From contig CAVSFE010000002.1 of assembly GCA_963727315.1 (NCBI GenBank), positions 407,723-471,722 of the forward strand: a DNA stretch of 64,000 nucleotides, given 5' to 3'. Positions 1-64,000 of this stretch are shown here, piece after piece. This DNA comes from an uncultured Chloroflexia bacterium (lineage in GTDB: Bacteria; Chloroflexota; Dehalococcoidia; Dehalococcoidales; RBG-16-60-22). Made by a program: the position numbers and the translations under genes. The notes beneath the pieces are model-generated. The model saw only the letters and a program-made list of their open reading frames with translations, was not told where the DNA came from and did no database searches. How positions within the stretch are numbered: the stretch's first letter is position 1; each line of letters starts with the position of its first letter.

Positions 1-1
1 G

Positions 2-322
2 GCCGTCACCGGATGGCAGAGAACGCTCCAAGAAATCCTAGAGTGCGGCGAGCGCATCGAGGTGATGCGGCACGTTTTCAATCTCCGCGAGGGAGACAAT
101 CCCATCAACCGCAAGGTACACGGGAGGATAATCGGCCAGCCGCCGCAAAAAGAAGGACCGCTGGCGGGAGTCACCGCCGACCTGGACGCCCAGGTCTACT
201 GGAATCTCGGGGCGATGGACTGGGACAGGGTGACGGCCAGGCCCAGCCGGGAAAAACTCGCAGAACTAGGGCTGGACGACGTAGCACAGGAGCTCTGGCC
301 GCCAACAGCCAAAGGGAGTTAA
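2..322 (+). CDS. aldehyde:ferredoxin oxidoreductase (AOR) family protein, C-terminal end; the 5' part lies outside the window
   Basis: Frame 2 is open from the window edge. The translation ...TGWQRTLQEILECGERIEVMRHVFNLREGDNPINRK... resembles the conserved C-terminal region of tungsten AOR-family enzymes. The stop lies 2 nt before the next gene. Confidence 0.55.
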   Translation, partial: AVTGWQRTLQEILECGERIEVMRHVFNLREGDNPINRKVHGRIIGQPPQKEGPLAGVTADLDAQVYWNLGAMDWDRVTARPSREKLAELGLDDVAQELWPPTAKGS

Positions 323-324
323 TT

Positions 325-1023
325 ATGAGCCAGAAAAATCAAATTATCGCTAACGCTATAAGCCAAGGCAGGACTCTCCTCACGGAAATCGAAGCCAAGC
401 AGGTCTTCAAAGAGGCCGGCGTGCCGGTGGTCGAAACAAGACTGGCGACGAGCCAGAAACAGGCCGGGGAAATCGGCGCCAGCATTGGCTTTCCTATTGT
501 ACTGAAGATAGCCTCACCGGACATCGTCCACAAAAGTGACGCCGGTGGGGTGAAGGTGGGGCTGAAAAATAAAAGCGAAGTGGAAAAAGCCTACAGCGAA
601 ATTATGAAAGCGGCGAAAGAGAAATTCCCTAAAGCGAAAATCGAGGGAGCGGCGGTACAGAAAATGGCGCGACCGGGGATAGAGATAATCGTCGGCACGT
701 TCAAGGATAAACAGTTCGGGCCGGTCATCATGTTCGGGCTGGGGGGGATATTCGTGGAGGTGCTCAAGGACGTATCTTTCCGCATCGTACCGATAGAGCG
801 TCGAGACGCCTCAGAGATGATTAAAGAAATCAAGGCGTATAGCCTGCTGAAGGGCTACCGGGGGACAGAGCCGGCCCACCTGCCCTCGCTGGAAAGTATT
901 TTAATGAAAGTTTCCGATTTCGTAGAGCAGACGCCGGAAATAAAGGAAATAGACCTGAACCCGGTGATAGCATATAAAGATTCGGCGATAGCGGTAGATG
1001 CCAGGATAGTGCTGGAGGGATAA
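325..1023 (+). CDS. ADP-forming acetate--CoA ligase beta-like subunit (ATP-grasp domain protein)
   Basis: The ATG at 325 gives MSQKNQIIANAISQGRTLLTEIEAKQVFKEAGVPVVET...IVLKIASPDIVHKSDAGGVKVGL, which is typical of ACD beta/ATP-grasp_5 proteins. The upstream 104 codons of the 336-aa track ORF are Arg/Pro-rich and overlap the AOR frame, so I exclude them. Confidence 0.75.
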   Translation: MSQKNQIIANAISQGRTLLTEIEAKQVFKEAGVPVVETRLATSQKQAGEIGASIGFPIVLKIASPDIVHKSDAGGVKVGLKNKSEVEKAYSEIMKAAKEKFPKAKIEGAAVQKMARPGIEIIVGTFKDKQFGPVIMFGLGGIFVEVLKDVSFRIVPIERRDASEMIKEIKAYSLLKGYRGTEPAHLPSLESILMKVSDFVEQTPEIKEIDLNPVIAYKDSAIAVDARIVLEG

Positions 1024-1040
1024 CCTCACCCCCTTAATCT

Positions 1041-1095
1041 CCCTCTCCGCTGGCGGAGAGGGGAAGAACTTTGAGAGGGGGCGAAGCCCCCTCTC
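1041..1095. terminator. two adjacent GC-rich hairpins between convergent genes (putative bidirectional terminator)
   Basis: CCCTCTCC-GCTGGC-GGAGAGGG at 1041-1063 and a perfect GAGAGGGGGC-GAA-GCCCCCTCTC at 1073-1095. They lie between the + gene ending at 1023 and the - gene ending at 1128. Confidence 0.5.
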
Positions 1096-1127
1096 GCTGC
1101 GCACTCCCTATTTCTTAAGGGTTCGGA

Positions 1128-1646
1128 TTATCCTCTGCTTTTCAAGTATGCAATTTCTTTGGGTTTATAGCCAAGTTTTAGTAAGATTTCCTCGGTGTGC
1201 TGGCCCAACAAAGGCGAAGGGCCCTGAGGCCTGCCCGGGGTCTTCTTGAGCTTGACAGGTAGGCCGAGCATTTTTATCTCGCCGCGGGTGGGGTGGTCAA
1301 CGGCAAAGATAATGTCGTTGGCGGCAAGCTGGGGATGGGCAATAACCTCATCGTAGGTAAGGCAGGGGTCGCAGCGCATCTTAGCATCGCGGAAAAGCTG
1401 CGCCCACTCGGCGCGGGTCTTCTGGCTAAAAGCCTCGTCCAAAAGCCGACCGATTTCTTCGCGGTGCTCGCGCCGGGCATCGTCGGTAGCGAAGCGGGGG
1501 TCGTCGGCCAAATTTTCCACCCCTACTATCTTACAAAAATCAGGCCACATGGGACCGGTGCCGAAGATGGTCAGGACATCCCCGTCCCTGGCGCGGAAAG
1601 GCCCGAAAGGCGGCGGCTGATAGCTCCGGCCCTCTTTATAGGGCAT
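1128..1646 (-). CDS. family III CoA-transferase (CaiB/BaiF), C-terminal fragment; same gene as 1571..2332, broken by a frameshift near 1647
   Basis: ...DDPRFATDDARREHREEIGRLLDEAF...PLLGQHTEEIL is a typical family-III C-terminus. Adding one G between GCAGG and ATGCCC joins ...FAEYLMPVAG to MPYKEGRSY. Confidence 0.8.
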   Translation of the reverse strand: MPYKEGRSYQPPPFGPFRARDGDVLTIFGTGPMWPDFCKIVGVENLADDPRFATDDARREHREEIGRLLDEAFSQKTRAEWAQLFRDAKMRCDPCLTYDEVIAHPQLAANDIIFAVDHPTRGEIKMLGLPVKLKKTPGRPQGPSPLLGQHTEEILLKLGYKPKEIAYLKSRG

Positions 1647-2332
1647 CCTGCCACCGGCATGAGATACTCGGCGAAACCGGAGAACTGCAGATAAAGCGCC
1701 GCATCCAGGTTATTCACCGTCAAAGCCTGTCCCAGGCCATGGCGCTCCCGTACGAAAAGGGCCGTCATCACGGCATAAGCCACCAGCATCCCGCCGACAT
1801 GGTCGCAGGCGGGGAAAGGAAGCATCTGAGGGACGCCACCGGGGTAGCCCATAACGCTCACGATACCGGACATCGCCTGACTCCACATATCGCCGCCGGC
1901 GCGATGAGCGACGGGACCGGTCTCTCCATAGCCATAGAAAGAGCAATAAATCACCTTCGGGTTGATTTTCGAGATTGCTTCATAGCCAATACCTAATCTC
2001 TCCGCCACGCCGGGCCGAAAGCTCTGCAAAACGACGTCGGCGTCTTTAGCCAATTTAAGGACGATTTCCAGACCCTCCGGCGACCGGATATCGATAGCGA
2101 GGTCTTTCTTGCCGCGATTAAAAGCCATCCAGTCGGCTTTGTCCGCAGCACCAGTGGTATCCGTATCCAGCACGTCATCCATGCCGGCGGGGAGCCCAAG
2201 GCGCGTGGCCTCGCCCTGTACTCTCTCCACTTTAATGACCTCGGCGCCCATATCCGCCAGCATGGCGCCGCCGAACGGGGCGGCGACGGCGATACTGAAA
2301 TCAAGGACTTTAATGCCTTCCAGAGGATACAT
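1571..2332 (-). CDS. family III CoA-transferase, N-terminal fragment (frameshifted; the last ~25 codons are out of frame)
   Basis: MYPLEGIKVLDFSIAVAAPFGGAMLADMGAEVIKVE is the canonical family-III N-terminal motif. Confidence 0.8.
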   Translation of the reverse strand: MYPLEGIKVLDFSIAVAAPFGGAMLADMGAEVIKVERVQGEATRLGLPAGMDDVLDTDTTGAADKADWMAFNRGKKDLAIDIRSPEGLEIVLKLAKDADVVLQSFRPGVAERLGIGYEAISKINPKVIYCSFYGYGETGPVAHRAGGDMWSQAMSGIVSVMGYPGGVPQMLPFPACDHVGGMLVAYAVMTALFVRERHGLGQALTVNNLDAALYLQFSGFAEYLMPVAGCPIKRAGAISRRLSGLSAPGTGMS

Positions 2333-2348
2333 ATTTTACCTCCGCCAG

Positions 2349-3257
2349 CTATTTATCAAGCTGCTCGTAAAGCTTATTGCGGGCGCGAACGGCCTTCTTG
2401 ACACCCATGTCCCGCCGCGCCTTGAAGAAATTGAACTCGTCGTCCTCGAAGTGGATATTCGTGCCCATGGTGTGCATCATAAAATGATTGGTCAGGCCGC
2501 TCGTGATACCCATAATATCGTAGATGACCTGTTTAGAAGCCTTGCCCATCGCAATGCCATCGAAGGGGAACTTCGCAAAACCCTCCGCGTACCGATTGAC
2601 CTCCTCTTCCAGCTTGTCGGCGGGGACGGCGCGGTTAATGAGGCCGATACGGGCGGCCTCCTTGCCGTCCAGCATCCGACCGGTCAGACAGAGGTCGAGG
2701 GCATTGGTCAGGCCGCAGCGCAGAATCATTATCGGGGTGATGGTAAGATTGGGCATGCCCAACCGCACCTCGACTTCCCCGAACTGGCAGTCCTCGGCCC
2801 CGACAATGAAGTCGCACAGCAGATACATGTCCATGGACGCGCCGAGCAGGTAGCCATGCGCCTGGACGATAGTCAGCTTGGGGAAAAAGAGGAGCTTCTG
2901 GGCGCACTCGTAAAAAAGCTTCCGGTCGAACTTGAGGCGGTGGCGGATAGGGGTGCGGGGGGCTTTTTCACCGGGCTTCGGCTCCTTCCAGCCGTAGACG
3001 AAGCCAACCTCATGTAAAGGGGCACCGGCGGCCAGAGCACGGCCGGCGCCTTTAATTATAAGCACCTTGAGGTCGTCGGCCTCCTCGACGACGGCCAGAG
3101 CTTTCCAGAAGTCCTTGACGCCGGTGTTCATGGTATCAGGGTCGTTCAGCGTAATGCGGGCGACATAGCCGCTCCTCTCGTAGATAACGTCTTTAAAATC
3201 CCCGGCTTTTTTAAACTTAAGCATAGAACCTACCCTCTCCTTGAGATTGTGACTCAC
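2349..3257 (-). CDS. enoyl-CoA hydratase/isomerase (crotonase) family protein
   Basis: VARITLNDPDTMN...LIIKGAGRALAAGAPLHEV is a crotonase-fold signature. An alternative start at 3224 (MLKFKK) is possible. Confidence 0.8.
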   Translation of the reverse strand: MSHNLKERVGSMLKFKKAGDFKDVIYERSGYVARITLNDPDTMNTGVKDFWKALAVVEEADDLKVLIIKGAGRALAAGAPLHEVGFVYGWKEPKPGEKAPRTPIRHRLKFDRKLFYECAQKLLFFPKLTIVQAHGYLLGASMDMYLLCDFIVGAEDCQFGEVEVRLGMPNLTITPIMILRCGLTNALDLCLTGRMLDGKEAARIGLINRAVPADKLEEEVNRYAEGFAKFPFDGIAMGKASKQVIYDIMGITSGLTNHFMMHTMGTNIHFEDDEFNFFKARRDMGVKKAVRARNKLYEQLDK

Positions 3258-3310
3258 CCTCCTTTATCCCCTTCCCTGCGGAAGGGGGGGGGAGGATATC
3301 AATTATATAT

Positions 3311-4534
3311 TTATTCAAAGACCCCTTCCTGTACCAGTTTTACGAATTCATCATCGGACATGCCGAGCATTTCCGTACAAATTTGCTCGGTGTGCTCTCC
3401 AAGCAGCGGGCTCGGCGAATAGGCTTTAGCGGGCGTTTCAGAGAGCTGGAAGCTCTGCCCCAGATGGGTGAAATCGCCCATTTCGGCGTGGGACATCGGC
3501 CAGAAGATATTGCGACGGGCGAGCTGGGGGTCGTTAAAGACATCGGCGGTATTGGACACCACGCCCGCCGGCACGCCTGCCTTTTGTAAACGCGACATGA
3601 CTTCTTCCGGCGAATAACCGATCGTCCACTCACTGACTAATTCGTTTAACGCGTCCTCGTTTTTCTTACGGTTTTCAACGGTGGCGAACCGGGGGTCGTT
3701 AGCTAACGCCGGCCGGCCGATTTCCCGGCAAAAGCTCCGCCATTCTTCATCGGTGGTCACGGCGATAGCGCACCAGCGGTCGTCGCCCTTACAGGGATAA
3801 ACGCCGTGCGGGGCGGCATGCGGGGAGGAGTTACCGATTCTCTCCGGCTCTTTACCGGTGCTTTCGTATTCCAGCAGGCCGGGAAGGATAAATGATATCG
3901 CCGCCTCGAACTGGGAGATGTCCAAAAGCTGCCCTTCCCCCGTCTTGTTCCGGTGGTCGAGGGCGGCGATTAAAGCGGCGGCAGCAAAGCGCGGGGCGAT
4001 GCAGTCCGTATAGGCGGAGACGCCGACGGGCAGGGGTTCTTTGCCGGGCCAGCCGATAAAGTTGGGCAGACCGACGATGGGCACCAGCACCATCCCGAAA
4101 GCCGGCAGGTTCTTATAAGGCCCCCAGGAGCCGTAACCGCTCTGCCGCAGCATGATGATATCCGGCTTAATCTTTTTCAGGCTATCGTAATCAAGTCCCC
4201 ACTTTTCGATAACGCCGGGGGTATAATTTTCGAAAAAGACATCGGACCAGGCGACCAGCCTGCGGACAATCTCCCGAGAGCGGGGGTGGTTCATATTCAG
4301 GGCAAAGCTCAGGATATTGGCGTTATAGTAGGTGAAATAGCCGCACCGGTTCAAGCCCGGCTTATTGTCCTTATAGGGGGCGGACGAGCGCATCGTGCAG
4401 GGACGATGGCTGGTCTCGATACGAATAACCGTGGCACCGTGGTCGGCGAAAAACTTCGTGGTGAGGGGGCCAACGACAGCCCAGGCGAAAGCCAGTATTT
4501 TGAGTCCGCTGAAGACGCCTTCACGTTTTTGCAT
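3311..4534 (-). CDS. family III CoA-transferase (CaiB/BaiF), intact
   Basis: FSGLKILAFAWAVVGPLTTKFFADHGATVIRIE at the N-terminus, DPRFATVENR and PLLGEHTEQI at the C-terminus, 407 aa. Confidence 0.85.
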   Translation of the reverse strand: MQKREGVFSGLKILAFAWAVVGPLTTKFFADHGATVIRIETSHRPCTMRSSAPYKDNKPGLNRCGYFTYYNANILSFALNMNHPRSREIVRRLVAWSDVFFENYTPGVIEKWGLDYDSLKKIKPDIIMLRQSGYGSWGPYKNLPAFGMVLVPIVGLPNFIGWPGKEPLPVGVSAYTDCIAPRFAAAALIAALDHRNKTGEGQLLDISQFEAAISFILPGLLEYESTGKEPERIGNSSPHAAPHGVYPCKGDDRWCAIAVTTDEEWRSFCREIGRPALANDPRFATVENRKKNEDALNELVSEWTIGYSPEEVMSRLQKAGVPAGVVSNTADVFNDPQLARRNIFWPMSHAEMGDFTHLGQSFQLSETPAKAYSPSPLLGEHTEQICTEMLGMSDDEFVKLVQEGVFE

Positions 4535-4536
4535 GG

Positions 4537-4926
4537 CTATATTATCCCGTCTTTTTTCAACGCCCGCAGGTCTTTTTTTGTAAGTCCTATCTCTTTATAG
4601 ACCTCAGCGTTGTGCTCACCGATTAACGGAGCGCGGCAGTGCGTGGAGAAATCCATTAATGATGAACGGATGTATTCTCTCGGGTAGGTAATGCTCGCGC
4701 CCAGCTCCGGGTGCTCAATTTGCGCCCAGTAACCGCGGACATGAAGGCACTCATCGTCGAGGAGGTCCTGCATGCGGGAAAGGGGGCCGATAGAGACACC
4801 GCGCGGCACGGCGCCTTGAAGCAGCTCCTGGCGCGTGTGGCGCAGGAAGAACTCCCCCACCGGACCGGATATTTTATCCACCACTTCCTGATCGACCGTG
4901 AACATATCAAAGCCGTCCCAGTCCAT
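4537..4926 (-). CDS. family III CoA-transferase, C-terminal fragment; same gene as 4907..5770, with a frameshift near 4951
   Basis: ...APLIGEHNAEVYKEIGL at the C-terminus. Removing one A in GAGAAGAAG-A-CTGGCT gives the continuous ...WMDEKKLATDFLLDMDWDGF... Confidence 0.8.
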   Translation of the reverse strand: MDWDGFDMFTVDQEVVDKISGPVGEFFLRHTRQELLQGAVPRGVSIGPLSRMQDLLDDECLHVRGYWAQIEHPELGASITYPREYIRSSLMDFSTHCRAPLIGEHNAEVYKEIGLTKKDLRALKKDGII

Positions 4927-5770
4927 GTCCAGAAGGAAATCGGTAGCCAGTCTTCTTCTCGTCCATCCAGGCCACCAGAGAGCTTAAAGTCTTGGCGCCG
5001 GTGCGGCCGCCGATGATATTGAAAAACACATAGCCGTCCTTACAGCGCCACACCTGCCGCTGCGCCACCTGGGTGCTCATGCCGGCGCGGAAAGCCCCGG
5101 CTCGCTTTAAAATCGTCCCGTCAAGCTCGTAGGTAGGCACGGCATTGGCCTGAAACCAGGCGGCGGACTGCTGCATCGAGACATCGACGCGCTGGCCCTG
5201 CCCGGTCTGCTCTCGATGATAATAGGCCACCATACAGCCCACGGCAGCATCAGCGCCGGCGTGCAGGTAGGCCTGGGGGACACTAATACGGACGGGGGGG
5301 CCATCGGCCTCGCCGGTCTGATAGAGAGTGCCGCTCATGCCCATGACAACGATATCCGAGCCCTTATAGTCGCGGTAGGGCCCTCCAAGGCCGAAGGGCG
5401 TAATAGAAGCCCAGATGAGCTTTTTGTATATTTTTTGGAAGTGCGAATAACCCATATCAAGTTTATCCAGATAGTCGGGGGGAAAGGACTCAAGAACGAA
5501 GTCGGCGGTAGAGACCAGTTTTTTGAAAAGCCCTCGTCCTTCGGGTTTTTCGATATCGAGGGTAATGCCTTTTTTATTAGAGTTATAGGCGAACCAGTAA
5601 ATATTTTCCTCGGGGTCGGGGGCACCGCTCCAGAACGGGCCAATAGAGCGAGAGGGGTCGCCGCCGGGCTTTTCGATTTTAATAACCTTAACACCGAGGT
5701 CGGCCAGGATTTTCCCGCAGAGAAACCCCTTGGCGTCGGTAAGGTCTAAAGCTCGCAGGTGATTAAGCAT
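4907..5770 (-). CDS. family III CoA-transferase, N-terminal fragment (frameshifted)
   Basis: MLNHLRALDLTDAKGFLCGKILADLGVKVIKIEKPGGDP is a family-III N-terminal motif. Confidence 0.8.
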   Translation of the reverse strand: MLNHLRALDLTDAKGFLCGKILADLGVKVIKIEKPGGDPSRSIGPFWSGAPDPEENIYWFAYNSNKKGITLDIEKPEGRGLFKKLVSTADFVLESFPPDYLDKLDMGYSHFQKIYKKLIWASITPFGLGGPYRDYKGSDIVVMGMSGTLYQTGEADGPPVRISVPQAYLHAGADAAVGCMVAYYHREQTGQGQRVDVSMQQSAAWFQANAVPTYELDGTILKRAGAFRAGMSTQVAQRQVWRCKDGYVFFNIIGGRTGAKTLSSLVAWMDEKKTGYRFPSGHGLGRL

Positions 5771-5781
5771 AATTTCCCTTA

Positions 5782-7131
5782 CTATATTTGTTTCAGGTAT
5801 TTCCTGGCAAGAGCTAGAGCTTTTTCCGGCTCGACCTGGGCAAGGAGTCCCACCGCATACAGAACATACTGCGTATCTAAATAAAAGCGGGGGGAGCGGG
5901 GCTTCAAAATAAAGGGATTTTCTTCGTTAAAAAGGACGCCTTCCAGGACCTGCCGCGGGCTATCCGAAAAAATAATCGGCCCGCCCGTGCCGATAACGCT
6001 CCTGACGCCGGTCAGGTCCTTGCCGTGCTGGATAAGCCGCTCGCCGGCGGGGCTATAGATAACTTCGAGCCGGCCGGCATGGCGGTCCATGGCGACCTCC
6101 ACCATGAGACGGGATAAAATCCGTTGGCAGGCGAAGTCGGTTTTACGGCGTGGCAAATTGCCCTCGCGGAAACGTTGAACTATGGCGGTAAAACCCGATG
6201 GCGTTTCCCGAGCTTGAACGAGCTCCAAAAGCCTGTCCAGGTTATACTTCAGACCGAGGTCGCCCTCAACGGTCCTTTTCTCGTAAGGCTCGGGGAGGCC
6301 GACCATGAGAATATCGGGCCGGGCGGGGGCGCCTTTAGCGATGGAATGAACGTCCGTGGTCGCCCCGCCGGGGTCGACAACGATAAGCTCCCCGAAATCA
6401 CAGGCGATGAGACTGGCCGCTTCCAAAACGGCGGCAGGAGTGGGCATAATAACGTCCTTGATAATCGCCCTGGCTTTAGCGATGCCTTTAGCCTCGATGA
6501 TGTTCTTCATAAAGAGGGCGCGGATTTCTCTATTGCAGGGGGCGACATCCAGCACGCCTATCTCCGGCATGACATTTCCGGTATAGATAACGTTTTTACG
6601 ACTATCTTTAAAGATAGTTTTTATATCGTCGTGCGCCGTTTTATTACCGGCAATAATGATATTTTTTATGGCCGGGCCGGTGCGGGAAAACAGGCGTGAG
6701 TTATGAATAATGACCTGTTCATCGCCGCCGTCCGTGCCGCCGGAGAGGAGGAGGATATCAGGGGCAAGCGACTCGATTTCTTTGACTTCCGCTTCGTTAA
6801 GCTTATAAGAATAGCTCCCCACGACCTTAGCGCCCGCCCCCAGCGCGGCGAGACTGGCGGCCTTGCTGGTAAGCTCCGGCACAAAGCCGGCGCAGACCAT
6901 GCGCAGTCCGCCGGCGGCGCTCGAACAGGCGAGGGCTTCCCTCTTTTCGAGGTCGGTGATAGGGGTTTTCGCGGAAATCTGCCTTAAAGCTTCCTCAAGT
7001 CCTACAGTGATATCGGTGTCCACGGTGGAGGGTAAACGGGCGGCGGCGACCACCTCAATGCGGGCGAGGTCGACGGCGACGACCTTGGTGAAGGTGGAAC
7101 CGAAGTCGATGAAAAGACGGATGTTGTCCAT
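5782..7131 (-). CDS. glmL: glutamate mutase accessory protein GlmL/MutL-like (ASKHA-fold putative reactivase)
   Basis: MDNIRLFIDFGSTFTKVVAVDL...ACSSAAGGLRM...LLSGGTDGGD is the typical GlmL pattern. It lies directly downstream of the S and E subunits. Confidence 0.75.
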   Translation of the reverse strand: MDNIRLFIDFGSTFTKVVAVDLARIEVVAAARLPSTVDTDITVGLEEALRQISAKTPITDLEKREALACSSAAGGLRMVCAGFVPELTSKAASLAALGAGAKVVGSYSYKLNEAEVKEIESLAPDILLLSGGTDGGDEQVIIHNSRLFSRTGPAIKNIIIAGNKTAHDDIKTIFKDSRKNVIYTGNVMPEIGVLDVAPCNREIRALFMKNIIEAKGIAKARAIIKDVIMPTPAAVLEAASLIACDFGELIVVDPGGATTDVHSIAKGAPARPDILMVGLPEPYEKRTVEGDLGLKYNLDRLLELVQARETPSGFTAIVQRFREGNLPRRKTDFACQRILSRLMVEVAMDRHAGRLEVIYSPAGERLIQHGKDLTGVRSVIGTGGPIIFSDSPRQVLEGVLFNEENPFILKPRSPRFYLDTQYVLYAVGLLAQVEPEKALALARKYLKQI

Positions 7132-7188
7132 AACTCAAAACTCAAAAGTTAAAAGTCAAAACCATAATCTAAAAGTTAAAACTTAATG

Positions 7189-7614
7189 TTACATCTTGCC
7201 TCTGGCCTGCAGGTCTTTTTTAAGGTCTGAGATGCCGACGTCGGTATCAGTCTCCGGCGGATAGACCCTATCGAAGCCCAGGGCTTTGAATTTCCTTTCA
7301 ACCTCCTGAGGGTCGGAGCGGCCGATAACCAGGTTCCCGCCGATGTACAAAAGCACATCGCCGAGTCCGGCTTCAAGCCGCTTCTCGTTAAAGTCCTTAA
7401 GGTCTAGCTCAGCCATGCCATAAAGAGAGCTCATCAGAATGGCATCGGCGCGGGTCTCCTGGGCGACGCTGATAAACTCCTCCGGCGACACCTGCATGCC
7501 CAGCTCAACGACCTTAAAGCCGGCGTCCCGCAGGGCGCGGGAGAGGACTTTGGTGCCGATGACGTGGGCGTCCATCCCAACCGTGCCGGTGATGACTGTC
7601 GGTGTTCTTTTCAT
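7189..7614 (-). CDS. glmS: methylaspartate(glutamate)-mutase S-subunit-like B12-binding protein
   Basis: 141 aa. The DxHxxG cobalamin-binding motif is present as GMDAHVIG. The Rossmann-like B12-binding domain pattern ...ILMSSLYG... is also present. Confidence 0.85.
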   Translation of the reverse strand: MKRTPTVITGTVGMDAHVIGTKVLSRALRDAGFKVVELGMQVSPEEFISVAQETRADAILMSSLYGMAELDLKDFNEKRLEAGLGDVLLYIGGNLVIGRSDPQEVERKFKALGFDRVYPPETDTDVGISDLKKDLQARGKM

Positions 7615-7638
7615 CGCGATGCTCCCATATTATGTCAA

Positions 7639-9099
7639 TTACTGATCAAACGGCGGGAGGCCGACGATTTTTCCCCGGCTGAGGCCCCAGAGGTCTTTAA
7701 CGGCGGTATGGTAGTCCGCCTTTTTGCCTTCCAGCTTCTCCCGCTCGGCGATTTTCTGGCGGTGGAAGTCCTTGATTTCTTCAGGGATGGGGAGACTGCC
7801 AAACTCAAGGTAGCGGCAGGCGCCGCGGGCATCCCTAACGCCCAGGACTTTATCCTTAACGTTGATGTTGGGGCTCCACGGGGAATCCAGCACGCCGGAA
7901 TCGACCGCCTTGATGGTGCCGTCGACGATATCGCCATCGCCGAGGTCTAAAATCCTGTCCAGGATGGCCCTGACCTCAGTCTCGGTCACCTTCTCCTCGA
8001 TATCAATATCTTTAATCTCGAAGCCGATTTTTTGCTCGCGGACGACATCGAAAATCCACTTGGCGGCGCGGTAGCTCACCTTATGCGTCTCCGTGGTGGG
8101 AACGCCGGCCCCCTCGTCAATGCTGCGGAGGTCGACGGCGTTAGCCCCGGCCAGCGCGCCGACCATCGAGACATAACTCAGATAGGCGAAAGCGCCGCCC
8201 ATATCCATGGCGACGGGGAAAAGGGGCGTCTGGGCGGGACACGCCCCGACAATCTGACAATCTTTATAGCCGAACTTATCCAGATACTCACGGATGATGC
8301 GCGGGGCAAAGCGAATCCAGGCCATGTCCTGCGCCATGTTGCCCATGCAGTGCACCAGAGGGTATAAAGCCTTCTGGCCCTGAGCCGCGGCGGTAAGCGC
8401 CTCAATGACGAGGGTAACGATATTAACGCTCAGGGGAAAAGGGGCGCTGGGAAGCCAGCCGTGGAGGTCGGTGCAGAGGATAACGCCCCTGTCAGCGTAC
8501 CAACCGACGGTGCCGCTGGTCTCCTGCCACTTCTCCACGAGCTCGCGTATGGTCATTTTCTTGGAATAACTGCCCCAGGTGACGAAGGGCAGGCAGCCTT
8601 CGAAGGTGGTCATGCCGGCGGCGATAGCAATGTCACCGCCGGCGCCGCGGGGACTGAAAGCGGCGTCCACGCTTTCGATGAGCTGGCGGGTCTGCTTCAC
8701 GCCGTGATTAATAATGGGAAAGCCGTTAAGCAGAGGCCGGCCGGTACGGTTGCTCTCCTTCAAAGCCGCCTCGACCTTCTCATACTGACCGAGCCGGGTA
8801 TAACTATCGGTGGTAACGGGAATCAGGACGACGCCAGATTCGCGAAGTCCCTGGCAGAGTTCAATCATTTTTTCCAGGATGGGGGTGCCGGCGCGGGGAA
8901 AAACGCTCATGCGGCCTTCCTCGCTGAGCTTTACCATCACCTTCCACCAGATTTTCGAGTCGGGCAGGCTTTTCTGGTAAGCCACCGCCTCATCGAAGTC
9001 CACCTCTTTGCCGGTGGGCCATTTATCCAGCTCCTCGCGCCGCTTTTTCATCAATAAATCGTCGTCGATGCGCTTGTTCATCATCCTGAGTTTCTTCAT
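7639..9099 (-). CDS. glmE: glutamate mutase epsilon (E) subunit-like protein
   Basis: From the ATG at 9099: MKKLRMMNKRIDDDLLMKKRREELDKWPTGKEVDFDEAV...FPRAG...DSYTR...LLNGFP..., collinear with clostridial GlmE as I remember it. The start sits 5 nt after the upstream stop. The longer track ORF (to 9189) overlaps the SDR. Confidence 0.8.
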   Translation of the reverse strand: MKKLRMMNKRIDDDLLMKKRREELDKWPTGKEVDFDEAVAYQKSLPDSKIWWKVMVKLSEEGRMSVFPRAGTPILEKMIELCQGLRESGVVLIPVTTDSYTRLGQYEKVEAALKESNRTGRPLLNGFPIINHGVKQTRQLIESVDAAFSPRGAGGDIAIAAGMTTFEGCLPFVTWGSYSKKMTIRELVEKWQETSGTVGWYADRGVILCTDLHGWLPSAPFPLSVNIVTLVIEALTAAAQGQKALYPLVHCMGNMAQDMAWIRFAPRIIREYLDKFGYKDCQIVGACPAQTPLFPVAMDMGGAFAYLSYVSMVGALAGANAVDLRSIDEGAGVPTTETHKVSYRAAKWIFDVVREQKIGFEIKDIDIEEKVTETEVRAILDRILDLGDGDIVDGTIKAVDSGVLDSPWSPNINVKDKVLGVRDARGACRYLEFGSLPIPEEIKDFHRQKIAEREKLEGKKADYHTAVKDLWGLSRGKIVGLPPFDQ

Positions 9100-9103
9100 C
9101 ACT

Positions 9104-9973
9104 TTACTCCTGCGGGGCGGATAAAAAAGTGGCAGCTTGAGATAAAATCGGCTGGCCGCCGGCGACGTAAATGACCTGCCCGGTAACATAGTCGGACATA
9201 CTCGAGGCTAAAAATAAAGCCGGCCCGGCGATATCATCCGGTTTTCCCATCCGCCCCAGCGGCACCTCTTTCTTGCAAAGCGCCGCGAAAAAGGCGTCCC
9301 GCTCCGGTCCCGGCGGCTGCAACGAATCCCAGAACGGCGTCTCGATAGGGCCCGGCACGATGGCATTCACGTAGATATTAAACGGCGCCAATTCGAAAGC
9401 CAGGTTCGTGGTCAGGCCTAGGACGCCGGCCTTGGCGGAATGATAGTGAAGCACGGAAACGGCCGGATGCACGGCGCCCATCGAAGAAAGGTTAATGATT
9501 TTCCCGTACCGTTGTTTTTTCATATGGGGAATAGCGGCAATACAACAGAGGAACGGGCCCTTCAAATTTACATCCAGTATTCGGTCCCAGTCCGCCTCGG
9601 TGGCGGTGGCGCTATCGCCGCCCTTGACGCCGACGCCCCCGGCGTTATTCACCAGGATATCGATTTTCCCGAACTTCTTGATGGTCCGGGACACCATGGC
9701 GTTGACCTCGGCTCTCTTAGAGATATCGGCTTTAATCGCCAGGGACTTACGACCCAGAGCTTTAATTTCGTCGGCTACCTTTTCAGCGCCCTCGATATGC
9801 AGGGCATTCACGACAACGTCGCAGCCTTCCGCGGCGAACTTCAAAGCGATAGCACGCCCCATGCCCTTGGCGCCCCCGGTAACGATAGCCACCCTGTTTT
9901 CCAGCAACACTTCCGGCCTCCTTGAGTCGATCCTTAATTTATGATGATTAACAGTTATGCCCTCAATTGACAT
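9104..9973 (-). CDS. SDR family oxidoreductase
   Basis: TGGAKGMGRA (TGxxxGxG), NNAG and YHSAK (YxxxK) are present. Confidence 0.85.
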   Translation of the reverse strand: MSIEGITVNHHKLRIDSRRPEVLLENRVAIVTGGAKGMGRAIALKFAAEGCDVVVNALHIEGAEKVADEIKALGRKSLAIKADISKRAEVNAMVSRTIKKFGKIDILVNNAGGVGVKGGDSATATEADWDRILDVNLKGPFLCCIAAIPHMKKQRYGKIINLSSMGAVHPAVSVLHYHSAKAGVLGLTTNLAFELAPFNIYVNAIVPGPIETPFWDSLQPPGPERDAFFAALCKKEVPLGRMGKPDDIAGPALFLASSMSDYVTGQVIYVAGGQPILSQAATFLSAPQE

Positions 9974-10081
9974 GCCAACGTACTATACTAGCACTATTTC
10001 GGATAAAAAATAAATAGTATAATAGTTATATTATCTAAGTATGATACCATATATTAAGGCTGAAATGGAGAGGAGCAGCAA

Positions 10082-10864
10082 ATGGCGAAAAAATTTGAAG
10101 GCAGGGTAGCGCTGGTCACAGGCGGGGCCTCGGGGATAGGTAAAGTAACGGCCCAGTTTTTCGGGCGGGAAGGGGCCAAAGTAATCGTCGCCACCGACGC
10201 CAACATCAAAGGCGGCGAGGAGACGGTGGGCCTCATAAAGAAAGCCGGCGGGGAAGCCGCTTTTGTAAAATGCGATGTCAGAAAAGCGGAAGATGTCGAA
10301 GTGATGGTAGACACCTGTATTAAAAAGTACGGGCGGCTGGACTATGCCTTCAACAACGCCGGTATCGGGCCCGACGGCCGGCGCGTGCCCGTCGTCAATA
10401 TCGTCGACTGCCCGGAAGAAATCTGGGACCGCACCGTAGACACCAATCTCAAAGGCGTTTTCCTCTGCATGAAATACGAAATGAAGCAGATGCTCATGCA
10501 AAAATACGGCGTCATCGTCAACACGGCATCGGTGGCCGGGCTGAAAGCGCTCACGGGCTTCTGCGCCTACGTCGCCAGTAAAAGCGGCATTATCGCGCTG
10601 ACCAGAGTGGCGGCCCTCGAAGGCGCCGAGGCCGGCATCCGAGTGAACACGATACTACCGGGTCCCACAGAAAGGACGCTTCTGTTCGAATACCTGACAG
10701 AGGCAGAGCCTGGCGAAAAGGAGCGCATGATGGACATGATTCCCATGAAGCGGGTGGCCACGCCGGAAGATATGGCTGAAGCGGTCATGTGGCTGTGCTC
10801 GGATGCGGCATCGTTTATCACCGGGCACGCGATGCCCATCGACGGGGGCATGACCTCGCGATGA
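10082..10864 (+). CDS. SDR family oxidoreductase
   Basis: TGGASGIGK, NNAG and YVASK are present. It is divergent from the previous SDR across an AT-rich 108-bp spacer. Confidence 0.85.
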   Translation: MAKKFEGRVALVTGGASGIGKVTAQFFGREGAKVIVATDANIKGGEETVGLIKKAGGEAAFVKCDVRKAEDVEVMVDTCIKKYGRLDYAFNNAGIGPDGRRVPVVNIVDCPEEIWDRTVDTNLKGVFLCMKYEMKQMLMQKYGVIVNTASVAGLKALTGFCAYVASKSGIIALTRVAALEGAEAGIRVNTILPGPTERTLLFEYLTEAEPGEKERMMDMIPMKRVATPEDMAEAVMWLCSDAASFITGHAMPIDGGMTSR

Positions 10865-10887
10865 AATCGAGATAAAGGCTGATAGTA

Positions 10888-11403
10888 ATGGCAGCGAAGA
10901 AAAAAACCACCATAAAATTATTACAAAAACCTTCGCCGGGGGAAATCAAAGCCGCCCTCAATAAAATCAAAGAGACGGACTTCTGGCTGTGCGTGCAGTT
11001 TGCCGACACGCTCATCAGATACCTGGAAATCACCATGAAACAGGACAGCATCGTCAGCCGTCTGCAGGGCTCGGCCCTCTACTTTTTGCTCCTCAACGGC
11101 GGCGAGTCGACGCCCACACAGCTCGCCAACACGATGCTGCGCTCCAAGCACAGCGTCACCAAGATCATCGACGGCCTAGAGAAAGAGGGGCTGGTCGTCA
11201 GGGACTTCACGAACAAGGACCGGAGGAAAACGTCCGTCAGGCTGACGTCGGCCGGGCTGGAGCACCTCAGACAGAGGTTCGCGCGGGGCAACCAGCGCGC
11301 CAGGAAGGTCATGGACAGCCTCGACGATAAAGAGCAAAAGAGGCTCGTCGAACTCACGGAAAGAATGCGCCAAAAGATGACCGCGATACTGCAACACCTT
11401 TAG
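10888..11403 (+). CDS. MarR family transcriptional regulator
   Basis: ...PTQLANTMLRSKHSVTKIIDGLEKEGLVVRDFTNKDRRKTSVRLTSAGLE... is the MarR winged-helix pattern. Confidence 0.8.
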   Translation: MAAKKKTTIKLLQKPSPGEIKAALNKIKETDFWLCVQFADTLIRYLEITMKQDSIVSRLQGSALYFLLLNGGESTPTQLANTMLRSKHSVTKIIDGLEKEGLVVRDFTNKDRRKTSVRLTSAGLEHLRQRFARGNQRARKVMDSLDDKEQKRLVELTERMRQKMTAILQHL

Positions 11404-11447
11404 CTTGACGGCCAACGCGAAAAAGGCGATAATGAGGAACGGCGCAC

Positions 11448-11524
11448 GGCGCATTCGTCTAGCGGCCTAGGACGCGTCCCTCTCAAGGACGAGATCACGG
11501 GTTCGAATCCCGTATGCGCTACCA
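11448..11524 (+). tRNA. tRNA-Glu (anticodon CUC), CCA encoded
   Basis: Manual cloverleaf: acceptor GGCGCAT/ATGCGCT, D arm GTCT..AGGAC, anticodon stem CGTCC/GGACG with loop CT-CTC-AA, T arm ACGGG-TTCGAAT-CCCGT, discriminator A plus CCA. Confidence 0.9.
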
Positions 11525-11526
11525 AT
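11508..11526 (+). repeat. direct repeat copy 1 (attL-like core) TCCCGTATGCGCTACCAAT
   Basis: It covers the last 17 nt of tRNA-Glu plus 2 nt and is identical to 33985-34003. Confidence 0.85.
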
Positions 11527-11534
11527 GTAAAAAT

Positions 11535-11581
11535 AACCCCCTGTTTTGTAGCTGTTTCAGCCGGACAGGGGGTTTCTTTTT
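11535..11581 (+). terminator. rho-independent terminator after tRNA-Glu
   Basis: AACCCCCTGT - 20-nt loop - ACAGGGGGTT, followed by TCTTTTT. Confidence 0.6.
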
Positions 11582-11586
11582 AGTGT

Positions 11587-11607
11587 TTTGCTAACCATTT
11601 GCTAACC
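11587..11607 (+). repeat. two tandem TTTGCTAACC motifs with 11-nt period, at the island left arm
   Basis: TTTGCTAACC-A-TTTGCTAACC. A near-identical pair lies at 33846-33865 in the same orientation. Confidence 0.6.
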
Positions 11608-12383
11608 AACATATTCGATTGTTTGACTTAATTGCTTGATTAACGTTATTGCCTTTTGTAAATCAACGGTAGTAGACTTAAAGCCTGATTCCTGCCATTC
11701 GTTAGATGTAAAATTCTTTAAATCAGATAGTTTATCGCTAGGTACACCCGCATATTCAGGAGTAACTGTGTAGAAAAAAGACTAATAGATAATGTTTCCT
11801 CTAAATCAAGCAGGATTGATATTTAGTCAGGGCTTAATCTTGGATGAAAGGCATCAAAAAAAACTAAAATACCATTATGAGCATTGGTAATCTGCGTAGC
11901 GAGGGACTTCCATCCTTTAGTGTCTAGGTTTCGCACACGCTGGGGAATCATCGGAGAGATAACATTTTCAGATACGATAATCATCTCTTTATGAACATCA
12001 TTTAAATTCGCAGAATTGGATATACGTTCTTGGAGAACATTAAAACTTATACCCAGTCCATTCCGAATACTGGTTATTATAGAATTCAGTAATATCTCCA
12101 GACGATTTGAAATTCTATAATCAGTTGATTTCCATTTTTGCTCCTCATGCCACTTAAGAATCCAAGCGACATAGGAGACCGTAACAACTATACCTAATAT
12201 TTCGGTTGAAAGGTTTTACTTCTATCTTAATTCCGATAATACGAGTGAAATTTTAGGATGACTTAGAGAATAACCCAAACTGGAAATACTAGTTGTGGAA
12301 ATAAAGTGTTGGCATATAAACATCCAGAACCTGATAGAACGGTATGAACTTGAGAACTTCAATCCAGATGTTCAAATATATAA

Positions 12384-14024
12384 TTACTTTTTATGTTGAA
12401 TGCTGGAAAGAGCATCATTCAGACTGACATTAAGTTCGAGCCAGTTGTTGGGGTCGATTTCATTGCTCAGGACCATCTGGTCGTGCACTTTTACGATGCC
12501 GACGTTTACCCACATTTCTTTAACGTAGTTCTGGAATTCCGTCCACATTTGTTTCGCTTTATTGAGGTCAAGTTCCTGGGTCAGGGCTTGATAGAGCTCG
12601 TCGGCTTTAGGGTCGTTCGCGGTGCCGTGCCAACCTGCGGAAGTATATATGTTGCCCGATTGGTAGATGGCGTTAGGCGCCGCAGTATATGCGAACGGTA
12701 AGATATCACCGATGGCTTTCTCTCTTTCATCGGTAAAAATTCCCGCAAATAACAAACGCGACCACACTGCGGATTCGAGAGTAACAATATTGGTCTGGAT
12801 ACCGATATCTGTCCAGTATTTTTGCAGTATTAGCGCGACATCAGGTATCCAGCCGCCCGACGTGATAGGTGTCCAGACGCCGCTGGACGTGATATAAATA
12901 TTAATTACCGGGTCGGCGAATTTATCTGGATACCCGGCTTCTGCCAGTAATGCCCTGGCTCGGGCAGGGTCGTAAGGGTCGGGGGTCCAGGACGGGTCCC
13001 ATCCCCAGCTATTTTCATCCATGAAAAAGCGGCCGCCTGGTTCGGCGAAACCTTTGAAATAGGTGTCGCAAAGCTCCTGCCGATTGATAGCGTAGGATAG
13101 TGCCTGGCGAACCCTTTTATCGGATGTAGGCCCTGTTGTTAACCAGGTGTACTGAAAACTTATGGTTAGTACGTTAGAGACAGGCGATGACTTTGATGCA
13201 TAACCTTCGGAGCTTAGCTTAGCAACCGTGTCAAAAGATAAACCTGTGACGATATCGAGATCACCTCGCCGGAGCATGGCAAAGCGGGTCGCCTCCGAGG
13301 GTATTTCATAGAATACTAATCTCTCGAAAGCGGGTGTGCGTTTCCAGTGGTGCTTCACCGCTTCGAATTCACACACATAATCCGGCGTCAAACTGATGAA
13401 TTTCCACGGTCCCGTCCCAATCGGATGAGCGCGGAAATATTCTATGCCATTTTTTTCGATGTAGTCTTTGGGCAGAATCCTTAAAAATGCGAAAAGTGTA
13501 ATGAGTTGGGGTTCGGGTGTGTTGGTGCCATATACATAGGTATAGGCGTCCGGGGTTTCATCAGAAGCAAAATTCATGCGTAAATAGTATGACCAGGGAT
13601 TGGTCGAATTTTCCGATTTAAACCGATCTAGAGAAAACTTAACATCGGCGGAAGTAAGCGGGTCACCGTTATGGAATGTGATACCCGGGTGGATTTTAAA
13701 TATCCATGTCTTGCCATCCGGGCTTAAGGAGTAATTATCAGCCAGTTCGCCAATAGCATTTCCCTGGGAGTCAAAGGTTAAGAGAGAGTCACACATGGCA
13801 TAGCCGAAGATAGACTCCATCTGGGTGGGGTCCATTGACTCAAAAACAAAATCGGCCATACCGATACGCAGTGTGCCGTACTGGGCTGCTTTAGTCGGTG
13901 CTGCCGAGGGATTATTAGAGGCAACGGGACTGGAAGCCGGTCCATTGCAACTGATAAACCATACTATTATGACTAGAAGCGAAAGGATTCCGGATATATT
14001 TTTTATCTGTTTCGTCATTTGCAT
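12384..14024 (-). CDS. ABC transporter substrate-binding lipoprotein, family 5 (peptide/nickel, DppA/OppA-like), orphan
   Basis: Signal peptide with a lipobox-like ...VWFISCNG. GTLRIGMADF...LLTFDSQGNAIGELADNYSLSPDGKTWIFKIHPGITFHNGDPLTSADVKFS is the SBP_bac_5 pattern. No permease or ATPase gene is adjacent. Confidence 0.8.
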   Translation of the reverse strand: MQMTKQIKNISGILSLLVIIVWFISCNGPASSPVASNNPSAAPTKAAQYGTLRIGMADFVFESMDPTQMESIFGYAMCDSLLTFDSQGNAIGELADNYSLSPDGKTWIFKIHPGITFHNGDPLTSADVKFSLDRFKSENSTNPWSYYLRMNFASDETPDAYTYVYGTNTPEPQLITLFAFLRILPKDYIEKNGIEYFRAHPIGTGPWKFISLTPDYVCEFEAVKHHWKRTPAFERLVFYEIPSEATRFAMLRRGDLDIVTGLSFDTVAKLSSEGYASKSSPVSNVLTISFQYTWLTTGPTSDKRVRQALSYAINRQELCDTYFKGFAEPGGRFFMDENSWGWDPSWTPDPYDPARARALLAEAGYPDKFADPVINIYITSSGVWTPITSGGWIPDVALILQKYWTDIGIQTNIVTLESAVWSRLLFAGIFTDEREKAIGDILPFAYTAAPNAIYQSGNIYTSAGWHGTANDPKADELYQALTQELDLNKAKQMWTEFQNYVKEMWVNVGIVKVHDQMVLSNEIDPNNWLELNVSLNDALSSIQHKK

Positions 14025-14192
14025 CTTCTTCGGGTTTAAACGGAGATGATTGACTGATTCTGGCTTATTTTATTCTCTTACCTTCCTCTATTCAAGCGTC
14101 TCTGGTAAAGAAAATAAAAAAGCGGGGAGCCCCGTATGGGACTCCCCGCGGTATGCTACGCCGTCTATGAGTAATAGCCTCGGGTTGCCTTT

Positions 14193-15053
14193 TTAATCAA
14201 GCCACCATATCGTGTATGAATAATTACTTGATTGATTTATTGATTCTTTCGTCAAAATATAGTCATCATTTAAGGTACCACGCAAATTAGCCAGTTCCCC
14301 GGTGCCGCTGATGATAGTGCCCCGGATTGATTCCCAGCCGGTCATGTAATCCGGCGCGTCCAGCTTACCCCACATGACTTTATAAAGAGTGAGGGTGCCT
14401 GATTTGCCGTCCACCGTTCCCGTGAAGGTATCATCCGCGATTCTCATCCAACATTCCCCTGTACCGAGGTTCATCTCGAATTTGTTGACACCTTCCACCT
14501 TGCACTCAAATGTCCCGTTTAACTCGTAGATGTCCGTCTCTATATGCGTGTAAAACATTTCGGAGAAATCAATATTTCTATCGGCCATGTTAAAACCGAT
14601 CGGTATCAAAGTACCCGATGCGCTTGTATTAGTCGTGGTGGGGGATTTTATAGCGACGAAGAGCGAGTAGGTCCAGTCGAATACTTCGTGAGCTTTTCCG
14701 CTTGTCTTGAAGAGAATCACAGAGGAGCCTTTCGCCAGTCCTTTGAAGGTCCATGTCTGCTTTGGAGTACCGCCTGGCGCAGATTCGCTTCTATAGTCGA
14801 CTTTCTCTATCAACGAGGGATTGATGATTTCGGGTGGCTCCTCCCAGGCGCGATTAGAAGCTTCATCCGAGTTGAGACTTACGGTAAAAGAGTCCCCGGG
14901 AGCTATTTGTACCTCACCAGCTTGGTGCGCCTGCTGGAGCCATGTGTCCGGGGCTGGTACCGGCACCGTTTTTGTAGTCGGTGCCGGTTTACCGCAGCCA
15001 GCCATAAGAACGCAGATTACTATGACGGTCATTATATTAAATATCTTTTTCAT
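14193..15053 (-). CDS. lipoprotein with a chagasin(I42)-like N-domain and a DUF3224-like C-domain
   Basis: Lipobox VLMAGCGK. IAPGDSFTVSLNSDEASNRAWEE...TWTFKGLAKGSSVILFK resembles the chagasin-family pattern. The C-terminal ...TFTGTVDGKSGTLTL...ISGTGELANLRGT resembles DUF3224. It is a paralog of the next gene. Confidence 0.5.
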   Translation of the reverse strand: MKKIFNIMTVIVICVLMAGCGKPAPTTKTVPVPAPDTWLQQAHQAGEVQIAPGDSFTVSLNSDEASNRAWEEPPEIINPSLIEKVDYRSESAPGGTPKQTWTFKGLAKGSSVILFKTSGKAHEVFDWTYSLFVAIKSPTTTNTSASGTLIPIGFNMADRNIDFSEMFYTHIETDIYELNGTFECKVEGVNKFEMNLGTGECWMRIADDTFTGTVDGKSGTLTLYKVMWGKLDAPDYMTGWESIRGTIISGTGELANLRGTLNDDYILTKESINQSSNYSYTIWWLD

Positions 15054-15103
15054 TTTTCCCTCCGTACCAGCCAGCTTTTTCAGGGCCTTAACACTTCCGG
15101 TCT

Positions 15104-16147
15104 TTATTTTATGAACCAGAATATGACTGTCGTAGGTGAAACGAGCTCATACGTGGGTGGGTCGGTGGCCGGCTCGACTGGGGTAGCGTGAACCTCAAAT
15201 TGCGTGGTGCCGCGCAGGTTAGCCAGTTCCCCCGTACCGCTAACAATTGTCCCGGCGTCCTCAATCCAGCTTGTTTTACTTGCTTTAAAGTTGTTTCTGG
15301 CGTCAAGTAATCCCCAGGCGAAAGCAATGCGGGTATAGCTGCCGGCTTTATCGTTCACCGTTCCGGTGAAGGTTTCCTGCGCCCTTTCCCAAAATTCACC
15401 GGTCACGAGGTTAGCTTCAAGCTTGATTACTTTGTCACTCTTTCCTTCCAGCGCCCCGTGCACGTCACTGGTAGTATGTACCATTTCGGTATAGACGTAC
15501 TCCGTCATATCCGTATTATTTTCGGTTACTTGATAACTTGTCTGTGTAAAGGTGGGCTCTAACGAAAAAGTAGTGACCGGCGAAGATGTTACCCCCACGG
15601 ATAGTGCGTATGTAAATCCCCGCATTTCATAGTTCTTGTCGGTCTTGAAATAAATAAGGCAGCCGCCTTCGCTCAGAGCCTTGAAATTCCAGGTCTGCCA
15701 TTCAGGTCTATTCGCCGAAGAGTTTTTAAAGCTAGCCAGCTCCACCACGCCCTGGTTGATAATTTCCGGTGCTTCGACCCAAAACTGGTCATTGGCTCTT
15801 TCAGTAGACAGATACACACTGAAGGTATCGCCCGGCGCCAGCCAAATTTCACCTCTTTGATGCCCGTCCTTCAGAAAAACATCCTGGGTTATCACCAGAG
15901 AATTCGGACCGGCCGTTGGCGTCGGGACTCCTGTCGAAGTGGGAGTAGAGGTGGGTGTTAGAGATGTGGTTTGAGTCGGGGTAAGCGTTGGAGTCGCAGA
16001 AGGAGTCGGAGTGGGCGTAGGAGATGCGCTTGACGTCGGCGTAGTAAGTGTAGGAGTTAATGTGGCGGTTGGCGTCGGTTTAGAGCAGCCAGCCATGAAA
16101 GTACAGATCATCAGGACTATTATTAATATGACGTATAGCTTTTTCAT
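15104..16147 (-). CDS. paralogous lipoprotein with a Thr/Pro-rich linker, a chagasin-like domain and a DUF3224-like domain
   Basis: Lipobox TFMAGCSK. A ~60-aa TP-rich linker (PTPTATLTPTLTTPTSSASPTPTPTPSATPTLTPTQTT...) follows. Then LAPGDTFSVYLSTERANDQFWVE...TWNFKALSEGGCLIYFK and ...VSGTGELANLRGT. Confidence 0.5.
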   Translation of the reverse strand: MKKLYVILIIVLMICTFMAGCSKPTPTATLTPTLTTPTSSASPTPTPTPSATPTLTPTQTTSLTPTSTPTSTGVPTPTAGPNSLVITQDVFLKDGHQRGEIWLAPGDTFSVYLSTERANDQFWVEAPEIINQGVVELASFKNSSANRPEWQTWNFKALSEGGCLIYFKTDKNYEMRGFTYALSVGVTSSPVTTFSLEPTFTQTSYQVTENNTDMTEYVYTEMVHTTSDVHGALEGKSDKVIKLEANLVTGEFWERAQETFTGTVNDKAGSYTRIAFAWGLLDARNNFKASKTSWIEDAGTIVSGTGELANLRGTTQFEVHATPVEPATDPPTYELVSPTTVIFWFIK

Positions 16148-16204
16148 TTTTCTCCTCTTAATTTTTTAAAGATTATCTTTGTCTTCAAATTCAACTTCTT
16201 GCCT

Positions 16205-16474
16205 TCATAGTGACACCTCCCTACTTCTTTTGGCATTGTTTTGCTCAGCTGAAACGTAAATCAAAGGGAGCCCCAGTTTCGAGAGTTGTGACAGCACCCC
16301 GTAAAGAGCGGCCTGGTCCCGAAGTAGACCACTCAAGATCGTGCAACCGTCCGCGGTATGGGTGATTTTAAGGCCTCCTAACCAGTCCGACCAGTTCCGG
16401 TCGATTTGCCCCTTGACACGGATTTCAACTTTTAGCATGCCTATACTCTGTTTCAATGTTACAAGCGATTTCAC
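16205..16474 (-). CDS. small conserved hypothetical protein, paralog of 21834..22121
   Basis: MLKVEIRVKGQIDRNWSDWLGGLKITHTADGCTILSGLLRDQAALYGVLSQLSKLGLPLIYV aligns with the paralog from M13. The likely true start is therefore 16438. Confidence 0.6.
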   Translation of the reverse strand: MKSLVTLKQSIGMLKVEIRVKGQIDRNWSDWLGGLKITHTADGCTILSGLLRDQAALYGVLSQLSKLGLPLIYVSAEQNNAKRSREVSL

Positions 16475-16479
16475 CCGGT

Positions 16480-16503
16480 GTAATCAATCTGGAGATTGAT
16501 TAC
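16480..16503. promoter_or_regulatory. 24-bp near-perfect palindrome, candidate operator
   Basis: GTAATCAATCT-GG-AGATTGATTAC has 11-bp perfect arms. It sits 42-65 nt upstream of the probable start (16438) of the small gene and downstream of the LuxR-type regulator. Confidence 0.5.
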
Positions 16504-16615
16504 AGGATTGATTTTAGTCACGCCAGAGTAAAGCTGAGGGTTGTAAGTTGAAAATCACAGAACAGGCCTGAGTTATTAAAAAGAAAGATGAATTACTGTG
16601 GGGATAAGCGGGCAG

Positions 16616-19246
16616 TTATATCAAACCAAGCTCTTGAGCCCGGACGATAGCCTGAACGCGGTCTTTAACATTCAGTTTCTCGAAGAGGTGGTGGACATGG
16701 GTCTTGGCGGTACTCAGGCTAATGAGCAATTTTTCCGCAATTTGTTGATTTGAATAGCCGGTGGCCAGTAGTCGCAGTACCTCTATTTCGCGTCCGCTTA
16801 GTATTTCATGGGCCGGGGAAAGTGTAATTTTTCCTTTTATCAGCTTGTGTCGTTCCTCTTCTGCCTCGATAATGGTGAGTAATTTAGCGGCGTACCCCGG
16901 TTCTATTTTCTGAGAGATGGCCTGCCGGAGTAGCTGCGCCAACGCCATGCCTTCGTCGACAAAGGCACGGATGCAGCCTTCAGGTTTGGCCATCGCGAGA
17001 GCATCGCTCAAGAATCTCAAGGCCTCGGCTGGCGTGGATGACTCCATGGCCTGGCATATGTGCACGGAGATTAGATATCCATTTAAAGCATCTCGGGCAA
17101 ACATTTCTTCGTCCGCCTGAAGTCGTTCCGCCCAGTCGTTTTTCCCTCTTCGAACATAGAGGGCACGTATAGCGATAAGGGGACCATCGGGGGGTAAAAA
17201 CACTTCATATTCTGAAAGCTTGTCAAGCCACCGAGAAACGGCGTCCGTATTCTTCTGTGCTATCGCTAACATGACATGGTAAGCCGCGTTGCGCGCTCGG
17301 TTAAACGGCGAAATACCGGGTTCGGTGGTTAATAACCGGTCGGCTTTTTCCATAGCTTGCTTCGCCCCCAGAAAATCCCCTTGGGCTAGACGTATACGTG
17401 CCATCTGGAGATAGGTTAAATCCGGAAGTCCAATATCCCCTAAGGGCCGATTCAATTCAATGGCTCTTTCCAGATGAGATGTAGCCGCTCCCAACTCGTT
17501 CCATTCATAAAGAACAAAGCTTAAAAGGATATGAGCATAGGTTGTCGAGTTTGATCGCTCATCCAGGTCTATTACCTGTCGATACATCTTGGCTGCTTGA
17601 TTGAGTTTACCTCGTACCATGGCAACCAGTCCCAGGAAAGTGAGTGGGAGAATAACGTCCTGATTATTCCCTATTTTACGGAAAGAATCGTAAGCCTCGG
17701 CTAGCAGCGGCTCGGCTTCTGCATAAAGATATCTGTTGATACAGTCCATTCCTACCATAAGGCATACGTAGCTACGCGTGGCTATATCAGCTGGCGGCAG
17801 CAGCGCTAGCGCCGTCTTGCCGTATTCCATGATAAGGTCGGTATCCCCTTTAATTAAGGCCTGGAGAGTCCGTAAAGCGGCGACACTGCCCTGAAGTCGA
17901 TTATCCTGAGTTGACTCTTCGAGATATTTTAAAGGGGCTTCGGCAGCGTTGAGCTGGCCTGTTCCCAAAAGCGACCTAATATACAGCAAATAAATGGGTA
18001 TGTTGGTGCGTAGAGTTTCCTCGGGTATTTGCTTCAACCAGTTAAGCAGTATTACCCACTCGCCCCGCCCGGTCAGACGGGGGTCATTAATGAGTCTCAT
18101 TGCCGTTTCCCAGTCTTTAGCCTCCAGTGCGTGATGGATGGCATCTTCCGAAAATTGGTGTTCCTCATGCCACTGACACGCAAGACGGTGCCATCCAGAT
18201 ACTTTTCCTAGACCGAACTCAATTTCCAGCTGGTGTCGCAGGAGTTCGGCGAAGAGATGCTCATAGCGGTACCATTGCCGCGACTCGTCCAGTGGGACGA
18301 TGAAGAGGTTGTCGTTCTCAAGCCTGAGAATCATCTCCTGGCTGTCATGGCGTCCGGTGACAAAATCACACAAGGGAGCGGTTAACCGTTCCAACACCGA
18401 AGTCTTTAAAAGAAAGTCCCGTATTTCGTGAGGCTGTTGCTTTAGCACTTCTTCCATGAGATAGTCCATGATATAACGCTGGCTACCGGTGAAGCTGGTT
18501 ATAAATCGTCTGACATCCGGCTGACGACGTAAGGAAAGCGCTGCCATTTTGAGTCCCACCGCCCAACCTTCAGTGCGCGCATTTAAAGTGTCGATATCAC
18601 TAATAGCAAGACTGGGGCTTTTCAATTCTTTAAGCAAAGTAGCCGCTTCATCGTGAGTGAAGCGCAAATCATCTGAACTTATTTCTAACATCATCCCTTT
18701 ACCACGGTAATGTACCAGGGGTAAAGGAGGGTCAATTCGAGATGCGATTATCAGGTGCGTCTTTTGAGGCATATGTTCGATTAAATAATTGATGCCGCTA
18801 TGTACTGGCATTGATCTTATAAAATGATAGTCATCTAGGACAATCGCAGACTGGAATTGAACGTTGTCCAGTTCATTGATTAATATGGTTAGCAGCGGTT
18901 CGATGGGCGTAGGTTGCGGCGAACGTAACAGAGCCAGAGGCCTTTCCCCGAAGTCAGACTGCAGGGTCTTTATGGCAGCTATTAAGTACTCCCAGAATCG
19001 GACGGGTTCGTTATCCCCTTCGTCTAGTGAAACCCAAGCGGTACATATTTTCGGCTGGCTCTGGCGTGCCCATTCGCTTAAAACCGTCGTCTTACCAAAA
19101 CCAGCGGGGGCTGAAATGAGAACGAGGTTATAAGCAAGGCCTTCTTGTAAACGTTCCAATAAGCGTGGGCGTGGTACCAGTTGTGTTCGGACTATAGGGA
19201 TATTGAGCTTAGTTTTTAATAATGACGTTTCCACATTCGCCTTCAC
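16616..19246 (-). CDS. MalT-like STAND ATPase / LuxR-family transcriptional regulator
   Basis: 876 aa. Walker A is ISAPAGFGKTT. A long TPR-like middle region follows. The C-terminal LuxR/GerE HTH is LSGREIEVLRLLATGYSNQQIAEKLLISLSTAKTHVHHLFEKLNV. Confidence 0.85.
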   Translation of the reverse strand: MKANVETSLLKTKLNIPIVRTQLVPRPRLLERLQEGLAYNLVLISAPAGFGKTTVLSEWARQSQPKICTAWVSLDEGDNEPVRFWEYLIAAIKTLQSDFGERPLALLRSPQPTPIEPLLTILINELDNVQFQSAIVLDDYHFIRSMPVHSGINYLIEHMPQKTHLIIASRIDPPLPLVHYRGKGMMLEISSDDLRFTHDEAATLLKELKSPSLAISDIDTLNARTEGWAVGLKMAALSLRRQPDVRRFITSFTGSQRYIMDYLMEEVLKQQPHEIRDFLLKTSVLERLTAPLCDFVTGRHDSQEMILRLENDNLFIVPLDESRQWYRYEHLFAELLRHQLEIEFGLGKVSGWHRLACQWHEEHQFSEDAIHHALEAKDWETAMRLINDPRLTGRGEWVILLNWLKQIPEETLRTNIPIYLLYIRSLLGTGQLNAAEAPLKYLEESTQDNRLQGSVAALRTLQALIKGDTDLIMEYGKTALALLPPADIATRSYVCLMVGMDCINRYLYAEAEPLLAEAYDSFRKIGNNQDVILPLTFLGLVAMVRGKLNQAAKMYRQVIDLDERSNSTTYAHILLSFVLYEWNELGAATSHLERAIELNRPLGDIGLPDLTYLQMARIRLAQGDFLGAKQAMEKADRLLTTEPGISPFNRARNAAYHVMLAIAQKNTDAVSRWLDKLSEYEVFLPPDGPLIAIRALYVRRGKNDWAERLQADEEMFARDALNGYLISVHICQAMESSTPAEALRFLSDALAMAKPEGCIRAFVDEGMALAQLLRQAISQKIEPGYAAKLLTIIEAEEERHKLIKGKITLSPAHEILSGREIEVLRLLATGYSNQQIAEKLLISLSTAKTHVHHLFEKLNVKDRVQAIVRAQELGLI

Positions 19247-19422
19247 CCCTAACTTATTGGGGATTACAGGCGGAGTTATTATAGCATAAATAGAATGAAA
19301 TTGAACAAAACCGAGATATGTTTAACCCTGTGTGGTTGCACAAAAGTCAGAAATGTTCAATTATAATTCGGCGTATTACACAAAACGTCAAGTTGTTCGG
19401 TACTGCTCGGTGGAGGTCGATC

Positions 19423-19617
19423 TCAGACTTTTACCTCTTTAACTCGACCAACATGACCGTCTTCTAAACGGACTTTGATACCATGGGGGTGAACAGGTGA
19501 TTTGGTCAAAATGTCTTTGACTATCCCTTCGGTTAGTTTTCCAGACTGCTGGTCTGTCTTCAATACTATTAAGACCCGCAAGCCCGGTCTTATGTTAACA
19601 CGATCTGTGCCATTCAT
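19423..19617 (-). CDS. YwbE family protein (DUF2196)
   Basis: 64 aa. ...GLRVLIVLKTDQQSGKLTEGIVKDILTKSPVHPHGIKVRLEDGHVGRV is the typical YwbE pattern. Confidence 0.7.
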   Translation of the reverse strand: MNGTDRVNIRPGLRVLIVLKTDQQSGKLTEGIVKDILTKSPVHPHGIKVRLEDGHVGRVKEVKV

Positions 19618-19935
19618 ACTGCCAACTCCATCTTTTCCATCATCGTACCATATCTAGAAGAGGAAGCCTTGTCGGTGTTAGAATGTCTTGTTTACACGCA
19701 CTACTTTTGGTCGGCGGGTCAGAGTGCTAGCCTCAGGTAACAATGCATCTTTTTGTGCAGGCAAAGATTAACCATTTCGATGAAAAGTGCAATCATACTT
19801 TTTAGCTATTTGTTTAACCTCGCCGTATCATATAAAAAGCCATTTTGTCAACCATAATTACCTTTGAATTCAGACCAGGGTATTTATTATCCCCCCATTT
19901 CAGCCTTTGGAGTGCCAATAGGTTATAATGTGCAT

Positions 19936-20940
19936 ATGGGAAAGTCACCGACTGTGGCCATTATGGGCTGCGGTCCCGGAGGAGCCTACCTATACGCATT
20001 ACTTCGGTACAAAAAGCCTGAGCTAGAAGTCACCATTTTTGACAAAACCCCTCATACTGTCTGTGGCATAAAGGGATGCGCTTGGGGAGCGAGTTGGCCC
20101 CAATTTTCCAAGCTCTCCAAGGAAGTAAATATAGACCCCGATAAGTACGTCCTCGGAAGGCATGATCATCTGCTTATCAACCAGATGAAGCTTAAGGCCG
20201 ATGGGGTTATAATAGACAAACCTTTATTAATCAAGGATCTACTCGGCGGAAAATCTCCGCTTGACCCATCAGATGCTGACTTATCTGCCTTTGAACGAAT
20301 CGTGGATGCCAGCGGTGTAAGTCGAGCTTACTTGTCATCACGGCAGGGGCTGGCTCCGGCAAATGTTATTCAGATGAGAATTACCACTACATCTATATCA
20401 TGCCCTACGGTATTTGCCGACAGAACTGGTGGTTACATATGGCTTTTCCCGCTCGGCAGAGGCGAGGCCCATGTCGGTTCTTTATCTCCACAGGGAATCG
20501 ACATCGCCACTCGAGAATTGGATCGAGTCAGGAAGATCTTAGCTGCTGGTCCAGTTCTGTGTAGTTGTTCTGCAATGATATGCCGTAAGGGGCCAGTTTA
20601 TCCATTTATCGAGGGAAAAGTCTGGGGACTGGGCGAGGCTATCGGCCTGGTGGATCCAATCGCATGTGCTGGGATAGTGCCAGCCATGACCTCAGCTAAG
20701 CTAATGAGCGAGAATTGGGACAATGATCACAGATATGAAAAACAGGTTTGGCGATGCTACTCTTATATGGTCAAAGAGGCAAAAGCGGTAGCCAAAATCG
20801 TCCGAGAAGAAAGGCTTCTTTATAGCGATTTATTACTCCCTCGTCGTGCTTTCAAGACCCTGGGCATTTACCCCAGCTTCCGTCAAATAATGAAGGTAGC
20901 ATCAACAGTTATAAAAATACAGAGCGTTAAAGACGATTAA
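19936..20940 (+). CDS. FAD/NAD(P)-binding oxidoreductase (geranylgeranyl-reductase-like family)
   Basis: The ATG at 19936 gives MGKSPTVAIMGCGPGGAYLYALL (GxGxxG). The C-terminal part has GLGEAIGLVDPIACAGIVPAM. The track ORF starts at a TTG at 19864. Confidence 0.65.
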   Translation: MGKSPTVAIMGCGPGGAYLYALLRYKKPELEVTIFDKTPHTVCGIKGCAWGASWPQFSKLSKEVNIDPDKYVLGRHDHLLINQMKLKADGVIIDKPLLIKDLLGGKSPLDPSDADLSAFERIVDASGVSRAYLSSRQGLAPANVIQMRITTTSISCPTVFADRTGGYIWLFPLGRGEAHVGSLSPQGIDIATRELDRVRKILAAGPVLCSCSAMICRKGPVYPFIEGKVWGLGEAIGLVDPIACAGIVPAMTSAKLMSENWDNDHRYEKQVWRCYSYMVKEAKAVAKIVREERLLYSDLLLPRRAFKTLGIYPSFRQIMKVASTVIKIQSVKDD

Positions 20941-21179
20941 ACCCTACAGCACGAAGCAGGCTAGGGCTCGTGGTTTAGTAAAGATCAACGGATTATTAGC
21001 TGCACAATTAGATGGATTGTGACATCTAATAATTACTATCAATAGCCGCCGTAGTTCGAGTCTAATATGATGGGTATTAGGGAGTCAGGAGATACTGCAC
21101 CCATGAATTTGTGATGTCCTAGCCCGTGATGGTGATTAATCCTGGGTGGAAAACCTCTTAAAGTCCTGCGGCGGCCAGG

Positions 21180-21689
21180 TTGTTACAGGAACTCTACGAG
21201 AGGTTTATCCAGTTTGGCGTATCCCTGTATGCGGCTCACGTACGCGTCTACCAGGCCCTGGCGGCAGATAACGAGGCAGCGGCGCTGGAGTTCCTGGCCG
21301 AAGCCCTGACCATGGCGGCGCCGGAAGGCGTTATCCGCTACTTCGTCGATGAAGGCAAACTGCTTAAACCGCTTCTTGAAAAAGCCTTGGCTCAGGAAAT
21401 TACGCCTGAATTTACCAGACAGCTGCTGGATATCATCGAAGAAGAGGAGCGGCAGAGGCAAGCCAGGAAACGAGCGGCCGCACCCCCACCGCTGCCCGGC
21501 CTCCTCAGCGAACGAGACCTCGAAGTCCTCAGGCCGCTCGCCGACGATATCCCTAACCAGCGCATCGCCGCAAAGCTAAGCGTCAGCCTGGGTACGGTCA
21601 AGACCCATGTCCATCACATCATCGATAAGCTGGAAGTGAAAGACCGCCGCCAGGCGGTCCAACGTGCCAGAGAGCTCAAGCTGCTCTAG
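21180..21689 (+). pseudogene. 3' remnant of a MalT/LuxR-type regulator (only the C-terminal ~170 aa)
   Basis: It aligns with the last ~170 aa of the 876-aa regulator (...PEGVIRYFVDEG... / ...LSERDLEVLRPLADDIPNQRIAAKLSVSLGTVKTHVHHIIDKLEV). The frame is closed by a TAA at 21159-21161, where AT-rich DNA begins. The fragment is visibly GC-rich, like the island flanks. Confidence 0.7.
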
Positions 21690-21751
21690 CTCCCTGCTCC
21701 CTCTTATCATCCCTCATACCCCTTAAAATCAATCCCGGAAATCTATCCTAA

Positions 21752-21770
21752 AATCTATCCACGATAGATT
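21752..21770. promoter_or_regulatory. palindrome AATCTATC-CAC-GATAGATT, candidate operator upstream of the small paralog
   Basis: It has 8-bp arms, with an extra direct half-site AAATCTATCC at 21739-21748. It occupies the same relative position as the 16480-16503 palindrome and shares the TAA..ATC...GAT..TTAC outline. Confidence 0.35.
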
Positions 21771-21833
21771 ACGTGCGCCTTTTTCGTTGTTAACATTAAC
21801 GCAAAGGTCGTTGCGCGCGAGGGTGAACACAAG

Positions 21834-22121
21834 ATGCGGCAAGTCGAAATCATGGTCAAGGGGCAGGTAGACCGGGACTGGTCGGACTGGTTCAGCGGCC
21901 TCGAAATCACCCACACGACCGGGGGTGAAACCATGCTGGCCGGCCACGTCCGCGACCAGGCAGAGCTTCGCGGAATTTTGTCCCGGCTTGCCGACCTGGG
22001 CCTCGAGCTGATATCGGTAAATACGTTATCAAGATCGCGCGTACCTGAGAGACCAGTAAGAGGAGGTGGTGAATATAAGACGAAAAACAGTAATTCACAA
22101 CCAAAAAACGACCAAGCCTAA
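21834..22121 (+). CDS. small conserved hypothetical protein, paralog of 16205..16474
   Basis: MRQVEIMVKGQVDRDWSDWFSGLEITHTTGGETMLAGHVRDQAELRGILSRLADLGLELISV. RBS GAGGGTGA lies upstream. Confidence 0.6.
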   Translation: MRQVEIMVKGQVDRDWSDWFSGLEITHTTGGETMLAGHVRDQAELRGILSRLADLGLELISVNTLSRSRVPERPVRGGGEYKTKNSNSQPKNDQA

Positions 22122-22146
22122 TGTTAAATTGAAAGGAGAAAGAAAA

Positions 22147-22740
22147 ATGGGCAAAAAGATTTTAATTGTAATGTCATTGTTACTCATCGTTGGGCTTCTG
22201 GCTGGTTGCGGCGGCGTAAAAAAAGCTGACCTGGATGCCGCCAACGCCCAGGTAAATACTTTGCAGAATGAGGTAAACACTATGCAGACTCAATTGAATG
22301 CTGCCAACGCTGCTAAAAGCCAGGCTGAAGCAAACGAATCTCTTGCCCGTAGTTACTATGATGCTCTGAACAAGGGGGACGCCAATGCTCTCGGTCAATA
22401 TTTAGCGCCGGACTATAAGCGATACCTCTCGGCTACAGGTACGCCGCTGGACGTTGCTGGACAGTTGAAAAGGCTGGCTGGATTAGGCGCTGTGTTCCCG
22501 GATATGCAGATCACTATTGACAATATCATTGCCGAAGGAGACTATGTTGCCATCTGCCTGACCGCTAGGGGTACACAAAAAGTAGCATTTCTAGGGATAC
22601 CTGCAACCGGGAAAAAGATTACGGTCTCTGGATTCGAGGTCGTTCGCATCGAAAATGGGAAAATTATCGAACACTGGGGGGGAACTGACACGTTCAATCT
22701 GCTGCAACAACTGGGCGCAGTAATCTCGGCAGGACAGTAA
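22147..22740 (+). CDS. lipoprotein with an N-terminal coiled-coil segment and a SnoaL-like (ester cyclase) domain
   Basis: The ATG at 22147 follows AAAGGAGAAAG. Lipobox LLAGCGG. A Q/N/A-rich heptad segment follows, then YYDALNKGDANALGQYLAPDY...GFEVVRIENGKIIEHWGGTD. Confidence 0.65.
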   Translation: MGKKILIVMSLLLIVGLLAGCGGVKKADLDAANAQVNTLQNEVNTMQTQLNAANAAKSQAEANESLARSYYDALNKGDANALGQYLAPDYKRYLSATGTPLDVAGQLKRLAGLGAVFPDMQITIDNIIAEGDYVAICLTARGTQKVAFLGIPATGKKITVSGFEVVRIENGKIIEHWGGTDTFNLLQQLGAVISAGQ

Positions 22741-22860
22741 GAGAAATCACACCTTCTTTTCGCCGATGGTCTGAGCAGAATAAAGGCACAGCGAAAAGAA
22801 GGTGCCTCCTGCCAATAGCACAAGTTCGATAAATAAATTGGATGTCGGCTTTTTGGAACT

Positions 22861-22892
22861 GGGAAGGGGGCCCCTCCGGGGGCTCCCTTCTC
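22861..22892 (+). terminator. GC-rich hairpin followed by a T/A-rich tract
   Basis: GGGAAGGGGGCCCC-TCC-GGGGGCTCCCTTCTC (one mismatch and one bulge), then TTTAAATTT. Confidence 0.35.
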
Positions 22893-23210
22893 TTTAAATT
22901 TAATAAACAGAGGGGCAAGTGGGTAATTGTTTATGGAATTGGTTACAATCACTCATTTTGTTGAGCCTGGTTGCACATTCTAGCGAGTTGTTGGGCAACA
23001 ATCCGATGGATTGTGTAATATCCTGCATTTTCAGAATTGTTAAGTCACTTTTTAGCTGATTGTCGACTAGTATACGTTGTGTTATACTACTGGTAGAGAG
23101 ACCGTCGATAAAGACTCCCCGTTTCCTTTGATGTAATACTCATGCACATAATTATACCCACTCTGAGTTGGCTATAGGCGACGTAATAAATATTCTAAGG
23201 CGTCTATTTC

Positions 23211-23522
23211 ATGAAAAGTAAAATTTGCTCGGCAATTGATTCCAAGAAAGTGATAAGCTTTTACTACAGGGGCGGTATTCGTTTCGTAGAACCATACTGT
23301 TATGGTCTTCATAAAAGTACTGGAGATGAAGTGCTTAGGTGTTATCAAGTCAAAGGTTTTAGTGAATTTGGAGAACCTTTTGGCTGGAAATTTTATCCGG
23401 TGAATGAGATTTCGAAATTGGTGATAACTGATAATAATTTTAGAGGCGACAGGAAAGATTATAACCCCGATGACACTATGATGAAGAAAATAATTTGTAG
23501 AATAGAGGGTGAAAAGCCTTAA
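23211..23522 (+). CDS. hypothetical small protein in a strongly AT-rich patch (possible WYL/SH3-like fold)
   Basis: 103 aa. ...KKVISFYYRGGIRFVEPYCYGLHKSTGDEVLRCYQVKGFSEFGEPFGWKFYPVNEISKL is loosely reminiscent of WYL-type beta-barrel repeats. No confident family assignment. Confidence 0.35.
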   Translation: MKSKICSAIDSKKVISFYYRGGIRFVEPYCYGLHKSTGDEVLRCYQVKGFSEFGEPFGWKFYPVNEISKLVITDNNFRGDRKDYNPDDTMMKKIICRIEGEKP

Positions 23523-23563
23523 AATGGCTTATCATAAGGCCTTAAATTATCAAAAACAGTTGG

Positions 23564-23956
23564 TCACTTCTTTTGCAGGTGCTTGGCCACTATCTTCAGT
23601 AAGTCATTTGGGCTGACTGGCTTATCAATATAGTCTTCGTACTCTACTTCTAAACCGCGACTACGAGGGATTCCGGTCCCCGCTCCCCTTGTTGAATAAC
23701 TGGTCAACATAAGTACCGGAATTTCAGCAAGTTTCGGGTCTTTCTTGAGCTGTTCCGCCGCCGTAAAGCCATTTTCTACCGGCATGATGACATCGAGAAG
23801 TATTAAATCAGGTCTCTCTTCTCTTGCCTTGCGTAAACCTTCGTTACCGTCAACCGCGACTATTACCTCGTAAGGTTTGCTTTCTAGCACGATCTTTGTC
23901 GACTCGACAAAATCAGCATCATCATCAATAAGCAAGATTTTGGGCTTCCTTTTCAC
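23564..23956 (-). CDS. single-domain response regulator (CheY-like receiver)
   Basis: ILLIDDD..., PDLILLDVIMP (phospho-acceptor Asp present), ...LTSY..., DYIDKP. Confidence 0.85.
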   Translation of the reverse strand: MKRKPKILLIDDDADFVESTKIVLESKPYEVIVAVDGNEGLRKAREERPDLILLDVIMPVENGFTAAEQLKKDPKLAEIPVLMLTSYSTRGAGTGIPRSRGLEVEYEDYIDKPVSPNDLLKIVAKHLQKK

Positions 23957-23997
23957 TTAAGATCGCCTCCTTAAATTATCAGATTAACTAGATAATT

Positions 23998-24396
23998 TTA
24001 GGGCTTTTTCTTCTTGATGAGTCTGCCTACCCTTTCCAACAAGACATTGGGAGACATGGGCTTCTCAATATAATCATCCACGTCCAGTTCAAGTCCGGTC
24101 TCCAGTTCATAGCGCCGCCGACTGGCTTCCTCTCTTACCGAGGTAAGAATCAGAATAGGTATATCCTTATACTTGGACCACCTCGGGTCCTGAAGTTCCT
24201 TACATACGGCGAACCCGTCCATTTTAGGCATCATCAGGTCGAGAATCATCAGGTCCGGATTCTCCGCCTTAAGAGTGGCTAACCCCTCTATCCCATCGCG
24301 CGCGGTGGACACTTGATACCCCTGGGATTCAAGAATCATGGTAACGGCGTCGAGAATATCAGGGTCGTCATCAACAACGAGTATCTTGCCAGGCAT
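23998..24396 (-). CDS. single-domain response regulator (CheY-like receiver)
   Basis: ILVVDDDPD, PDLMILDLMMP, ILILTS, DDYIEKP. Confidence 0.85.
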   Translation of the reverse strand: MPGKILVVDDDPDILDAVTMILESQGYQVSTARDGIEGLATLKAENPDLMILDLMMPKMDGFAVCKELQDPRWSKYKDIPILILTSVREEASRRRYELETGLELDVDDYIEKPMSPNVLLERVGRLIKKKKP

Positions 24397-24408
24397 TTTC
24401 GCCTCCTA

Positions 24409-25326
24409 TTATATTACAGGCCTGGGCATAAGTCCAGCCTTTGCTACCATCTCCGGGACGATATCCTCCCAGCCCACCGCCATAATATGAATGCCTTGCA
24501 CTCCGGGTATCTCTTTAAGCTGCTCGATAATTTCCAGGATTATTTTTACCCCTTCATCCTTGGCCTTCTCTGCCTTTTCCATCCTGGTGACGATTTCATC
24601 GGGTAGACTTACTCCGGAAACGTAGTCTCTCATGTAACGGGCCATACCTACCGACCTGATGGGTATGACGCCTGCTAGGATGTGCACCTGCTTGTCCAGG
24701 CCCAGGTCGCAAACCATCTGCATGAACTTGGTGAATTTGGGTACATCATAGACCGCTTGAGTCTGGACAAAGTCTAGTCCGGCTTTGACCTTCTTGGCAA
24801 GCCTTTTCACCCGGAATTCAAATGGGTCGGCGAAGGGATTGGCGGCCGCGCCAATATATATCGGGACTTCCCCGGCTATTTCCTCGCCATTAAGAAATTT
24901 CTTCTCGTCCCGCATCTTCTTCAGCATCTGAATCAGCTGAATGGAGTCGATATCAAAGACACCCTTGGCGGAAGGATGATTACCAAACTTCTGATGGTCA
25001 CCGGAAAGGCAAAGGAAATTGCCTATACCCAGGGCTACAGCGCCCAGAACATCACTCTGGAGTGCCAGCCGGTTCCGGTCTCTAACAACCATCTGCATGA
25101 CCGGTTCGACGCCCACCCCCTTCAGAAGCAGGCAGCCGGCCAGGCTGGACATACGCACAATCGCCGTCTGGTTATCGGTGATATTGACGGCATCACAACA
25201 ATTACGAAGCATCTCGCCCTTCTTCTGTATCACTGCCGCGCTGGTGCCCTTGGGGGGACCTGCCTCGGCGGTGACGGCAAATCTCCCGCTCTCCAGTATT
25301 TTCTCCAGGTTGGTTCCTGCTTTCAT
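24409..25326 (-). CDS. metF: methylenetetrahydrofolate reductase, small MetF type
   Basis: The ATG at 25326 gives MKAGTNLEKILESGRFAVTAEAGPPKG...DAVNITDNQTA...CLSGDH..., which is the MTHFR pattern. It starts 20 nt after the kinase stop. Confidence 0.8.
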   Translation of the reverse strand: MKAGTNLEKILESGRFAVTAEAGPPKGTSAAVIQKKGEMLRNCCDAVNITDNQTAIVRMSSLAGCLLLKGVGVEPVMQMVVRDRNRLALQSDVLGAVALGIGNFLCLSGDHQKFGNHPSAKGVFDIDSIQLIQMLKKMRDEKKFLNGEEIAGEVPIYIGAAANPFADPFEFRVKRLAKKVKAGLDFVQTQAVYDVPKFTKFMQMVCDLGLDKQVHILAGVIPIRSVGMARYMRDYVSGVSLPDEIVTRMEKAEKAKDEGVKIILEIIEQLKEIPGVQGIHIMAVGWEDIVPEMVAKAGLMPRPVI

Positions 25327-25346
25327 TGATTTGCCTCCTCTAAACT

Positions 25347-26780
25347 TCACACCGGTTTGGGTAGTGTGCAAGAAAATTTACATCCGGTGTTGGTTTCAGA
25401 ACAGGGACTCTCAGCCCATATCTTACCACCATGAGCCTCAACAATCCTCTTGGATATCGACAACCCCAGACCTGTCCCCTTGACTTCTACGTTGCTACCG
25501 CGGAAGAAGTCTTCAAAGAGACGCGGCATATCCTCACGGGGAATGCCAATACCGGTATCCATAACCTCAATCAGCAATTCCTTGCCTTGGTCCCGTACCC
25601 TGACGGTTACCGCACCCTCCGGTGTATATCTAATAGCATTATTCACCAGATTGGTTATCACCTGTTGCAGTCGTGGAGCCGAACCTATAATTGGGGGAAT
25701 CACTTCAGGCAACTCCACTTTCAGGTTTATGCCCTTTTCCTCGGCCAGATTACGCTGACCTTCGATGGAATCTTTTAGCACCTGTAGCAGTAAAATTTCC
25801 TTCATCTCCTGGACAATCTGGCCAGTCTCAATGCGTGGAATATCCAGCAAATCACTAATCAAGGTCAGGAGTTCGGTAATACGGTGAGAACTCCGCTCCA
25901 GCATATTCTTTTGCTTCTCAGAAATTTGCCCGGCGAAACCACCCAGCAAGACCCACAGGAAACCCTGAATGGCAGTAAGCGGCGCTTTCAGGTCATGAGC
26001 CGCAATGCCAAGAAAGCGTAAGAACTTCTCCCTTTCCTCTCTCAGTTTGTTTATTTCACTGGAGGCACGCTCCAGTTCACCGGTCTTTTCGGCAAGCAGA
26101 CGCTCACCCAGTGCCACCACCTGCCGCTGTCTCTTTCTCAGCTCCCCGGCAATAGCGGTGGTCACGTAGGTGATACAGTAAAGGAGCAATGCCAGGGTGA
26201 TGAGCCTGGCCACGATATAGCTTCCCTGCCGGTACTGCGTTGGCGAAACGAATCCCTGAAGATTGACATGAGATATCACACCAGCATATTCCAAACCCGC
26301 CATCAATGCCACAAAGGCAATGGCTACCGTGGACAACAGATATACTATCCGGTAGTTAAGGCCGATACTGGCCAGGACGATGTGAAAGACGAAGAAGAAC
26401 ATGAACGGGTTTTCTATCCCCCCGGTGAAATGCAGTATCACGGTCAGGGCAAGCATGTCAAGTAAAATGTGGGTATATGTATATTGCCGGACACGCGGAA
26501 TAACCCGCTGGGGCGGCAATTTCTTCAGTCCCCTGACCTGCTGTGTCAGTATCAGGTTATAAATAGCCATGAAGGCACAGACAATATATACTGGCAGGGT
26601 GGTAAAACCGATTTGAAACGCGTATCTGGCGACGAGGGTGACGATGATAACCCCGAGAATGGCAAACCACCTCATATTGTTAAATACCTTGAGGCGCATC
26701 ACCAGTGTTTCTTCTTCGGGGGTGTGCTCGGTCTCTTCTCCCACCGGGGCTTTATCACTTATGGTATTAATAGTAGTCAA
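25347..26780 (-). CDS. membrane sensor histidine kinase
   Basis: About 6 predicted TM helices, a coiled-coil linker, H-box FLGIAAHDLKAPL, N/G boxes NLVNNAIRYT, DTGIGI and GTGLGLS. TTG start with an AAGGA RBS. Confidence 0.85.
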   Translation of the reverse strand: MTTINTISDKAPVGEETEHTPEEETLVMRLKVFNNMRWFAILGVIIVTLVARYAFQIGFTTLPVYIVCAFMAIYNLILTQQVRGLKKLPPQRVIPRVRQYTYTHILLDMLALTVILHFTGGIENPFMFFFVFHIVLASIGLNYRIVYLLSTVAIAFVALMAGLEYAGVISHVNLQGFVSPTQYRQGSYIVARLITLALLLYCITYVTTAIAGELRKRQRQVVALGERLLAEKTGELERASSEINKLREEREKFLRFLGIAAHDLKAPLTAIQGFLWVLLGGFAGQISEKQKNMLERSSHRITELLTLISDLLDIPRIETGQIVQEMKEILLLQVLKDSIEGQRNLAEEKGINLKVELPEVIPPIIGSAPRLQQVITNLVNNAIRYTPEGAVTVRVRDQGKELLIEVMDTGIGIPREDMPRLFEDFFRGSNVEVKGTGLGLSISKRIVEAHGGKIWAESPCSETNTGCKFSCTLPKPV

Positions 26781-26785
26781 AATAC

Positions 26786-27199
26786 CTATCCTTTGCTTTT
26801 CATGGCTAAGGGTCCCCAGTTTTTTATCTGCTCAGTCATTTCATCGGTGATGGCGAGAAACCTATCGCCCTCCGATGGAGACACCCACTCCAAACGCAAC
26901 CGCCCATCTTCAATGCCCAATTGAGAAAGCACCTTTTTCAACAGGGCGATACGCCGCATGGTCATATAGTTCCCTTCGGAATAATGGCAGTCTCCGGGGG
27001 GGCAACCGAGAACCAGGATGCCGTCGGCACCAGATGTAAACGCCCTCAGAATGAAGTCGGGTTCCACCCGGCCGCTGCACATCACCCTGATAGGGCTGAT
27101 ATTGGCATTGAACTTTATAGGTGAAGCACCGCTGGCTTCGGTAATCCGGTAGGAACACCAGTTACACAGAAAGGCAACGATCTTTGGTTCAAAGCTCAT
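26786..27199 (-). CDS. MvhD-like (methyl-viologen-reducing hydrogenase delta subunit family) iron-sulfur protein, copy 2
   Basis: The ATG at 27199 gives MSFEPKIVAFLCNWCSYRITEASG...VMCSGRVEPDFILRAFTSGADGILVLGCPPGDCHY. The track ORF extends upstream into metV. Confidence 0.75.
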   Translation of the reverse strand: MSFEPKIVAFLCNWCSYRITEASGASPIKFNANISPIRVMCSGRVEPDFILRAFTSGADGILVLGCPPGDCHYSEGNYMTMRRIALLKKVLSQLGIEDGRLRLEWVSPSEGDRFLAITDEMTEQIKNWGPLAMKSKG

Positions 27200-27225
27200 A
27201 CCAATACTCCACTGGAGCGTACCGT

Positions 27226-27900
27226 TTATGTCCCCCCCGATTTCTCTTGAGAGGTTATGCGGCGGGGCCCACCAGCATGAGAGGTGCTCCAATCTCGTAG
27301 CGGCTGGATTTCATCCAGCATTTCCAATTTACCCCGCGCCGACAGGCGGTCAATTATCGCTTGCCAGGCACAAGGTATATCAGGTGATATTTCACACTTC
27401 CCTTTGGCTGACCCGCCACATGGCCCGTTCAGCAAACTCTTGGCACATCTTGTTATGGGACAGATGCCGGCCGTCTTATCGAGAATGCAGTTCCCACAGC
27501 CAGAACACCGCTCTACCCATACGCCCTCCGTCTCTGGCATCCCCATGCACACTGTATCAAGCCCGGGAAGAACCGAGATGGCAGCGAATTTCTCACTCAG
27601 CGCTTGTACTCCTACACCACAACCCAATGACAGTATGGCATCCTTTTCCTTCACCTTATCCCCTATCGCATCGAGAAATTCCCATTCGCACTGACGTTCT
27701 ACAGTATGTTCTGAGAAGACCCGGTTTTTGCCCGATATCCTGTCGGCCATGCGGAGAGATGAAGCGAGAATCCCGACCTCTTTGTCCCCGCCGCTAAAGC
27801 AAATAGCCACACATGTGCCGCAGCCAAGTACCAGAATATTCTGATAACCTTCAATCATTGCCTTGATATTCTCAAAAGGTTTTGCTTTGGCAATAATCAT
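27226..27900 (-). CDS. metV: MetV-like protein (methylene-THF reductase C-terminal-domain / Cys-rich partner of MetF)
   Basis: NILVLGCGTCVAICFSGG...LSLGCGVGVQ...ERCSGCGNCILDKTAGICPITRCAKSLLNGPCGGS...CAW matches the acetogen MetV architecture as I remember it. Confidence 0.7.
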   Translation of the reverse strand: MIIAKAKPFENIKAMIEGYQNILVLGCGTCVAICFSGGDKEVGILASSLRMADRISGKNRVFSEHTVERQCEWEFLDAIGDKVKEKDAILSLGCGVGVQALSEKFAAISVLPGLDTVCMGMPETEGVWVERCSGCGNCILDKTAGICPITRCAKSLLNGPCGGSAKGKCEISPDIPCAWQAIIDRLSARGKLEMLDEIQPLRDWSTSHAGGPRRITSQEKSGGT

Positions 27901-27901
27901 A

Positions 27902-28324
27902 TCAACCCCCCTTTATCGGGCTAGGTCCTAATTTTTTTATTCTCTCGGTCATTTCCCGGGCAACTTCGGAAAATCGTCCACCCTCCGCTGAAGACATGAA
28001 GAACATCTCCAGCCTGTCCTTGCCCAGGCCAATTTTTTCCAGAAGATTTTTAGCGCGCGCTACTCTTTTCTCAGCGCGAAGGTTTCCCTCAACGAAATGG
28101 CAGCCACCTTTGAGACATCCGGCGACAAAAACGCCGTCAGCGCCCTGCTCGAAAGCCTTCAAGATATAGAGAATATCAACCGTGCCTGAACAGGGGAGCT
28201 TAACAATCTTGATATTAGTCGGGTATTGCAGTCGCATCACCCCGGCGAGGTCGGCCGCGGCATAAGCGCAGTAGTGGCAGCTGAAAGCCACAATCTCCGG
28301 TTCAAACTGTTCGGCAGAGGTCAT
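27902..28324 (-). CDS. mvhD: MvhD-like iron-sulfur protein, copy 1
   Basis: FEPEIVAFSCHYCAYAAADLAG...KLPCSGTVDILYILKAFEQGADGVFVAGCLKGGCHF. Confidence 0.8.
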   Translation of the reverse strand: MTSAEQFEPEIVAFSCHYCAYAAADLAGVMRLQYPTNIKIVKLPCSGTVDILYILKAFEQGADGVFVAGCLKGGCHFVEGNLRAEKRVARAKNLLEKIGLGKDRLEMFFMSSAEGGRFSEVAREMTERIKKLGPSPIKGG

Positions 28325-28475
28325 TTTTCTCCTCAGGTAAATCTTAGCTAATCGGCGTCAGCAAAGCCCGGCTCTTGACGATTACCTGCTCTTTCTTATA
28401 ATTTAACAACTCTATAGCTTCTCTGAGGACACTCAGCGGCACAGATACCGCAGCCTCGACACTTGGCCACTTCTA

Positions 28476-30131
28476 TCACGGCCACGCCATCTTCGTTAAT
28501 ATAGGGTACATCATAGGGGCAGACGCGAACACAGGTAAGACAGGCTTTACACTTTTCCGCATCCACCTGACAGACAGCGCCACCGACCTCCAGCTGTTGT
28601 TTCGACAGGATAGTTGTGGCTCGCCCCGCGGCTGCCTGCGCCTGTGTATGGTCTCATCAATGAACTTCGGGGAATGGGCCGTGCCACACAGGTATATCCC
28701 CTCCGAAGCAAAGTCAACCGGCGCCAGTTTGACATGGGCCTCGTGGAAGAAACCTTCCTCAGTCAGCGGCACCTTCAGGATTTTGCTCAGTTCTTCATTA
28801 CCTTCAGCAGGGACCATGGGCGTTGCCAGGACCAGAAAATCAGGTGATAGGACAAGCTCCTCACCCAAGATCGGGTCGAAGGCTATAACTTCGAGCTTGC
28901 TATCGATGGCGTTAACCTTGGGTAATTTATCATCGGAATAGCGAATGAACACTATGCCTTTTTTGCGCGCTTCGGTGTAGAGTTCCTCTTTGAAGCCATA
29001 GGTCCGGACGTCTTTGTAGAGTATATAGATATTTGCCTGCGGACTCATTTCTTTTATCTTCAGGGCATTCTTAATGGCAACGGTACAACAAACCCGACTG
29101 CAATACTGGTAATTCTTGCCGGGAGGCCGGGCACATAGAATCATAGCTATATCTTTAGCCGATGCTATTTCTTGGGGAGACGCCACGATTTTCTCTTCAA
29201 GGTCGCTCAAAGTAAGCACCTTTTCATTCTGTCCCAGCAGGTACTCGCTACCCCGGTATTCTTTGGCTCCCGAGGCGACAATGATTACTCCGTGCTCGAC
29301 CAACCGCTGTTTCTGTCCGTTTTCACTGGCGAGGGTGGTTTTAAAATTACCGACAAAACCATCTGTCTTGACCACAACTGTATCCATAAGGACTTCAATC
29401 AGCGGATTTGCCTTGACTCGCCTTTTTAAGGACTCCAGGAAATCCTGGGGGCTCTCCCCGTTAAGAGACAGGTGAATCTTCCTTGTCCAGCCGCCCAGCT
29501 CCTTTTCCCTTTCCACCAGGTATGTCTTGAACCCCTGCTCGGCCAGATTGAGAGCGGCCGTCATACCGGCAACACCGCCGCCAATGACCAGAGCATCATG
29601 ACTGAGCCCCAGGGTCACCTTGTGCAGTGGCTCAAGCAGGGCAACACGGGCTACGGCCATCCGAATTAATTCTTTAGCTTTCTCGGTGGCCTTTTTAGGT
29701 TCACGCATATGGACCCACGAGCACTGGTCGCGGATATTAGCCATCTCAAAGAGGAAGCGGTTAAGTCCGGCTTCCTTTATGGTCTCCTGGAACAGGGGTT
29801 CATGAGTTCGAGGGGTGCAGGAGGCAACCACCACCCGATTAAGGTTATATTCCTTTATCTTTTCCTTTATCTTCTCCTGGGTATCCTGGGAGCAGGTATA
29901 GAGGTTTCTATCAACAAAGACTACATTTGGCAGTGTCGCGGCATAATCCTTTACCTCCGGGACATTGACGTAACCACCGATATTGATGCCGCAATGGCAA
30001 ACGAAGACGCCAATTCTCGGCGGCTCCTTAGAGACATCTTTTTCCGGGGGATATTCCTTCTCTACCGTCAGAGTGTGGCGTGACGAGGCAAGTAAAGCTG
30101 AAGAATTGGCGGCGGCGGCGCTGGCCTGCAT
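28476..30131 (-). CDS. HdrA-like flavoprotein, C-terminal third of a single large gene (true extent about 28396..32812, with frameshifts near 28645 and 30258)
   Basis: GVFVCHCGINIGGYV...ASCTPRTHE...ALVIGGGVAGMTAALNLAEQG... The last ~55 codons of the track ORF are out of frame. The shifted frame reads QAQAAAGRATTILSKQQLEVGGAVCQVDAEKCKACLTCVRVCPYDVPYINEDGVAVIEVAKCRGCGICAAECPQ, with a stop at 28396-28398. Confidence 0.8.
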   Translation of the reverse strand: MQASAAAANSSALLASSRHTLTVEKEYPPEKDVSKEPPRIGVFVCHCGINIGGYVNVPEVKDYAATLPNVVFVDRNLYTCSQDTQEKIKEKIKEYNLNRVVVASCTPRTHEPLFQETIKEAGLNRFLFEMANIRDQCSWVHMREPKKATEKAKELIRMAVARVALLEPLHKVTLGLSHDALVIGGGVAGMTAALNLAEQGFKTYLVEREKELGGWTRKIHLSLNGESPQDFLESLKRRVKANPLIEVLMDTVVVKTDGFVGNFKTTLASENGQKQRLVEHGVIIVASGAKEYRGSEYLLGQNEKVLTLSDLEEKIVASPQEIASAKDIAMILCARPPGKNYQYCSRVCCTVAIKNALKIKEMSPQANIYILYKDVRTYGFKEELYTEARKKGIVFIRYSDDKLPKVNAIDSKLEVIAFDPILGEELVLSPDFLVLATPMVPAEGNEELSKILKVPLTEEGFFHEAHVKLAPVDFASEGIYLCGTAHSPKFIDETIHRRRQPRGEPQLSCRNNSWRSVALSVRWMRKSVKPVLPVFASAPMMYPILTKMAWP

Positions 30132-30246
30132 TACCGTCTCAGGGATGTCCTTGGGTGCCTGAAAAACGCCGGTGACGAAGATGCCTGGACTTGATGTCTC
30201 GACCGGTGAAAATTCTCCGGTCTGGCAGAACCGGTATTTATTGAGG

Positions 30247-31470
30247 TCAATGCCCAGTCTCTCTGGCCAGTTTTACGCCTTTCGCGGATGGCTGGAATCC
30301 TACCGAAAGAACTACCAGGTCGAATTCCTCGTTCTTTAACGTTCCATCTTCTTCAGCAAACCTGAGAAGTAGATTCCCGGTGGCTTTGACCTCTTCGATA
30401 TTAAATACCCTTGACCTCACAAAGCGGACTTTATGTTCTTGTTGCGCGCGATGGTAATACTGCTCATATCCCTTCCCGAAGGTCCTCATATCCATGAAAA
30501 AGATGGTTGTGTCAATCTCCCGACCGGCATGTTCTTTAGCAATGATAGCCTGTTTGATGGCATAGGTGCAGCAAACTGATGAGCAGTAGCCGGCATTGAT
30601 ACTCTCATCCCTGGAGCCAACACATTGAATCCAGGCAATCTTTTGGATGGGTTTCCTGTCCAAAGGCCTGATTAACTCACCTTTAAAAGGCCCGGAAGCG
30701 CTCAGCATGCGCTCAAACATGATGCTGGTAACGACATTCGGATATTTGCCATAGCCATAGTTGGTCAAGGCCGAAGGCTCATATTCGTCAAGTCCAGGAG
30801 ATAGGATGATAGAGCCGACGTTAATATCTACGTATTCATCCTGCATCTCATGGTTGATGGCGTCGGCTTCGCATCTTTCCTCACACTCCCGGCACTCAAA
30901 GCAGCCCTCTATCTGCGAGGCTAAGCAGCGTCTTGCCTCTCTCCGGGCCGCGGCTATAGAATAGACCTGCTCCACCTCTTTAAAGCCTTTGATTCGTCTC
31001 TCTGGCTTCAGCTCTTTACCTTTCACCCTGTTCTTCGAAGGGAAGCGCTTTTTAAGGGCAACAATTTCATTTTTACTGAGTTCTTGCGGGGCTCGGGTAT
31101 CATCTTTGGAGGTTAAAGGCTCTCCTTTGAGATATTCATCGATGGAACGCGCCGCTTTCTTCCCGGCGGCGATAGCCTCAATAACCATGGCCGGACCGGT
31201 AACCACGTCTCCGCCGGCAAAAATACCGTTAATATTGGTAGCTAAAGTGGCTTCATTGACGGCGATTGTTCCCCGCGCGGTTACTTTCAAGCCATTTTTC
31301 CTGGCATAATCAATATCTGGAGCTTGACCCAGAGCCGGAATAACGGTATCAACATCGATGAAGAATTCAGAGCCTTCAATCGGGACAGGGCGACGACGAC
31401 CGCTGTCATCAGGCTCCCCGAGATTCATCTTAATACACTCGATCCTGGTGACCCTGCCTCCTCTCGGCAA
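30247..31470 (-). CDS. middle fragment of the same gene: end of the GltD/NfnB-like NAD(P)H module plus the HdrA core
   Basis: GRVTRIECIKMNLGEPDDSGRRRP...FAGGDVVTGPAMVIEAIAAGKKAA (GltD-like), then CFECRECEERC, CVGSRD...YCSSVCC (HdrA-like). The start and end are both created by frame changes. Confidence 0.8.
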   Translation of the reverse strand: MPRGGRVTRIECIKMNLGEPDDSGRRRPVPIEGSEFFIDVDTVIPALGQAPDIDYARKNGLKVTARGTIAVNEATLATNINGIFAGGDVVTGPAMVIEAIAAGKKAARSIDEYLKGEPLTSKDDTRAPQELSKNEIVALKKRFPSKNRVKGKELKPERRIKGFKEVEQVYSIAAARREARRCLASQIEGCFECRECEERCEADAINHEMQDEYVDINVGSIILSPGLDEYEPSALTNYGYGKYPNVVTSIMFERMLSASGPFKGELIRPLDRKPIQKIAWIQCVGSRDESINAGYCSSVCCTYAIKQAIIAKEHAGREIDTTIFFMDMRTFGKGYEQYYHRAQQEHKVRFVRSRVFNIEEVKATGNLLLRFAEEDGTLKNEEFDLVVLSVGFQPSAKGVKLARETGH

Positions 31471-32812
31471 TTACCCGGGTGGGGTTAGCCAGAAACATGA
31501 TATCGATGCCTTCTTCCTCGGCGGCCCTGACCTCCTCATCGCTGGCCGGCATCTCCGAACGGGAACGCCGGTAGATGACTTTCACTTCGGCGCCCAATCT
31601 CCTGGCCACGCGGGCGGCATCCATCGCCGCATTACCGCCGCCAATAACTGCCACCCTTTTACCGACATCGACTTTTTCTCCCGAGTTGACTTTTCGCAGA
31701 AATTCGACGGCATGGACGACGCCGGCAGAATCCTCTCCGGGGATACCCAGCCTCAGACTTTGATGGGCGCCTGAGGCAATGAAAATAGCTTGATAGTCCT
31801 GCCTGAGCTGTTCCAGCGTTATCTCTTTGCCTACTTTAACCTTCGTCTTTATGTTTACCCCTAATTTCTCGATATAGCCTATATCCCTGGCGAGTATGTC
31901 CTTGGGGAGTCTATATGCAGGTATTCCGTATCTGAGCATGCCCCCTGGCTCAGGCAAGGCCTCATAAATGGTCACCTCATAACCTTCGAGGGCCAGATCA
32001 TGCGCTGCCGCCAGACCCGCCGGACCACTCCCGATGATAGCCACCTTCTTACCATTCCTGGTTATCTGAGGGACTTCGTAGTTCTCAATATCAATTTGGT
32101 CGGTAACGAATCTTTTTAAAGCACGAGAAGCAACAGGTTCATCAAGCTGCCCGCGATTGCAGGCTTCTTCACAGGGCGCGTAGCAAACCCGACCGCAGAT
32201 GGCTGGTAGAGGATTGGTACTCCTGATCAAGGCATAGGCTTCTTTGAACATTCCCTCGGCAACCAAAGCCGCGTAACCTTGAACATTCATGTGGATGGGG
32301 CAGGCATCCTTACAAGCGGCATGACAGGGTCTTTCTTCTCTTTTATCGATGGCGTATGTCCTGGGTACTGCTTGAAGATAAGGTGTATAAATGGCTTTCC
32401 TGGTTCCCAGCCCTTCGTCAAAGGCACTCGGCATGATAATAGGGCATCCCTCGGCACATACTCCGCAGCCGGTACATTTAGCACCGTCAACGAATCTGGC
32501 CTTTTTCTTAACAGAAACAGTAAAATTCCCGGGCTTACCCCGGACACCAAGGACTTCTGAATATGTTAGAAGGTCGATGTTAAGATGTCTCCCGCACTCC
32601 ACCAGTTTGGGAGAGAGAATACACATAGAACAATCATTGGTGGGTAGAGTTTTGTCAAGCTGAGCCATCACGCCGCCAATGGCGGGGGAATCCTCTACAA
32701 GGTAGACTTTATACCCGGACTCAGCGAGGTCGAGGGCTGATTGAATCCCGCCGACACCCCCACCAACGACAAGTACCGCCCCTATTTTTTCGCTTGCCAC
32801 CGTCTTGTCCAC
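31430..32812 (-). CDS. N-terminal fragment of the same gene: HdrA N-terminus with an inserted GltD-like Fe-S/FAD/NAD(P) module
   Basis: AVLVVGGGVGGIQSALDLAESGYKVYLVE...LPTNDCSMCIL...CTGCGVCAEGCP (HdrA). Then NPLPAICGRVCYAPCEEAC, VAIIGSGPAGLAAAHDLA and VAVIGGGNAAMDAA (GltD/NfnB-like). Confidence 0.8.
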   Translation of the reverse strand: MDKTVASEKIGAVLVVGGGVGGIQSALDLAESGYKVYLVEDSPAIGGVMAQLDKTLPTNDCSMCILSPKLVECGRHLNIDLLTYSEVLGVRGKPGNFTVSVKKKARFVDGAKCTGCGVCAEGCPIIMPSAFDEGLGTRKAIYTPYLQAVPRTYAIDKREERPCHAACKDACPIHMNVQGYAALVAEGMFKEAYALIRSTNPLPAICGRVCYAPCEEACNRGQLDEPVASRALKRFVTDQIDIENYEVPQITRNGKKVAIIGSGPAGLAAAHDLALEGYEVTIYEALPEPGGMLRYGIPAYRLPKDILARDIGYIEKLGVNIKTKVKVGKEITLEQLRQDYQAIFIASGAHQSLRLGIPGEDSAGVVHAVEFLRKVNSGEKVDVGKRVAVIGGGNAAMDAARVARRLGAEVKVIYRRSRSEMPASDEEVRAAEEEGIDIMFLANPTRVIAERRQGHQDRVY

Positions 32813-32865
32813 TTTTCCCCATCCTGATTTCAGCTGGGGGCTATTCTCGATTTTTGCTGAATCTA

Positions 32866-33435
32866 TTATGCTAAAGCCGCTTCTATTGCTTGCACTATAT
32901 CCTTGTTGTCAAAAAGGCTCATGGCAATTGCCCCGGCCGGACAAGCCGCACTACACACGCCGCAGCCGCGGCACGATTCAATAACAAGGTGAACAGTATA
33001 TTTATCATCCTTTGTTTCCAGCTTAAGCGCTTCGAAGGGGCATGTTGATACACAGATACCGCAACCCGAGCATAAGTCTTCATTGATGGACAAAGGAAGA
33101 GTGTATCCTTCTTTGGTCGCCAGGTGTTTCAGGATATCCCAGACAACGGAAAACTTGACTTTCTGCGGGCAGTTTTTCTCGCATAGAAAACACTCAGAAC
33201 AATACCAGATATAAGGGCTACTTAAGACTTTATTTCGCATACCTAGGTTAAGCATCCTGACTATTTTCCTCGGGTCATGCTCGGGGTATATTTCATGAAT
33301 GGGACAGGCAGCGGTGCAGGTTCCACAGGTAAAGCAAGCAGTAGCGTCATTAATAATATCGCCAGCGGCTACCTCAAACTTAAAATTACGGTCAAGTTCC
33401 GATACTCTAACTGGCTTAGGTGCTGAAATCTCCAT
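32866..33435 (-). CDS. HdrC-like 4Fe-4S dicluster protein with an extra ferredoxin domain
   Basis: CFTCGTCTAACP...CSECFLCEKNCP (HdrC-like spacing), then CSGCGICVSTCP...CRGCGVCSAACP. Confidence 0.7.
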   Translation of the reverse strand: MEISAPKPVRVSELDRNFKFEVAAGDIINDATACFTCGTCTAACPIHEIYPEHDPRKIVRMLNLGMRNKVLSSPYIWYCSECFLCEKNCPQKVKFSVVWDILKHLATKEGYTLPLSINEDLCSGCGICVSTCPFEALKLETKDDKYTVHLVIESCRGCGVCSAACPAGAIAMSLFDNKDIVQAIEAALA

Positions 33436-33488
33436 TCAATCGCTTTCTTTCCGCATAATTGTCATCACGTCACAACTTGGTAATGAAC

Positions 33489-33517
33489 ACTTTAACTAAT
33501 TGCATTTTTCTTGTCAA
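33489..33517 (-). promoter_or_regulatory. putative sigma70-type promoter of the hdr/met operon
   Basis: On the minus strand: TTGACA - 17 nt - TAAAGT, about 50 nt upstream of the ATG at 33435. Confidence 0.4.
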
Positions 33518-33845
33518 GTTTAAACATCGGCCTTACTTTTGCGCAACTTCTCTCTTCTATTGAAGGAAATTCCATCTCTCCTACCAAGGTAAACGCTGGC
33601 CGGGGTAATAATCGTCCATTTTGTTCAACTTACAGGAACATTCGCTTGTTTTGTGTAGTGTCTGAGCCATCGCTTATTGGAGAATGGGTCCCGGCAGTTG
33701 TGGTTACACTGAAATCCACAACCATACAGTGGCTTTGTATTTGCGGATGGTATCCGTTTTTACTTTGGGTAGCTTATGCCACACGACCTACTCTATCAAC
33801 AAGGCCAGCAACTACTTATTCTTAGGGTTGATTACTTAGTAAGAA

Positions 33846-33865
33846 TTTGCTAACATTTTGCTAAC
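33846..33865 (+). repeat. two tandem TTTGCTAAC motifs with 11-nt period, at the island right arm
   Basis: TTTGCTAAC-AT-TTTGCTAAC, in the same orientation as 11587-11607 and 120 nt before the second direct repeat. Confidence 0.6.
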
Positions 33866-33984
33866 GGACTAGAAATGACTGAACAATACATAAAGGTAAT
33901 TTACGTACGAATATTTAAATTCGACAATAAAAGAAAACGACTACTCTAAACGTAAAAACACCATATGACAGAACAGATAACAAG

Positions 33985-34003
33985 TCCCGTATGCGCTACC
34001 AAT
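33985..34003 (+). repeat. direct repeat copy 2 (attR-like core) TCCCGTATGCGCTACCAAT
   Basis: Exact 19/19 match to 11508-11526. It is not part of a tRNA here. Confidence 0.85.
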
Positions 34004-34035
34004 AACCAAACCAACAATCTTAAAAGGAGATATAA

Positions 34036-34524
34036 ATGGCGAAGAAGAAGTACGCAAAATACGTGTTCTCCGGGTTCAGGGAGGAAATGAACCTACCGTT
34101 CATCGCCAAGCCGCAGGCATATTTCCGGGGGGCCAGTCAAATACCGGGGGCGGGTGTCAACATGGGGTGGCAACTGTTTATCAAGCCGATATTGCTGGAA
34201 ACGGAGCCTCATACCCATAACGCCGACGAATACCTGATTTTCCTGGGCCATGACCCCGCCGACTGGTTCAGCAGCTTTGACGCGGAGATCGATTTATTCA
34301 TCGGGGAGGAGATGGAAAAATATCTCATCGACAAGCCGACGATTGTCTATATTCCGCCCAATCTAACCCACTGCCCGCTTGACTTCCGGGTCATCAACAA
34401 GCCCGTGCTGTTCACGGCGCTGCTACAGACGCCGATATTTACCAAGACGATGAAGGGAAAGGAATATAAGTTCGACGGACCGGACGCCAAGGGCAATATC
34501 TCCGGGGAGATGTCTAAAATATAA
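34036..34524 (+). CDS. small cupin-like hypothetical protein (paralog family with 41636..42079 and 42072..42560)
   Basis: ...ETEPHTHNADEYLIFLGHDPADWFSSFDAEIDLFIGEEMEKYLIDKPTIVYIPPNLTHCPL... shares the H.H...DE....G.DP......GEIE...G.......VP.G..H.P pattern with the other two. Confidence 0.6.
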   Translation: MAKKKYAKYVFSGFREEMNLPFIAKPQAYFRGASQIPGAGVNMGWQLFIKPILLETEPHTHNADEYLIFLGHDPADWFSSFDAEIDLFIGEEMEKYLIDKPTIVYIPPNLTHCPLDFRVINKPVLFTALLQTPIFTKTMKGKEYKFDGPDAKGNISGEMSKI

Positions 34525-34562
34525 CTGGCGCGTGACCCAAGTATGCGCAGACTATCTTCATG

Positions 34563-36134
34563 CTAAGATACCTGATATTCATAGCGCGTCGAAGCGTCAA
34601 AGACGCAATAGATGTGCCGGCGCCCCTCCACGATATGGAGCACCGGCTTGAGAAGGCCTTCCCCCGTCCTGACCAGGTCGTCCAGTGAATTCAGCCGAAC
34701 AACCGTATCGCCAGGTTTAACCTCGGGCAACTCTTTTATCTCCACGATAATGTTCTTATATTTCTTCTGTACCTGCTGCGCTTCCTTTTCCCCGGCGGTG
34801 AGCTCGCCCGGGCGCCGCCAGAAGTACCACAAAAGGGCGAAGACGAACAAAACGAGGATAACGCCGGCGACGATAGGAAGCAGTATCCTGGCCCGTGAGA
34901 CAGACACCCGCAGATATTTCTCAGCCTGATGAACGACCCTGGTCGACTTGATAGATCCCTGCAAAGACTGGGTCAGGTTGCCGCTCCAGACAAGCGTGTC
35001 TCCCGCCAGATCCGCGCTAATGCTCGGCGTGAAATTGGCATCTATTGGCCCGGAATCCGTATCGGCCAAAGTATGGACCTCTGCCCTGATAGTGAGATTG
35101 CGGGCCGTTGCAGAAACCCCCGTTTCCCGCTGAATGGAATTAAATAGCTCGGAGTAGCTTTCCAGGTCGAGGGGAAAGGTGACGGTAAAGTCCCCGCTCT
35201 TATCGATCCGGGGGACAAGCTCAATAGTCTTCGACCATTTTTCCGGAGCCTGCAAAATGGCGTCTACAACCACCGTTTCATCAAGCTTCTTGACTGGCTG
35301 GCTTGATACCAGGTGGTAAGAAAAGGTCACGTCCACGGCATCGATAAGCCGGGATATGATAATGTCCCCGGGACCAGCGATTTCAGGCGCGGGAGGGGTC
35401 GGCGGTATCACGGAGGGAGGCTTCAGGACTATCGCGCCAAAAGGGGAATCAGGCTTGAGGAAAACCTCATAATCGAATGCCCCCTGCTGCTCGTAATTCA
35501 AGTCGCCGACATAACCGGGGGTAGCCTGGGCTAAATCCCCCTGCACCTCAAGAAGCGGCCCTCTCAAGCGCATCGGCAGGGTCTGGGTAAAGCTCTCGAA
35601 CACCGGCCCAGTGTCCGTGTTAACGACAGCGTAGACGCTGGCGGTGATAGTAATGGCGCTGCCCGAGGCATTGTCGCCGAAAATGACGTAACCGGCCGAA
35701 ACATTGGCAGTGATGTCCAGGGGGAAGCTAACCGTGAAATCGCCCGTTTCCGAGGTAACGGGCACGAGGACGATTTCCTGCTGCTCCGAAGCCACGGAGC
35801 TTGGCACCACCGCCCTGACCTCGACTTCCTCAGACGTTCCCGATACCGGCCCGTCAGGCACGAACCTGTAGCTGAAAGAGAGGTCGAAGCGGTCGATAGA
35901 CGCCGCGGGGTATTTCATAAGGTCGGGGGGAGGCGGCGTCTCCTGGGGCGCGGTGCCATAAAGGTACGAAGGCTTTAGAGTAACCTGATAGTCAAAAGTG
36001 CCCTGGTTATCATAATCGAGCAGCGTCACTTCCTCGGTCACGGCTTTCTCCGCAGGCAGGCCGTAGACCTGGTAAATACCAACCAGCGAAGCGACCAGCA
36101 AGATAAAAGTGACGATGATAAGGGCTATTTTCAT
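34563..36134 (-). CDS. bitopic membrane protein with an internally duplicated extracytoplasmic domain (DUF5305-like), linked to SipW/TasA
   Basis: An N-terminal TM, two ~190-aa repeats (each ...YDNQGTFDYQVTLKP.../...YEQQGAFDYEVFLKP..., ...GDFTVSFPLD.../...GDFTVTFPLD...), a C-terminal TM (ILLPIVAGVILVLFVFALLWYFW) and a ~90-aa cytoplasmic tail. Confidence 0.55.
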   Translation of the reverse strand: MKIALIIVTFILLVASLVGIYQVYGLPAEKAVTEEVTLLDYDNQGTFDYQVTLKPSYLYGTAPQETPPPPDLMKYPAASIDRFDLSFSYRFVPDGPVSGTSEEVEVRAVVPSSVASEQQEIVLVPVTSETGDFTVSFPLDITANVSAGYVIFGDNASGSAITITASVYAVVNTDTGPVFESFTQTLPMRLRGPLLEVQGDLAQATPGYVGDLNYEQQGAFDYEVFLKPDSPFGAIVLKPPSVIPPTPPAPEIAGPGDIIISRLIDAVDVTFSYHLVSSQPVKKLDETVVVDAILQAPEKWSKTIELVPRIDKSGDFTVTFPLDLESYSELFNSIQRETGVSATARNLTIRAEVHTLADTDSGPIDANFTPSISADLAGDTLVWSGNLTQSLQGSIKSTRVVHQAEKYLRVSVSRARILLPIVAGVILVLFVFALLWYFWRRPGELTAGEKEAQQVQKKYKNIIVEIKELPEVKPGDTVVRLNSLDDLVRTGEGLLKPVLHIVEGRRHIYCVFDASTRYEYQVS

Positions 36135-36168
36135 GTCAATAAGGCTGTTCTCTAGATTTTTCCCGCGA

Positions 36169-36846
36169 CTATCCCGCCGTAAGGGTGTAAATCATGCTGA
36201 GCACGAAGGTATCGCCCTGGAATTCGTTGCCGGCATTCTCATGGAACTTAACGCTCATTTCAAAGTCGGCTTTATCATCGGGGCAGGACGGAAGATTTTT
36301 CAGAGGCCTTTGCTTGAGGTCAGCGAAGGTTATCCTCCCATCCCGATCAACATCCTGAATCTGCCAGTCCTTGCTGGTCAGTACAGAGCTATATCCTTTC
36401 CCCGTTGTCCTGGTAGCTTTGCCGGTCAGACAGTTGATCTGCCATACCTCATTTTTACAGGTATATTCGTAGATGCACCTGGTAATGACCATATATTTCG
36501 CCATCCTGTCCGGCTGGGCAGGCGCCCAGGAGTTATACTGGCAGGTTATCCCCAACTCCCCTTTATCGACCTTGCGAGGGAACTGAGCGGATAAGCCGAC
36601 AAAGCAGCCGTTAAAGGCAAACTCGTCGCCCGGCGCCATGTTGCTGGCGGTCCACGTCGCATGGACGCCGTCCCTCCAGGTCTCATTCTGGTCACATATC
36701 TTCAGGTCGAGCGGCTGCACCTGTCCGGGGTGATAGGGAGGACAATAAGGGGGCACATAACAGGCATAGGCCGCGCCGATGGAACCGCTGGCGAAAACAA
36801 CGGCCATCGCGACCAGAAGAACGATTTTTAACTTAGCACGCGGCAT
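36169..36846 (-). CDS. secreted TasA/camelysin-like protein, variant with a Cys/Pro-rich N-terminus and an EF-hand loop
   Basis: Signal peptide, then YACYVPPYCPPYHPG. TasA-like motifs are MAPGDEFAFNGCF and the C-terminal NEFQGDTFVLSMIYTLTAG. DVDRDGRITFAD fits DxDxDGxIxxxD. Confidence 0.55.
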   Translation of the reverse strand: MPRAKLKIVLLVAMAVVFASGSIGAAYACYVPPYCPPYHPGQVQPLDLKICDQNETWRDGVHATWTASNMAPGDEFAFNGCFVGLSAQFPRKVDKGELGITCQYNSWAPAQPDRMAKYMVITRCIYEYTCKNEVWQINCLTGKATRTTGKGYSSVLTSKDWQIQDVDRDGRITFADLKQRPLKNLPSCPDDKADFEMSVKFHENAGNEFQGDTFVLSMIYTLTAG

Positions 36847-36913
36847 TAAATTCCCCTGACCGTTTATATTATAATGCGCATTACCATAAAAGCAATCAGA
36901 CCGACTTCCTATC

Positions 36914-37525
36914 CTATCTTATAAAAGCCTTCCTTTGCTTCATTAATCTTTCGCGTCGCCGCTTGAGAGCTTCCTGTCGACGCTTTTCTTCCGGATGGAG
37001 CGCTTCGCGCAGGGCATCTTTGAGAGTCAAGGCGATGAAAGCCAGACCGAGCGGCAGAACCACCAGCACCGCCACCGGCAGCCCTCTCCCCAGGACGTTG
37101 ACCCGCTGCCGGCCAAACTCGGCGAGCCGGGCCAGATTACCGATATAGGGCAGGTATAATACCTCTTTCCCGGCGACGGCCCCAGCCGGGACGGGGTTGA
37201 GGTCGGGCTCTTCGTTGGCGTCACCCTGGGTCCGGAAGACGCGGCCGGCACCGGTCTCCTGTACGTCGATAACGCGGTGGCAGATGGGCGTATTGATGCC
37301 CGGAAGCTTGAAGGAGATGACGTCTCCAATTTTGACCTGCTGGACGTCCACAGGCTTAATAACGACCAGGCCCCCGACCGCCAGCGCCGGCTCCATGCTG
37401 CCGGAGAGCACGGCATCGAACTCCCAGCCGTACTGCGCCGCGATCAAGACGAAGGAGACAACCAGGAGCACCAGCGCCAGCGCCGCCCAGACGAGCCATG
37501 CTAGCAGTTTACTTATTATTTTCAC
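36914..37525 (-). CDS. sipW: signal peptidase I, SipW/archaeal-ER type (S26B)
   Basis: N-terminal TM, SGSMEP (catalytic Ser), ...ICHRVI... (His), GDAN and a C-terminal TM. Confidence 0.8.
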   Translation of the reverse strand: MKIISKLLAWLVWAALALVLLVVSFVLIAAQYGWEFDAVLSGSMEPALAVGGLVVIKPVDVQQVKIGDVISFKLPGINTPICHRVIDVQETGAGRVFRTQGDANEEPDLNPVPAGAVAGKEVLYLPYIGNLARLAEFGRQRVNVLGRGLPVAVLVVLPLGLAFIALTLKDALREALHPEEKRRQEALKRRRERLMKQRKAFIR

Positions 37526-37659
37526 TCCTATGCTGTTGATTATTTATAATAACACTTTGTTTTGTTGAGGGGGCGCCCCGCGCGGTGGGGCGCCCCGTTA
37601 TTTTTAACAGGCTGAGATAAGCTCAGCTTCAGGCTTGGTTAGACTTTATCTGACGCTGT

Positions 37660-38466
37660 TTACGGGCCTAGAGTTGCATCAAGCAAGGATTCGACCAGTT
37701 GATCGTCAGGATAAGCATCTCTCGCAGAACCGATAAAATCAACCTCGAACGTAGCCGTATCGCCCTGATAAGCATTGGTTACCGCTGTTGATAGCTGAAA
37801 CGTGAATTTGAAGCATGCAATAGAACCGGCGGGTAAAGCCGGGTTGGGGAAGTAGGCTGGGTCATTCAACAACAAGAGGGATGTAACATGGTCACCGCTG
37901 CCGTAATTCCTGGCATACCACAAGTCCCAAAGAGAAATCTCGCCGTCCAGAGCGAAGCCCGCTGGTGACGCTGAGTTCCAAGATGTGGATCCATTCCAAT
38001 AAGCCAGAAAAGCGTTGGCGGTGCTTGTGTCGAATACAGTGTGTTGATACCAAATGCCTCCGTTATTGCTTTCATCAACGGATTTGAGTATGAGATATTT
38101 CGAGATGTCGTTAATAGTGTCACCAGGATCTACAGCTGCTTCCGCGTCGGTATAAGCTCCGCCGCCTTCGACAAGGTTGCAGAAACGAGCCCATATCCAT
38201 CTGATGTCCATGGTGCCTACATTCTTAAGATACACCACGCCGGTTGTAAACTCTTGGCCCGGGGCAAGGTTGGCGGGCGAGTTGAAACTTGCACTAACAC
38301 CATTGTTAGTATAACCTTCGTCGTTGTCGGCTATTTGCAGGTCTAGCGTTCCGGCCCCCATGACGTTGCCCGTGCTCTTCTCCACATCCGTAAAGTAGGC
38401 GAAGGCGCCGCCCACTATACCCAGGCAGAGCACACATGCCATTAACGTGAAAAGTAGTTTCTTCAT
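37660..38466 (-). CDS. TasA/camelysin family secreted protein (SipW-type signal peptide)
   Basis: MKKLLFTLMACVLCLGIVGGAFAYFTDVEKSTGNVMGAGTLDL is the classic AxA-YFTD SipW-dependent N-terminus. LAPGQEF...YLKNVG and C-terminal NAYQGDTATFEVDF are also present. Confidence 0.8.
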   Translation of the reverse strand: MKKLLFTLMACVLCLGIVGGAFAYFTDVEKSTGNVMGAGTLDLQIADNDEGYTNNGVSASFNSPANLAPGQEFTTGVVYLKNVGTMDIRWIWARFCNLVEGGGAYTDAEAAVDPGDTINDISKYLILKSVDESNNGGIWYQHTVFDTSTANAFLAYWNGSTSWNSASPAGFALDGEISLWDLWYARNYGSGDHVTSLLLLNDPAYFPNPALPAGSIACFKFTFQLSTAVTNAYQGDTATFEVDFIGSARDAYPDDQLVESLLDATLGP

Positions 38467-38620
38467 TTTTCCTTTTTCTCCTTTGTTTGTTTTTTATTTT
38501 TATAGTTTTACCGGTCTTTCCCGTTTGCCACCGGGTCTTTTCCCCGGCGCCATTTGCTCCCGTGGCTGAACTCACTTCAGCCCACCCATCGATTTCTCGA
38601 TACAACCACCTCCTTTTTTA

Positions 38621-39280
38621 TTAAGTCGACTGGTCGCCCCCGGAAAAGCCATAGCCCACGCCCCTCACGCCGAATATCTTAAAGCCGGACAGCTTGCGGC
38701 GCAGGCGCCGTACATAGTAATGGAGATTGTCCAGGCTGATGTCTTTCCCTCCCCACACCTCAGTAATAAGCTGCGGGTAGTCAACGAGCCTGCCCTCGTT
38801 GGAGAGCAGACAGTTACCGAGACGGCACTCGATAGGGCTGAGGCCTTCCGTGCCGGCCTCCGGGCGGATATGGCTCTCGACCCCAACCCCGGTGCCCCCG
38901 GGAGGGTCGTCATCGCCCCGGTGTTTAAGCAGGGAATTCACCCTGGCCACCACCTCCCGACCGCTCGGCGGACTAATGATGCAGGCATCCACCCCGAGCT
39001 CAAGCATCTCCACCACCTCCTCGCGGCGGCCGATGGCAATCAGAGGCAAATAGCTCGCCTGGCGCAGGCGCAGACAGGCATCCTCCCCGTTCACCGACGG
39101 CAGGTCGGTGCTGGCAATGACCACGTCGGGATGCAGGCCGTATATCTTTTTCAAGCCGTCAGCAGCGTCGGCCGCTTCGACCACCTCATAACCCGCCTCC
39201 CGCAAAGCCTCGACGGCCTCAACCGAAGACGCCCTGTCCTTCTCCACAATGAGAACCACGGCTTTTTTCATGGCAAACAC
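38621..39280 (-). CDS. OmpR/PhoB-type regulator with a degenerate receiver domain
   Basis: C-terminal winged helix: LSPIECRLGNCLL...YYVRRLRRKL...RGVGYGF. The receiver positions read EKD (not DD), VVIASTDLP (Ser where the phospho-acceptor Asp aligns) and ISPP (no KPF Lys). Confidence 0.7.
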   Translation of the reverse strand: MFAMKKAVVLIVEKDRASSVEAVEALREAGYEVVEAADAADGLKKIYGLHPDVVIASTDLPSVNGEDACLRLRQASYLPLIAIGRREEVVEMLELGVDACIISPPSGREVVARVNSLLKHRGDDDPPGGTGVGVESHIRPEAGTEGLSPIECRLGNCLLSNEGRLVDYPQLITEVWGGKDISLDNLHYYVRRLRRKLSGFKIFGVRGVGYGFSGGDQST

Positions 39281-39466
39281 CCGAAAATCAACCCAACTCT
39301 ATCACGCCAACGTGGATATTCGGGTGCTCAAAGTGCCTGATAAAGTGGAAATTGGTGCCATTTCGGTGGCAAATCGGTACAAAAATGACGAAAAGGAACA
39401 AACGGTGATAAAAGGAAAAATCAGAAATGAAGTCGAGAAACGGCTATATCAGGTAAGCCGATAGAT

Positions 39467-40159
39467 TCAGACTTCCGGCCTGACGAACCGATAGCCTACT
39501 CCCCGTTCGCTGAGGAGCATGCGGGGATTCTCCGGGTCCGGCTCGAGCTTGGAACGGAGACGGTAAATATATTTCTTGACAAAGGTATGGTCGTCAGTAT
39601 ACTCCGAGCCCCAGACCCTTTCCAGCAGCAGGCTGTGGGGTAAGACCCGCCCCTCATTCTGGGCCAGTTCCGTCAGCAGGCTGTACTCGTGGGGGGTAAG
39701 CCGGACAGGCCGGCCGGCCAGCGAGACATGGCGCGTGCTGAAATTAATAGTCAGCTCACCGGCGGAAAACATATGTTCGTGCTTGTAGCCGAGCCCGTGA
39801 GCGCGGCGCAACAACGCGGTCACCCTGGCGACCAGCTCGATGGGACTGAACGGCCTGTGGATATAGTCGTCGGCCCCCGCCTCCAATACCATCGCCCGGT
39901 CAATATCGCTTTCTCCCGCAATCAGGACGAGCAGAGGGACATCAAAGAACCGGCGAATCTCGCCGATAACGCCGGTGATATTTATTTCCGGCAAAGACGA
40001 CGAAATCAAGATAAGGTCCGGCAGCTCGGCCTCAATCACCTTCACCGACTGGACCCAACGGGACGAAGACACGGTAACGACCTCCGGGTACCGCACCGCC
40101 AGACAGAAAGCGATGTTATTGACGGCCTGCTGGTCGTCCTCAATGATGAGGACTTTCAT
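39467..40159 (-). CDS. OmpR/PhoB-type regulator with a degenerate receiver domain
   Basis: Winged helix: LTPHEYSLLTELAQNEG...YIYRLRSKLE...RGVGYRF. The receiver reads LILISSSLP (Ser at the acceptor position), VLIAG (no Thr/Ser) and IHRPF (Arg for Lys). Confidence 0.75.
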   Translation of the reverse strand: MKVLIIEDDQQAVNNIAFCLAVRYPEVVTVSSSRWVQSVKVIEAELPDLILISSSLPEINITGVIGEIRRFFDVPLLVLIAGESDIDRAMVLEAGADDYIHRPFSPIELVARVTALLRRAHGLGYKHEHMFSAGELTINFSTRHVSLAGRPVRLTPHEYSLLTELAQNEGRVLPHSLLLERVWGSEYTDDHTFVKKYIYRLRSKLEPDPENPRMLLSERGVGYRFVRPEV

Positions 40160-40545
40160 GCCCTTACCTCTATCTATTAGTTAAGTCGGGGGGGGATTTA
40201 CCTAAAAGTACATAAAATGAACCTACAGGTACAAAGAGGGGAAAAAGACTTTTATAATACATACGCCGTCATAATAATTTGGCTAAATAGTTAATGTCAA
40301 GTAATTTTTTTAACTTTTCCTCCCAATCTAGTACTTTATGCCTAGTACCGATGGCCATGGCCACACCAATTCTTACAGGATTTTGCCAATTGACATATTT
40401 TTTTCCGATAATATATAATAATGTGTAAAGTTGCCAATTTATGAAGGATTTTTCCTACATACAAATTAAAATACTTATTATATAATTACAAATATTAGTG
40501 ATTTTTTAACATATCGCGGTCGTCGTTCATGATACTATTATACTT

Positions 40546-40920
40546 ATGACCAATAAAGATTCAGCCTTTGTATCCTTCTTAAAGGAAGTCATGCGGCGGC
40601 ACCAGCGCAAGCCCAGTCAGCTGGCGGCCGAACTGGGCATCAGCCATGCCACGGTAAGCCGCTGGCTTTCGGGCAGGGACATACCGAACACCCGTTCCTG
40701 CCAGAGACTGGCCGACTACAGCGGGGTACCGGTCCAGAAGGTCCTGGCGATTGTCGGCCACATTCCCAGAGTAGCCGAGAAACCGGCCGCAGAGTGGCCC
40801 GAGTTCCGAGAGTATGCTCTCAACAAATATCCAGCCGAGCTGGATGAAGACCTGATTACCATGATTGAGGACTTAATCGAACGGCGCAGAGCGAAAAAAT
40901 ATGGAGAGAAAGACTCCTAG
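40546..40920 (+). CDS. XRE-family helix-turn-helix protein
   Basis: KPSQLAAELGISHATVSRWLSGRDIPN is an HTH_3-type motif. Confidence 0.75.
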   Translation: MTNKDSAFVSFLKEVMRRHQRKPSQLAAELGISHATVSRWLSGRDIPNTRSCQRLADYSGVPVQKVLAIVGHIPRVAEKPAAEWPEFREYALNKYPAELDEDLITMIEDLIERRRAKKYGEKDS

Positions 40921-41608
40921 TTGGGAATCTGAACTCTGGTCATATCTTAGTTGCGGAGACGGCACCAACTGCCCGATGTACTCATCCTGCCAGCTCAGGG
41001 GAGGCAACGTCAGGTGTTTCAGCGAAAACCTGGGATATTACAGGCTGGTGAATGAGTTCATTGACGAAGACGGGTTCGAGCTTAGCAATCCGTCAGGTGA
41101 AAAATTCGTATTCTCCACGTGCCCCGGCAGCGGGAGGATTTTCCAACTCGTCAGAAGACTAGCTCAAAGATATATTAACGAGGCGGGGATTAATCAACCG
41201 CCCGTTCCAACCAGCCTCATCACTCGTTCCAACGGCAATATCCCCATCGAAGTACGGAAGGTGCCGCTGAAGGCTTACCGCGGCGCCGTCTGGCGGCTGA
41301 GCAACTGCTGGGTGGTCCAGCTTAACAGCAACGACCCAACAGCCCGACAGAGGTTCACGCTATACCACGAGATTTTCCATATCCTGGCGCACAGCAAAGC
41401 GACTCCCGTGTTCAAAAAGGCAGGCTGCGACCTGGAAGGCTCTTTCAACGAGATGTTGGCCGACCATTTCGCCGCCGCCTGTCTTTTACCCGATAAACTG
41501 CTGAAGAAAATGTGGACCAGGATAAAAGACGTAAACAGGATGGCAACGGTCTTCGACGTTCCCCGGCCGGTAGTGTGGCTATCGCTCAAGATCCTGGGCC
41601 TGACTTAA
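40901..41608 (+). CDS. ImmA/IrrE-family metallopeptidase
   Basis: HEXXH is present as FTLYHEIFHILAH. It overlaps the XRE gene by 20 nt, which is the typical XRE-ImmA pairing. Confidence 0.7.
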   Translation: MERKTPSWESELWSYLSCGDGTNCPMYSSCQLRGGNVRCFSENLGYYRLVNEFIDEDGFELSNPSGEKFVFSTCPGSGRIFQLVRRLAQRYINEAGINQPPVPTSLITRSNGNIPIEVRKVPLKAYRGAVWRLSNCWVVQLNSNDPTARQRFTLYHEIFHILAHSKATPVFKKAGCDLEGSFNEMLADHFAAACLLPDKLLKKMWTRIKDVNRMATVFDVPRPVVWLSLKILGLT

Positions 41609-41635
41609 TATTCCTATCATTAACTTAATATAGCC

Positions 41636-42079
41636 TTATTGATATTTCTTGCCCATGCCAGCGGTAAAGTGGAACATCGGCTTATCGATGCGCCTGATGT
41701 TTATCGGCCCGTGCTCGACGCCGGCGGGGACGAAGGCGATAAAGCTCTTATCGATGAAGTTCTGCTTGCCGTCGATCCATATTTCTATTTCGCCGTTGAG
41801 GTTGTAAGGGTCTTCAGGGTCGGAGCCGACCCAGGCGATGGTCTCATCGTAATCATGGCGATGCGCCCCGACGGTGCGGTTCTTGAGCCCTCCCGTTTTC
41901 TCCGGCCAATCACCGGGGAAGAACCATGCGGTCTCCATATAGAACGCCCCTTTTTTCACGTCGCTGTCCAGGGAAAGCAGTCGCCGCGCCTCGTTATCCG
42001 CGAACACGGGCGTCCAGGGTGAGTCGCCGACGACGTCCCGCAACTCCGTCACGAAGTATTTTTTGTCCCATTTAGCCAT
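41636..42079 (-). CDS. small cupin-like hypothetical protein
   Basis: The ATG at 42079 (MAKWDKKYF...) follows GGAGCAGGAAAC. HRHDYDETIAWVGSDPEDPYNLNGEIEIWIDG...VPAGVEHGP. The track ORF start (42145) overlaps the upstream paralog. Confidence 0.6.
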   Translation of the reverse strand: MAKWDKKYFVTELRDVVGDSPWTPVFADNEARRLLSLDSDVKKGAFYMETAWFFPGDWPEKTGGLKNRTVGAHRHDYDETIAWVGSDPEDPYNLNGEIEIWIDGKQNFIDKSFIAFVPAGVEHGPINIRRIDKPMFHFTAGMGKKYQ

Positions 42080-42560
42080 GTTTCCTGCTCCTTTCCTTTC
42101 TCTTCCGGTGCCCGCCGGGGTCGGCCTGCGCCAAAGAGCCGGCACCCACCATTATCGTGAACTCCAGGTGAGGCCGACTGTACTTTTTCCAGACCAGCGG
42201 CCCGTGCTTAACGCCCTTGGGCACGTACACTGCCGAGGTCTTATTGATGATGAGCGGCTGCCCGTCCACCATGAACTCGATTTCCCCGCCCAGCTCCTCC
42301 TGGTTCTCGGGGTCGGTGCCAAGATGGATAACGATTTCGTCGTAGTCGTGCACGTGCTCGTGGATATGGGGGTTGGGGTCGGGCATGCCGAACACCCAGC
42401 CTGTTTCGATATAAAAATTGCTGCCCGGTACTAGGTTATTGCTCATCAGGGTCATGGCCGGCCGCCGCCCCTTCACATCTTCTACAGGCACGACCTCATA
42501 GGCGGGTCGGTTTACAAAGTGTTTTTTCGCATCGTATTTTTTTATGGCTTTCTTCGGCAT
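42072..42560 (-). CDS. small cupin-like hypothetical protein (tandem paralog)
   Basis: HIHEHVHDYDEIVIHLGTDPENQEELGGEIEFMVDG...VPKGVKHGP. Confidence 0.6.
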   Translation of the reverse strand: MPKKAIKKYDAKKHFVNRPAYEVVPVEDVKGRRPAMTLMSNNLVPGSNFYIETGWVFGMPDPNPHIHEHVHDYDEIVIHLGTDPENQEELGGEIEFMVDGQPLIINKTSAVYVPKGVKHGPLVWKKYSRPHLEFTIMVGAGSLAQADPGGHRKRKERSRKHG

Positions 42561-42572
42561 AAGACTCCTCCT

Positions 42573-43004
42573 CTAAATATTGCGGGCGGTCTCCATCCCA
42601 TGGCTGATGGCATCGGCAATCAGGAGCGGCTCTTTACAATCGCCGATAGCGAAGAGTTCAGGCACCTTGCCCTTCAGGCCTTCGAACAACGTCGGGTCGG
42701 GAAGCAAAGGAAGGGCGGGGATAATGGTATCGGCGGGAATGGTCTGCTTTTTACCGTCTTTATCAATTATCGTCAGCCCTTTATCAGTTATTGCCACATA
42801 CTCTTTAACGCCGGCGATGAGGGTCACGCCTTTTTTCCGGAACCAGTCGAAAAGATAAGCCTGGATAACGTCGACCATCCCCTGCCCGAGGGTCGGGGAC
42901 TTCTCCACGATAGTGACCCGCCGGCCACGCTTGACGAGGAACTCGCCGAGCTCACAACCGTGCAGGCTGCCCCCGATAATGATGACTCTTTTGCCAATTG
43001 GCAA
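42573..43004 (-). CDS. FadH-like (2,4-dienoyl-CoA reductase / OYE-fused) flavoenzyme, C-terminal fragment; same gene as 43016..44659, with a frameshift near 43080
   Basis: GKRVIIIGGSLHGCELGEFL...AIGDC... is the second nucleotide-binding domain. The shifted frame upstream reads LSIVRLKFYLRFIGPKTLRWLTRFYLPIGKRV and joins directly. Confidence 0.75.
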   Translation of the reverse strand: MPIGKRVIIIGGSLHGCELGEFLVKRGRRVTIVEKSPTLGQGMVDVIQAYLFDWFRKKGVTLIAGVKEYVAITDKGLTIIDKDGKKQTIPADTIIPALPLLPDPTLFEGLKGKVPELFAIGDCKEPLLIADAISHGMETARNI

Positions 43005-43015
43005 ATAAAATCTGG

Positions 43016-44659
43016 TCAGCCACCGCAGGGTTTTCGGGCCGATAAAACGCAGATAAAATTTGAGCCTGACGATGGAGAGTCGGCGCTGCTGACGACATTA
43101 GCCCGGTTTATCCCGGGGATATCGGGAACTGCAGGCTTACCACCACCGGCGATAATAACCGCATCCGGCCTGATTTTCCCGATAACTTCCGGAGTTATAG
43201 ATTTGCCGAGGACTATTTTTACACCGAGCTTCTTAAGCTGGCGCTTAAAATATTTAATCATGGCAGGCAGGTCTTCAAGCTCGGTGCCTTTTACCAAGGC
43301 GGCGATGGGCAGCAGCCCGCCGAGCTTAGTTAGCCGGTCATATAGCGTCACGTCATGGCCGCGCAAGGCAGCTACCCTGGCCGCCTCAAGACCGGCCGGA
43401 CCCGCCCCGACCACCACCACCTTTTTCTTTTTCTCCGCTTTTTCAACGATATTGTAGTCTTTACCCATAAAGGCGTTAATGCGGCACCGCCGGCTCCCCA
43501 GGCAGTTCTCGCAGGCGGTGCAGGGCGCGATGTCATCCAGCCTCCCGGCGATTATTTTAGCGGGCAGGTCGGGGTCGGCCTGAAGGCGCCGCGTCATGGC
43601 GATAAAATCGGCTTTGCCCTCACGAAGGACTTTCTCGCCCAACCGCGGGTCGAGCTTGCCGACCACCATGACGGGGATAGTCACCTCCCGTTTTATCCCC
43701 GCCGCCAGATTAACGTTCCAGGCGGCACCGCGCCCAAGGGCGTTGTATTCTTTCGGAAAGCTCTTCAACGGTATAACCGGCTCCGGATAAAAAAGGAGGT
43801 CGGGGAGATAAGCGCCGACGTGATATCCGAGCCAGTGGCTCCTCACGTGGATGGCATCGGCGCCGGCGGCCTGCAGCAAACGGGCGGTGTTTTTAGCATC
43901 CTCGACCGTCAAGCACTGCTCATCGGCGATACCGACGATACGCCCGATTTCAACGCCATTAATGCAGACGGAGACGGGAAAGTCCCCGCCAAGGCGGTTC
44001 TTGATTTCCCGCACAATAGAGGTCACGAAACGCGCCCGGTTTTCCACCGACCCGCCGTAGATGTCCTGCCGGCGGTTCCAGAAAGGCGACAGGAAGTTGT
44101 GCAGCAGGTGGCTGCTGGCGGCATTAACGTCCACGCCGTCGAAGCCGGCCTTCCGGGCCCGCACCGCGGCGCCGGCGAACTTATCAATAATTGCCTCGAT
44201 TTCCGGAATCGTAAGCACGTGGGGCATTTCGTTATGAAAATCGTTTTCCGATTTCATCGTGACCGGCGAGGCGGCGATGGGCTGACCTTCGAAAAAGGGC
44301 GTGATGCCCAGCAACGCCCTCTGCCAGGGGCCGTCGTGGTTCATCTGCATAAACGTGGGGCAGCCGTACCTATGGATGACCTCGACCAGCTCGCTGAGAC
44401 CTTTGATGAACCTGTCGTCGTCGATACGGTAGCGCTGCTGCCAGCGCGCGCCCAGAGGGTAGTCGATGGTGGGCGACTCGACAATCAGGAGCCCGACGCC
44501 GCCCCGCGCCAGCGACTCGTAGTAAGCCAAGATAGCGGCGTTCATACGGGTCTCGTCCTGATGCCACATGAAAGTCCCGGCACCGGTCTTGACGATGCGA
44601 TTCCTGGTCTTTACCGACCCGATGCGGCCGGGCTCTAAAAGCTTATCGAATTTGCCCAT
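43016..44659 (-). CDS. FadH-like NADH:flavin oxidoreductase (OYE TIM barrel + Fe-S + FAD/NAD domains), N-terminal fragment
   Basis: The OYE-like N-terminus is ...IVKTGAGTFMWH..., ...HDGPW... The Cys cluster is CTACENCLGSRRC. VVVVGAGPAGLEAARVAALRGH is also present. The last ~25 codons are out of frame. Confidence 0.75.
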   Translation of the reverse strand: MGKFDKLLEPGRIGSVKTRNRIVKTGAGTFMWHQDETRMNAAILAYYESLARGGVGLLIVESPTIDYPLGARWQQRYRIDDDRFIKGLSELVEVIHRYGCPTFMQMNHDGPWQRALLGITPFFEGQPIAASPVTMKSENDFHNEMPHVLTIPEIEAIIDKFAGAAVRARKAGFDGVDVNAASSHLLHNFLSPFWNRRQDIYGGSVENRARFVTSIVREIKNRLGGDFPVSVCINGVEIGRIVGIADEQCLTVEDAKNTARLLQAAGADAIHVRSHWLGYHVGAYLPDLLFYPEPVIPLKSFPKEYNALGRGAAWNVNLAAGIKREVTIPVMVVGKLDPRLGEKVLREGKADFIAMTRRLQADPDLPAKIIAGRLDDIAPCTACENCLGSRRCRINAFMGKDYNIVEKAEKKKKVVVVGAGPAGLEAARVAALRGHDVTLYDRLTKLGGLLPIAALVKGTELEDLPAMIKYFKRQLKKLGVKIVLGKSITPEVIGKIRPDAVIIAGGGKPAVPDIPGINRANVVSSADSPSSGSNFICVLSARKPCGG

Positions 44660-44691
44660 ATCGCGCTTTCCTCTGATAGTCTAACGGTGAT

Positions 44692-45084
44692 TCACTTTTC
44701 CAGCATCTCTTTGAGCGGCGCCCAGTAATAGTCCCGCCAGCCCTGCGAAACGTCACCGGCAAACTCCTCCGGGACGCCCGTCTGGAGAAAGGTGAGCTGC
44801 GTGCCGCCGGCGGCCGCCTTCAACGCGAAGGTGACTTTAGAAGAAATACCTTCCGGCCAATCGCTGGCGCGCCAGGTCTGCAGGATTTTTTTATCCGGTA
44901 CCAACTCCAGATTAACACCCTCCGCATATTCATCGAAGGCGCTAAATTTGCCCCCGACCTCCCGGCTGATGACGGCTTTATCACCCGTGAGTGTTGAATG
45001 CTTTTTAGAGTCCATTAAAGCCTCATAGACATCATGCGGGGTGGCTTTAATCGTTACCGATTGCCTGATCGTTCTGGTTTTCAT
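44692..45084 (-). CDS. SRPBCC / AHSA1 (Aha1-like) domain protein
   Basis: 130 aa. IRQSVTIKATPHDVYEALMDSKKHSTLTG...GGKFSAFD...LTFLQTGVP. Confidence 0.7.
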   Translation of the reverse strand: MKTRTIRQSVTIKATPHDVYEALMDSKKHSTLTGDKAVISREVGGKFSAFDEYAEGVNLELVPDKKILQTWRASDWPEGISSKVTFALKAAAGGTQLTFLQTGVPEEFAGDVSQGWRDYYWAPLKEMLEK

Positions 45085-45170
45085 GTTTCATCTCCGCTCG
45101 GATTCTAATTATTCCAAGCTATATAGTAACATTTTTCTCTTATTTCCCAAAATATTCGGCCGCGATGAAT

Positions 45171-46406
45171 TTAGAATATCAGCAGGAACAGCCAGTAGAC
45201 CGCCACGTTCAAAATCGTCAGGGGCACGCCGATTTTCACGAACTCCAGGAAGGTCAGGGTGGCGCCTCTCTTCTCGGCGTTCTGTATAATAATGATATTG
45301 CTGGCCGCGCCGAGGATGGTCAGGTTGCCGGCGATGGTACTCCCCGCCGCCAGCGCCATCATGCCCGTGGTCATGGCGCCGGCCTGCAACAGCACCGGCA
45401 AATAGAGCGCCACCAGCGGGACATTGGAGAGCAACTGGCTCAGGAGAACGCTCACGCCCAGAATCATCGCCGGCGAACTCAGATTTACATTGGTGGATGC
45501 AATAGCCTGCTGGAAATAGCCGGAGTCCCAGACGCTCTGCATCAGGACGAACATCGACGCAAAGAAAATCAGGGTAAACCAGTCGAGGCGCTTCAATATG
45601 CCCGGCCGCCGCGGAATAAAAAGGAAAATCGGCAGCGCCGCCGCCAGGCCGATATAGGTCAACTTGAAATCGATGCCCGGCGCAACCGCCACCAGCAATA
45701 TCTTTACCAGCACCAGAACGACCAGAATTACCAGAGAAATCCTGGCCAGTCCCGCCAGCCGGGCGTCTTTCAGAGGCTCTACCGACGGCACCGAAGGCTT
45801 ATCATGAAAATGCTTGCGGTAGAACAACCTCAACAGCCCGTAAGCTATGCCCAGATTGATAAGGGTCGGCAGCATGAGGTATTTAAAGAAAGTAACGAAA
45901 GGGTTGGCGACGTTGCCGTGGATGGCTATCAGCAGATTCTGCGGGTTGCCGATGGGGCTCATCACGCTGCCAATGGTCACGGCAAAAGCCAGGGAAAGCA
46001 AGAGGATTTTGGGCTGCGTATTGGCCTGGCTGGCCAGGGCCAGGACAACGGGCGTCCCGATGATAGCCAGCGTATCGTTCAGGAGCAGCGCCGACAGCAG
46101 TCCCATGCCAAAAAGTATCAGGAGTACCAGAGAATTCAGAGTCCGCGCCTTTCCAAAAAACCGGCAAGCAAGGTGGCCGAGATAGCCGCTGTCTTCCATC
46201 GCCTGTCCGATGGTGAAAACGCAGAACAGGAAAAGCATGACGTCGGCGTTGATAGCTTTTAAGGCGTTAAGCGGAGATATCTGTGCGGTGACCAGAACGA
46301 CCAGCGCCCCCAGCAACATTATCTGCCATATCTGGAGCCTGATATTGCCGACCTTGCGGACGGCGATAAGGACAAAGACGACAGCCAGGGTAATGAGCGA
46401 AATCAT
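45171..46406 (-). CDS. ArsB/NhaD (CitMHS/SLC13-like) family permease
   Basis: 411 aa, polytopic. ...IGSVMSPIGNPQNLLIA... is the typical anion-permease re-entrant motif. Confidence 0.7.
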   Translation of the reverse strand: MISLITLAVVFVLIAVRKVGNIRLQIWQIMLLGALVVLVTAQISPLNALKAINADVMLFLFCVFTIGQAMEDSGYLGHLACRFFGKARTLNSLVLLILFGMGLLSALLLNDTLAIIGTPVVLALASQANTQPKILLLSLAFAVTIGSVMSPIGNPQNLLIAIHGNVANPFVTFFKYLMLPTLINLGIAYGLLRLFYRKHFHDKPSVPSVEPLKDARLAGLARISLVILVVLVLVKILLVAVAPGIDFKLTYIGLAAALPIFLFIPRRPGILKRLDWFTLIFFASMFVLMQSVWDSGYFQQAIASTNVNLSSPAMILGVSVLLSQLLSNVPLVALYLPVLLQAGAMTTGMMALAAGSTIAGNLTILGAASNIIIIQNAEKRGATLTFLEFVKIGVPLTILNVAVYWLFLLIF

Positions 46407-46431
46407 ATAAGGCTGTAACTAAAAAGATCTT

Positions 46432-47055
46432 TTAACCCGGAACACTGATAATGCCGATAAGATTTAATCCCCGAATAACCATGCTGACGGCGATAGCGGC
46501 CAGCAGCAGGCTGAAGACGCGGGAGGTCGCCCGGATGCCGCCCTCCCCCATAAAAGCGGCAATCCTCTGGCTCAAGAGGAAGAAAATCCAGGTAATCACC
46601 ATATTCACCGCAAAAGAAACCAGGACGATGTAAATCTTATACTGGAGCGACAGGAGAAGCAGGGTGGTGATGGTGGCGGGGCCGACCGTCAGCGGCGTCC
46701 CGATAGGGACCACCGCTACCATCTCCTCTTTAATCATGGTGACCATATGGCCGGTGGTCATGTACGAAATCGAAAGCACCAGCAGGATAATCCCGCCGGC
46801 GATGGCGAAAGACCCGACGGAAATATTCATGACATCCAAGATAAACCGCCCGAAGAAAAGGAAGACCAAACCGACGATAGTGGCGGTAATGACGGCAAGG
46901 TGGACCATCCGGAGCCGCTCCGGTCTCGTCTTATTTTCGCCCATGGTGATGACAAAGGGCAGGTTGCCAAAGGCATCGATAACGATGAACAGGGGCACGA
47001 AGGTCATCACGAAATCTTGCCAGGACACCTTAAAGCATCCCTCCCGGGCAGACAA
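46432..47055 (-). CDS. MarC family (UPF0056) membrane protein
   Basis: ...FVPLFIVIDAFGNLPFVI..., about 6 TM helices, ~200 aa. Confidence 0.7.
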   Translation of the reverse strand: MSAREGCFKVSWQDFVMTFVPLFIVIDAFGNLPFVITMGENKTRPERLRMVHLAVITATIVGLVFLFFGRFILDVMNISVGSFAIAGGIILLVLSISYMTTGHMVTMIKEEMVAVVPIGTPLTVGPATITTLLLLSLQYKIYIVLVSFAVNMVITWIFFLLSQRIAAFMGEGGIRATSRVFSLLLAAIAVSMVIRGLNLIGIISVPG

Positions 47056-47069
47056 TCGGACTATCTATA

Positions 47070-47543
47070 TTATAGCTTTTTTCTAAGGACAAGTTTATCG
47101 TCGCCGGGCGTGTAAAAATCGGGGATGCAGGCCACGGTCTCGTAGCCGCGGCGCTCGTAGAATTGGCGGGTATTTTCGTAGAGCGGCGTCGAGGACGTCT
47201 CGATAATAGCCAGTCTGCCCCCGGCCTTCTTAATCGCCGTTTCCGCCGCTTCCGAAAGCATTTTCCCGATACCATGCCCGCGCTTCGCCCGGTCGACCGC
47301 CACCCAGTAGATATCCCAGGTGCCCACGGTGCAGGGCGTCTCGCCGTAGCAAATATACCCCGCGATTTTGCCGTCTTCCTCGGCGATAAGGGTGAAATAA
47401 CCGGCCCGGGGGTCGTTAAGATAGCTGTCAATGACCTCCTCCGCCACCACTACCTCGAAAGATTTAAATTCGGGCGTATTGCGGAGTATTCGTATCAGCG
47501 CCGATTTGTCCCCGGCGACCATGGGGCGGATCCTGACGGTCAT
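47070..47543 (-). CDS. GNAT family N-acetyltransferase
   Basis: MTVRIRPMVAGD...WVAVDRAKRGHGIGKMLSEAAE (R/Q-x-x-G-x-G/A acetyl-CoA motif). Confidence 0.8.
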   Translation of the reverse strand: MTVRIRPMVAGDKSALIRILRNTPEFKSFEVVVAEEVIDSYLNDPRAGYFTLIAEEDGKIAGYICYGETPCTVGTWDIYWVAVDRAKRGHGIGKMLSEAAETAIKKAGGRLAIIETSSTPLYENTRQFYERRGYETVACIPDFYTPGDDKLVLRKKL

Positions 47544-48543
47544 AGTCTTTTTTCTCCAGAGCCAGTTTCACAATTTTATCAACAAACTGCGTATAATTCA
47601 TGCCGACCGCCAGGGCCTGCCGGGCCGCGCCGGTGCCCGGCGAGATATCCGGGTTAGGGTTGACTTCCATGACGTTGAGCTTCCCCGCTTCGTCCAGGCG
47701 CATATCCACCCGCGCGTACCCGCGGCAACCCAACAACTTATAAGCCGCCAGGGCCGTCCCGGCAACATAGTCCCGCTCCTCAGGTTCTATCTCCGCCGGG
47801 CAAACGACCTTGGTCCCTTTAAAATAAACGCTGTCCTCCTCCCACTTGGCCTCGAAGCTCAGGATGCGGGGCACCCCCGGCGACAGCGAATAGACAATCT
47901 CGGAAACGGGCAACACGACACACTCCGAGTTGCCCATGACCGTGGCGTTAAACTCGCGCCCACCGACGAAACGCTCGACCAAGGCGGCGCTGCCGTAACA
48001 TTCCGCGATGACTTTGACCTGCCTCGCCAGCGACGGAAAATCGTTGACCACGCTGTCCGCGGTGATACCGTGGCTGGCGTCCTCGGCGCGGGGCTTGACG
48101 ATACAGGGATAATCGAGGTGGAACGTGGACAGCGTCTCCGGGTTGAGCAACTGAAAGTCCGCCGTGGGAATGCCGGCGGCCTGAAGCAGCACCTTGACCT
48201 TGGCTTTATCCAGGGCCAGCCGGAGCACCGCGGCCTCGCAGCCGGTGAAAGGCAGCCCCAGCTCCGCCAGTGTTTCCGGCACCAGGGCTTCCGTCTCCGG
48301 CTCGCCGCAAAAACCCTCGAAAAGATTGAAGACCAACAGTACTTCCAGCGATGCCAGCTTCTGACGGGCCGTCTTAAAGGGCGGCACCAGCGGCAGGAGG
48401 ACTACCTCATGTCCCAACTCGACTATCGAGGCGCGCACCGCTTCCACCGCTTCAAGGACGCCGATAACCGCCTTCTGTTCATGGGTACGGTCATAGCGCG
48501 ACGGGTTCGGCTCGTTATAGACGACGGCTACACGCGCACACAT
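47464..48543 (-). CDS. D-Ala-D-Ala-ligase-like ATP-grasp enzyme (the 3' tail is probably out of frame)
   Basis: VAVVYNEP...CIVKPRAEDASHGI...VMEVNPNPDISPG. The last ~27 codons overlap the GNAT gene by 80 nt. One extra A in the A6 run (T6 at 47548-47553 on +) would end the protein at ...LALEKKRL with a TGA overlapping the GNAT ATG. Confidence 0.75.
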   Translation of the reverse strand: MCARVAVVYNEPNPSRYDRTHEQKAVIGVLEAVEAVRASIVELGHEVVLLPLVPPFKTARQKLASLEVLLVFNLFEGFCGEPETEALVPETLAELGLPFTGCEAAVLRLALDKAKVKVLLQAAGIPTADFQLLNPETLSTFHLDYPCIVKPRAEDASHGITADSVVNDFPSLARQVKVIAECYGSAALVERFVGGREFNATVMGNSECVVLPVSEIVYSLSPGVPRILSFEAKWEEDSVYFKGTKVVCPAEIEPEERDYVAGTALAAYKLLGCRGYARVDMRLDEAGKLNVMEVNPNPDISPGTGAARQALAVGMNYTQFVDKIVKLALEKKDYDRQDPPHGRRGQIGADTNTPQYARI

Positions 48544-49529
48544 TGCGGGTACCTCTCTGTAGCGGCATCAAGCACACTACCGATTAGTGCCTCATATTTC
48601 CAACCCAGCATCAGCGCCATAATAACGAGGTCGCTGTAGCTCCCGAGTCCGGGGAGGGGGTTGATTTCGATAAAGTACGGTGTGCCGTCACGGCTGACAC
48701 GGAAGTCGATGCGGGAGAAGTCGCGGCAGCCGAGCGTTTTAAAGGCGGCAACGGAGAAACGCTGCATTTTATCAAGCGTTTCTTCGGGCAGCCGGGCGGG
48801 ACACTCATAGTCCACAAGATTGACGTAGTCGCGCTTCACTTCCAGCGAATAGACGAAATGCGCGACGGGCTTTTTGGGCACGACGCGCATCATGCCCACT
48901 ATCTGCGGCGGCGAGTTGCCGACCATGCCCACAGTCACCTCATCGCCGTCGATAAACTCCTCCACCATGACCGGCTGGCGATAGCTGTCCAGAATTCTCC
49001 GGACTTCCGCTTCCGCCCGGGGGACGTTATGCGCCAGTGAGGTCAGGCGGATGCCCTTACTCGAGCCTTCGGAGGCCGGCTTAATGATGACGGGGAATTT
49101 TATCTTTTCCCAGGGCGCCCGGCGCAGCTCCTCCCCGCCGCCAATCACCAGCCAGCCGGGGGTGCTGATACCCTCCGCCGCCACCAGCTTTTTCGTCAGC
49201 GGTTTATCGAGGCACACCGCCAGGCAAAGCGGGTCGGAGCCGGTATAGGGAATATCCAGCATCTCCAGGACGGCCGGCACCTGGGCTTCGCGACTGCGGT
49301 ATGTCCCGCGGCCTTCGGCGACGTTAAAAACGATATCAACGCTCTCGCGGCGGATGTTATCGAGGAAGCGCGTACCGCCGCCCAGCCTGATGACCTCGTG
49401 CCCCCTCGATTCGAGGGCCGCCGATATCATCGCCACCGTTTCCGGAGAATCGTATTCTTCCAGCGCGTCCTCGACGGAGAGATGCCCTTCTACGGCCTCT
49501 TTAAGGTCATACGATAACCCGATCCGCAT
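48528..49529 (-). CDS. D-Ala-D-Ala-ligase-like ATP-grasp enzyme
   Basis: MRIGLSYDLK...VIIKPASEGSSKGI...FIEINPLPGL. Confidence 0.8.
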   Translation of the reverse strand: MRIGLSYDLKEAVEGHLSVEDALEEYDSPETVAMISAALESRGHEVIRLGGGTRFLDNIRRESVDIVFNVAEGRGTYRSREAQVPAVLEMLDIPYTGSDPLCLAVCLDKPLTKKLVAAEGISTPGWLVIGGGEELRRAPWEKIKFPVIIKPASEGSSKGIRLTSLAHNVPRAEAEVRRILDSYRQPVMVEEFIDGDEVTVGMVGNSPPQIVGMMRVVPKKPVAHFVYSLEVKRDYVNLVDYECPARLPEETLDKMQRFSVAAFKTLGCRDFSRIDFRVSRDGTPYFIEINPLPGLGSYSDLVIMALMLGWKYEALIGSVLDAATERYPQCVRV

Positions 49530-50757
49530 CTACTTCTCCTTCGACTTTCACCGGCAGGTCGGCGTCCGCCAACAGACTATCGACGATGCCACTCACCGGC
49601 GCCCCGACAGCATCGGGGTGAGTCGGCGAATTCGGATTACGATAACGGAAGACCTTGCCTTCATAGTTTTTCAATAACAACTCGTCCCTGGTCATTGACA
49701 GCACGTAGTTAGGCTGCAGAGGCACCTTGCCGCCGCCGTTGACCAGGTCCACGACGAAACTGGGCACGGCCAGGCCACTGGTATGCCCGCGCATCCCTTC
49801 GATGATTTTAATGCCAACCTCAACCGGGGTGCGCAGATGCTCCGTCCCCTGCACCTCGTCGCACTGGAAGAGGTAGTAGGGACGTACTTTAATTTTAAGC
49901 AGTCCCTGGCAGAGCTTCAGCTGGGTCGAAACGCTATCGTTGATGCCCCTCAACAAAACAGTCTGGTTATTGACCGGCACGCCGGCGCGCAGCAGGCGGT
50001 CGCAGGCGGCCGCCGACTCCGGCGTTATCTCGCGGGGGTGGTTGAAGTGGGTGTTCAACCATATCGGGCCGTGCCTCGACAGCATGTCGCAGAGCTCGGC
50101 GTCAATACGCTGCGGCAGCACCACGGGGAAGCGGGTACCGATACGGATGATTTCGATATGCTTGATTTCCCGTATTTTAGAGATAATCATCTCCAGGTGG
50201 CCCGTCGAAAGCGTCAGCGGGTCGCCGCCGGAGATGATGACATCCCTGACTTTCGTATTGCGGCGCAGGTAGTCCAGCATGGCTTCTATCTCGTTCCAGG
50301 GACGCACCCAGCCGCCATGCCGCCATTCCCTCTTGCGCGTGCAGTGACGGCAGAGCATGGGACAGATATCGGTAAGCACCATCAATACGCGGTCGGGATA
50401 GCGGTGCACCAGGCCGGGAACCACCGAGTCCTCTTTTTCCGCCAACGGGTCTTCCAGACCGATATCGCTCATGGAAATCTCAAGAATAGAAGGGACCGCC
50501 TGTTTCCTCACCGGGTCATTGGGGTCGTGCGGGGTTAACGAGCGACAGGTAGTAAGGAGTGATGGCAAGGGGATAACGCTGGCAAACCAGAGCGATTTGC
50601 TCTTTTTCCTCGATGGATAGCGGGACCAGCCGGCTGAGCTGGTCAACCGAGGTGATGCGGTTACGGAAGTGCCACTTCCAGTCATTCCAGGAACTATCGG
50701 GAACGTTCCCGAACAGTCTATATCTACCGGCAAGGCTTTTACCGGGGGGCTCGTCAT
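49507..50757 (-). CDS. KamA-family radical-SAM 2,3-aminomutase, main fragment; same gene as 50516..50902, with a frameshift near 50530
   Basis: HDPNDPVRKQAVP...GLVHRYPDRVLMVLTDICPMLCRHCTRK (CxxxCxxC)...ISGGDPL. The first ~75 codons of the track ORF are out of frame. Confidence 0.8.
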   Translation of the reverse strand: MTSPPVKALPVDIDCSGTFPIVPGMTGSGTSVTASPRLTSSAGWSRYPSRKKSKSLWFASVIPLPSLLTTCRSLTPHDPNDPVRKQAVPSILEISMSDIGLEDPLAEKEDSVVPGLVHRYPDRVLMVLTDICPMLCRHCTRKREWRHGGWVRPWNEIEAMLDYLRRNTKVRDVIISGGDPLTLSTGHLEMIISKIREIKHIEIIRIGTRFPVVLPQRIDAELCDMLSRHGPIWLNTHFNHPREITPESAAACDRLLRAGVPVNNQTVLLRGINDSVSTQLKLCQGLLKIKVRPYYLFQCDEVQGTEHLRTPVEVGIKIIEGMRGHTSGLAVPSFVVDLVNGGGKVPLQPNYVLSMTRDELLLKNYEGKVFRYRNPNSPTHPDAVGAPVSGIVDSLLADADLPVKVEGEVDADRVIV

Positions 50758-50902
50758 CGATTTTTTTGGTGATCAGGGTTCTACTGGGAGGTTCTTCAAC
50801 TTCGCTTCGAGATAAGGTTTCCGTTGTCATTCTGGTAGTACCGGGGGTGGTGCGGGTTTTACTGGCCACCGATGACGTTTTCACTTTTCTTTTTTTTAAC
50901 AC
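50516..50902 (-). CDS. KamA-family aminomutase, N-terminal fragment
   Basis: ...SSWNDWKWHFRNRITSVDQLSRLVPLSIEEKEQIALVCQRYPLAITPYYLSLVNP is the typical KamA N-terminus. Removing the G at 50530 gives ...LVNPHDPNDPVRKQ... Confidence 0.75.
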   Translation of the reverse strand: MLKKRKVKTSSVASKTRTTPGTTRMTTETLSRSEVEEPPSRTLITKKIDDEPPGKSLAGRYRLFGNVPDSSWNDWKWHFRNRITSVDQLSRLVPLSIEEKEQIALVCQRYPLAITPYYLSLVNPARPQ

Positions 50903-50952
50903 TCCTTCTTAACTAAATTTGTTTTATCTGTAACGCTTTTTTCGCTAATTTC

Positions 50953-50981
50953 TTGTGCTAACTTGACATTCCTGTTATAAT
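50953..50981 (+). promoter_or_regulatory. putative promoter (TTGTGC - 17 nt - TATAAT)
   Basis: A perfect -10 hexamer at 50976-50981, in the divergent region between the kamA-like operon and the wHTH gene. Confidence 0.4.
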
Positions 50982-50985
50982 ATAT

Positions 50986-51001
50986 AGGAATTTTAATTCC
51001 T
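50986..51001. promoter_or_regulatory. 16-bp palindrome AGGAATT-TT-AATTCCT, candidate operator
   Basis: Perfect 7-bp arms, beginning 5 nt after the -10 hexamer. Confidence 0.35.
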
Positions 51002-51108
51002 AAATTTAATTATACAACTCCCTATAAAATTGTCAATAGATTTTTTAGATTATAACCGAAAAGATAAAAAATATTTTTAGGGAACATTGAGCGAAAGGAG
51101 GCGAGAGT

Positions 51109-51417
51109 ATGCCGGGATGGAAATTCCTGACCAATCATGCCATGGTACTCTGCCTCATCGCCCAGCATCCGCGCATCACCGCCCGTGAAATCGCTTCGAC
51201 GATAGGCATCACGGAAAAGGCCACGCGTAACATCATCAACGACCTCGAAGCGGACGGCTACGTCACGAAAAAGAGGGAAGGCCGGCGGATCAAATACAGC
51301 TTCGACCCCGACATGCCGCTGCGCAGCGAGACCCAGCAGGACAAGGCCATCGGCGACCTCCTGGAGACCCTCGGCTGGAAACGAAAAAGCCGGGCGAGGA
51401 AAGCCATCGCCGTTTAG
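51109..51417 (+). CDS. small winged-helix DNA-binding protein (MarR/ArsR-like)
   Basis: ...HPRITAREIASTIGITEKATRNIINDLEADGYVTKKREGRRIKY. RBS AAGGAGG. Confidence 0.65.
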   Translation: MPGWKFLTNHAMVLCLIAQHPRITAREIASTIGITEKATRNIINDLEADGYVTKKREGRRIKYSFDPDMPLRSETQQDKAIGDLLETLGWKRKSRARKAIAV

Positions 51418-51734
51418 GTTATCCCCCCTTCAGCCGAAAAGCCCCGGCCCTACCCCGACTATTTACAACCCCGACCCATCAGATACAATGAACATCTAGG
51501 TAAAGATATCCCTCATTTTGGAAAAACTCCGCTGTACAACGATAAAAGACTTGACAACTTTGTAATAGTATTATAAAGTTGACTAAATCCGCGCAAAGAA
51601 ACATCTTAAAAACGCCATCTCGACCGTACCATTAAGAATATAAAATATCAACAAAGCGGGAGGTGATATATAAGTAAAAGATATGGATAAAAAGGGAAAA
51701 GGGTATCCCAGAAAAACAGGAGGTTTATACAGGT

Positions 51735-53042
51735 ATGTGGAAAAGGTCCATTAAATATGCTTTACCATTGATAATTTGTCTCGTATTTTTAATTGCCTTT
51801 ATACCGGGCTGCAAAGAGGAGGCAACGACGACTCCTCCAGTTACCAGCCCCACCGTAACGGCGTCACCGTCTCCGACACCGCCAACGGCAAATGAAATCG
51901 TCATCGGGGCTTCGCGGGACATCACCGGGCCGATGGCCGGTTTCCAGGACTTTGGCTTTGCCGCCGTCTATAAGATGTGGGCGGCCGAAGTCAACGCCGC
52001 CGGCGGCATCAACGTGGCCGGGAAGAAACTCCCGGTCAGGATAATAGAGTACGATGACGGCTCCGACACAGCGAGAGTCGCCAGTAATATCGAGAAGCTG
52101 TGCACGCAGGACCATGTCAACTTCCTCTTCGGGCCTACCGGCACGACCCCGCTTTTCGCCGCGGCGCCTATCGCCAATAAATACAAGACGTTAATAATAT
52201 GCGGCGAAGGCGGCGCCACCACCCTCACGCCGAAGCTGCCCGGCCTGCCTTACGTCTTCTCCGTGTTGAACTACTCCGACCACTTCCAGCTACCCGTCTT
52301 CGCGCAAATCATGAAGGACGCGGGGGCCAAGACGGCATATATCTGCTGGCTGGAAAACCTGCACGGCGCCGAGTACAACCTTGTCGCCCAAACCGAGTTC
52401 CTTGCAAATGGCATCCAGATCGTGGGCGAGTCGAGCATACCGATTGATATCGCCGACATGGAGCCGATAATTAAACAAGCCCAGGCTTTGAATCCCGATA
52501 TCTTCTTCATGGACGCCTATCCGAACAATAATATCCTTTTCATGCAGACGGCCTTAGCGCTTAACTATAGCCCGAAAGCCATCCTGATCGGCCCGGGTTG
52601 CAACTTCGGGTTCTTCCCGCTCACGTTTGGCGCTGCTCTGGAGGATGTCTTCGGCGAGGGCGCCTGGAACCGGAAGAGCTCCGCCGCGGCTAACGCATTT
52701 GCGGACAAAATACTCGCCGTGGTAGGTTTACCGAATATGGACTGGTGGGGATCCATAGACTACTATGCTTCGCTACAGTTCTTCCAGCAGGCGATTGAGA
52801 AAGCCGCTTCCCTCGATAACGACAAGGTCCTGAAAGTGATGGAAACCGCACATTTTAACACTGTTCTGGGAGACTTTTATTGGGACTGCGCCGGCGGCGG
52901 CACAGGCGGTGGCCTGCTACCTCAGGCGGTCTACGCCGGACAAATCGGGCAGTGGCAGAACGGTATGTTTGAGGTCGTCGACCCCGGCGCCAAACGCACC
53001 GCAGCACCGATCTATCCCAAGCCGGCATGGCCAGCACCCTAG
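51735..53042 (+). CDS. ABC transporter substrate-binding lipoprotein, LivK/Peripla_BP_6 type
   Basis: Lipobox AFIPGCKE, a Thr/Pro linker, then ...IVIGASRDITGPMAG...KLPVRIIEYDDGSD... Confidence 0.8.
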   Translation: MWKRSIKYALPLIICLVFLIAFIPGCKEEATTTPPVTSPTVTASPSPTPPTANEIVIGASRDITGPMAGFQDFGFAAVYKMWAAEVNAAGGINVAGKKLPVRIIEYDDGSDTARVASNIEKLCTQDHVNFLFGPTGTTPLFAAAPIANKYKTLIICGEGGATTLTPKLPGLPYVFSVLNYSDHFQLPVFAQIMKDAGAKTAYICWLENLHGAEYNLVAQTEFLANGIQIVGESSIPIDIADMEPIIKQAQALNPDIFFMDAYPNNNILFMQTALALNYSPKAILIGPGCNFGFFPLTFGAALEDVFGEGAWNRKSSAAANAFADKILAVVGLPNMDWWGSIDYYASLQFFQQAIEKAASLDNDKVLKVMETAHFNTVLGDFYWDCAGGGTGGGLLPQAVYAGQIGQWQNGMFEVVDPGAKRTAAPIYPKPAWPAP

Positions 53043-53219
53043 TGTATAAACGCATAACGGTAAACAGGTTAAAATAAACAATAGCAGGCTGTCTGGGGGT
53101 CATACGGCGGGGGTTTATCCCCCGCCGGTATCCTCTGAAAAAGATACCTTGCGCGGCCTTCAGCCAGCCTGCTGGTGTAAAATGGTCAATATACGACCCG
53201 TACTCGGGAAGCTAACTTA

Positions 53220-54089
53220 ATGGAGCAATTTCTTAATATATTCCTTGGCGGCTTGTTTATCGGCGGCATCTATTCGCTGGTATCCGTAGGGCTCACCCTG
53301 CAATATGGCGTCGCCAGGGTGCTGAATATCGCCCACGGCGAATTTTTGATGTTCGGGGCTTTCATTACCTTCACGCTGCAGCAACACGGCGTTGACCCAC
53401 TGGTTACCATTCTCATAGTTGGCCCGGTGATGTTTATCGTAGGATTTATCCTGTACCGTACAGTGTTTACGACTATCAGGATAAAATCTCCCAACCCCGG
53501 AGTTTTTGAAAGTAATGGGCTGCTGGCCGCCTTCGGACTCTATTTTATCGTGCAAAATATCGCGATTATCGTGCCGGCCTGGGGCACGAGACCACATAGT
53601 TACGCATATCTATCGAGCGGAGTAAATATCGACGGGACACAATTTACCCTAAATCGGATTGTCGCCGCGGCATTTGCCGTGGCGGTTGGTATAATATTTT
53701 ACCTGTTTTTAGAGCGCACCCGCACCGGCAAGGCTATCAGGGCAGCAGCCCAAGACGCCACCACTGCCGGGTTGATGGGGGTCAATATTAACTACACACT
53801 GGCATTGTGTTTCGGCTTCGGCGCCGCCATGTCGGGCATCGCCGGCGCGCTTATCAGCATCTGTTATCCGATAAACACAGTCATGGGCCTGGGATATACC
53901 GTCATCTCCATCGTCGTCGTTACACTGGGCGGGCTGGGAAGTATCCCGGGCAGCTTTATCGGGGGCTTTATCCTGGGTATCATCGGCACGTGGGTTACAT
54001 ATCTGCAGCCGGCATTGACCATAGCTTCTTATTATGTAATATTTATAATTTTACTGCTGCTGCGGCCGAAGGGACTCCTGGGGAAGTAG
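53220..54089 (+). CDS. livH: branched-chain amino acid ABC transporter permease (LivH-like)
   Basis: 289 aa, polytopic. ...VLNIAHGEFLMFGAF... is the typical LivH motif. Confidence 0.8.
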   Translation: MEQFLNIFLGGLFIGGIYSLVSVGLTLQYGVARVLNIAHGEFLMFGAFITFTLQQHGVDPLVTILIVGPVMFIVGFILYRTVFTTIRIKSPNPGVFESNGLLAAFGLYFIVQNIAIIVPAWGTRPHSYAYLSSGVNIDGTQFTLNRIVAAAFAVAVGIIFYLFLERTRTGKAIRAAAQDATTAGLMGVNINYTLALCFGFGAAMSGIAGALISICYPINTVMGLGYTVISIVVVTLGGLGSIPGSFIGGFILGIIGTWVTYLQPALTIASYYVIFIILLLLRPKGLLGK

Positions 54090-54092
54090 AGA

Positions 54093-55055
54093 ATGGACTT
54101 TAGCAAGATAAACTGGAAACAGGCGGCCAATAAAGCGGGAATACCGCTAGTAATCCTAGTCATACTGGGTTTCCTGCCTTTATACGGCTGGGCGTATGGC
54201 GTTACGCTATTCTCATACTTTCTTTTATATATTATCCTGACCATCAGCTGGGTCATTTTCTCCGGCACCACCGGCTATATCTCGCTGGCGTCAGCCGCGT
54301 TTTACGGCATCGGTATATACGCGGCGGCGTTATTAGGAGGGAAAATACCGTTAATCTTCGTGGTCTTTATCGCAGGCATCGCCAGTTTCGTCATCGCTTT
54401 CCTCGTCGGGGCAATAACACTGAGACTCAAGGGCATCTATTTCGCCATGTTTACCTTCGGCCTGGTACTGCTCGTGAAGGAGATAATTTTATTCTGGGAA
54501 ACCGCTGTCAATCACACCGTCGGCAGGTTCGTCATACTGGAAAGCAACAATGCCATTTACTATTATTTCCTGGGCATCGCCGCCGTCACGATGGTTATGG
54601 CCTACCTGATAAGAAAGTCGAAATACGGGCTGGCGTTGCAAAGTATCGGGGAGAATGAAGAAGCGGCCGCGCATGCCGGCATCAATGTGACCATGGTCAA
54701 GATTATCATCTACGCCATAAGCGCGATATTTATGGGTGCGGCGGGGGTCATCATGGCGACAAAACTGACTTATGTCGACCCGGATGTCGCCTTTAACCCC
54801 ATGATGTCTTTCAACCCGGTGCTGATGGCTATTTTCGGCGGGATGGGGAATTTTTATGGGCCGGTTATCGGCGCAGTAATGTTCAGCTATATCCAGGAAC
54901 TATTACAGACGGGCGTCTGGAGCAAATACTATAGGCTCATTTTTGGCGCCATCCTGGTAGCTACAATACTATATCTGCCCAGCGGGCTGATGGGGCTAAT
55001 TCAGAATCTATGGAATCGAATTACGGGAGCGAGACGTGCACTTACTCGAGGGTGA
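54093..55055 (+). CDS. livM: branched-chain amino acid ABC transporter permease (LivM-like)
   Basis: 320 aa, polytopic. ...GYISLASAAFYGIGIY... Confidence 0.8.
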   Translation: MDFSKINWKQAANKAGIPLVILVILGFLPLYGWAYGVTLFSYFLLYIILTISWVIFSGTTGYISLASAAFYGIGIYAAALLGGKIPLIFVVFIAGIASFVIAFLVGAITLRLKGIYFAMFTFGLVLLVKEIILFWETAVNHTVGRFVILESNNAIYYYFLGIAAVTMVMAYLIRKSKYGLALQSIGENEEAAAHAGINVTMVKIIIYAISAIFMGAAGVIMATKLTYVDPDVAFNPMMSFNPVLMAIFGGMGNFYGPVIGAVMFSYIQELLQTGVWSKYYRLIFGAILVATILYLPSGLMGLIQNLWNRITGARRALTRG

Positions 55056-55773
55056 AAACGTCACCAAAAATTTTGGCGGCCTGGCGGCCGTATCAGCCGT
55101 GGACTTCTTCGTCGACGAGGGAGAGATAGTCGGCCTTATCGGTCCTAACGGCGCCGGTAAGACAACGCTATTCAATTTAATATCCGCGGCGCTCAACCCC
55201 AAACCGGGAGAAATAAGATTCAAAGGCAAAAAAATCAACGGCCTGAACCCGTACCAGATCTGCCGGCTGGGTATCGCCAGGACTTTCCAGACCGTAAAAA
55301 TATTCAGCAGTATGTCCGTGATTGATAACGTGCGGATAGGCTCGCTTTTCGGGGCGCAAAAGAGGCTTTCAGCCAAGGAGGCTAACAACGCAGCCATCGA
55401 GTCGCTGGAATTCGTAGGGCTAGCGGACGCGGCGCAGGCGCCCGCCCGGGACCTGACGCTGTCGTCGCAGAAACGTCTCGAAGTCGCCAGGGCCCTCGCC
55501 ACCAAACCCGCCCTTTTACTGCTCGATGAAATCATGGCCGGGCTCAATCAGACCGAACTTAACCAGGCCATGGAGCTGGTAAAAAAAATACAGGGCAAAG
55601 GCATTACCGTTATCATGATTGAGCATGTTATGAAGGCAATCATGAATATCTGCAGCCGGATTATCGTGTTACATCACGGCCAGAAAATCGCCGAGGGGAC
55701 CCCTCAAGAGGTGGCCAACAGTAAAACAGTCATCGAGGTATATCTGGGAGTGCAATCCAATGCTGGAAGTTAA
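55036..55773 (+). CDS. livG: ABC transporter ATP-binding protein (LivG-like)
   Basis: GTG start. Walker A GPNGAGKTT, signature LSSQKRLEVARAL, Walker B LLLLDE. Confidence 0.85.
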   Translation: MHLLEGENVTKNFGGLAAVSAVDFFVDEGEIVGLIGPNGAGKTTLFNLISAALNPKPGEIRFKGKKINGLNPYQICRLGIARTFQTVKIFSSMSVIDNVRIGSLFGAQKRLSAKEANNAAIESLEFVGLADAAQAPARDLTLSSQKRLEVARALATKPALLLLDEIMAGLNQTELNQAMELVKKIQGKGITVIMIEHVMKAIMNICSRIIVLHHGQKIAEGTPQEVANSKTVIEVYLGVQSNAGS

Positions 55774-56464
55774 GAACGTAAACGTTTTTTATGGCCAGAT
55801 ACAGGTACTCTGGGACGTCAGCCTGAAGGTTGACAAGGGAGAGATTGTGGCCATCATCGGCGCCAACGGGGCCGGCAAATCGACCCTAGTCAATGCTATC
55901 ACCGGTCTTTTACGCATCACATCCGGCGAAATCATCTTCCTGGACAAAAGAATCGACCGGTTGCCGCCGTACGCTATCACGGAACTCGGCATCTCTCATA
56001 TACCGGAGGGGAGAAAGCTATTCACAGAAATGAGCGTCAGCGAGAACCTCGAGATGGGCGCATATTCGAGAATAGCCTGGAAAAACAAACAAAAAACGAT
56101 CGAGGAAGTCTATCAGCTATTCCCCAGTTTAAAAGAAAGAAGACATCAACTGGCCCGCACGTTGAGCGGCGGAGAGCAGCAAATGGTGGCGATGGGGCGC
56201 GGCCTCATGTCCCGGCCCAAACTGTGCATCATCGATGAGCCCTCCAACGGACTGGCCCCGCTAGTGGTGATGGAGGTCTTCCAGATAATCAAGAGGCTCC
56301 GCGAGAGCGGGATAACGATTTTGCTCATCGAACAAAACGTAAAACAAACCCTGGAGACATCCGATAGGGCTTACGTGCTGGAAAACGGCCGGGTGGTAAT
56401 CGAAGGCCCCTGCGCGATGTGTCTAGAGCACGAACATATCAGAAAAGCTTACATGGGGCTGTAA
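55760..56464 (+). CDS. livF: ABC transporter ATP-binding protein (LivF-like)
   Basis: Walker A GANGAGKST, signature LSGGEQQMVAMGRGL, Walker B LCIIDEPS. Confidence 0.85.
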   Translation: MLEVKNVNVFYGQIQVLWDVSLKVDKGEIVAIIGANGAGKSTLVNAITGLLRITSGEIIFLDKRIDRLPPYAITELGISHIPEGRKLFTEMSVSENLEMGAYSRIAWKNKQKTIEEVYQLFPSLKERRHQLARTLSGGEQQMVAMGRGLMSRPKLCIIDEPSNGLAPLVVMEVFQIIKRLRESGITILLIEQNVKQTLETSDRAYVLENGRVVIEGPCAMCLEHEHIRKAYMGL

Positions 56465-56604
56465 GATAAGCGCAAAACTCAAAGCTGTGGTTTTAGTTTT
56501 AAGTTTTGACTTCCAGGCTTAATTCTTTTTAATTAATTTTACCCTTTAATCCCTATGTTATATAATGATACCTGCGAATCAACTATAAATCACAGGAGGT
56601 AATA

Positions 56605-57369
56605 ATGGACTTAGGTTTAAAAGGCAAGGTAGCCCTGGTCACCGGGGCCGGCAGCCAGATAGGCTTTGGGAAGCAGATAGCGCTACTGCTGGCAAAAGAG
56701 GGATGCGACGCCGTGGCTGTTACGGACATCGTCGATGATGTGAAACTCACGGCGGAAGAAATAAAGAAACTCGGCAAGAAATCTATTGCCGTTAAAGCAG
56801 ACATCACCAATCCGTCCGATGTTAGTGCATTGATAAAGAAGGTCATTGATGAATATAAAAAAATAGACATACTGTGCAATGTTGCCGGAGGCATTGCCAG
56901 CCGGGTGCCCTACGACAAAGCAAAACCGGAGGACTGGGACAAGGATATCCGGCTCAATCTCTACAGTATCATGCTCACCTGCCAGGGTGTGCTCCCTGAT
57001 ATGAAGGAAAAGAAAAGCGGCTCCATCGTTAATATCGGCTCGGGGAGCACGCGGATGTACGGCCACGGCGCGGGCAACGCATATGCCATCGCCAAAGCCG
57101 GAGTGGATAACTTTACGAAACAGCTTGCCTTTAACGAAGCCAAGAACGGCATCCGCTGCAACTGCGTCGCCCCCGGCCCCGCCCCGACTAATTTCATACC
57201 GGGCCCGGACAAAAAAGCGATAATAGACATGTTGGCCAAGACGATCCCCATGGGCCGAGGCGCCACCCAGGCCGATATCGCTAATGCCGCGGTATTCTTC
57301 GCCTCCGACCTGTCCAGCTATATTACCGGCCAGGTGCTGCATGTTTCCGGCGGCTCGGTATTGGACTAA
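56605..57369 (+). CDS. SDR family oxidoreductase (tandem paralog 1)
   Basis: VTGAGSQIGFGK and YAIAK. Confidence 0.85.
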   Translation: MDLGLKGKVALVTGAGSQIGFGKQIALLLAKEGCDAVAVTDIVDDVKLTAEEIKKLGKKSIAVKADITNPSDVSALIKKVIDEYKKIDILCNVAGGIASRVPYDKAKPEDWDKDIRLNLYSIMLTCQGVLPDMKEKKSGSIVNIGSGSTRMYGHGAGNAYAIAKAGVDNFTKQLAFNEAKNGIRCNCVAPGPAPTNFIPGPDKKAIIDMLAKTIPMGRGATQADIANAAVFFASDLSSYITGQVLHVSGGSVLD

Positions 57370-57401
57370 CAAATTTTTTACTAATATTACTGGAGGTTGA
57401 G

Positions 57402-58199
57402 ATGGACCTCGGATTTAAAGGCAAAATAGCCCTGGTAACCGGCGCCGGCAGCCAGATAGGCTTCGGCAGGGAGATATCGCTCCTCCTCGCCAAAGAAGGG
57501 TGTGAAGCCATCGTCGTCACCGATATTGATATGGAAGGCGTCCAAAAAACGGCGGACGCGGTGAAGAAACTCAGCCGAAAATCCACAGCCATCCGGGCGG
57601 ATATCACGAAAAAACCCGAAGTAGATGCCATGGTCGAGAAGGCGATTAACGAGTACAAAAAAATCGATATCCTCTGCAACGTGGCCGGCGCCATCCTTCA
57701 CAAGGACTATGTGCCACTGGACGAGCAGAAATATGAAACCTGGTCCAGGCAGATGGACATCAACCTTTTCGGCACCATGTACGTCACGCGGGCGGTTCTT
57801 CCCCACATGAGAAAGCAGAAGCACGGCGTTATCGTGAATATAGGTTCCGGCAGCACCCACCAGTACTCTTTCGGCGTGGCTGTTTACGCTATATCAAAAT
57901 ACGCTATCGACCTGTTCACCAAGCAGCTGGCCTACCAGGAAGGGAAGAACGGCATACGTTGCAACTGTATCGCCCCCGGACCGGCGCCAACTAACTTCGG
58001 GGCCGTTCTCAGGGAAGGCATGCCCCCACCCCCTCCGGAACAGTACACAAAAATGCGGGAAGCCATGCTGGCCGGCTTCCCTCTCGGTAGGTTGGGCACA
58101 CCAACGGATATCGCGAATATCACCGTTATCATGGCATCGGACATGACCAACTACATCACCGGGCAGGTAATAAATGTCTCGGGCGGCAACGTGATGTAA
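57402..58199 (+). CDS. SDR family oxidoreductase (tandem paralog 2)
   Basis: VTGAGSQIGFGR and YAISK. It has the same N-terminus as the previous gene. Confidence 0.85.
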   Translation: MDLGFKGKIALVTGAGSQIGFGREISLLLAKEGCEAIVVTDIDMEGVQKTADAVKKLSRKSTAIRADITKKPEVDAMVEKAINEYKKIDILCNVAGAILHKDYVPLDEQKYETWSRQMDINLFGTMYVTRAVLPHMRKQKHGVIVNIGSGSTHQYSFGVAVYAISKYAIDLFTKQLAYQEGKNGIRCNCIAPGPAPTNFGAVLREGMPPPPPEQYTKMREAMLAGFPLGRLGTPTDIANITVIMASDMTNYITGQVINVSGGNVM

Positions 58200-58250
58200 A
58201 AAGCAGGTCATAGTACTTAAATCATAGAGAGAGTTACAGCGAAAACCGAC

Positions 58251-58280
58251 TTGACAATTTTTCGGGGTTGTGGATAAAAT
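58251..58280 (+). promoter_or_regulatory. strong sigma70-like promoter (TTGACA - 18 nt - TAAAAT)
   Basis: The -35 hexamer is perfect and the -10 is 5/6. No protein gene follows before the terminator at 58509. Confidence 0.5.
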
Positions 58281-58287
58281 CTAATGA

Positions 58288-58542
58288 AGCTCGCGGCACA
58301 ACCTGAATAAGCTTCGGGGAGGTGTACAGTGAAGCTTCATGAGCTATTTGGAGTATGGCAGGTGGACTTATGACGCCCTGCCTTGAGTGGGGCGGATAGG
58401 AAGCGGCCTCGTCTCGTAGAAAAACTGGAAGCCGGTCCGACTGAGTCGGACGCCCAGAATGGTGGTGATCACCGAAAGTGAGTCGGGTCCGTACACGTTA
58501 AAGTGTGAGTGGAGGTCGTTTGAAAAAGCGACCTCCACTTTT
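58288..58542 (+). ncRNA. candidate structured small RNA or leader of unknown class (~250 nt)
   Basis: It is bounded by the promoter above and a strong terminator. Several local hairpins are present (AAGCTTC...GAAGCTT, GGCAGG...CCTGCC, GTCCGAC-TGA-GTCGGAC). The only long ORF over it (58459..58701) runs through the terminator and looks spurious. Confidence 0.35.
58509..58542 (+). terminator. rho-independent terminator
   Basis: GTGGAGGTCGTTT-GAAA-AAGCGACCTCCAC is a 13-bp stem with a GAAA tetraloop, followed by TTTT. Confidence 0.75.
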
Positions 58543-58549
58543 CATAGGC

Positions 58550-58579
58550 TTGACAGCCTGCGGGGCGCAAACCTAGAAT
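58550..58579 (+). promoter_or_regulatory. putative promoter of rpe (TTGACA - 18 nt - TAGAAT)
   Basis: Consensus-like hexamers about 45 nt upstream of the rpe start. Confidence 0.4.
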
Positions 58580-58621
58580 ATCGGCAACAGAAGCCCCCGA
58601 TGGATCCTTCAAGGAGGCGCC

Positions 58622-59275
58622 ATGAGCCACCCAATCCGGATAGTGCCGGCGATTCTCACCGACGACCCCGAGGCACTGGCAAAACTGGTCCGCCAGGCTG
58701 AGACCTTTACCGACTATGTCCAGTTCGACGTCATGGATGGGGATTTTGTCCCTTCGCGGAGCGTTTCCTGCCAGCAGATAGCCGGACTGAAAACCAGATT
58801 AAAATGGGAGGCGCATCTAATGGTACGGCACCCGGAGGACTGCCTGGAAGACTTCCGGAAAGCCGGCGCCCGGAAAATAGTCTTCCACTACGAAGCCACG
58901 CCCGACCCGTTGAAAATCATCCGAAAAATCAAGAAACTCGGCATGAAGGCGGGACTGGCGGTCAACCCCGAAACGCCCGTGGCGGCCATAAAACCGCTGG
59001 TAAAGGATTCAGATAGCGTGCTTTTCCTTTCGGTCGACCCCGGTTTTTACGGCGCCAAGTTCATCCCGGAAGTCCTGGATAAAATAACCGCCTTCCGTAA
59101 ACTCTACCCGGAGAAGGACACCGGAATTGACGGCGGGGTCAAGGAAAGCAACATCGGGCAAATCGCCCGCACGGGCGTCGGCGTAATATACGTCGGCAGC
59201 GCTATCTTCTTACAGCCGGACCCCGCCGCGAGCTACCGCCGCCTCAAAAAGCTGGCCGAACCCGGCCCGACTTAA
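58622..59275 (+). CDS. rpe: ribulose-phosphate 3-epimerase family protein
   Basis: IVPAILT...VQFDVMDGDFVP...HLMV...GLAVNP...VDPGF...GIDGGV. RBS AAGGAGG. Confidence 0.8.
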   Translation: MSHPIRIVPAILTDDPEALAKLVRQAETFTDYVQFDVMDGDFVPSRSVSCQQIAGLKTRLKWEAHLMVRHPEDCLEDFRKAGARKIVFHYEATPDPLKIIRKIKKLGMKAGLAVNPETPVAAIKPLVKDSDSVLFLSVDPGFYGAKFIPEVLDKITAFRKLYPEKDTGIDGGVKESNIGQIARTGVGVIYVGSAIFLQPDPAASYRRLKKLAEPGPT

Positions 59276-59285
59276 AAAGTCCCGG

Positions 59286-59606
59286 TTACTGCCCTTTGCC
59301 CTCTTCGGAGCCCCATTTCAGCATTAATTCCTTAAGCCTCTGCCCCAGCTGCGGGCTGGTGCGCAGGCGCTGGATAAAAACGGGGCACCCTTCCAGTAGA
59401 GAGTTCTGCGCCGCCGTCGCCATACTCGACAGGAGGTTCTGCATGCCGCTATCGATCTGCTGGGGGACATTCGTGCCGGGGGTCGCCTGCTCCATCTGGC
59501 GGCGGATATCCTCGGCGGTAAACTTCATCGGTATGACGCAGGCCTTATACCAGGGACATTCCTTGCACTGGACTATCCCGTAGGCTTCGTTCAAAACATC
59601 GTCCAT
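59286..59606 (-). CDS. hypothetical Cys-containing small protein
   Basis: 106 aa. CKECPWYKAC...GCP. Coding-like composition, no family recognised. Confidence 0.45.
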   Translation of the reverse strand: MDDVLNEAYGIVQCKECPWYKACVIPMKFTAEDIRRQMEQATPGTNVPQQIDSGMQNLLSSMATAAQNSLLEGCPVFIQRLRTSPQLGQRLKELMLKWGSEEGKGQ

Positions 59607-59793
59607 AGGTTCCCTCGCTCGTGAGAAAGTCGCTATTCTTGCAGCCTTATTATACCATCTTTCCCGACGAAATTACGGCCTATAGACAAAACAGGCTCGA
59701 CGTCTTATAATCCAGATATACCAATTCAGCCGGCGTTCAACAGGCAGCCAAGGGCACCAGAGGCAAGGTAAAATTTATGAGGAGGAGGGAATT

Positions 59794-60081
59794 ATGGCGC
59801 TTTACATCATGATGACCAACCTCACCGACGAAGGCAGGAAAACGGTAAAAGCCAACCCCATGAGAATTAAAGAAGTCAACAAAGAAGTCGAGGCGATGGG
59901 CGTGAAGATACTAGCCCAGTATGTCACCCTGGGACAGTACGACTTTATTAATATCCTCGAAGCCCCGAATAACGAGACGATAGCCAAGGTGGCGACGGAA
60001 CTGGGTTCCCGCGGTACCCTGCAGACCAATACTCTCGCTGCTTTGACACTGGATAATTATATCAACACGCTTAAAAAGTGA
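59794..60081 (+). CDS. GYD domain protein
   Basis: MALYIMMTNLTDEGRKTVKANP...LGQYDFINILEAPNNETIAKV is the GYD family pattern. Confidence 0.75.
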   Translation: MALYIMMTNLTDEGRKTVKANPMRIKEVNKEVEAMGVKILAQYVTLGQYDFINILEAPNNETIAKVATELGSRGTLQTNTLAALTLDNYINTLKK

Positions 60082-60153
60082 AATCGAATTTCTTGAAGTC
60101 CCTGGTGCCCTTATTCTGCCGCCGGTCCGCCTGTCCACACAAATCAAGGGAGG

Positions 60154-61308
60154 ATGACGATTAAACCCCTCAGCTTCACCCAAATTTCTCTTTACCAGTC
60201 ATGCCCCTTATGCTATAAACTGCAATATATCGACGGCCTCAAAGCAAAAGAAAAATCGTATTTCAGCTTCGGGACCACCATGCACGACTGCGTCGAGCAC
60301 TTTTTCAGGGTCAATACGCCGCCGCCACCATCGCTCGCCGAGCTGCTAAACTATTACGGGCAGAACTGGCTTTCCCAGGGATATGAATCGCCCGAGGAAG
60401 AGGCCAGGTATAAGAAATACGGAAGGGACATCCTGACGCGGTTCTGGGAAATCCACAGCGCCGATTTCCGCCTGCCGGTAGCCCTGGAACGCAATTTCAA
60501 CATCGACATCGAGGGCGTCAAGCTCCGGGGATTTATAGACAGGGTGGACAAGCTGGAAAGCGGCGGGCTGTCCGTCATCGACTACAAGACCAACAAAGAG
60601 CTCTTTACCGCCGATTACCTGGCGGACGACCTCCAGCTGACGATATACCAGATGGCGGCCGAGCAGACCTGGGGACTGCCCGTGGAAAGACTGACGCTCT
60701 ACCACCTGAGGTCGAACACCCCCTGCCATTGCCCGCCGCGGGGTCGGGCACAGCTCGAGCAAGCGCGCCAGCTGATTCTCGAAGTGGCCGACGGCATCAA
60801 CCGGGGCAATTTCCCGGCGGCGGAAGGGCAATTCTGCCCCTGCGATTTCCCCGAGCACTGCCCGTACTATCGGCACCAGTATTTGACTGCCGCCCCCGAG
60901 CCACCCCGCCAGGAAATCATGCCCGGCATCGCCGCTATCGATGCGGCCGAGCGCTACGCCGCCCTGCAGGCGCAGATTAAAGAACTGCAGACGCAGCTCG
61001 AGGAAACCAGGCAAACGATTATCGAGTACTGCCAGAAGGAAGGCCTGAACCGCGTCTTCGGCAACACGTGCGAGGTCACCTACAAACTCACGGAAAGGAC
61101 GGGGTTCAGCGAGGAGGAGGTCAGGGCCCTGCTGGAACCGGAAGGGCTCTGGGCAAAGGTGCTCGGGTTCGACCCGGCGCTCCTCAAGCAGCTCCTCTCC
61201 GACGAAACAGTCCCGCGGGGCATCCGGGATAAACTCGAAACGCTAAAGCGTATCACCTCCGCCTATCCCCAGCTATGGGTAAAAAGACAATCCGGCGAAG
61301 AGGAATAG
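60154..61308 (+). CDS. PD-(D/E)XK nuclease family protein (RecB/AddB-nuclease-like, Cys-cluster type)
   Basis: SFTQISLYQSCPLCYKLQYI..., GFIDRVDKL...SVIDYKT (D...D/ExK), QLTIYQ and C-terminal CPCDFPEHCPYY. Confidence 0.7.
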   Translation: MTIKPLSFTQISLYQSCPLCYKLQYIDGLKAKEKSYFSFGTTMHDCVEHFFRVNTPPPPSLAELLNYYGQNWLSQGYESPEEEARYKKYGRDILTRFWEIHSADFRLPVALERNFNIDIEGVKLRGFIDRVDKLESGGLSVIDYKTNKELFTADYLADDLQLTIYQMAAEQTWGLPVERLTLYHLRSNTPCHCPPRGRAQLEQARQLILEVADGINRGNFPAAEGQFCPCDFPEHCPYYRHQYLTAAPEPPRQEIMPGIAAIDAAERYAALQAQIKELQTQLEETRQTIIEYCQKEGLNRVFGNTCEVTYKLTERTGFSEEEVRALLEPEGLWAKVLGFDPALLKQLLSDETVPRGIRDKLETLKRITSAYPQLWVKRQSGEEE

Positions 61309-61309
61309 C

Positions 61310-61915
61310 TTGTCCAGGATACTGTTGGTAAGACACGGCGTCACCGATTTACATACGGGCGACCGATTCTTGGGCAGGACCGATGTCCCCTTGGGCGATA
61401 CCGGCAAAAAACAGGCGGAGCAACTGCGGGACCGCCTGGCCGCGGAAAAGATGGACGCCATATACACCAGCACGTTGAGTCGCGCCCGCGCTACCGCCGA
61501 AATCATCGCCGCCGGGCGTCGAGTAAAGGTAACCCCCTGCGAAGAGCTCTGCGAATGCGACTTCGGCGACGTTGAAGGGCTGACCTTCGAGGAGATAAAA
61601 CAGAAATATCCGGAGCTTGCGGAGGAACTCATCCAGCGTAAAACGGGGGCGTTCCCCGGCGGCGAAACCCTCGAACAGCTTAACGAACGCGTACAGACCT
61701 TTCTGAAACGACTGGGAAGGCATAAACTTAAGGACACGATACTCATCGTAGCTCACGGGGGGCCACTACGCCTGATAATCTGCAACCTGCTGGGACTGGG
61801 GATGGAGCACTGGGTGCAATTCATGTTATACCACGCTTCGCTTAGCATCGTGAAGATCTATCCCGGGACAGCTATTTTGGACCTGCTTAACGATACTTCA
61901 CACCTTAAGGAATAA
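61310..61915 (+). CDS. histidine phosphatase family protein (PGM/CobC-like)
   Basis: TTG start. ILLVRHGVTD (RHG), ...IVAHGGPLR. Confidence 0.75.
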   Translation: MSRILLVRHGVTDLHTGDRFLGRTDVPLGDTGKKQAEQLRDRLAAEKMDAIYTSTLSRARATAEIIAAGRRVKVTPCEELCECDFGDVEGLTFEEIKQKYPELAEELIQRKTGAFPGGETLEQLNERVQTFLKRLGRHKLKDTILIVAHGGPLRLIICNLLGLGMEHWVQFMLYHASLSIVKIYPGTAILDLLNDTSHLKE

Positions 61916-61918
61916 AAT

Positions 61919-62170
61919 ATGACAAAGATAATCGCTAAAGTAGTATCGCAAAAAGGCAGCTGCCAGGCCGGCCATAAGGTCGGCGACGAATTTGTCATCG
62001 GCCAGACGACGCCCGAGGGCATGTGCTCATGGGCATTCGCCGCGGTGTTCCCCTACGCCGAAGCGCTCGAGTTCGGCGGGGCTTTCCCCTGGGAAAGCGG
62101 CCCGCATAAAGCCCGCGTGGCCTGCTCCGATCCGGACAATCCGGTGATATTCGAGCTGAGAAAAGAATAA
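61919..62170 (+). CDS. TIGR04076 family small protein
   Basis: 83 aa. ...GSCQAGHKVGDEFVIGQTTPEGMCSWAF...GGAFPWE...VACSDPDNPVIFEL. Confidence 0.6.
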   Translation: MTKIIAKVVSQKGSCQAGHKVGDEFVIGQTTPEGMCSWAFAAVFPYAEALEFGGAFPWESGPHKARVACSDPDNPVIFELRKE

Positions 62171-62229
62171 ACTCACCGCCTCATAAACGCCCTGTTTCAG
62201 CCCTCCCTGCCCTGTGCTATACTTGAGAC

Positions 62230-64000
62230 GTGGACAGCCCCGGTAAGGCCAAAGCGCAGATAGAAAAACTCAGGGCAGAAATCAACCGCCACAACTACCT
62301 CTATTACGTCCAGGACAGCCCGGAAATCAGCGACGCCGAATACGACGGCATGATGCGGCAGCTCAAGGGGCTGGAGGAAAAATATCCCCGGTTCCTCACT
62401 CAGGACTCCCCCACACAACGCGTCGGTGCGGCACCTATCGAAGCCTTCGGCGTGGTCAACCACCCGCGCCCCATGCTCTCGCTGGGCAACGTCTTTTCCG
62501 ATGAAGAGCTGATGACCTGGTACAACCGGACAGCGCGACTCGCCGGAAACACGCCTTTCGACTTCGTCGGCGAGCACAAAATAGACGGCCTGGCCGTCGC
62601 CCTCACCTACATCGACCGGCAGTTCGTCACCGGAGCTACCCGCGGCGACGGCTACCGGGGCGAAAACATCACGCAAAACCTCAGGACAATACGCAGCATA
62701 CCCCTCTCCGTGCCCAGAGACGCCCCCGGCCGCTTCGAGGTGCGGGGGGAAGTCTACCTGCCCCGGACGGGCTTCCACAAGCTCAACCAGGAGCGCGCCG
62801 CCGAAGGGCTGCCCCTCTTCGCCAACCCGCGCAACGCAGCCGCAGGGTCGGTGCGGCAGCTCGATTCCCGCATCACCGACCGCCGCCCGCTCGACATCTT
62901 TATCTACATGCTCGGCTACGCCGAGGGAAAAGCAACACCGCCGACCCACTGGGAAACGATGGCCTGGCTGAAATCGCTCGGGTTCAAGATAAACCCAAAT
63001 AATCGACTCTTGAAAAACATCGAAGAAGTCAAACGATATTACCGCACCTGGGAAGAACAGCGGGAGGGGCTTACCTACGAAGCCGACGGCATCGTGGCCA
63101 AGATAAACCAGCTCAACCTGCATGAAGAGCTCGGCGATATCGGGCACGAGCCGCGCTGGGCCATCGCCTACAAGTTCCCCGCCGTCCAGGGCACCACCAA
63201 GCTGAAAAGCATCGATATCAGCGTGGGGCGGACGGGCACCCTCAACCCTTACGCCGTCCTGGAGCCGGTGGCGGTGGGGGGAGTCACGATAAAAAGCGCC
63301 GCCCTCCACAACGAGGACGACATCCGCCGTAAAGACATCCGCGAGGGCGACACGGTCATCATACAGAGGGCGGGCGAGGTCATCCCGGAAATCCTCGGGC
63401 CGGTGGCCGGCAAACGCACCGGCAAGGAAAAGCCGTTCAACCTGCTGGAAAAGCTCCCGAAAAACGCGAAAGGACAGCCAATCTGCCCAGCCTGTCTGCA
63501 GCCCAGCGTCATCAGACCCGAGGGCGAGGTCATGTACTACTGCGCCAACGCCGCCTGCCCGGCCCAGGCGCAGCAGCGCATCGAGCATTGGGCTTCTAAA
63601 GGGGCGATGGACATCCGCGGCATCGGCGAGAACATCAGTGCCACGCTCTACAGGGAGGGGCTGGTCAAAGACGCCGCCGACCTTTACTACCTCAGGAAAG
63701 AGCAACTAGCGGAACTGGAGAAAATGGGCGAAAAAAGCGCGGCGAACATCATGAAGTCCATTGAAAACAGCAAAGAGCGCCCGCTGGCCAGGGTGATTTA
63801 CGCCCTGGGCATCCGGCACATCGGGGAGGAAATGGCGGGGGTGCTCGCCAGCAACTTCCCAAGTATCGATAGACTGGCCGGTGCCACAAAAGAGGAGTTG
63901 ATGCAGATAAGCGCCATCGGCCCGAAGATTGCCCACAGCGTTACTGCGTTTTTCAGTCAGAAAGTCAACCTGGACGTTATACAACGGCTTAAAGAAGCCG
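62230..64000 (+). CDS. ligA: NAD-dependent DNA ligase LigA, 3'-incomplete (runs off the window); absent from the ORF track
   Basis: Frame 1 is open from the GTG at 62230 to the window end. ...INRHNYLYYVQDSPEISDAEYD..., adenylation motif EHKIDGLA, Zn finger CPACLQPS...YYCANAACPAQ, HhH region ...IRHIGEEMAG... The 502-aa minus-strand ORF over the same DNA is its antisense shadow. Confidence 0.9.
   Translation, partial: MDSPGKAKAQIEKLRAEINRHNYLYYVQDSPEISDAEYDGMMRQLKGLEEKYPRFLTQDSPTQRVGAAPIEAFGVVNHPRPMLSLGNVFSDEELMTWYNRTARLAGNTPFDFVGEHKIDGLAVALTYIDRQFVTGATRGDGYRGENITQNLRTIRSIPLSVPRDAPGRFEVRGEVYLPRTGFHKLNQERAAEGLPLFANPRNAAAGSVRQLDSRITDRRPLDIFIYMLGYAEGKATPPTHWETMAWLKSLGFKINPNNRLLKNIEEVKRYYRTWEEQREGLTYEADGIVAKINQLNLHEELGDIGHEPRWAIAYKFPAVQGTTKLKSIDISVGRTGTLNPYAVLEPVAVGGVTIKSAALHNEDDIRRKDIREGDTVIIQRAGEVIPEILGPVAGKRTGKEKPFNLLEKLPKNAKGQPICPACLQPSVIRPEGEVMYYCANAACPAQAQQRIEHWASKGAMDIRGIGENISATLYREGLVKDAADLYYLRKEQLAELEKMGEKSAANIMKSIENSKERPLARVIYALGIRHIGEEMAGVLASNFPSIDRLAGATKEELMQISAIGPKIAHSVTAFFSQKVNLDVIQRLKEA

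Follow-up and report, generated by a model that had tools for sequence, protein, structure and literature searches.

Two paralogous copies, one truncated, of a module joining a MalT-like STAND/LuxR regulator to an unnamed small protein and envelope genes

Gene content of the two copies

The window, a 64,000-nucleotide stretch of DNA from an uncultured Chloroflexia bacterium, contains two paralogous copies of a self-contained regulatory module, one intact and the other truncated. The module, which is widespread and undescribed, consists of a MalT-like STAND/LuxR regulator, an operator array, an unnamed protein of about 70 residues and cell-envelope genes. Copy 1 lies on the minus strand and encodes the regulator as an 876-residue ORF (16616-19246) with a P-loop NOD, a MalT-type TPR sensor and a C-terminal GerE HTH. 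Pfam matches support the first-pass annotation of this protein: PF17874 (TPR_MalT) covers residues 453-776 with 151.5 bits (cutoff 45) and PF00196 (GerE) scores 67 bits. The NOD carries the Walker A motif GFGKT within APAGFGKTT as well as the Walker B motif VLDDYH, and its match to AAA_16 is weak (E=3e-6, under the Pfam cutoff). The domain order (P-loop NOD, winged helix, MalT-type TPR/SUPR sensor, GerE HTH) resembles that of MalT and the LAL regulators. However, the protein is not the MalT orthologue, scoring 421 bits against NCBIfam NF003420 (cutoff 537); the regulator is tied to the small protein and envelope cargo rather than to maltodextrin genes, none of which was found nearby.

The small gene of copy 1, S1 (16205-16438, minus strand), encodes 77 residues from an ATG start that is backed by its homologues. 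It is followed on the same strand by two genes for paralogous lipoproteins with DUF3224 domains, one of them also chagasin-like (15104-16147 and 14193-15053; Pfam), whose translations show lipobox signal peptides; DUF3224 is likewise found downstream in the close relative L002. The operon ends in a strong intrinsic-terminator-like hairpin (14122-14149, minus strand) with a 12-bp stem, 10 GC pairs and a subsequent T-run.

Copy 2 lies on the plus strand and differs from MalT and the LAL regulators in lacking the NOD and most of the sensor. Its regulator had been described as the last ~170 codons of a homologue beginning at about 21160, and we indeed find an ORF of 169 residues (21180-21689) that covers the final sensor helices as well as the linker and the GerE HTH. 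Aligned with residues 709-876 of the copy 1 regulator, the remnant shows 48% identity (E=2e-35); PF00196 matches with 56 bits, and PF17874 at profile positions 291-335 only (36.5 bits, below cutoff). The breakpoint lies at 21159-21168, where a TAA (21159-21161) precedes the first residues that align with relatives. Similarity to these relatives begins at ~21166-21168 at the protein level and at 21187 at the DNA level. Upstream, no regulator homology was found in any frame, and all three frames contain stop codons from 20940 to 21160; about 700 N-terminal codons, encoding the ATPase and most of the sensor, are gone. TTG is the only start available to the remnant, for which neither a clear Shine-Dalgarno sequence nor a promoter of its own was predicted.

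Downstream of the remnant, S2 (21834-22121, plus strand) encodes a 95-residue paralogue of S1 (59% identity, E=3e-28), in line with the paralogous small protein noted earlier. Its C-terminal tail is native, since the relative L085 bears the same tail. A SnoaL-like lipoprotein gene follows (22147-22740, plus strand; Pfam SnoaL, 103 bits), and L084 likewise has a regulator, a small gene and then a gene weakly matching SnoaL_2. The terminator scan placed a strong terminator-like hairpin at the end of the copy 2 operon (22861-22892, plus strand). It predicted none within either operon, and the strong ones lie 3' of the cargo genes.

The small-protein family and its linkage to regulators

The small-protein family comprises 12,865 clusters at 50% identity and has no sequence matches in Pfam, NCBIfam or PDB. 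The structure prediction proposed at first pass yielded a compact domain (AF2, pLDDT 89) with a four-stranded sheet and one helix in the topology beta-loop-beta-beta-alpha-beta. Foldseek matches to acylphosphatase, the ACT domains of RelA and AHAS, and PII-like proteins are weak (E 7.5e-3 to 0.15, TM ~0.55; best E 7.5e-3, TM 0.56). Like ACT, the domain is found on its own, in tandem and in fusion with a range of effectors, here DUF4386-like, DUF6326 and NUDIX proteins. However, a conserved WSDW loop replaces the first helix of the ferredoxin-like beta-alpha-beta-beta-alpha-beta fold, and with this differing topology and the lack of a profile match we do not classify the protein as an ACT/ferredoxin-like domain. 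The dN/dS of the small protein is 0.14-0.24, and the family has invariant surface-type residues in the WSxW loop and the DQAAL helix cap.

The succession of a TPR regulator and a small conserved gene on the same strand is reminiscent of the RNPP pairs (PlcR-PapR, NprR-NprX, Rap-Phr). However, S1 and S2 are not secreted pro-peptides, because no N-terminal hydrophobic segment or signal peptide was found in either and the fold is compact; this type of protein is cytoplasmic. We read it as a modular domain, for interaction or regulation, that would work with the cargo, the regulator or both. S1, S2 and the cargo are unmatched by PADLOC models, which gave only HTH-level matches to CARF-HTH models, and the module was accordingly not assigned to a known anti-phage defence system.

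The suggested co-occurrence of the family with MalT/LuxR STAND regulators was examined at 79 small genes that have 800 bp or more of DNA upstream; these come from Chloroflexota, Actinomycetota and further phyla. A MalT-like HTH ends at most 1500 bp upstream on the same strand in 54 of these loci (median gap 220 bp), and two further loci (L021 and L050) are apparently linked through frameshifted regulators. The layout of the closest relatives, L001 and L002, is identical to that of the module in the window. About 30% of the 79 small genes have no adjoining regulator, and no other recurrent upstream neighbour was found for them. Conversely, downstream DNA is readable for about six other MalT-like regulators among the loci retrieved, and by our reading four of them lack the small gene. 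Overall, these data support the small gene as a conserved neighbour of this regulator class, with a conserved operator and promoter in the interval separating the two genes. The cargo varies: across 63 loci, DUF4386 was found in 24, DUF6326 in 5 and ABC ATPases in 4, in addition to MMPL, FAD monooxygenase, DUF3224 and SnoaL proteins. Despite this variation, the linked regulators share a mean pairwise identity of 48% (42% in the sensor) across phyla.

Operator arrays and a model of regulation

In each copy, a palindrome separates the regulator from the small gene. The one in copy 1, earlier given 11-bp arms at 16480-16503, is present, but its arms are 12 bp long and it spans 16479-16504 (TGTAATCAATCT-CC-AGATTGATTACA, 12+2+12 bp). 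No other inverted repeat in the window combines arms of 11 bp or more with a spacer of 4 or less, a class of repeat for which ~0.12 occurrences per 64 kb are expected in first-order Markov sequence. The related palindrome reported for copy 2, AATCTATC-CAC-GATAGATT, is located at 21752-21770. Both form the inner pair of an array of three to four half-sites of 8-9 bp. The copy 1 operator (16479-16516, minus strand) comprises the direct half-sites H1 (16513-16506) and H2 (16501-16494), both AATCAATC, and the inverted H3 (16489-16482), an arrangement shared by L002 and L003. In copy 2 (21727-21770, plus strand), a direct AATCAATC (21727-21734) is followed by AATCTATC at 21740-21747 and 21752-21759 and an inverted half-site at 21763-21770. 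This arrangement is kept in L083, L085 and L086, and both palindrome arms are altered together by compensatory changes in L084. Within the window, seven of the ten AATCWATC sites fall into the two intergenic regions.

Comparison with the upstream regions of orthologues, also proposed at first pass, showed that the array recurs: two direct half-sites and then an inverted one (at most 2 mismatches) are present in 22 of 53 linked loci, compared with 0.4% of shuffled sequences. The two inverted half-sites abut directly in most relatives (ATCACCACATGTGGTGAT). Furthermore, the half-site class co-varies with the recognition helix of the regulator: SLNTxRTHTKNIY occurs with ATCACCAC, ALDTVKGHNRRIF with CAACAC, STAKTHVHH with AATCAATC and GTVKTHVHH with AATCTATC.

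A -10-like hexamer, TAACAT, is located 20 nt downstream of H3 in copy 1 (16456-16461, minus strand) and 20 nt downstream of the inverted half-site in copy 2 (21791-21796, plus strand). Of 24 loci whose operator is clear, 23 have a TANNNT hexamer at this fixed spacing, 20-22 nt from the array, and we assigned it as a candidate -10 from this conserved position only. The consensus scan called neither the copy 1 nor the copy 2 promoter, and the promoters next to the operator have a weak -35. The palindrome centre lies 30-31 nt upstream of the hexamer, which would place it at ~-42 to -43 relative to the predicted transcription start, or at ~-42.5 if the hexamer is the -10. This predicted position resembles that of the class II lux box of LuxR, a 20-bp inverted repeat centred at -42.5, and so does the lack of a good -35. 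In contrast to the lux box, the module palindrome is flanked by extra direct half-sites, and the regulator belongs to the STAND class and is no receptor for acyl-homoserine lactones. Arrays of several short asymmetric sites, some direct and some inverted, are also found at promoters of MalT and LAL regulators and suit a multimer, which in that class forms in an inducer- and ATP-dependent manner and enables DNA binding; oligomerisation is required for MalT to bind a promoter with four MalT sites (PMC10427625). The half-sites themselves (AATCAATC, ATCACCAC and others) bear no relation to the E. coli MalT box.

By analogy with MalT, the signal-activated regulator would multimerise and its HTH domains would fill the half-site array. 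The inner inverted pair, the palindrome, would then sit near -42.5, the lux-box position, and the regulator would therefore activate the small gene and the cargo. Transcription would run through to the strong terminator, making the small protein the constant first product of an operon whose cargo varies. The copy 2 promoter probably responds to the orphan HTH fragment, to cross-talk in trans from the intact copy 1 regulator, or to the two together. One observation counts against activation: in the ATCACCAC clade, the -35 and -10 positions have a fourth half-site between them, a placement more typical of repression. On balance, we consider it likely that these are paralogous regulator-operator-small-gene-cargo modules in which the regulator switches on both the small gene and the envelope genes.

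TPR sensors typically bind peptides or proteins, and the small protein could instead bind the STAND regulator as its dedicated protein ligand, or modulate it by feedback, and thus be part of the switch. MalT is controlled by the partner proteins MalK, MalY and Aes (PMC10427625); by analogy, the small protein would bind the TPR-type sensor or the NOD and possibly relay the state of the envelope cargo, which fusions of the domain to cargo proteins would permit. The constancy of the regulator and small gene next to variable cargo, the sensor identity retained across phyla and the invariant WSxW and DQAAL residues are consistent with such a role, as is the correlation between small-protein and NOD divergence (rho 0.67). 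However, joint inheritance in one operon would explain this correlation as well, the fusions are to cargo and not to the regulator, pointing to a role with the cargo first, and about 30% of family members have no adjoining regulator; we regard a dedicated modulator as rather unlikely. The palindromes might also be read as transcription terminators or RNA hairpins of the regulator gene instead of protein-binding sites, and the terminator scan did flag 16479-16504, though on the plus strand only, antisense to both genes. We judge this very improbable: the coding strand shows no T-run after the palindrome, the extra direct half-sites are unable to pair, the spacerless inverted pair of most relatives is ill-suited to a hairpin loop, a search of Rfam gave no family match, and the half-sites co-vary with the recognition helix.

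Composition, origin and state of copy 2

The module copies lie in a low-GC block bounded on the left by a tRNA-Glu gene (11448-11524, plus strand) with a 19-nt repeat, TCCCGTATGCGCTACCAAT, at 11508-11526, and on the right by the second repeat copy (33985-34003, plus strand), a perfect direct repeat of the tRNA-Glu 3' end. Such boundaries, with a tRNA gene on one side and the directly repeated 3' end of that gene on the other, are like those of a tRNA-integrated genomic island. The main ORFs of 11.5-34.0 kb are metabolic (MetF/MetV, FlpD, HdrA-like) and regulatory, and no integrase or other mobility gene was found among them. Within this block, copy 2 had been described as GC-rich like the flanks and copy 1 as island-like, and both descriptions hold. 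The 880 bp from 21160 have a GC of 0.570, close to that of the flanks (0.55-0.56), whereas the block averages 0.486 (sd 0.035) and none of its non-overlapping 880-bp windows reaches this value. Consistently, GC3 is 0.68 in the copy 2 remnant and 0.78 in the S2 core, compared with 0.50-0.56 in copy 1, 0.54 +/- 0.04 in large block ORFs and 0.67 +/- 0.06 in flank ORFs. The block is thus a compositional mosaic, as proposed at first pass.

The same annotation suggested that the island captured or disrupted a resident homologue; on this view copy 2 is a piece of the host's own older module, host-like in GC, embedded in incoming DNA of lower GC. The flank-like GC3 and the tRNA-bounded block fit this idea, as do the closest known relatives of copy 2 (74-77% DNA identity), whose GC is 0.46-0.50, so that the high GC is peculiar to the copy in this genome. 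It would therefore fit a long stay in a host of ~0.56 GC, but a higher-GC donor fits equally well, and a donor patch or gene-conversion tract would look identical. Moreover, copy 2 sits 9.6 kb and 12 kb from the block boundaries, away from any junction, no mobility gene was found in the block, and the SnoaL gene immediately 3' of S2 is block-like (GC3 0.50), even though the L084 module has similar cargo. A resident origin is hence possible, but we lean against it. Whether or not copy 2 is resident, it might be dead, with the 169-codon piece a pseudogene that is not translated, and with S2 and the SnoaL gene silent or transcribed by read-through only. The loss of the N-terminal 80% of the regulator and the sole TTG start with no predicted promoter speak for this, and regulators related to it are frequently disrupted (L085-L087 carry an in-frame TAG, L083 a frameshift and L001 a TGA or frameshift). 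We nevertheless find decay doubtful. The reading frame is open over 169 codons to the native stop, and its dN/dS against relatives (0.11-0.16) equals that among the relatives themselves (0.157), a comparison with little power against recent decay. Copy 2 also keeps the HTH, and from the operator and -10-like hexamer through S2, including its native tail, to the cargo and terminator it is intact and conserved; in our reading these retained parts are under purifying selection.

Two copies of the module and its occurrence across genomes

The intact module in the window, copy 1, lies on the minus strand and encodes an 876-aa regulator (16616-19246) with a MalT-type TPR sensor (PF17874, 151 bits), a GerE HTH (67 bits) and a P-loop. 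Against the NCBIfam MalT model this protein scores 421 bits, below the cutoff of 537, and is therefore MalT-like, not MalT; on its domain matches, we assign it to the MalT/LAL STAND-LuxR kind. The adjoining small gene (16205-16438, minus strand) encodes S1, which measures 77 aa from a homologue-supported ATG. In the truncated module, copy 2, the small gene (21834-22121, plus strand) encodes the 95-aa protein S2, which is 59% identical to S1 (E=3e-28), and the regulator is represented by a 169-aa ORF (21180-21689, plus strand) with 48% identity to residues 709-876 of the 876-aa protein. Neither tblastn nor three-frame translation detected regulator-like sequence 5' of this ORF. All elements named by the first-pass annotation were found in the window, including the intact regulator of copy 1, its truncated homologue in copy 2 and the paralogous small proteins. 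A third copy considered near 34261 and 35334 (repeat families D13 and D15) was rejected as a chance match within unrelated ORFs. The duplication and truncation are ordinary paralogue decay, and the part that merits follow-up is the general module with its small-protein family.

Actinomycetota and Chloroflexota are rich in STAND/LAL regulators; to our knowledge, signals, operators or targets have been established for few of them. When one genome per species was scanned, 80 loci with the small gene were recovered, mostly from Chloroflexota and Actinomycetota, with a few from Planococcus, Spirochaetota and KSB1. Of the 79 small genes with sufficient upstream DNA, 54 lie at most 1500 bp 3' of the HTH end of a MalT-like regulator on the same strand (median gap 220 bp), which bears out the proposed linkage of the family to LuxR-type regulators; among the small genes lacking an adjacent regulator, no other upstream neighbour recurs. 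The two closest metagenomic relatives share the module layout of the window. Linked regulators have a mean pairwise identity of 48% overall (56% in the NOD, the ATPase part, 42% in the sensor and 60% in the HTH), a level unusually high for the superfamily, and the small proteins of linked loci are on average 60% identical.

The gene 3' of the small gene, here termed cargo, varies, and its predicted product is usually an envelope protein: DUF4386 proteins occur in 24 of 63 cases, DUF6326 proteins in 5 and ABC ATPases in 4, followed by MMPL, FAD monooxygenase, DUF3224 and other proteins. In the window, the cargo of copy 1 consists of two DUF3224 lipoproteins and that of copy 2 of a SnoaL-like lipoprotein. 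A related locus, L084, mirrors copy 2: its regulator is full-length and precedes the small gene, after which comes a gene that matches SnoaL_2 weakly. The copy 1 cargo genes (14193-16147) are tandem paralogues that share 48-58 nt DNA repeats, ~930-1090 nt apart; one product carries a chagasin-like inhibitor domain, and a chagasin-like gene also lies near the modules of locus L001. The module as a whole, made up of the regulator, a half-site array matched to its HTH, the unnamed small protein and envelope cargo, has no model in Pfam or NCBIfam and no match in PADLOC or Rfam, and literature searches returned no match to it and nothing relevant on DUF4386, on the ATCACCAC palindrome or on the combination of MalT, STAND, LuxR and Chloroflexi.

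Predicted operator and promoter architecture

Because aligning the two intergenic regions with MAFFT gave no useful result, they were compared by manual anchoring on half-sites. The palindrome previously reported for copy 1 is present with 12-bp arms (16479-16504); no other inverted repeat in the window combines arms of 11 bp or longer with a spacer of 4 or less (~0.12 such repeats expected). Its proposed relative in copy 2, AATCTATC-CAC-GATAGATT, was recovered at 21752-21770, and 7 of the 10 AATCWATC sites in the window lie within the two intergenic regions. The palindromes appear to belong to a larger, conserved operator. In gene orientation, the copy 1 operator comprises two direct half-sites and then one inverted half-site, and the copy 2 operator has three direct half-sites before its inverted one; most other loci carry two direct, one inverted and one further direct half-site, with start-to-start distances of ~12, 10 and 13 nt. 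The pattern of two direct half-sites followed by an inverted one (at most 2 mismatches) occurs in 22 of 53 linked loci vs 0.4% of shuffled sequences.

The half-site differs by clade and changes with the recognition helix of the adjacent regulator. Helix SLNTxRTHTKNIY goes with half-site ATCACCAC, helix ALDTVKGHNRRIF with CAACAC, helix STAKTHVHH (copy 1 and L002, a close relative) with AATCAATC, helix GTVKTHVHH (copy 2 and its relatives L083 and L085) with AATCTATC, and helix ALSTVRTYTKSIY with TCCCCACA. In L084, the palindrome shows a compensatory change in both arms, ATGAATC and GTTCAT. The correspondence between recognition helix and half-site is directly testable.

In 23 of the 24 loci whose operator is clear, a TANNNT hexamer, TAACAT in both copies, follows the inverted half-site at a fixed distance of 20-22 nt. 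If this hexamer is a -10 element, the centre of the palindrome would lie at ~-42.5 of a promoter without a good -35, the same geometry as a lux-box class II activator site. From this arrangement we infer regulator binding at the operator, activation and the position of the TSS. A direct precedent is MalT, which must oligomerise in order to bind promoters with several MalT sites (PMC10427625). The alternative reading of the palindrome as a terminator was rejected. Strong terminator-like hairpins follow the cargo of copy 1 (14122-14149, minus strand) and of copy 2 (22861-22892, plus strand), and none was found inside either operon.

The ATCACCAC clade (L005, L010, L019, L030, L042, L049, L072 and others) has a fourth half-site, CTCACCACAT, within the promoter spacer, between the inverted half-site and the -10-like hexamer and about 100-170 nt 5' of the small gene. 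It is followed by a ~70-100 nt leader with conserved stretches; neither this half-site and leader nor the leaders in general matched an Rfam family. Overall, these data predict an operator grammar for one large STAND subfamily, with a specific half-site, spacing and promoter position, and the predicted operators would make regulon prediction possible in uncultured lineages.

The small-protein family and its possible roles

The predicted constant target gene of the subfamily encodes a nameless family without a Pfam or NCBIfam model, numbering ~12,900 clusters at 50% identity. At least 1480 homologues of S1 are present in the 90%-clustered collection, where none is named and none has a Pfam domain; a profile search of the 50%-clustered library retrieved 12,865 clusters at E<=1e-3 and 5,583 at E<=1e-10. 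The AF2 model of the small protein (pLDDT 89) places strands at residues 2-9, 24-27, 32-39 and 59-66, with a helix at 42-54 before the last strand. An invariant WSxW motif is predicted to lie in a loop that takes the place of the first helix of the ferredoxin-like fold, and an invariant DQAAL motif would cap the helix. Foldseek returned only weak neighbours, namely acylphosphatase, ACT and PII-like domains (E>=7.5e-3, TM ~0.55). No PDB sequence match and no signal peptide were detected in the small protein, and its dN/dS is 0.14-0.24.

Elsewhere the domain forms in-frame fusions with membrane proteins of the DUF4386-like and DUF6326 kinds, is joined to a NUDIX hydrolase, or is present twice, either in tandem or with one copy on each side of a block of 4-5 transmembrane helices. 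Examples of fused and tandem forms are found at L080:1745-2704, L057:5396-6025 and L027:5989-6378 and in proteins P0274, P0268, P0176, P0168 and P0204. These arrangements suggest that the small protein is a cytoplasmic module with an interaction or regulatory function, which may act on the cargo, the regulator or both. Small proteins are slightly more alike within a shared cargo type (identity 0.64 vs 0.56 otherwise), which favours neither a cargo role nor a regulator role. A partnership with the regulator stays under consideration because the regulator/small-protein pair is constant, the cargo variable and the sensor conserved; we regard it as rather unlikely. It is similarly doubtful, and proposed here tentatively, that the ~65-residue domain represents a new class of co-regulator for a large MalT-like STAND subfamily within an envelope-sensing circuit. 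Under this co-regulator reading, the domain would serve as a protein ligand or as a feedback or relay element for the TPR sensor, which could learn the state of the co-expressed envelope proteins through it. The module would then constitute an as yet uncharacterised circuit for envelope sensing that is widespread in Chloroflexota and Actinomycetota, and the recurrent separation of the HTH from the ATPase-sensor part might be a rewiring of that circuit. A confirmed partnership with the regulator would make the small protein a new type of STAND co-regulator; otherwise, the family still merits a domain definition.

The truncated copy and the low-GC block

The 169-aa regulator fragment of copy 2 is 76-80% identical to its closest relatives at the protein level and 74-77% at the DNA level. 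Homology to these relatives begins at ~21166-21187, directly 3' of a TAA (21159-21161), and continues to 22087, taking in the operator, S2 and its native tail; thus, the loss is limited to the N-terminal ~700 codons. The fragment ORF is intact and its dN/dS (0.11-0.16) equals that among the relatives. Its only start codon is TTG, and we found neither a predicted promoter for it nor a terminator between it and the upstream FAD-oxidoreductase gene. Short homologues of the fragment (153-196 aa) might have formed a natural stand-alone family; this reading was rejected, as their contigs show broken full-length genes, interrupted by an in-frame TAG common to three samples (L085-L087), a frameshift in another relative (L083) and scaffold N-gaps (L084). 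The first half-site of copy 2 lies within the 12-mer TAAAATCAATCC and matches the copy 1 type exactly, whereas the relatives have AATCTATC there, and the KTHVHH motif is common to the HTHs of both copies. Regulation of copy 2 in trans by the copy 1 regulator is therefore conceivable, a prediction that hinges on a single base.

Regulators related to the fragment are repeatedly split between sensor and HTH (L001:1851-1853 and 6722-6724; L085:461-463; L086:314-316; L083 about 2220). On the 278-kb contig of L001, an in-frame TGA interrupts two paralogues at matching positions of the alignment, and another paralogue is frameshifted. The C-terminal pieces of split regulators have a dN/dS of ~0.16. 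Recoding, recurrent uncoupling of the HTH and decay are all possible explanations for the splits.

The window itself holds an intact module and a decayed paralogue in a compositionally mosaic, tRNA-bounded block. A 22.5-kb low-GC block (GC 0.48 vs 0.55-0.56) is delimited exactly by a tRNA-Glu (11448-11524) and by a 19-nt sequence from the 3' end of this tRNA that is perfectly repeated (11508-11526 and 33985-34003). The repeats look like att sites; no integrase was found in the block, which encodes proteins of core metabolism (MetF/MetV, FlpD/MvhD-like, HdrA-like) and 4Fe-4S proteins, as well as two response regulators and a histidine kinase. Large ORFs have a GC3 of 0.54 +/- 0.04 in the block and 0.67 +/- 0.06 in the flanks. 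The flank-like GC ascribed to copy 2 holds at synonymous sites, with a GC3 of 0.68 in the fragment and 0.78 in the S2 core vs 0.50-0.56 in copy 1. Copy 2 forms a sharp ~0.9 kb patch of flank-like codon composition deep within the block. The mosaic composition claimed earlier is real. Known relatives of copy 2 have a GC of 0.46-0.50. The patch may be a long-resident piece or may have come from a higher-GC donor, and the data favour neither.

Between the two copies lie a DUF2196 gene and a gene for a geranylgeranyl-reductase-like FAD protein (19423-19617 and 19864-20940). The FAD protein has no Pfam match at E<=0.01 and scores far under the cutoff of NCBIfam GG-red-SF; its gene ends 240 bp before the truncation point of copy 2, with AT-rich non-coding DNA between. 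Copy 2 and its SnoaL cargo are flanked by an 18-nt repeat that contains a palindrome (ACAATCCGATGGATTGT type; 21004-21021 and 22998-23015), and a 17-nt repeat (ACTTTTTAGCTATTTGT at 19797-19813, ACTTTTTAGCTGATTGT at 23047-23063) occurs 5' of the FAD-oxidoreductase gene and of the ORF at 23211-23522. Both repeats could represent shared regulatory sites, recombination scars or chance.

Follow-up and report, generated by a model that had tools for sequence, protein, structure and literature searches.

On the contig of an uncultured Dehalococcoidales, genes for a methylene-tetrahydrofolate (methylene-THF) reductase lie among genes for Hdr-type subunits, a membrane histidine kinase and two receivers, which raises the question of what enzyme is encoded and what a signalling system is doing within it. 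The whole 64,000-nt stretch of DNA analysed is referred to as the window. With moderate confidence, the locus is explained as one operon for an Hdr-coupled methylene-THF reductase and a redox-sensing module that belongs to it. The features concerned are as follows.

33489-33517, minus strand: promoter-like site TTGACA-17 nt-TAAAGT from a consensus scan, 53 nt before the start of the HdrC-like gene
32866-33435, minus strand: HdrC-like polyferredoxin of 189 aa, whose N-terminal half is of HdrC type and whose C-terminal half is a 2x[4Fe-4S] ferredoxin domain
28345-32812, minus strand: giant HdrA flavoprotein with an NfnB/GltD-like NAD(P)H insert and a second HdrA-like unit ('HdrL-type'), 1488 aa once corrected
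27902-28324, minus strand: MvhD 1, [2Fe-2S] electron-transfer subunit, 140 aa (PF02662, E 3e-50; VhuD model, E 3e-53)
27226-27900, minus strand: MetV, 224 aa (PF12225, E 2.6e-35)
26786-27199, minus strand: MvhD 2, 137 aa (PF02662, E 1.7e-47)
25347-26780, minus strand: membrane histidine kinase, 477 aa, a six-helix sensor domain followed by HisKA (H262) and HATPase_c
24409-25326, minus strand: MetF, catalytic methylene-THF reductase subunit, 305 aa (PF02219, E 1.2e-35), start set by homology
23998-24396, minus strand: receiver RRa, 132 aa, without output domain (PF00072, E 5e-27)
23564-23956, minus strand: receiver RRb, 130 aa, without output domain (NCBIfam receiver models; PF00072 in its ortholog)
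23211-23522, plus strand: conserved small ORF, 103 aa, convergent on RRb (tblastn 85%)

Ten minus-strand genes were found at the expected coordinates and their domains were assigned with Pfam and NCBIfam profiles. These searches bore out the gene order of an initial annotation (promoter-like site, HdrC-like ferredoxin, HdrA with NfnB/GltD, MvhD, MetV, MvhD, kinase, MetF, receiver, receiver) and its domain calls, those of MetF, MetV and MvhD included. The spacers, counted from the promoter-proximal end, are 53, 20, 1, 26, 5, 20, 12 and 41 nt. The kinase and two output-less receivers that had been described between metV/mvhD and metF are present, with spacers too short for intergenic promoters. 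Both promoter hexamers are identical in the sister genomes L003 and L008 and similarity drops off immediately upstream; promoter-like and terminator-like scan matches showed no excess over shuffled controls. The small ORF had no Pfam match and was assigned to no family, and it lies inside a block common to L002, L003, L007 and L008.

MetF shares 93-96% identity with MetF of L003 and L002, and the HdrC-like protein 85% with its L003 ortholog. The latter matches Fer4_17/Fer4_8 (residues 31-93) and Fer4_9 (122-170) in Pfam and the NCBIfam HdrC model TIGR03290 (E 8e-22, residues 32-111). HdrB had been reported as missing from the window, and this holds: tblastn with a related HdrB, an HMM trained on 15 HdrB proteins of Chloroflexota and a six-frame regex for the CCG motif were all negative over the 64 kb. 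The reported duplication of mvhD was also confirmed, the two proteins sharing about 41-46% identity. In L003 and L008, mvhG and mvhA come after the second mvhD, while 2.56 kb of L003 (positions 7428-9987) correspond to only 14 nt in the window, a clean mvhGA deletion. Since an MvhGA-type [NiFe] hydrogenase occupies exactly this position in sister genomes, MvhD 2 is, as judged from synteny, the orphaned delta subunit of such a hydrogenase.

The NfnB/GltD-like NAD(P)H module claimed within HdrA is supported by NCBIfam and PDB matches. The intact L003 ortholog matches HdrA2 (E 9e-287) and GltD/NAD(P)-binding models of NCBIfam, and the PDB matches are to HdrA of 5odc (E 3e-199) and, across residues 162-564, to NfnB of 5jca/4ylf. 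The single giant HdrA/GltD ORF that had been proposed is, as deposited, spread over three reading frames by four 1-nt indels, which were located by DNA alignment.

31462, minus strand: indel 1, +1, against L003
30266, minus strand: indel 2, +1, against L003 and L087
28647-28648, minus strand: indel 3, -1, against L003 and L087
about 28425 (28424-28426), minus strand: indel 4, +1, against L003, L087 and the short-read contig L001

With the four indels removed, hdrA is free of stop codons and encodes 1488 aa, exactly the length of the unbroken orthologs of L003, L008 and L087. There is likewise no in-frame UGA. Over a 330-nt stretch the Logan short-read contig L001 differs from the window in a single respect, the absence of indel 4, and at least three further genes of the window are split, namely the CoA-transferase genes (1128-2332 and 4540-5770) and, at 42576-44659, an OYE/Pyr_redox gene. 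Because the orthologs are intact, indel 4 is absent from L001 and these other genes are broken too, the indels are most probably errors of the long-read assembly, and the enzyme is therefore probably intact in the organism. Alternatively, hdrA could be a genuine, very recent pseudogene, leaving either a MetVF (type II-like) reductase with another electron donor or a decaying operon. This is considered unlikely. It would fit with four frameshifts within 4.4 kb, which is more than expected from how often genes are split across the window, with their position outside long homopolymers and with the loss of mvhGA from the operon in the same lineage; moreover, the comparison with independent reads covered one of the four indels. 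Against it, the one indel so covered is missing from an otherwise identical contig, the corrected gene has the ortholog length and no stop codons, its product is 92% identical to orthologs, as high as for intact neighbouring genes, and the other split genes are unrelated, as expected from long-read assembly. The corrected frame also revises the spacer between hdrA and mvhD. This had been put at about 70 nt because the last stretch of hdrA was read in the wrong frame; it is 20 nt (19 nt in L003).

The two-component genes had been regarded as an unusual insertion. A scan of GTDB species-representative genomes found relatives of the kinase encoded on 430 stretches, and synteny showed kinase-containing metFV loci to be common rather than odd. 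Among the best 80 of these loci, the kinase is directly followed by MetF in 58 of 70 that could be assessed, MetV directly precedes it in 43 of 74 (with a [NiFe] hydrogenase in between in a further 16), and two receivers are present in 47 of 54. MetV-kinase-MetF-receiver-receiver is a conserved cassette of Dehalococcoidia, Anaerolineae and Acetothermia, found across dozens of Chloroflexota species. What varies is the upstream electron-input module, which is NuoEFG-like in 21 of the best 80 loci and HdrA-GltD with MvhD in 17; in most Dehalococcoidales relatives the MetV-kinase-MetF cassette lies downstream of a NuoF/NuoE/NuoG-like NADH module.

The membrane domain of the kinase, searched alone against 18,950 NCBIfam models, matched only ActS/PrrB/RegB (E 4e-18) and RegB (E 1e-15). 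It aligns over its full length with ActS of S. meliloti (BLASTP E 1e-19; hhalign probability 99.3%). Residues 120-126 read GGIENPF, an instance of the quinone-site motif GGxxNPF, which, as in RegB, is located between the predicted helices 3 and 4 (Wu and Bauer, 2010; PMC3000548). TGGxxNPF and an Arg-Trp pair in helix 1 align with ActS and are invariant in 72 kinase orthologs. The score of 109 bits is far below the RegB family cut-off of 350 bits, and Val44 and Ile301 occupy the positions of RegB Gln38 and the redox-active Cys265. On sequence grounds, the kinase is a distant homolog of RegB/PrrB/ActS in which the quinone-site motif has been kept. In the receivers, the acceptor D53 and the motif VRE.A.RRRYELE (87-99) of RRa are invariant in its orthologs (63 sequences), and the acceptor D55 of RRb is conserved (66 sequences). 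Both are 22-26% identical to the ActR receiver; no HTH domain was found in either, and these partners are not RegA-like.

It is very improbable that the three proteins form a PhoR/PhoB-type two-component system of the generic kind, or some other unrelated one, which happens to adjoin metF but is unconnected in function with the reductase. Homologous genes have been named 'phoBR' (Sewell et al., 2017; PMC5736913), and PnpS/PhoR are the top NCBIfam models for the catalytic core, but these matches fall under the model cut-offs and span only the generic core (residues about 241-474), while the membrane domain matches RegB-family models only. The kinase also has no PAS domain and the receivers have no PhoB DNA-binding domain. 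Moreover, Dehalococcoidales, Anaerolineae and Acetothermia all keep the order kinase-MetF-receiver-receiver amid differing input modules, and where MetF is not adjacent (L029, L055 and L064) the trio still lies beside MetVF or Mvh-type hydrogenase clusters.

The unit had also been thought to be horizontally acquired. Blastn similarity to L002, L003, L007 and L008 coincides exactly with 23180-33522, beyond which each genome has its own, unrelated flanks, as might be expected if the whole block were cargo of a recently acquired genomic island. A block GC of 0.50, compared with 0.53-0.56 in the outer parts of the window, and a tRNA-Glu at 11448-11524, where GC drops, point the same way. Yet no integrase, transposase or other mobility gene was seen in the flank survey, which took in most ORFs of at least 150 aa at 10-23 and 34-37.5 kb, and block GC is below that of the comparable flank in three of four relatives as well. 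Related Dehalococcoidales carry the block at 88-90% nucleotide identity, and kinase identity declines smoothly with taxonomic distance, as in vertical descent with local rearrangement. Recent acquisition is not supported, and the island is judged quite unlikely.

The reading preferred here, to which somewhat better than even weight is given, is that of a type IV (Moorella-like) reductase in a form without HdrB, which would draw its electrons from NAD(P)H and be regulated by a sensor of quinone-pool redox state. NAD(P)H would enter at the NfnB/GltD-like insert of the double HdrA subunit, with H2 as a possible additional input through MvhAG and the second MvhD in sister genomes. Electrons would be bifurcated at an HdrA flavin. 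The high-potential electron would pass over the Fe-S carriers (MvhD, the HdrC-like protein and MetV) to the MetF flavin and methylene-THF, so that MetVF would replace HdrB and the heterodisulfide of methanogen Hdr, and the low-potential electron may reach ferredoxin through the ferredoxin domains. The reaction could also run in reverse. It should be noted that ferredoxin reduction has never been demonstrated for the Moorella enzyme (PMC8760232). The kinase is predicted to sense how reduced the quinone pool of the membrane is and would phosphorylate both CheY-like receivers, which, having no DNA-binding domain, would bind protein partners, either the enzyme complex or another regulator; alternatively, one receiver may serve as a phosphate sink.

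The proposed resemblance to MetFV-HdrCBA-MvhD of Moorella thermoacetica is supported by the shared subunits. As the Moorella system is described in PMC8760232, where electron bifurcation is proposed (citing Mock et al., 2014), MetF, MetV, MvhD, an HdrA-type NAD(P)H-oxidising flavoprotein and an HdrC-type Fe-S protein share one cluster in both. Compared with that description, the window differs in having no HdrB/CCG, a truncated HdrC fused to a ferredoxin domain, a double HdrA of 1488 aa that contains an NfnB/GltD module, an additional MvhD, and one kinase gene and two receiver genes placed among metV and metF. In the type III RnfC2-MetVF of Acetobacterium woodii, RnfC2 is functionally analogous to the NuoF/NuoE/NuoG-like module of relatives, whereas the window itself has Hdr-type input and A. 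woodii has no embedded kinase (PMC8760232). Methanogen MvhADG-HdrABC (5odc, 8rvu) provides the best structural relative of HdrA and has MvhD and HdrC modules in common; in sister genomes, though not in the window, the operon includes MvhG/MvhA-type [NiFe] hydrogenase genes as well. The window differs from it by MetVF in place of HdrB, the deleted hydrogenase genes and the NfnB-like insert. In HdrL-MvhD of Desulfobacterium autotrophicum, HdrA- and glutamate-synthase-type parts are likewise fused in one large soluble protein that has a binding site for NADH, and mvhD follows directly, a likeness in architecture; the HdrL genes are found with dsr, fdh and others instead of metVF and a kinase, and HdrL1 and HdrL3, unlike the window protein, contain selenocysteine (Strittmatter et al., 2009; PMC2702500). 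In the hdrABC-mvhD-metVF cluster of the marine Chloroflexi single cell DscP3 and relatives, a two-component system also flanks metF, mentioned in passing as 'phoBR flank metF_1' by Sewell et al. (2017; PMC5736913), who analysed neither the regulators nor how widely the arrangement is conserved. The Anaerolineae loci L056-L082 very probably carry this same cassette; in contrast to the window, the DscP3 cluster retains an HdrB that is fused to HdrC, and it has a further metVF pair (PMC5736913). Finally, the kinase shares with proteobacterial RegB/PrrB/ActS the six-helix membrane domain, GGxxNPF between helices 3 and 4 and the helix-1 Arg-Trp (PMC3000548). It differs in its low identity of about 22%, below the family cut-off, in having no equivalents of Gln38 and Cys265, and in its partners, two stand-alone receivers instead of the DNA-binding RegA. 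In an anaerobic Chloroflexota host the ligand, if there is one, would be menaquinone and not ubiquinone. The RegB-RegA system of Rhodobacter controls carbon fixation and hydrogen utilisation, among others (Wu and Bauer, 2010; PMC3000548), and in parallel the kinase described here is encoded beside a reductase of C1 fixation and, in relatives, also beside a hydrogenase.

The locus is an HdrB-less methylene-THF reductase operon with an HdrL-type subunit and a lost hydrogenase, lying within a conserved, little-studied Chloroflexota cassette in which a RegB-like redox sensor is placed inside the reductase operon. Ten closely packed genes were detected with Pfam and NCBIfam on the minus strand at 23564–33517, and both collections bore out the domain calls of the initial annotation, which from the sequence alone had described a MetF-MetV-MvhD-HdrA-HdrC-like operon with an embedded kinase. 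That observation was real, though partly mis-read, and its interpretation is supported in part. The features are as follows:

33517–33489, minus strand: promoter-like TTGACA-17-TAAAGT element (consensus scan; kept in orthologous loci)
32866–33435, minus strand: HdrC-like ferredoxin (Pfam/NCBIfam)
28345–32812, minus strand: HdrA-type very large protein with NfnB/GltD-like insert (Pfam/NCBIfam)
27902–28324, minus strand: first MvhD (E 3e-50)
27226–27900, minus strand: MetV (PF12225, E 2.6e-35)
26786–27199, minus strand: second MvhD, mvhD2 (Pfam/NCBIfam)
25347–26780, minus strand: membrane histidine kinase (Pfam/NCBIfam)
24409–25326, minus strand: MetF (PF02219, E 1.2e-35, full-length match)
23998–24396, minus strand: RRa, receiver-only response regulator, 132 aa (Pfam/NCBIfam)
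23564–23956, minus strand: RRb, receiver-only response regulator, 130 aa (Pfam/NCBIfam)

With homology-supported starts the spacers measure 53, 20, 1, 26, 5, 20, 12 and 41 nt, and metV and metF, while in the same cluster, are parted by mvhD2 and the kinase gene. Conservation among the orthologous loci compared ends just upstream of the TTGACA-17-TAAAGT element. Co-transcription of the cluster is plausible, since promoter-like and terminator-like matches within it were no more numerous than in shuffled controls and none fell in the intergenic spacers. The hairpin 3′ of RRb is weak (z −1.2). The best terminator-like site of the scanned region is a strong GC-rich hairpin at 22861–22892 (+), with 14 pairs (10 G-C) and a T-rich tail after it, 3′ of a SnoaL-like gene. 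It should also be noted that a 103-aa ORF without a Pfam family (23211–23522, +) converges on RRb and is kept at the same position, with 85% amino acid identity, in the block shared with the related loci L002, L003, L007 and L008.

The hdrA gene had been described as a giant HdrA/GltD fusion; the domains of this fusion were confirmed but not its single open frame, as three frames are used in the window sequence. Comparison with the intact L003 ortholog (1488 aa), by tblastn and by DNA alignment, placed four 1-nt indels, namely extra bases at 31462, 30266 and ~28425 and a missing base at 28647, with no long homopolymer at any of them. Once these are removed, hdrA consists of 1488 codons with no stops and mvhD begins 20 nt past the corrected stop; a gap of ~70 nt had been reported here because hdrA was ended in the wrong frame. 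In L087, the closest relative with enough sequence (kinase 91% identical), the frame is unbroken across three indel sites, and over the aligned 7.4 kb these three are the only coding indels between the two sequences. The short-read Logan contig L001 equals the window over 330 nt save for the absence of the fourth hdrA indel, and no identical fragments came up when the corrected HdrA was used as a query. Similar splits occur in other window genes: two CoA-transferase family III genes (1128–2332, profile positions 1–213 and 223–366; 4540–5770, positions 4–248 and 279–366), an OYE and Pyr_redox_2 oxidoreductase (42576–44659, Pyr_redox_2 positions 1–122 and 143–287) and probably a MalT/LuxR-type regulator (19864–21689), of which fragments only were found. 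Such split genes point to indel errors throughout the assembly, or to many pseudogenes. Because the L087 frame is unbroken, L001 is without the fourth indel and other window genes are split in the same way, it is quite likely that the hdrA indels, all four of which fall in one gene, are assembly errors; that hdrA is instead a very recent pseudogene is improbable. The sequence around the three inserted bases is similarly rich in purines (GAG[A]GGAGG at 31462, TGG[C]CAGAGAG at 30266 and CCT[C]AGAGAAG at 28425), which might stem from a base caller erring systematically at a sequence or methylation motif. Selenocysteine or programmed recoding was rejected, as the frame changes from piece to piece, every junction is a 1-nt indel that the orthologs do not have and the surroundings of the four are not alike. 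Assembly errors being the preferred reading, the practical point is that indels of long-read assemblies can hide within a plausible "giant fusion" gene.

HdrA models matched the giant subunit in its intact L003 ortholog, and PDB 5odc is the best structure for the HdrA segments (E 3e-199). An NfnB/GltD-type module (PDB 5jca, 4ylf) occupies residues 162–569 with HdrA matches on both sides; the protein further includes another HdrA-like unit and, at its C-terminus, ferredoxin domains. Proteins of this architecture, of ~1480–1495 aa, are frequent in Dehalococcoidia and were found in Aerophobetes and Thermodesulfobacteriota as well. The HdrC model was matched over the first 80 of its 144 positions (E 8e-22, below cut-off), the rest of that protein being a ferredoxin domain, and for MetV no solved relative was found in the PDB. 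The earlier statement that HdrB is lacking holds within the 64-kb window: tblastn with a related HdrB and a CCG-motif regular expression each returned no matches, the lowest E value that an HMM of 15 Chloroflexota HdrB sequences reached on the full set of six-frame ORFs was 1.1, and HdrB/CCG (PF02754) is thus absent from the whole window. A second MetF or MetV is likewise absent from the window. Among relatives, hdrC-hdrB-hdrA2 lies ~4 kb downstream in L002, hdrC-hdrB lies immediately upstream of the giant hdrA in another related locus (L019), and in the Anaerolineae loci hdrC-hdrB follows a second metVF pair.

The duplication of MvhD noted previously stands, in that two MvhD proteins are encoded, but is probably not a peculiarity of this locus, the second being best taken as a hydrogenase delta subunit from comparison with sister genomes. 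In L003 and L008 a [NiFe] hydrogenase small-subunit gene begins before the second mvhD has ended, and the large-subunit gene and the kinase gene come after it in that order. The window is without exactly this 2.56 kb, with 14 nt in its place, and L087 and L002 are also without it, a clean deletion in all three. Genuine [NiFe] small and large subunits are encoded between metV and the kinase gene in Anaerolineae loci. The small- and large-subunit genes, which have mvhD2 or metV on one side and the kinase gene on the other, are positioned as follows:

L003, 7439–9864: [NiFe] small- and large-subunit genes
L008, same position: [NiFe] small- and large-subunit genes
L078 (Anaerolineae), 6993–9453: [NiFe] small- and large-subunit genes

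Because hydrogenase genes occupy that spot in L003 and L008, the second MvhD is best read as the putative delta subunit of a lost Mvh-type hydrogenase. The [NiFe] genes in sister Dehalococcoidales and in Anaerolineae suggest an H2-fed MvhAGD-HdrA-MetVF complex.

A two-component system embedded in such an operon had been considered unusual, yet it is conserved in most of the assessable loci among the best 80 compared, which come from Dehalococcoidia, Anaerolineae and Acetothermia. Close homologs of the kinase number in the hundreds in Chloroflexota metagenome bins, with identities of 70% or more throughout the top 120 matches. In a scan that took a single genome for each GTDB species, 430 stretches with a kinase relative were found, and the neighbourhoods of the best 80, from Dehalococcoidales and other Dehalococcoidia (57–89% identity), Anaerolineae (45–52%) and Acetothermia (48%), were mapped by tblastn. 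The kinase is followed directly by MetF in 58 of 70 assessable loci and directly by the receivers in 11 of 70, with two receivers after the kinase in 47 of 54. MetV directly precedes the kinase in 43 of 74 loci, and hydrogenase genes stand between the two in 16 of 74. The upstream module is NuoG/NuoE/NuoF-like at 21 loci, a giant HdrA with MvhD at 17 and a NuoF-GltD fusion at one. Where MetF is not adjacent (L029, L055 and L064), the kinase-receiver trio lies beside a MetVF or Mvh-type hydrogenase cluster. The arrangement already appears in one sentence of Sewell et al. (PMC5736913); no analysis of it was found in the literature.

Similarity to L002, L003, L007 and L008 spans exactly 23180–33522 (85–91% nucleotide identity), with flanks that are unrelated in each genome, and the GC content of this block (0.50) is slightly below that of most of the window. 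The unit had been proposed to be horizontally acquired. Recent transfer was not demonstrated: no mobility genes flank the block among the surveyed genes (most ORFs of at least 150 aa, 10–37.5 kb), the block is present across the clade and kinase identity tracks taxonomy. The picture is rather that of a conserved operon whose surroundings have been rearranged. A tRNA-Glu (CTC) gene lies at 11448–11524 (+), where GC drops from ~0.56 to ~0.46, and bears on the island proposed earlier; no integrase lies near it among the genes surveyed at 10–23 kb. Elsewhere in the window, four genes stand in a row at 47070–50757 (−), encoding a lysine-2,3-aminomutase-like radical SAM protein (49507–50757), two D-Ala-D-Ala-ligase-type ATP-grasp proteins (47464–48543 and 48528–49529) and a GNAT acetyltransferase (47070–47543); the aminomutase and acetyltransferase are reminiscent of AblA/AblB for N-epsilon-acetyl-beta-lysine. 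Glutamate-mutase-type genes at 5782–9189 (−), MutL-like (5782–7131) and Met_asp_mut_E (7639–9189), have three CoA-transferase genes and one for enoyl-CoA hydratase as neighbours, possibly making up a cluster of the methylaspartate or glutamate fermentation type. Two OmpR-type response regulators in tandem (receiver and Trans_reg_C; 38621–39280 and 39467–40159, −) are found 5–6 kb from the promoter side of the operon, with no histidine kinase among the scanned neighbouring ORFs, and may possibly be linked to the operon kinase.

The catalytic core of the kinase matched many NCBIfam families, all below their cut-offs. Its membrane domain (residues 1–242) matched only ActS/PrrB/RegB (E 4e-18) and RegB (E 1e-15) among 18,950 NCBIfam models, the Pfam PilS-like 6TM model remaining below threshold. 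A Sinorhizobium meliloti kinase annotated ActS/PrrB/RegB aligned end to end (BLASTP E 1e-19, 22% identity, hhalign probability 99.3%), with TGGIENPF opposite ActS TGGLANPF and Arg37-Trp38 opposite the helix-1 Arg-Trp of ActS; the GGXXNPF motif (here GGIENPF, residues 120–126) and Arg37-Trp38 are invariant in 72 orthologs. The AlphaFold model is poor (pLDDT 64, pTM 0.42) and was used for helix layout only; in this low-confidence model GGIENPF lies between predicted helices 3 (90–119) and 4 (125–140). In RegB, GGXXNPF forms a ubiquinone site together with R31 and Q38, and oxidised quinone bound there inhibits the kinase (PMC3000548). The present kinase differs from RegB in having Val44 at the position of the Gln (Q38; ActS-to-RegB numbering via the motif description in PMC3000548) and Ile301 opposite the lone ActS Cys between the phospho-His and the ATPase domain, taken as the redox-active RegB C265 by position only; no Cys occurs between H262 and the N-box. 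It also scores 109 bits with the RegB-family model NF033792 against a cut-off of 350, and its partners are not RegA-like, there being no adjacent RegA/ActR-type DNA-binding regulator: both are receiver-only, without HTH and 22–26% identical to the ActR receiver. Judged from its sequence, the kinase would be of RegB type in descent and working, and is not filed as a RegB ortholog. A PhoR/PhoB assignment was rejected, as only the generic core matched, no PAS domain was present, the receivers are without the PhoB DNA-binding domain and the membrane domain matched the RegB family only.

Both receivers retain the phosphorylation residues, RRa with a D9/D10 acidic pocket, acceptor D53, T85 and K113, and RRb with a D11–13 acidic pocket, acceptor D55, T84 and K112, the acceptor Asp being invariant in 63 and 66 orthologs, respectively. 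Neither has an output domain. RRa is 75–98% identical within Dehalococcoidia, compared to 57–89% for the kinase, and in most loci its conservation exceeds that of the kinase and of MetF. Residues 87–99 of RRa (VRE.A.RRRYELE), which do not vary across 63 orthologs (Dehalococcoidia, Anaerolineae and Acetothermia), presumably correspond to the usual partner-binding face of CheY-like receivers. It is conceivable, if rather doubtful, that the kinase and two receivers provide dedicated post-translational control of an electron-bifurcating methylene-THF reductase instead of a transcriptional switch, the phosphorylated receivers binding the MetF/MetV/HdrA complex or tethering it to the quinone-binding kinase at the membrane. 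The position of metF inside the kinase-receiver unit, the very strong conservation of RRa with its invariant, charged RRRYELE motif and the absence of output domains are compatible with such control. If true, it would represent a Chloroflexota-wide answer to tying the exergonic reductase step to membrane energetics.

Since 1977 it has been an open question how methylene-THF reductase is coupled to energy, and for the Hdr-type enzyme the second electron acceptor has yet to be identified (PMC8760232). In the mechanism proposed here NAD(P)H would be the electron donor, along with H2 in sister genomes, an HdrA flavin would bifurcate the electrons, MetVF would take the place of HdrB and ferredoxin would be the low-potential acceptor. 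The form without HdrB suggests that the high-potential arm of Hdr-type bifurcation can be MetVF itself, and from the conserved RegB-like sensor it would seem that the abundant Chloroflexota of the subsurface may tune C1 reduction to the redox state of the membrane quinone pool. Together with its relatives the locus forms a natural series in which one MetV-kinase-MetF-receiver-receiver core is combined with varied electron-input modules, either NuoEFG-like or made up of HdrA-NfnB and MvhD; this second type may or may not include HdrB, and a [NiFe] hydrogenase may or may not accompany it. None of the components is new, the arrangement had been reported already and the gene that stands out most is damaged in the record; even so, the conserved linkage of sensor and enzyme and the swappable input modules are worth experiments.

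Among known systems, the giant subunit is likened by architecture to HdrL of Desulfobacterium autotrophicum (PMC2702500), in that HdrA and a GltD/NfnB-like NAD(P)H-binding module form one polypeptide with mvhD immediately downstream, as is also the case there. The locus shares with the type IV methylene-THF reductase, represented by MetFV-HdrCBA-MvhD of Moorella thermoacetica, the presence of MetF, of MetV in the same cluster, of an HdrA-type flavoprotein (its gene frameshifted four times in the record) and of MvhD, and differs from it in encoding no HdrB in the window. From gene content it would be placed closest to type IV in the scheme of Oppinger et al. (PMC8760232), HdrB excepted, whereas the NuoEF-like module of most of its Dehalococcoidales relatives makes them more like type III.

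Follow-up and report, generated by a model that had tools for sequence, protein, structure and literature searches.

Frame breaks in a large HdrL-type gene of an HdrL-MvhD-MetVF cluster: probable consensus indel errors

Large soluble HdrA proteins that carry a GltD/NfnB-type NAD(P)H-binding module have been described as HdrL (PMC2702500, 2009), and Sfum_0824 of Syntrophobacter fumaroxidans is of the same kind (PMC5947623). The gene studied here, located in a stretch of 64,000 nucleotides (hereafter the window), resembles them in this architecture, in the mvhD gene that follows immediately and in an adjoining gene for an Fe-S electron-transfer protein (compare Sfum_0822). In contrast to these systems, the window protein has no selenocysteine (no in-frame TGA), and its gene is accompanied by metV and metF, with neither hdrBC adjacent to it nor dsr genes. 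The likeness to the HRM2 proteins is one of architecture and gene context.

An NfnB-homologous insertion of ~400-500 aa within HdrA is also found in the ANME-1 HdrA-NfnB fusions HdrA9, HdrA10 and HdrA11, for which a link of NADPH and MetF to Hdr-type bifurcation was proposed (Chadwick et al., 2022; PMC9012536). Compared by description, the window protein shares this insertion, but it is bacterial, twice as large and equipped with a second, complete HdrA-like module. The neighbourhood itself, with an HdrA-type protein, MvhD, MetV and MetF, is likewise familiar, including a two-component system beside metF as reported for DscP3. It differs from the known HdrA-MvhD-MetVF neighbourhood in lacking HdrB and HdrC and in its HdrA-type subunit, the giant HdrL form that contains NfnB, a variant for which we found no biochemistry in the literature.

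The HdrL-type protein and its gene cluster

The cluster has the order polyferredoxin-HdrL-MvhD-MetV-MvhD-(two-component system)-MetF and does not encode HdrBC:

32866..33435, minus strand: polyferredoxin of 189 aa with 4Fe-4S dicluster domains, upstream, intact, in a single frame and 86% identical to the ortholog of the related locus L002
28344..32812, minus strand: whole HdrL-type gene, GTG start at 32812, TAA stop at 28346-28344, delimited by reconstruction and ortholog colinearity
27902..28324, minus strand: MvhD/FlpD of 140 aa with a FlpD domain, directly downstream of the HdrL gene, intact
27226..27900, minus strand: MetV-like protein (DUF5981), Fe-S subunit of the methylene-THF reductase C-terminal type, intact
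26786..27292, minus strand: second MvhD/FlpD, intact, with the ortholog alignment beginning at 27199
25347-26780: histidine kinase, between metV/mvhD and the MetF gene
24409..25371, minus strand: MetF (MTHFR), intact
23998-24396 and 23564-23956: two response regulators, after the MetF gene

The first mvhD starts 20 nt past the true HdrL stop, and an mvhD is also found directly downstream of the HdrL gene in most of 80 related loci. In most of these loci an intact HdrL occurs with MvhD, MetV and MetF and without an adjacent hydrogenase. Among the closest relatives, L002 and L003 carry genes for the small and large subunits of a [NiFe]-hydrogenase between the second mvhD and the histidine kinase; a 2.5-kb block occupies this site in L084, and the window lacks the hydrogenase genes.

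In the repaired protein, Pfam places the NfnB/GltD-like module at Fer4_20 (residues 163-241) and Pyr_redox_2 (255-550), and the PDB matches to this module (residues ~162-568) are 5jca_L (NfnI large subunit), 4ylf_B and 2vdc_G. The module is an insertion within an HdrA-like module. Homology to HdrA extends over four stretches (5odc_A, E = 5.5e-201; 8rvu_a, 1.8e-195), and residues 2-174 of 5odc_A align to residues 929-1101, in a second HdrA-like module whose CHCGxNIGG residues (C938, H939, C940, G941, N943, I944 and G945) are invariant in the homolog alignment. A C-terminal 2x[4Fe-4S] domain covers residues 1416-1473. The order proposed in an earlier note on this DNA (HdrA N-terminus, GltD/NfnB-like insert, HdrA core, second FAD domain, 2x[4Fe-4S]) agrees with both the Pfam and the PDB matches. 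Judged by its sequence, the protein is of the HdrL type, combining predicted HdrA-like flavin/Fe-S modules with an NfnB/GltD-like NAD(P)H module as an insert. Going by what is known of the family and by the neighbouring genes, the NfnB-like module may oxidize NAD(P)H and the HdrA-like flavin could perform flavin-based bifurcation or confurcation, while MvhD and the polyferredoxin would pass electrons to MetVF for the reduction or oxidation of methylene-tetrahydrofolate.

Four frame changes in the deposited gene

As deposited, the gene has 4469 nt and its frame is broken four times between 32812 and 28344 of the minus strand, by three extra bases and one missing base. Four one-base repairs yield 4467 nt or 1488 codons, free of internal stops in the reconstruction, and 1488 aa is the length of all close homologs. 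Long minus-strand ORFs are present at 31430-32812, 30247-31470 and 28476-30131, plus one further open frame. The segments and the junctions between them are as follows:

31463..32812, minus strand: segment A, codons 1-450, N-terminal part of the first HdrA-like FAD domain and most of the NfnB/GltD-like module, ending ...NPTRVIAE
31462, minus strand: junction 1, extra A (coding strand GCCGAG-A-GGAGGC), within a 9-nt CT tract of the plus strand
30259..31461, minus strand: segment B, codons 451-851, remainder of the NfnB-like module and central HdrA-like part
30258-30266, minus strand: junction 2, one extra base in GGC[C]AGAGAG[A]CTG, gap column at 30266, protein alignment gapless
28647..30257, minus strand: segment C, codons 852-1388, second HdrA-like module with the CHCGxNIGG N-terminal Fe-S domain and the FAD domain
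28646/28647, minus strand: junction 3, G missing between these positions (ACCATA^CACAGG), its restoration giving an Ala codon (ETI-A-QAQAAAGRA)
28425..28646, minus strand: segment D, codons 1389 to ~1463, linker and C-terminal 2x[4Fe-4S] ferredoxin domain as far as ...CAAECP
28424, minus strand: junction 4, extra A (CCTC-A-GAGAAG), absent from the Logan contig L001
28344..28423, minus strand: segment E, true C-terminus (R)EAIELLNYKKEQVIVKSRALLTPIS and TAA stop at 28346-28344

The earlier note had recognized a single HdrA-GltD ('HdrL-like') gene split by single-base frame changes, and this stands; its count of three does not. The change at 28424 had been missed, with the gene given ~1470 codons and ended at a TAA at 28396-28398 instead of the real stop at 28346-28344; the protein actually ends in ...CAAECPREAIELLNYKKEQVIVKSRALLTPIS. 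Translation across the three junctions it described is indeed seamless: all four junctions are gapless in the protein alignment to nine intact homologs. Nor are orthologs split at the same points. The seven closest homologs are unsplit, and the DNA alignment with L002, L003 and L004 (85-88.5% nucleotide identity) has, over 4470 columns, exactly four gaps of one base each and is otherwise free of indels. Since the 460-aa ORF that contains segment A (31430-32812) is recorded in both NCBI and ENA on a single contig of 1,559,876 bp, the breaks belong to the public assembly.

Each junction can be compared with intact relatives. At junction 1 the three aligned orthologs all read GCCGAG-GGAGG, and the uninserted allele is also present on the JGI contig L084, an 88.5% relative; a scan of JGI metagenome contigs with a pattern allowing both alleles returned no other occurrence of the inserted one. 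An extra base at junction 2 was likewise established, at a position that is ambiguous between the bracketed bases; the orthologs read CTGGCAGAGAGA, that is LAERLG, which is favoured over the LARELG proposed earlier. By ortholog-alignment placement, this would be the only junction with a change in homopolymer run length (C versus CC). The G missing at junction 3 is present in L002, L003 and L004, and the restored column is Ala in eight of nine aligned homologs and Ile in the remaining one (P0014). For junction 4, the independent Logan contig L001 (ERR10755944) aligns to the window from 28537 to 27269 with 1266 matches in 1269 columns and a single gap, at the junction itself: it reads CCTCGAGAAG, in which CCT CGA GAA encodes P R E as in close homologs. 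This contig is 99.8% identical over 1268 bp and has 2 SNPs relative to the window in 1.27 kb, which means that the two genomes are not strictly identical.

Of the window sequences looked up, only MvhD led to another public contig (L001); searches with the 551-aa and 189-aa ORFs, the 460-aa fragment and the small genes at 42072-42560 and 44692-45084 gave nothing usable. Short protein queries placed on junctions 1 and 3 returned no same-strain fragment (best identity 62-65% for junction 1 and 95%, P0249, for junction 3), and these junction-centred queries together with the JGI metagenome scan found no same-strain sequence for junctions 1-3. A JGI fragment that clusters with the N-terminal piece (P0123) stops short of junction 1. 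By eye, the four sites share no consistent methylation-type motif.

Orthologs that are unbroken at all four sites leave nothing conserved for recoding to act on. One could suppose that the pieces are separate subunits of a naturally split enzyme, or that the full-length protein is produced through programmed recoding at each site, by +1/-1 ribosomal frameshifting or by transcriptional slippage. This could draw on the position of junction 1 within a Shine-Dalgarno-like GAGAGGAGG string and on the short purine tract at every insertion site. However, three orthologs are in frame at all four sites at the DNA level, the seven closest homologs are uninterrupted over 1488 aa, and the junction sequences, read by eye, contain neither a slippery heptamer nor a homopolymer run. 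Separate genes would also need starts of their own. Of the two long downstream pieces, one would have to begin at a TTG within the ORF before it and the other at an internal Met, and neither shows a credible start or ribosome-binding site. Moreover, the breaks run through domains and not between them, splitting single Pfam domains: the Pyr_redox_2 match (255-550) contains junction 1, and junction 4 directly follows the final Cys-Pro of an Fe-S motif. We know of no precedent for four recoding events of mixed sign within a single gene. Splitting or recoding is thus extremely improbable and close to refuted.

Constraint on the gene and origin of the breaks

Most of the seven closest homologs (P0001-P0007) lie on contigs annotated as Dehalococcoidales. 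All seven are intact, exactly 1488 aa long and 88-92% identical to the repaired protein; full-length matches exceed 3000 bits with E = 0 and are therefore far beyond chance. Relative to L002, dN/dS is 0.084 overall and 0.088, 0.102, 0.076 and 0.052 in four segments of the gene, against 0.05 to 0.31 for the intact neighbour genes. Constraint is not relaxed along the gene, including all the sequence downstream of the first break. Of the 548 columns that do not vary among the nine homologs, the window departs from two, both conservatively (E to D and S to A), as many as the intact P0001.

These data bear on whether the gene is a genuine and very recent pseudogene, with some or all four frameshifts real and HdrL inactivated, perhaps in connection with the missing hydrogenase genes. 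The absence from the window of the subunit genes found in the L002 and L003 clusters would fit such a scenario, as would the concentration of breaks in this one gene (four of at least seven in the window) and the fact that homopolymer length is unchanged at three of the four sites as placed by the ortholog alignment. Yet there is no sign of decay: no stop, a dN/dS of 0.084, constraint downstream no weaker than in the first segment, and just the two conservative changes, whereas four neutral indels would normally bring many substitutions. The 99.8% identical contig is intact at junction 4, the inserted allele of junction 1 was not found elsewhere in JGI metagenome contigs, and unrelated genes of the window bear the same type of lesion. 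Loss of the hydrogenase provides no reason for HdrL to decay, because most of the 80 related loci keep an intact HdrL without one adjacent. We therefore consider a real pseudogene unlikely.

Hidden frame switches elsewhere in the window were sought by continuity of Pfam domains (a codon-usage score was dropped, as it did not discriminate). At least three other genes have a like lesion and are split within single domains:

2332..1128: CoA-transferase, Pfam profile positions 1-213 and 223-366 in two frames, break at ~1664-1700
5770..4537: CoA-transferase, profile positions 4-248 and 279-366, break at ~4945
44659..42573: OYE+Pyr_redox_2 reductase, Pyr_redox_2 positions 1-122 and 143-288, break at ~43010-43075

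A LuxR-type ORF at 21180-21689 was rejected as a further case and left uncounted; its match is confined to the C-terminal 168 residues of its paralog, to which the ORF before it shows no detectable relation. The window thus holds at least seven frame-breaking indels, four of them in the HdrL gene, which makes up 7% of its length; a naive binomial test gives P ~7e-4, uncorrected for picking the gene that looked worst. The insertion-type events at junctions 1, 2 and 4 and one in the CoA-transferase at 5770..4537 all lie in or at CT/AG tracts of 7-10 nt. The density of purine/pyrimidine tracts was discarded as a cause of the clustering in HdrL (12.75 versus 11.69 tracts per kb).

Taken together, the four indels, the intact close orthologs, the lack of any other decay, the like breaks elsewhere in the window and the L001 contig without the junction-4 insertion lead us to conclude that the breaks are probably indel errors of the consensus, in an HdrL-type gene that is itself intact and belongs to an HdrL-MvhD-MetVF cluster. 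On this reading, an ordinary, functional gene is interrupted by one false deletion and three false insertions, which presumably arose in sequencing or assembly. Errors of this kind are typical of incompletely polished long-read or low-coverage assemblies, and the single 1.56-Mb contig suggests that long reads were used here. A change in homopolymer length is the most familiar nanopore error type.

False pseudogenes produced by indels are a documented artefact of both long-read and low-coverage assemblies (PMC9262707, PMC11017572). As in the described cases (PMC9262707, PMC11017572 and the proovframe preprint, 10.1101/2021.08.23.457338), single-base indels fragment a conserved gene, several genes per assembly are hit and the copies in near-identical or related genomes are intact. 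The present case differs from them in that, by ortholog-alignment placement, only one of four sites would be a homopolymer-length change and in that the errors are unusually concentrated in one gene.

This concentration could reflect a special form of consensus error, in which reads of co-occurring close relatives or of paralogous hdrA genes were mixed during consensus building or polishing. The HdrL gene is internally duplicated, with two HdrA-like modules, strain-level variants do exist (L001 with its 2 SNPs in 1.27 kb), and some of the other broken genes belong to a set of three CoA-transferase paralogs. Such a mixture has no direct support, however, and the conserved flanking MvhD and MetF genes are clean; we regard it as a possible but doubtful origin of the errors.

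Implications for metabolic inference

Annotators of this 1.56-Mb genome would score a gene central to energy metabolism either as a pseudogene or as three or four pieces. Given this miscount and the three or more other broken genes in the same 64 kb, polishing or frameshift-aware annotation is needed before metabolic inference. Were all four frameshifts real, which we hold to be decidedly improbable, a Dehalococcoidales-like population would just have inactivated HdrL, the presumed NAD(P)H-linked bifurcating input of MetVF, in a lineage whose cluster is also missing the Mvh-type hydrogenase genes of its nearest relatives. It would then be a natural knockout, indicating that MetVF can run without HdrL and that the module was lost very recently. 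Read instead as an intact gene broken by consensus errors, the repaired locus is a further example of the HdrL-MvhD-MetVF arrangement, which is widespread but biochemically uncharacterised and in this case comes with neither HdrBC nor a hydrogenase.

HdrL as one interrupted gene

Judging from the sequence, the pieces at 32812..28344 (minus strand) of the window are one gene, that of HdrL, an HdrA/GltD-NfnB fusion protein. The pieces are:

31430-32812, minus strand, long ORF of 460 aa
30247-31470, minus strand, long ORF of 407 aa
28476-30131, minus strand, long ORF of 551 aa
28653-28399 and 28472-28347, minus strand, two shorter open frames

DNA alignment with orthologs places four frame changes between them:

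31462, junction 1, extra A (GCCGAG-A-GGAGGC)
30258-30266, junction 2, one extra base in GGC[C]AGAGAG[A]CTG
between 28647 and 28646, junction 3, missing G (ACCATA^CACAGG)
28424/28425, junction 4, one extra base; the independent contig L001 puts the gap at the A at 28424

Joining the five segments and restoring one base at junction 3 yields a protein of 1488 aa without internal stop. The earlier note had proposed a single HdrL-like gene interrupted by single-base frame changes, which is borne out by its homologs. Junctions 1 to 3 are present as it had located them, but its total of three was too low: a fourth frame change follows ...CAAECP, after which the C-terminus reads (R)EAIELLNYKKEQVIVKSRALLTPIS. 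The gene does not end at a TAA at 28396-28398 after about 1470 codons, as had been claimed, and instead runs on to the TAA at 28346-28344.

A protein search with the rebuilt sequence returned full-length homologs by the thousand. The nearest seven (P0001-P0007) share 88-92% identity with it, and every one is intact and exactly 1488 aa long; P0001 is annotated as coming from Dehalococcoidales, and the best matches in genome collections are also Dehalococcoidales MAGs. All four junctions are gapless in a ten-sequence protein alignment, and DNA alignment with the intact orthologs L002, L003 (both 88.5% nucleotide identity) and L004 (85%) has gaps in just four of its 4470 columns, each a single base. 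Programmed frameshifting was rejected, as none of these three orthologs changes frame at any of the four sites and the closest homologs have no interruption. The breaks also fall inside domains, and neither of the two long downstream pieces has a credible start, so this is no natural split into subunits, a further point in favour of an artefact.

Consensus errors or a recent pseudogene

Most probably HdrL is an intact, ordinary gene whose deposited sequence carries four indel errors of the consensus. The main rival, a genuine and very recent pseudogene, appears unlikely. Four neutral indels should be accompanied by many substitutions and some stop codons, but none are seen in HdrL. Nor does the repaired gene show decay: compared with the L002 ortholog it has a dN/dS of 0.084, with intact neighbour genes ranging from 0.05 to 0.31, and the values for its four segments (0.088, 0.102, 0.076 and 0.052) show that constraint beyond the first break is throughout as strong as ahead of it. 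At the 548 columns invariant in nine homologs, HdrL deviates twice, both times conservatively, and the intact P0001 also twice.

The pseudogene reading is further weakened by L001, a Logan contig of 1268 bp (run ERR10755944) retrieved via its identical MvhD protein. It matches window positions 28537..27269 in 1266 of 1269 alignment columns, the sole gap being the window's A at 28424, and it reads CCT CGA GAA (P-R-E) at junction 4, in frame and in agreement with close homologs. The two sequences also differ by two C/T transitions (window 28016 and 27734), which shows that closely related strain variants of this population are present in public data; the transition in metV changes Ser to Leu (codons read by eye). 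Searches of public sequences found no same-strain sequence across junctions 1-3. Among JGI metagenome contigs, a junction-1 pattern accepting both alleles matched only an 88.5% relative (L084), with the uninserted allele.

Screening of the other window ORFs by Pfam domain continuity revealed three further genes split inside single domains, which again argues against a pseudogene:

1128-2332, minus strand, family-III CoA-transferase (ORF 1571-2332, profile 1-213; ORF 1128-1646, profile 223-366)
4537-5770, minus strand, second family-III CoA-transferase (ORF 4907-5770, profile 4-248; ORF 4537-4926, profile 279-366)
42573-44659, minus strand, OYE (Oxidored_FMN) + Pyr_redox_2 reductase of the enoate/2,4-dienoyl-CoA reductase type (ORF 43016-44659, Pyr_redox_2 profile 1-122; ORF 42573-43004, profile 143-288)

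The first changes frame at ~1664-1700, where tblastn with the intact paralog 3311-4534 passes from frame -1 to frame -3; this looks like a missing base. In the second, the break lies near 4945 (coding strand GAGAAGAAG-A-CTGGCT) and is of the insertion type, within a purine tract, like the HdrL insertions. The reductase is split at ~43010-43075 with a net change of -1, which could alternatively represent two +1 events ~15 nt apart.

HdrL occupies 7% of the window yet holds four of at least seven frame-breaking indels (naive binomial P ~7e-4, overstated, since its broken look was the reason for choosing this gene). All four insertion-type events sit in short CT/AG tracts, but richness in such tracts does not account for the clustering, their density (7 nt or more) in HdrL being 12.75 versus 11.69 per kb. 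Only junction 2, as placed by ortholog alignment, would change a homopolymer length. A local cause is plausible, such as reads from co-occurring strains or paralogous hdrA mixed into the consensus or polishing.

NCBI and ENA hold one 1,559,876-bp contig that carries the N-terminal HdrL fragment together with MvhD and MetV, so the breaks exist in the public assembly. From this genome-sized single contig of an uncultured organism we infer a long-read assembly. Fragmented gene calls driven by indels are a well-documented problem of such assemblies (PMC9262707), and assembly artefacts account for many database 'pseudogenes' (PMC11017572). Neither the HdrL gene family nor this type of artefact is new.

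Other loci of the window

A glutamate-mutase-like set lies on the minus strand at 5782-9189 (MutL 5782-7131, B12-binding subunit 7189-7614, MutE 7639-9189), adjoined by the three CoA-transferase paralogs, an enoyl-CoA hydratase (2349-3257) and short-chain dehydrogenases; the region may represent a methylaspartate-type or related acyl-CoA pathway. Another minus-strand cluster (46432-50757) comprises lysine-2,3-aminomutase (49507-50757), two D-Ala-D-Ala-ligase-like ATP-grasp proteins (48528-49529 and 47464-48543), a GNAT acetyltransferase (47070-47543) and a MarC-family membrane protein (46432-47055); its gene content recalls the synthesis of beta-lysine-derived compatible solutes or peptides.

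The 169-aa ORF 21180-21689 (plus strand) contains only the last TPR_MalT repeat and a GerE domain. With the C-terminal 168 residues of a nearby intact MalT/LuxR-type regulator (16616-19246, minus strand, 876 aa) it shares 48% identity, and it may be a paralog that has been truncated or else a small regulator in its own right. There is no Pfam match for ORF 19864-20940, which precedes it, nor for three small ORFs of ~160 aa: 34036-34524 (plus), 41636-42145 and 42072-42560 (both minus). By eye, the latter two, which are adjacent, resemble each other and have a common ...H.H.YDE... motif, and the first has a similar N-terminus. ARAGORN and Rfam identified a single RNA gene in the window, tRNA-Glu(CTC) (11448-11524, plus strand), within a 1-kb stretch without long ORFs.

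Architecture, neighbourhood and proposed function of HdrL

Pfam matches on the rebuilt protein are:

residues 163-241, Fer4_20
residues 255-550, Pyr_redox_2
from residue 1072, FAD-binding signatures
residues 1416-1473, two 4Fe-4S motifs

Among solved structures, Methanothermococcus HdrA (5odc_A) matches in four stretches (E = 5.5e-201), its residues 2-174 corresponding to HdrL residues 929-1101, and NfnI/NfnB, GltD and dihydropyrimidine-dehydrogenase-type chains match ~162-568. These matches agree with the architecture proposed in the earlier note and give two HdrA-like modules: a first one with an NfnB/GltD-like NAD(P)H insert, then a second, complete one that includes the C-terminal ferredoxin domain. 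HdrA joined to an NfnB-type module has likewise been described in ANME-1 (PMC9012536).

The gene lies in the following cluster:

32866-33435, minus strand, polyferredoxin, preceding HdrL
27902-28324, minus strand, first MvhD, next after HdrL
27226-27900, minus strand, MetV-like DUF5981 protein
26786-27292, minus strand, second MvhD
25347-26780, minus strand, histidine kinase
24409-25371, minus strand, MetF
after MetF, minus strand, two response regulators

The metV/mvhD...metF cluster encloses a two-component system (23564-26780, minus strand) made up of the histidine kinase and the two response regulators, each of a single domain. L002, L003 and L084 keep this arrangement, and a similar system flanking metF has been reported from marine Chloroflexi (PMC5736913).

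In the closest relatives, L002 and L003, genes for the small (Oxidored_q6) and large subunits of a [NiFe]-hydrogenase separate the second mvhD from the histidine kinase, and L084 has a 2.5-kb block at that position (compared spans: window 26780-26786, L002 16027-18440, L084 5205-7766). Neither subunit gene occurs anywhere in the window, where the two flanking genes abut. This absence might suggest cluster decay. In most related loci, however, HdrL is intact and accompanied by MvhD, MetV and MetF but not by an adjacent hydrogenase, which most of the more distant HdrL loci lack as well, so that the difference reflects ordinary gene-content variation.

The HdrL-MvhD-MetV-MetF linkage is common among 80 related loci from species-representative genomes. 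The NfnB-like module of HdrL would oxidise NAD(P)H, flavin-based bifurcation or confurcation would take place at its HdrA-type flavin, and electrons would reach MetVF by way of MvhD and the polyferredoxin.
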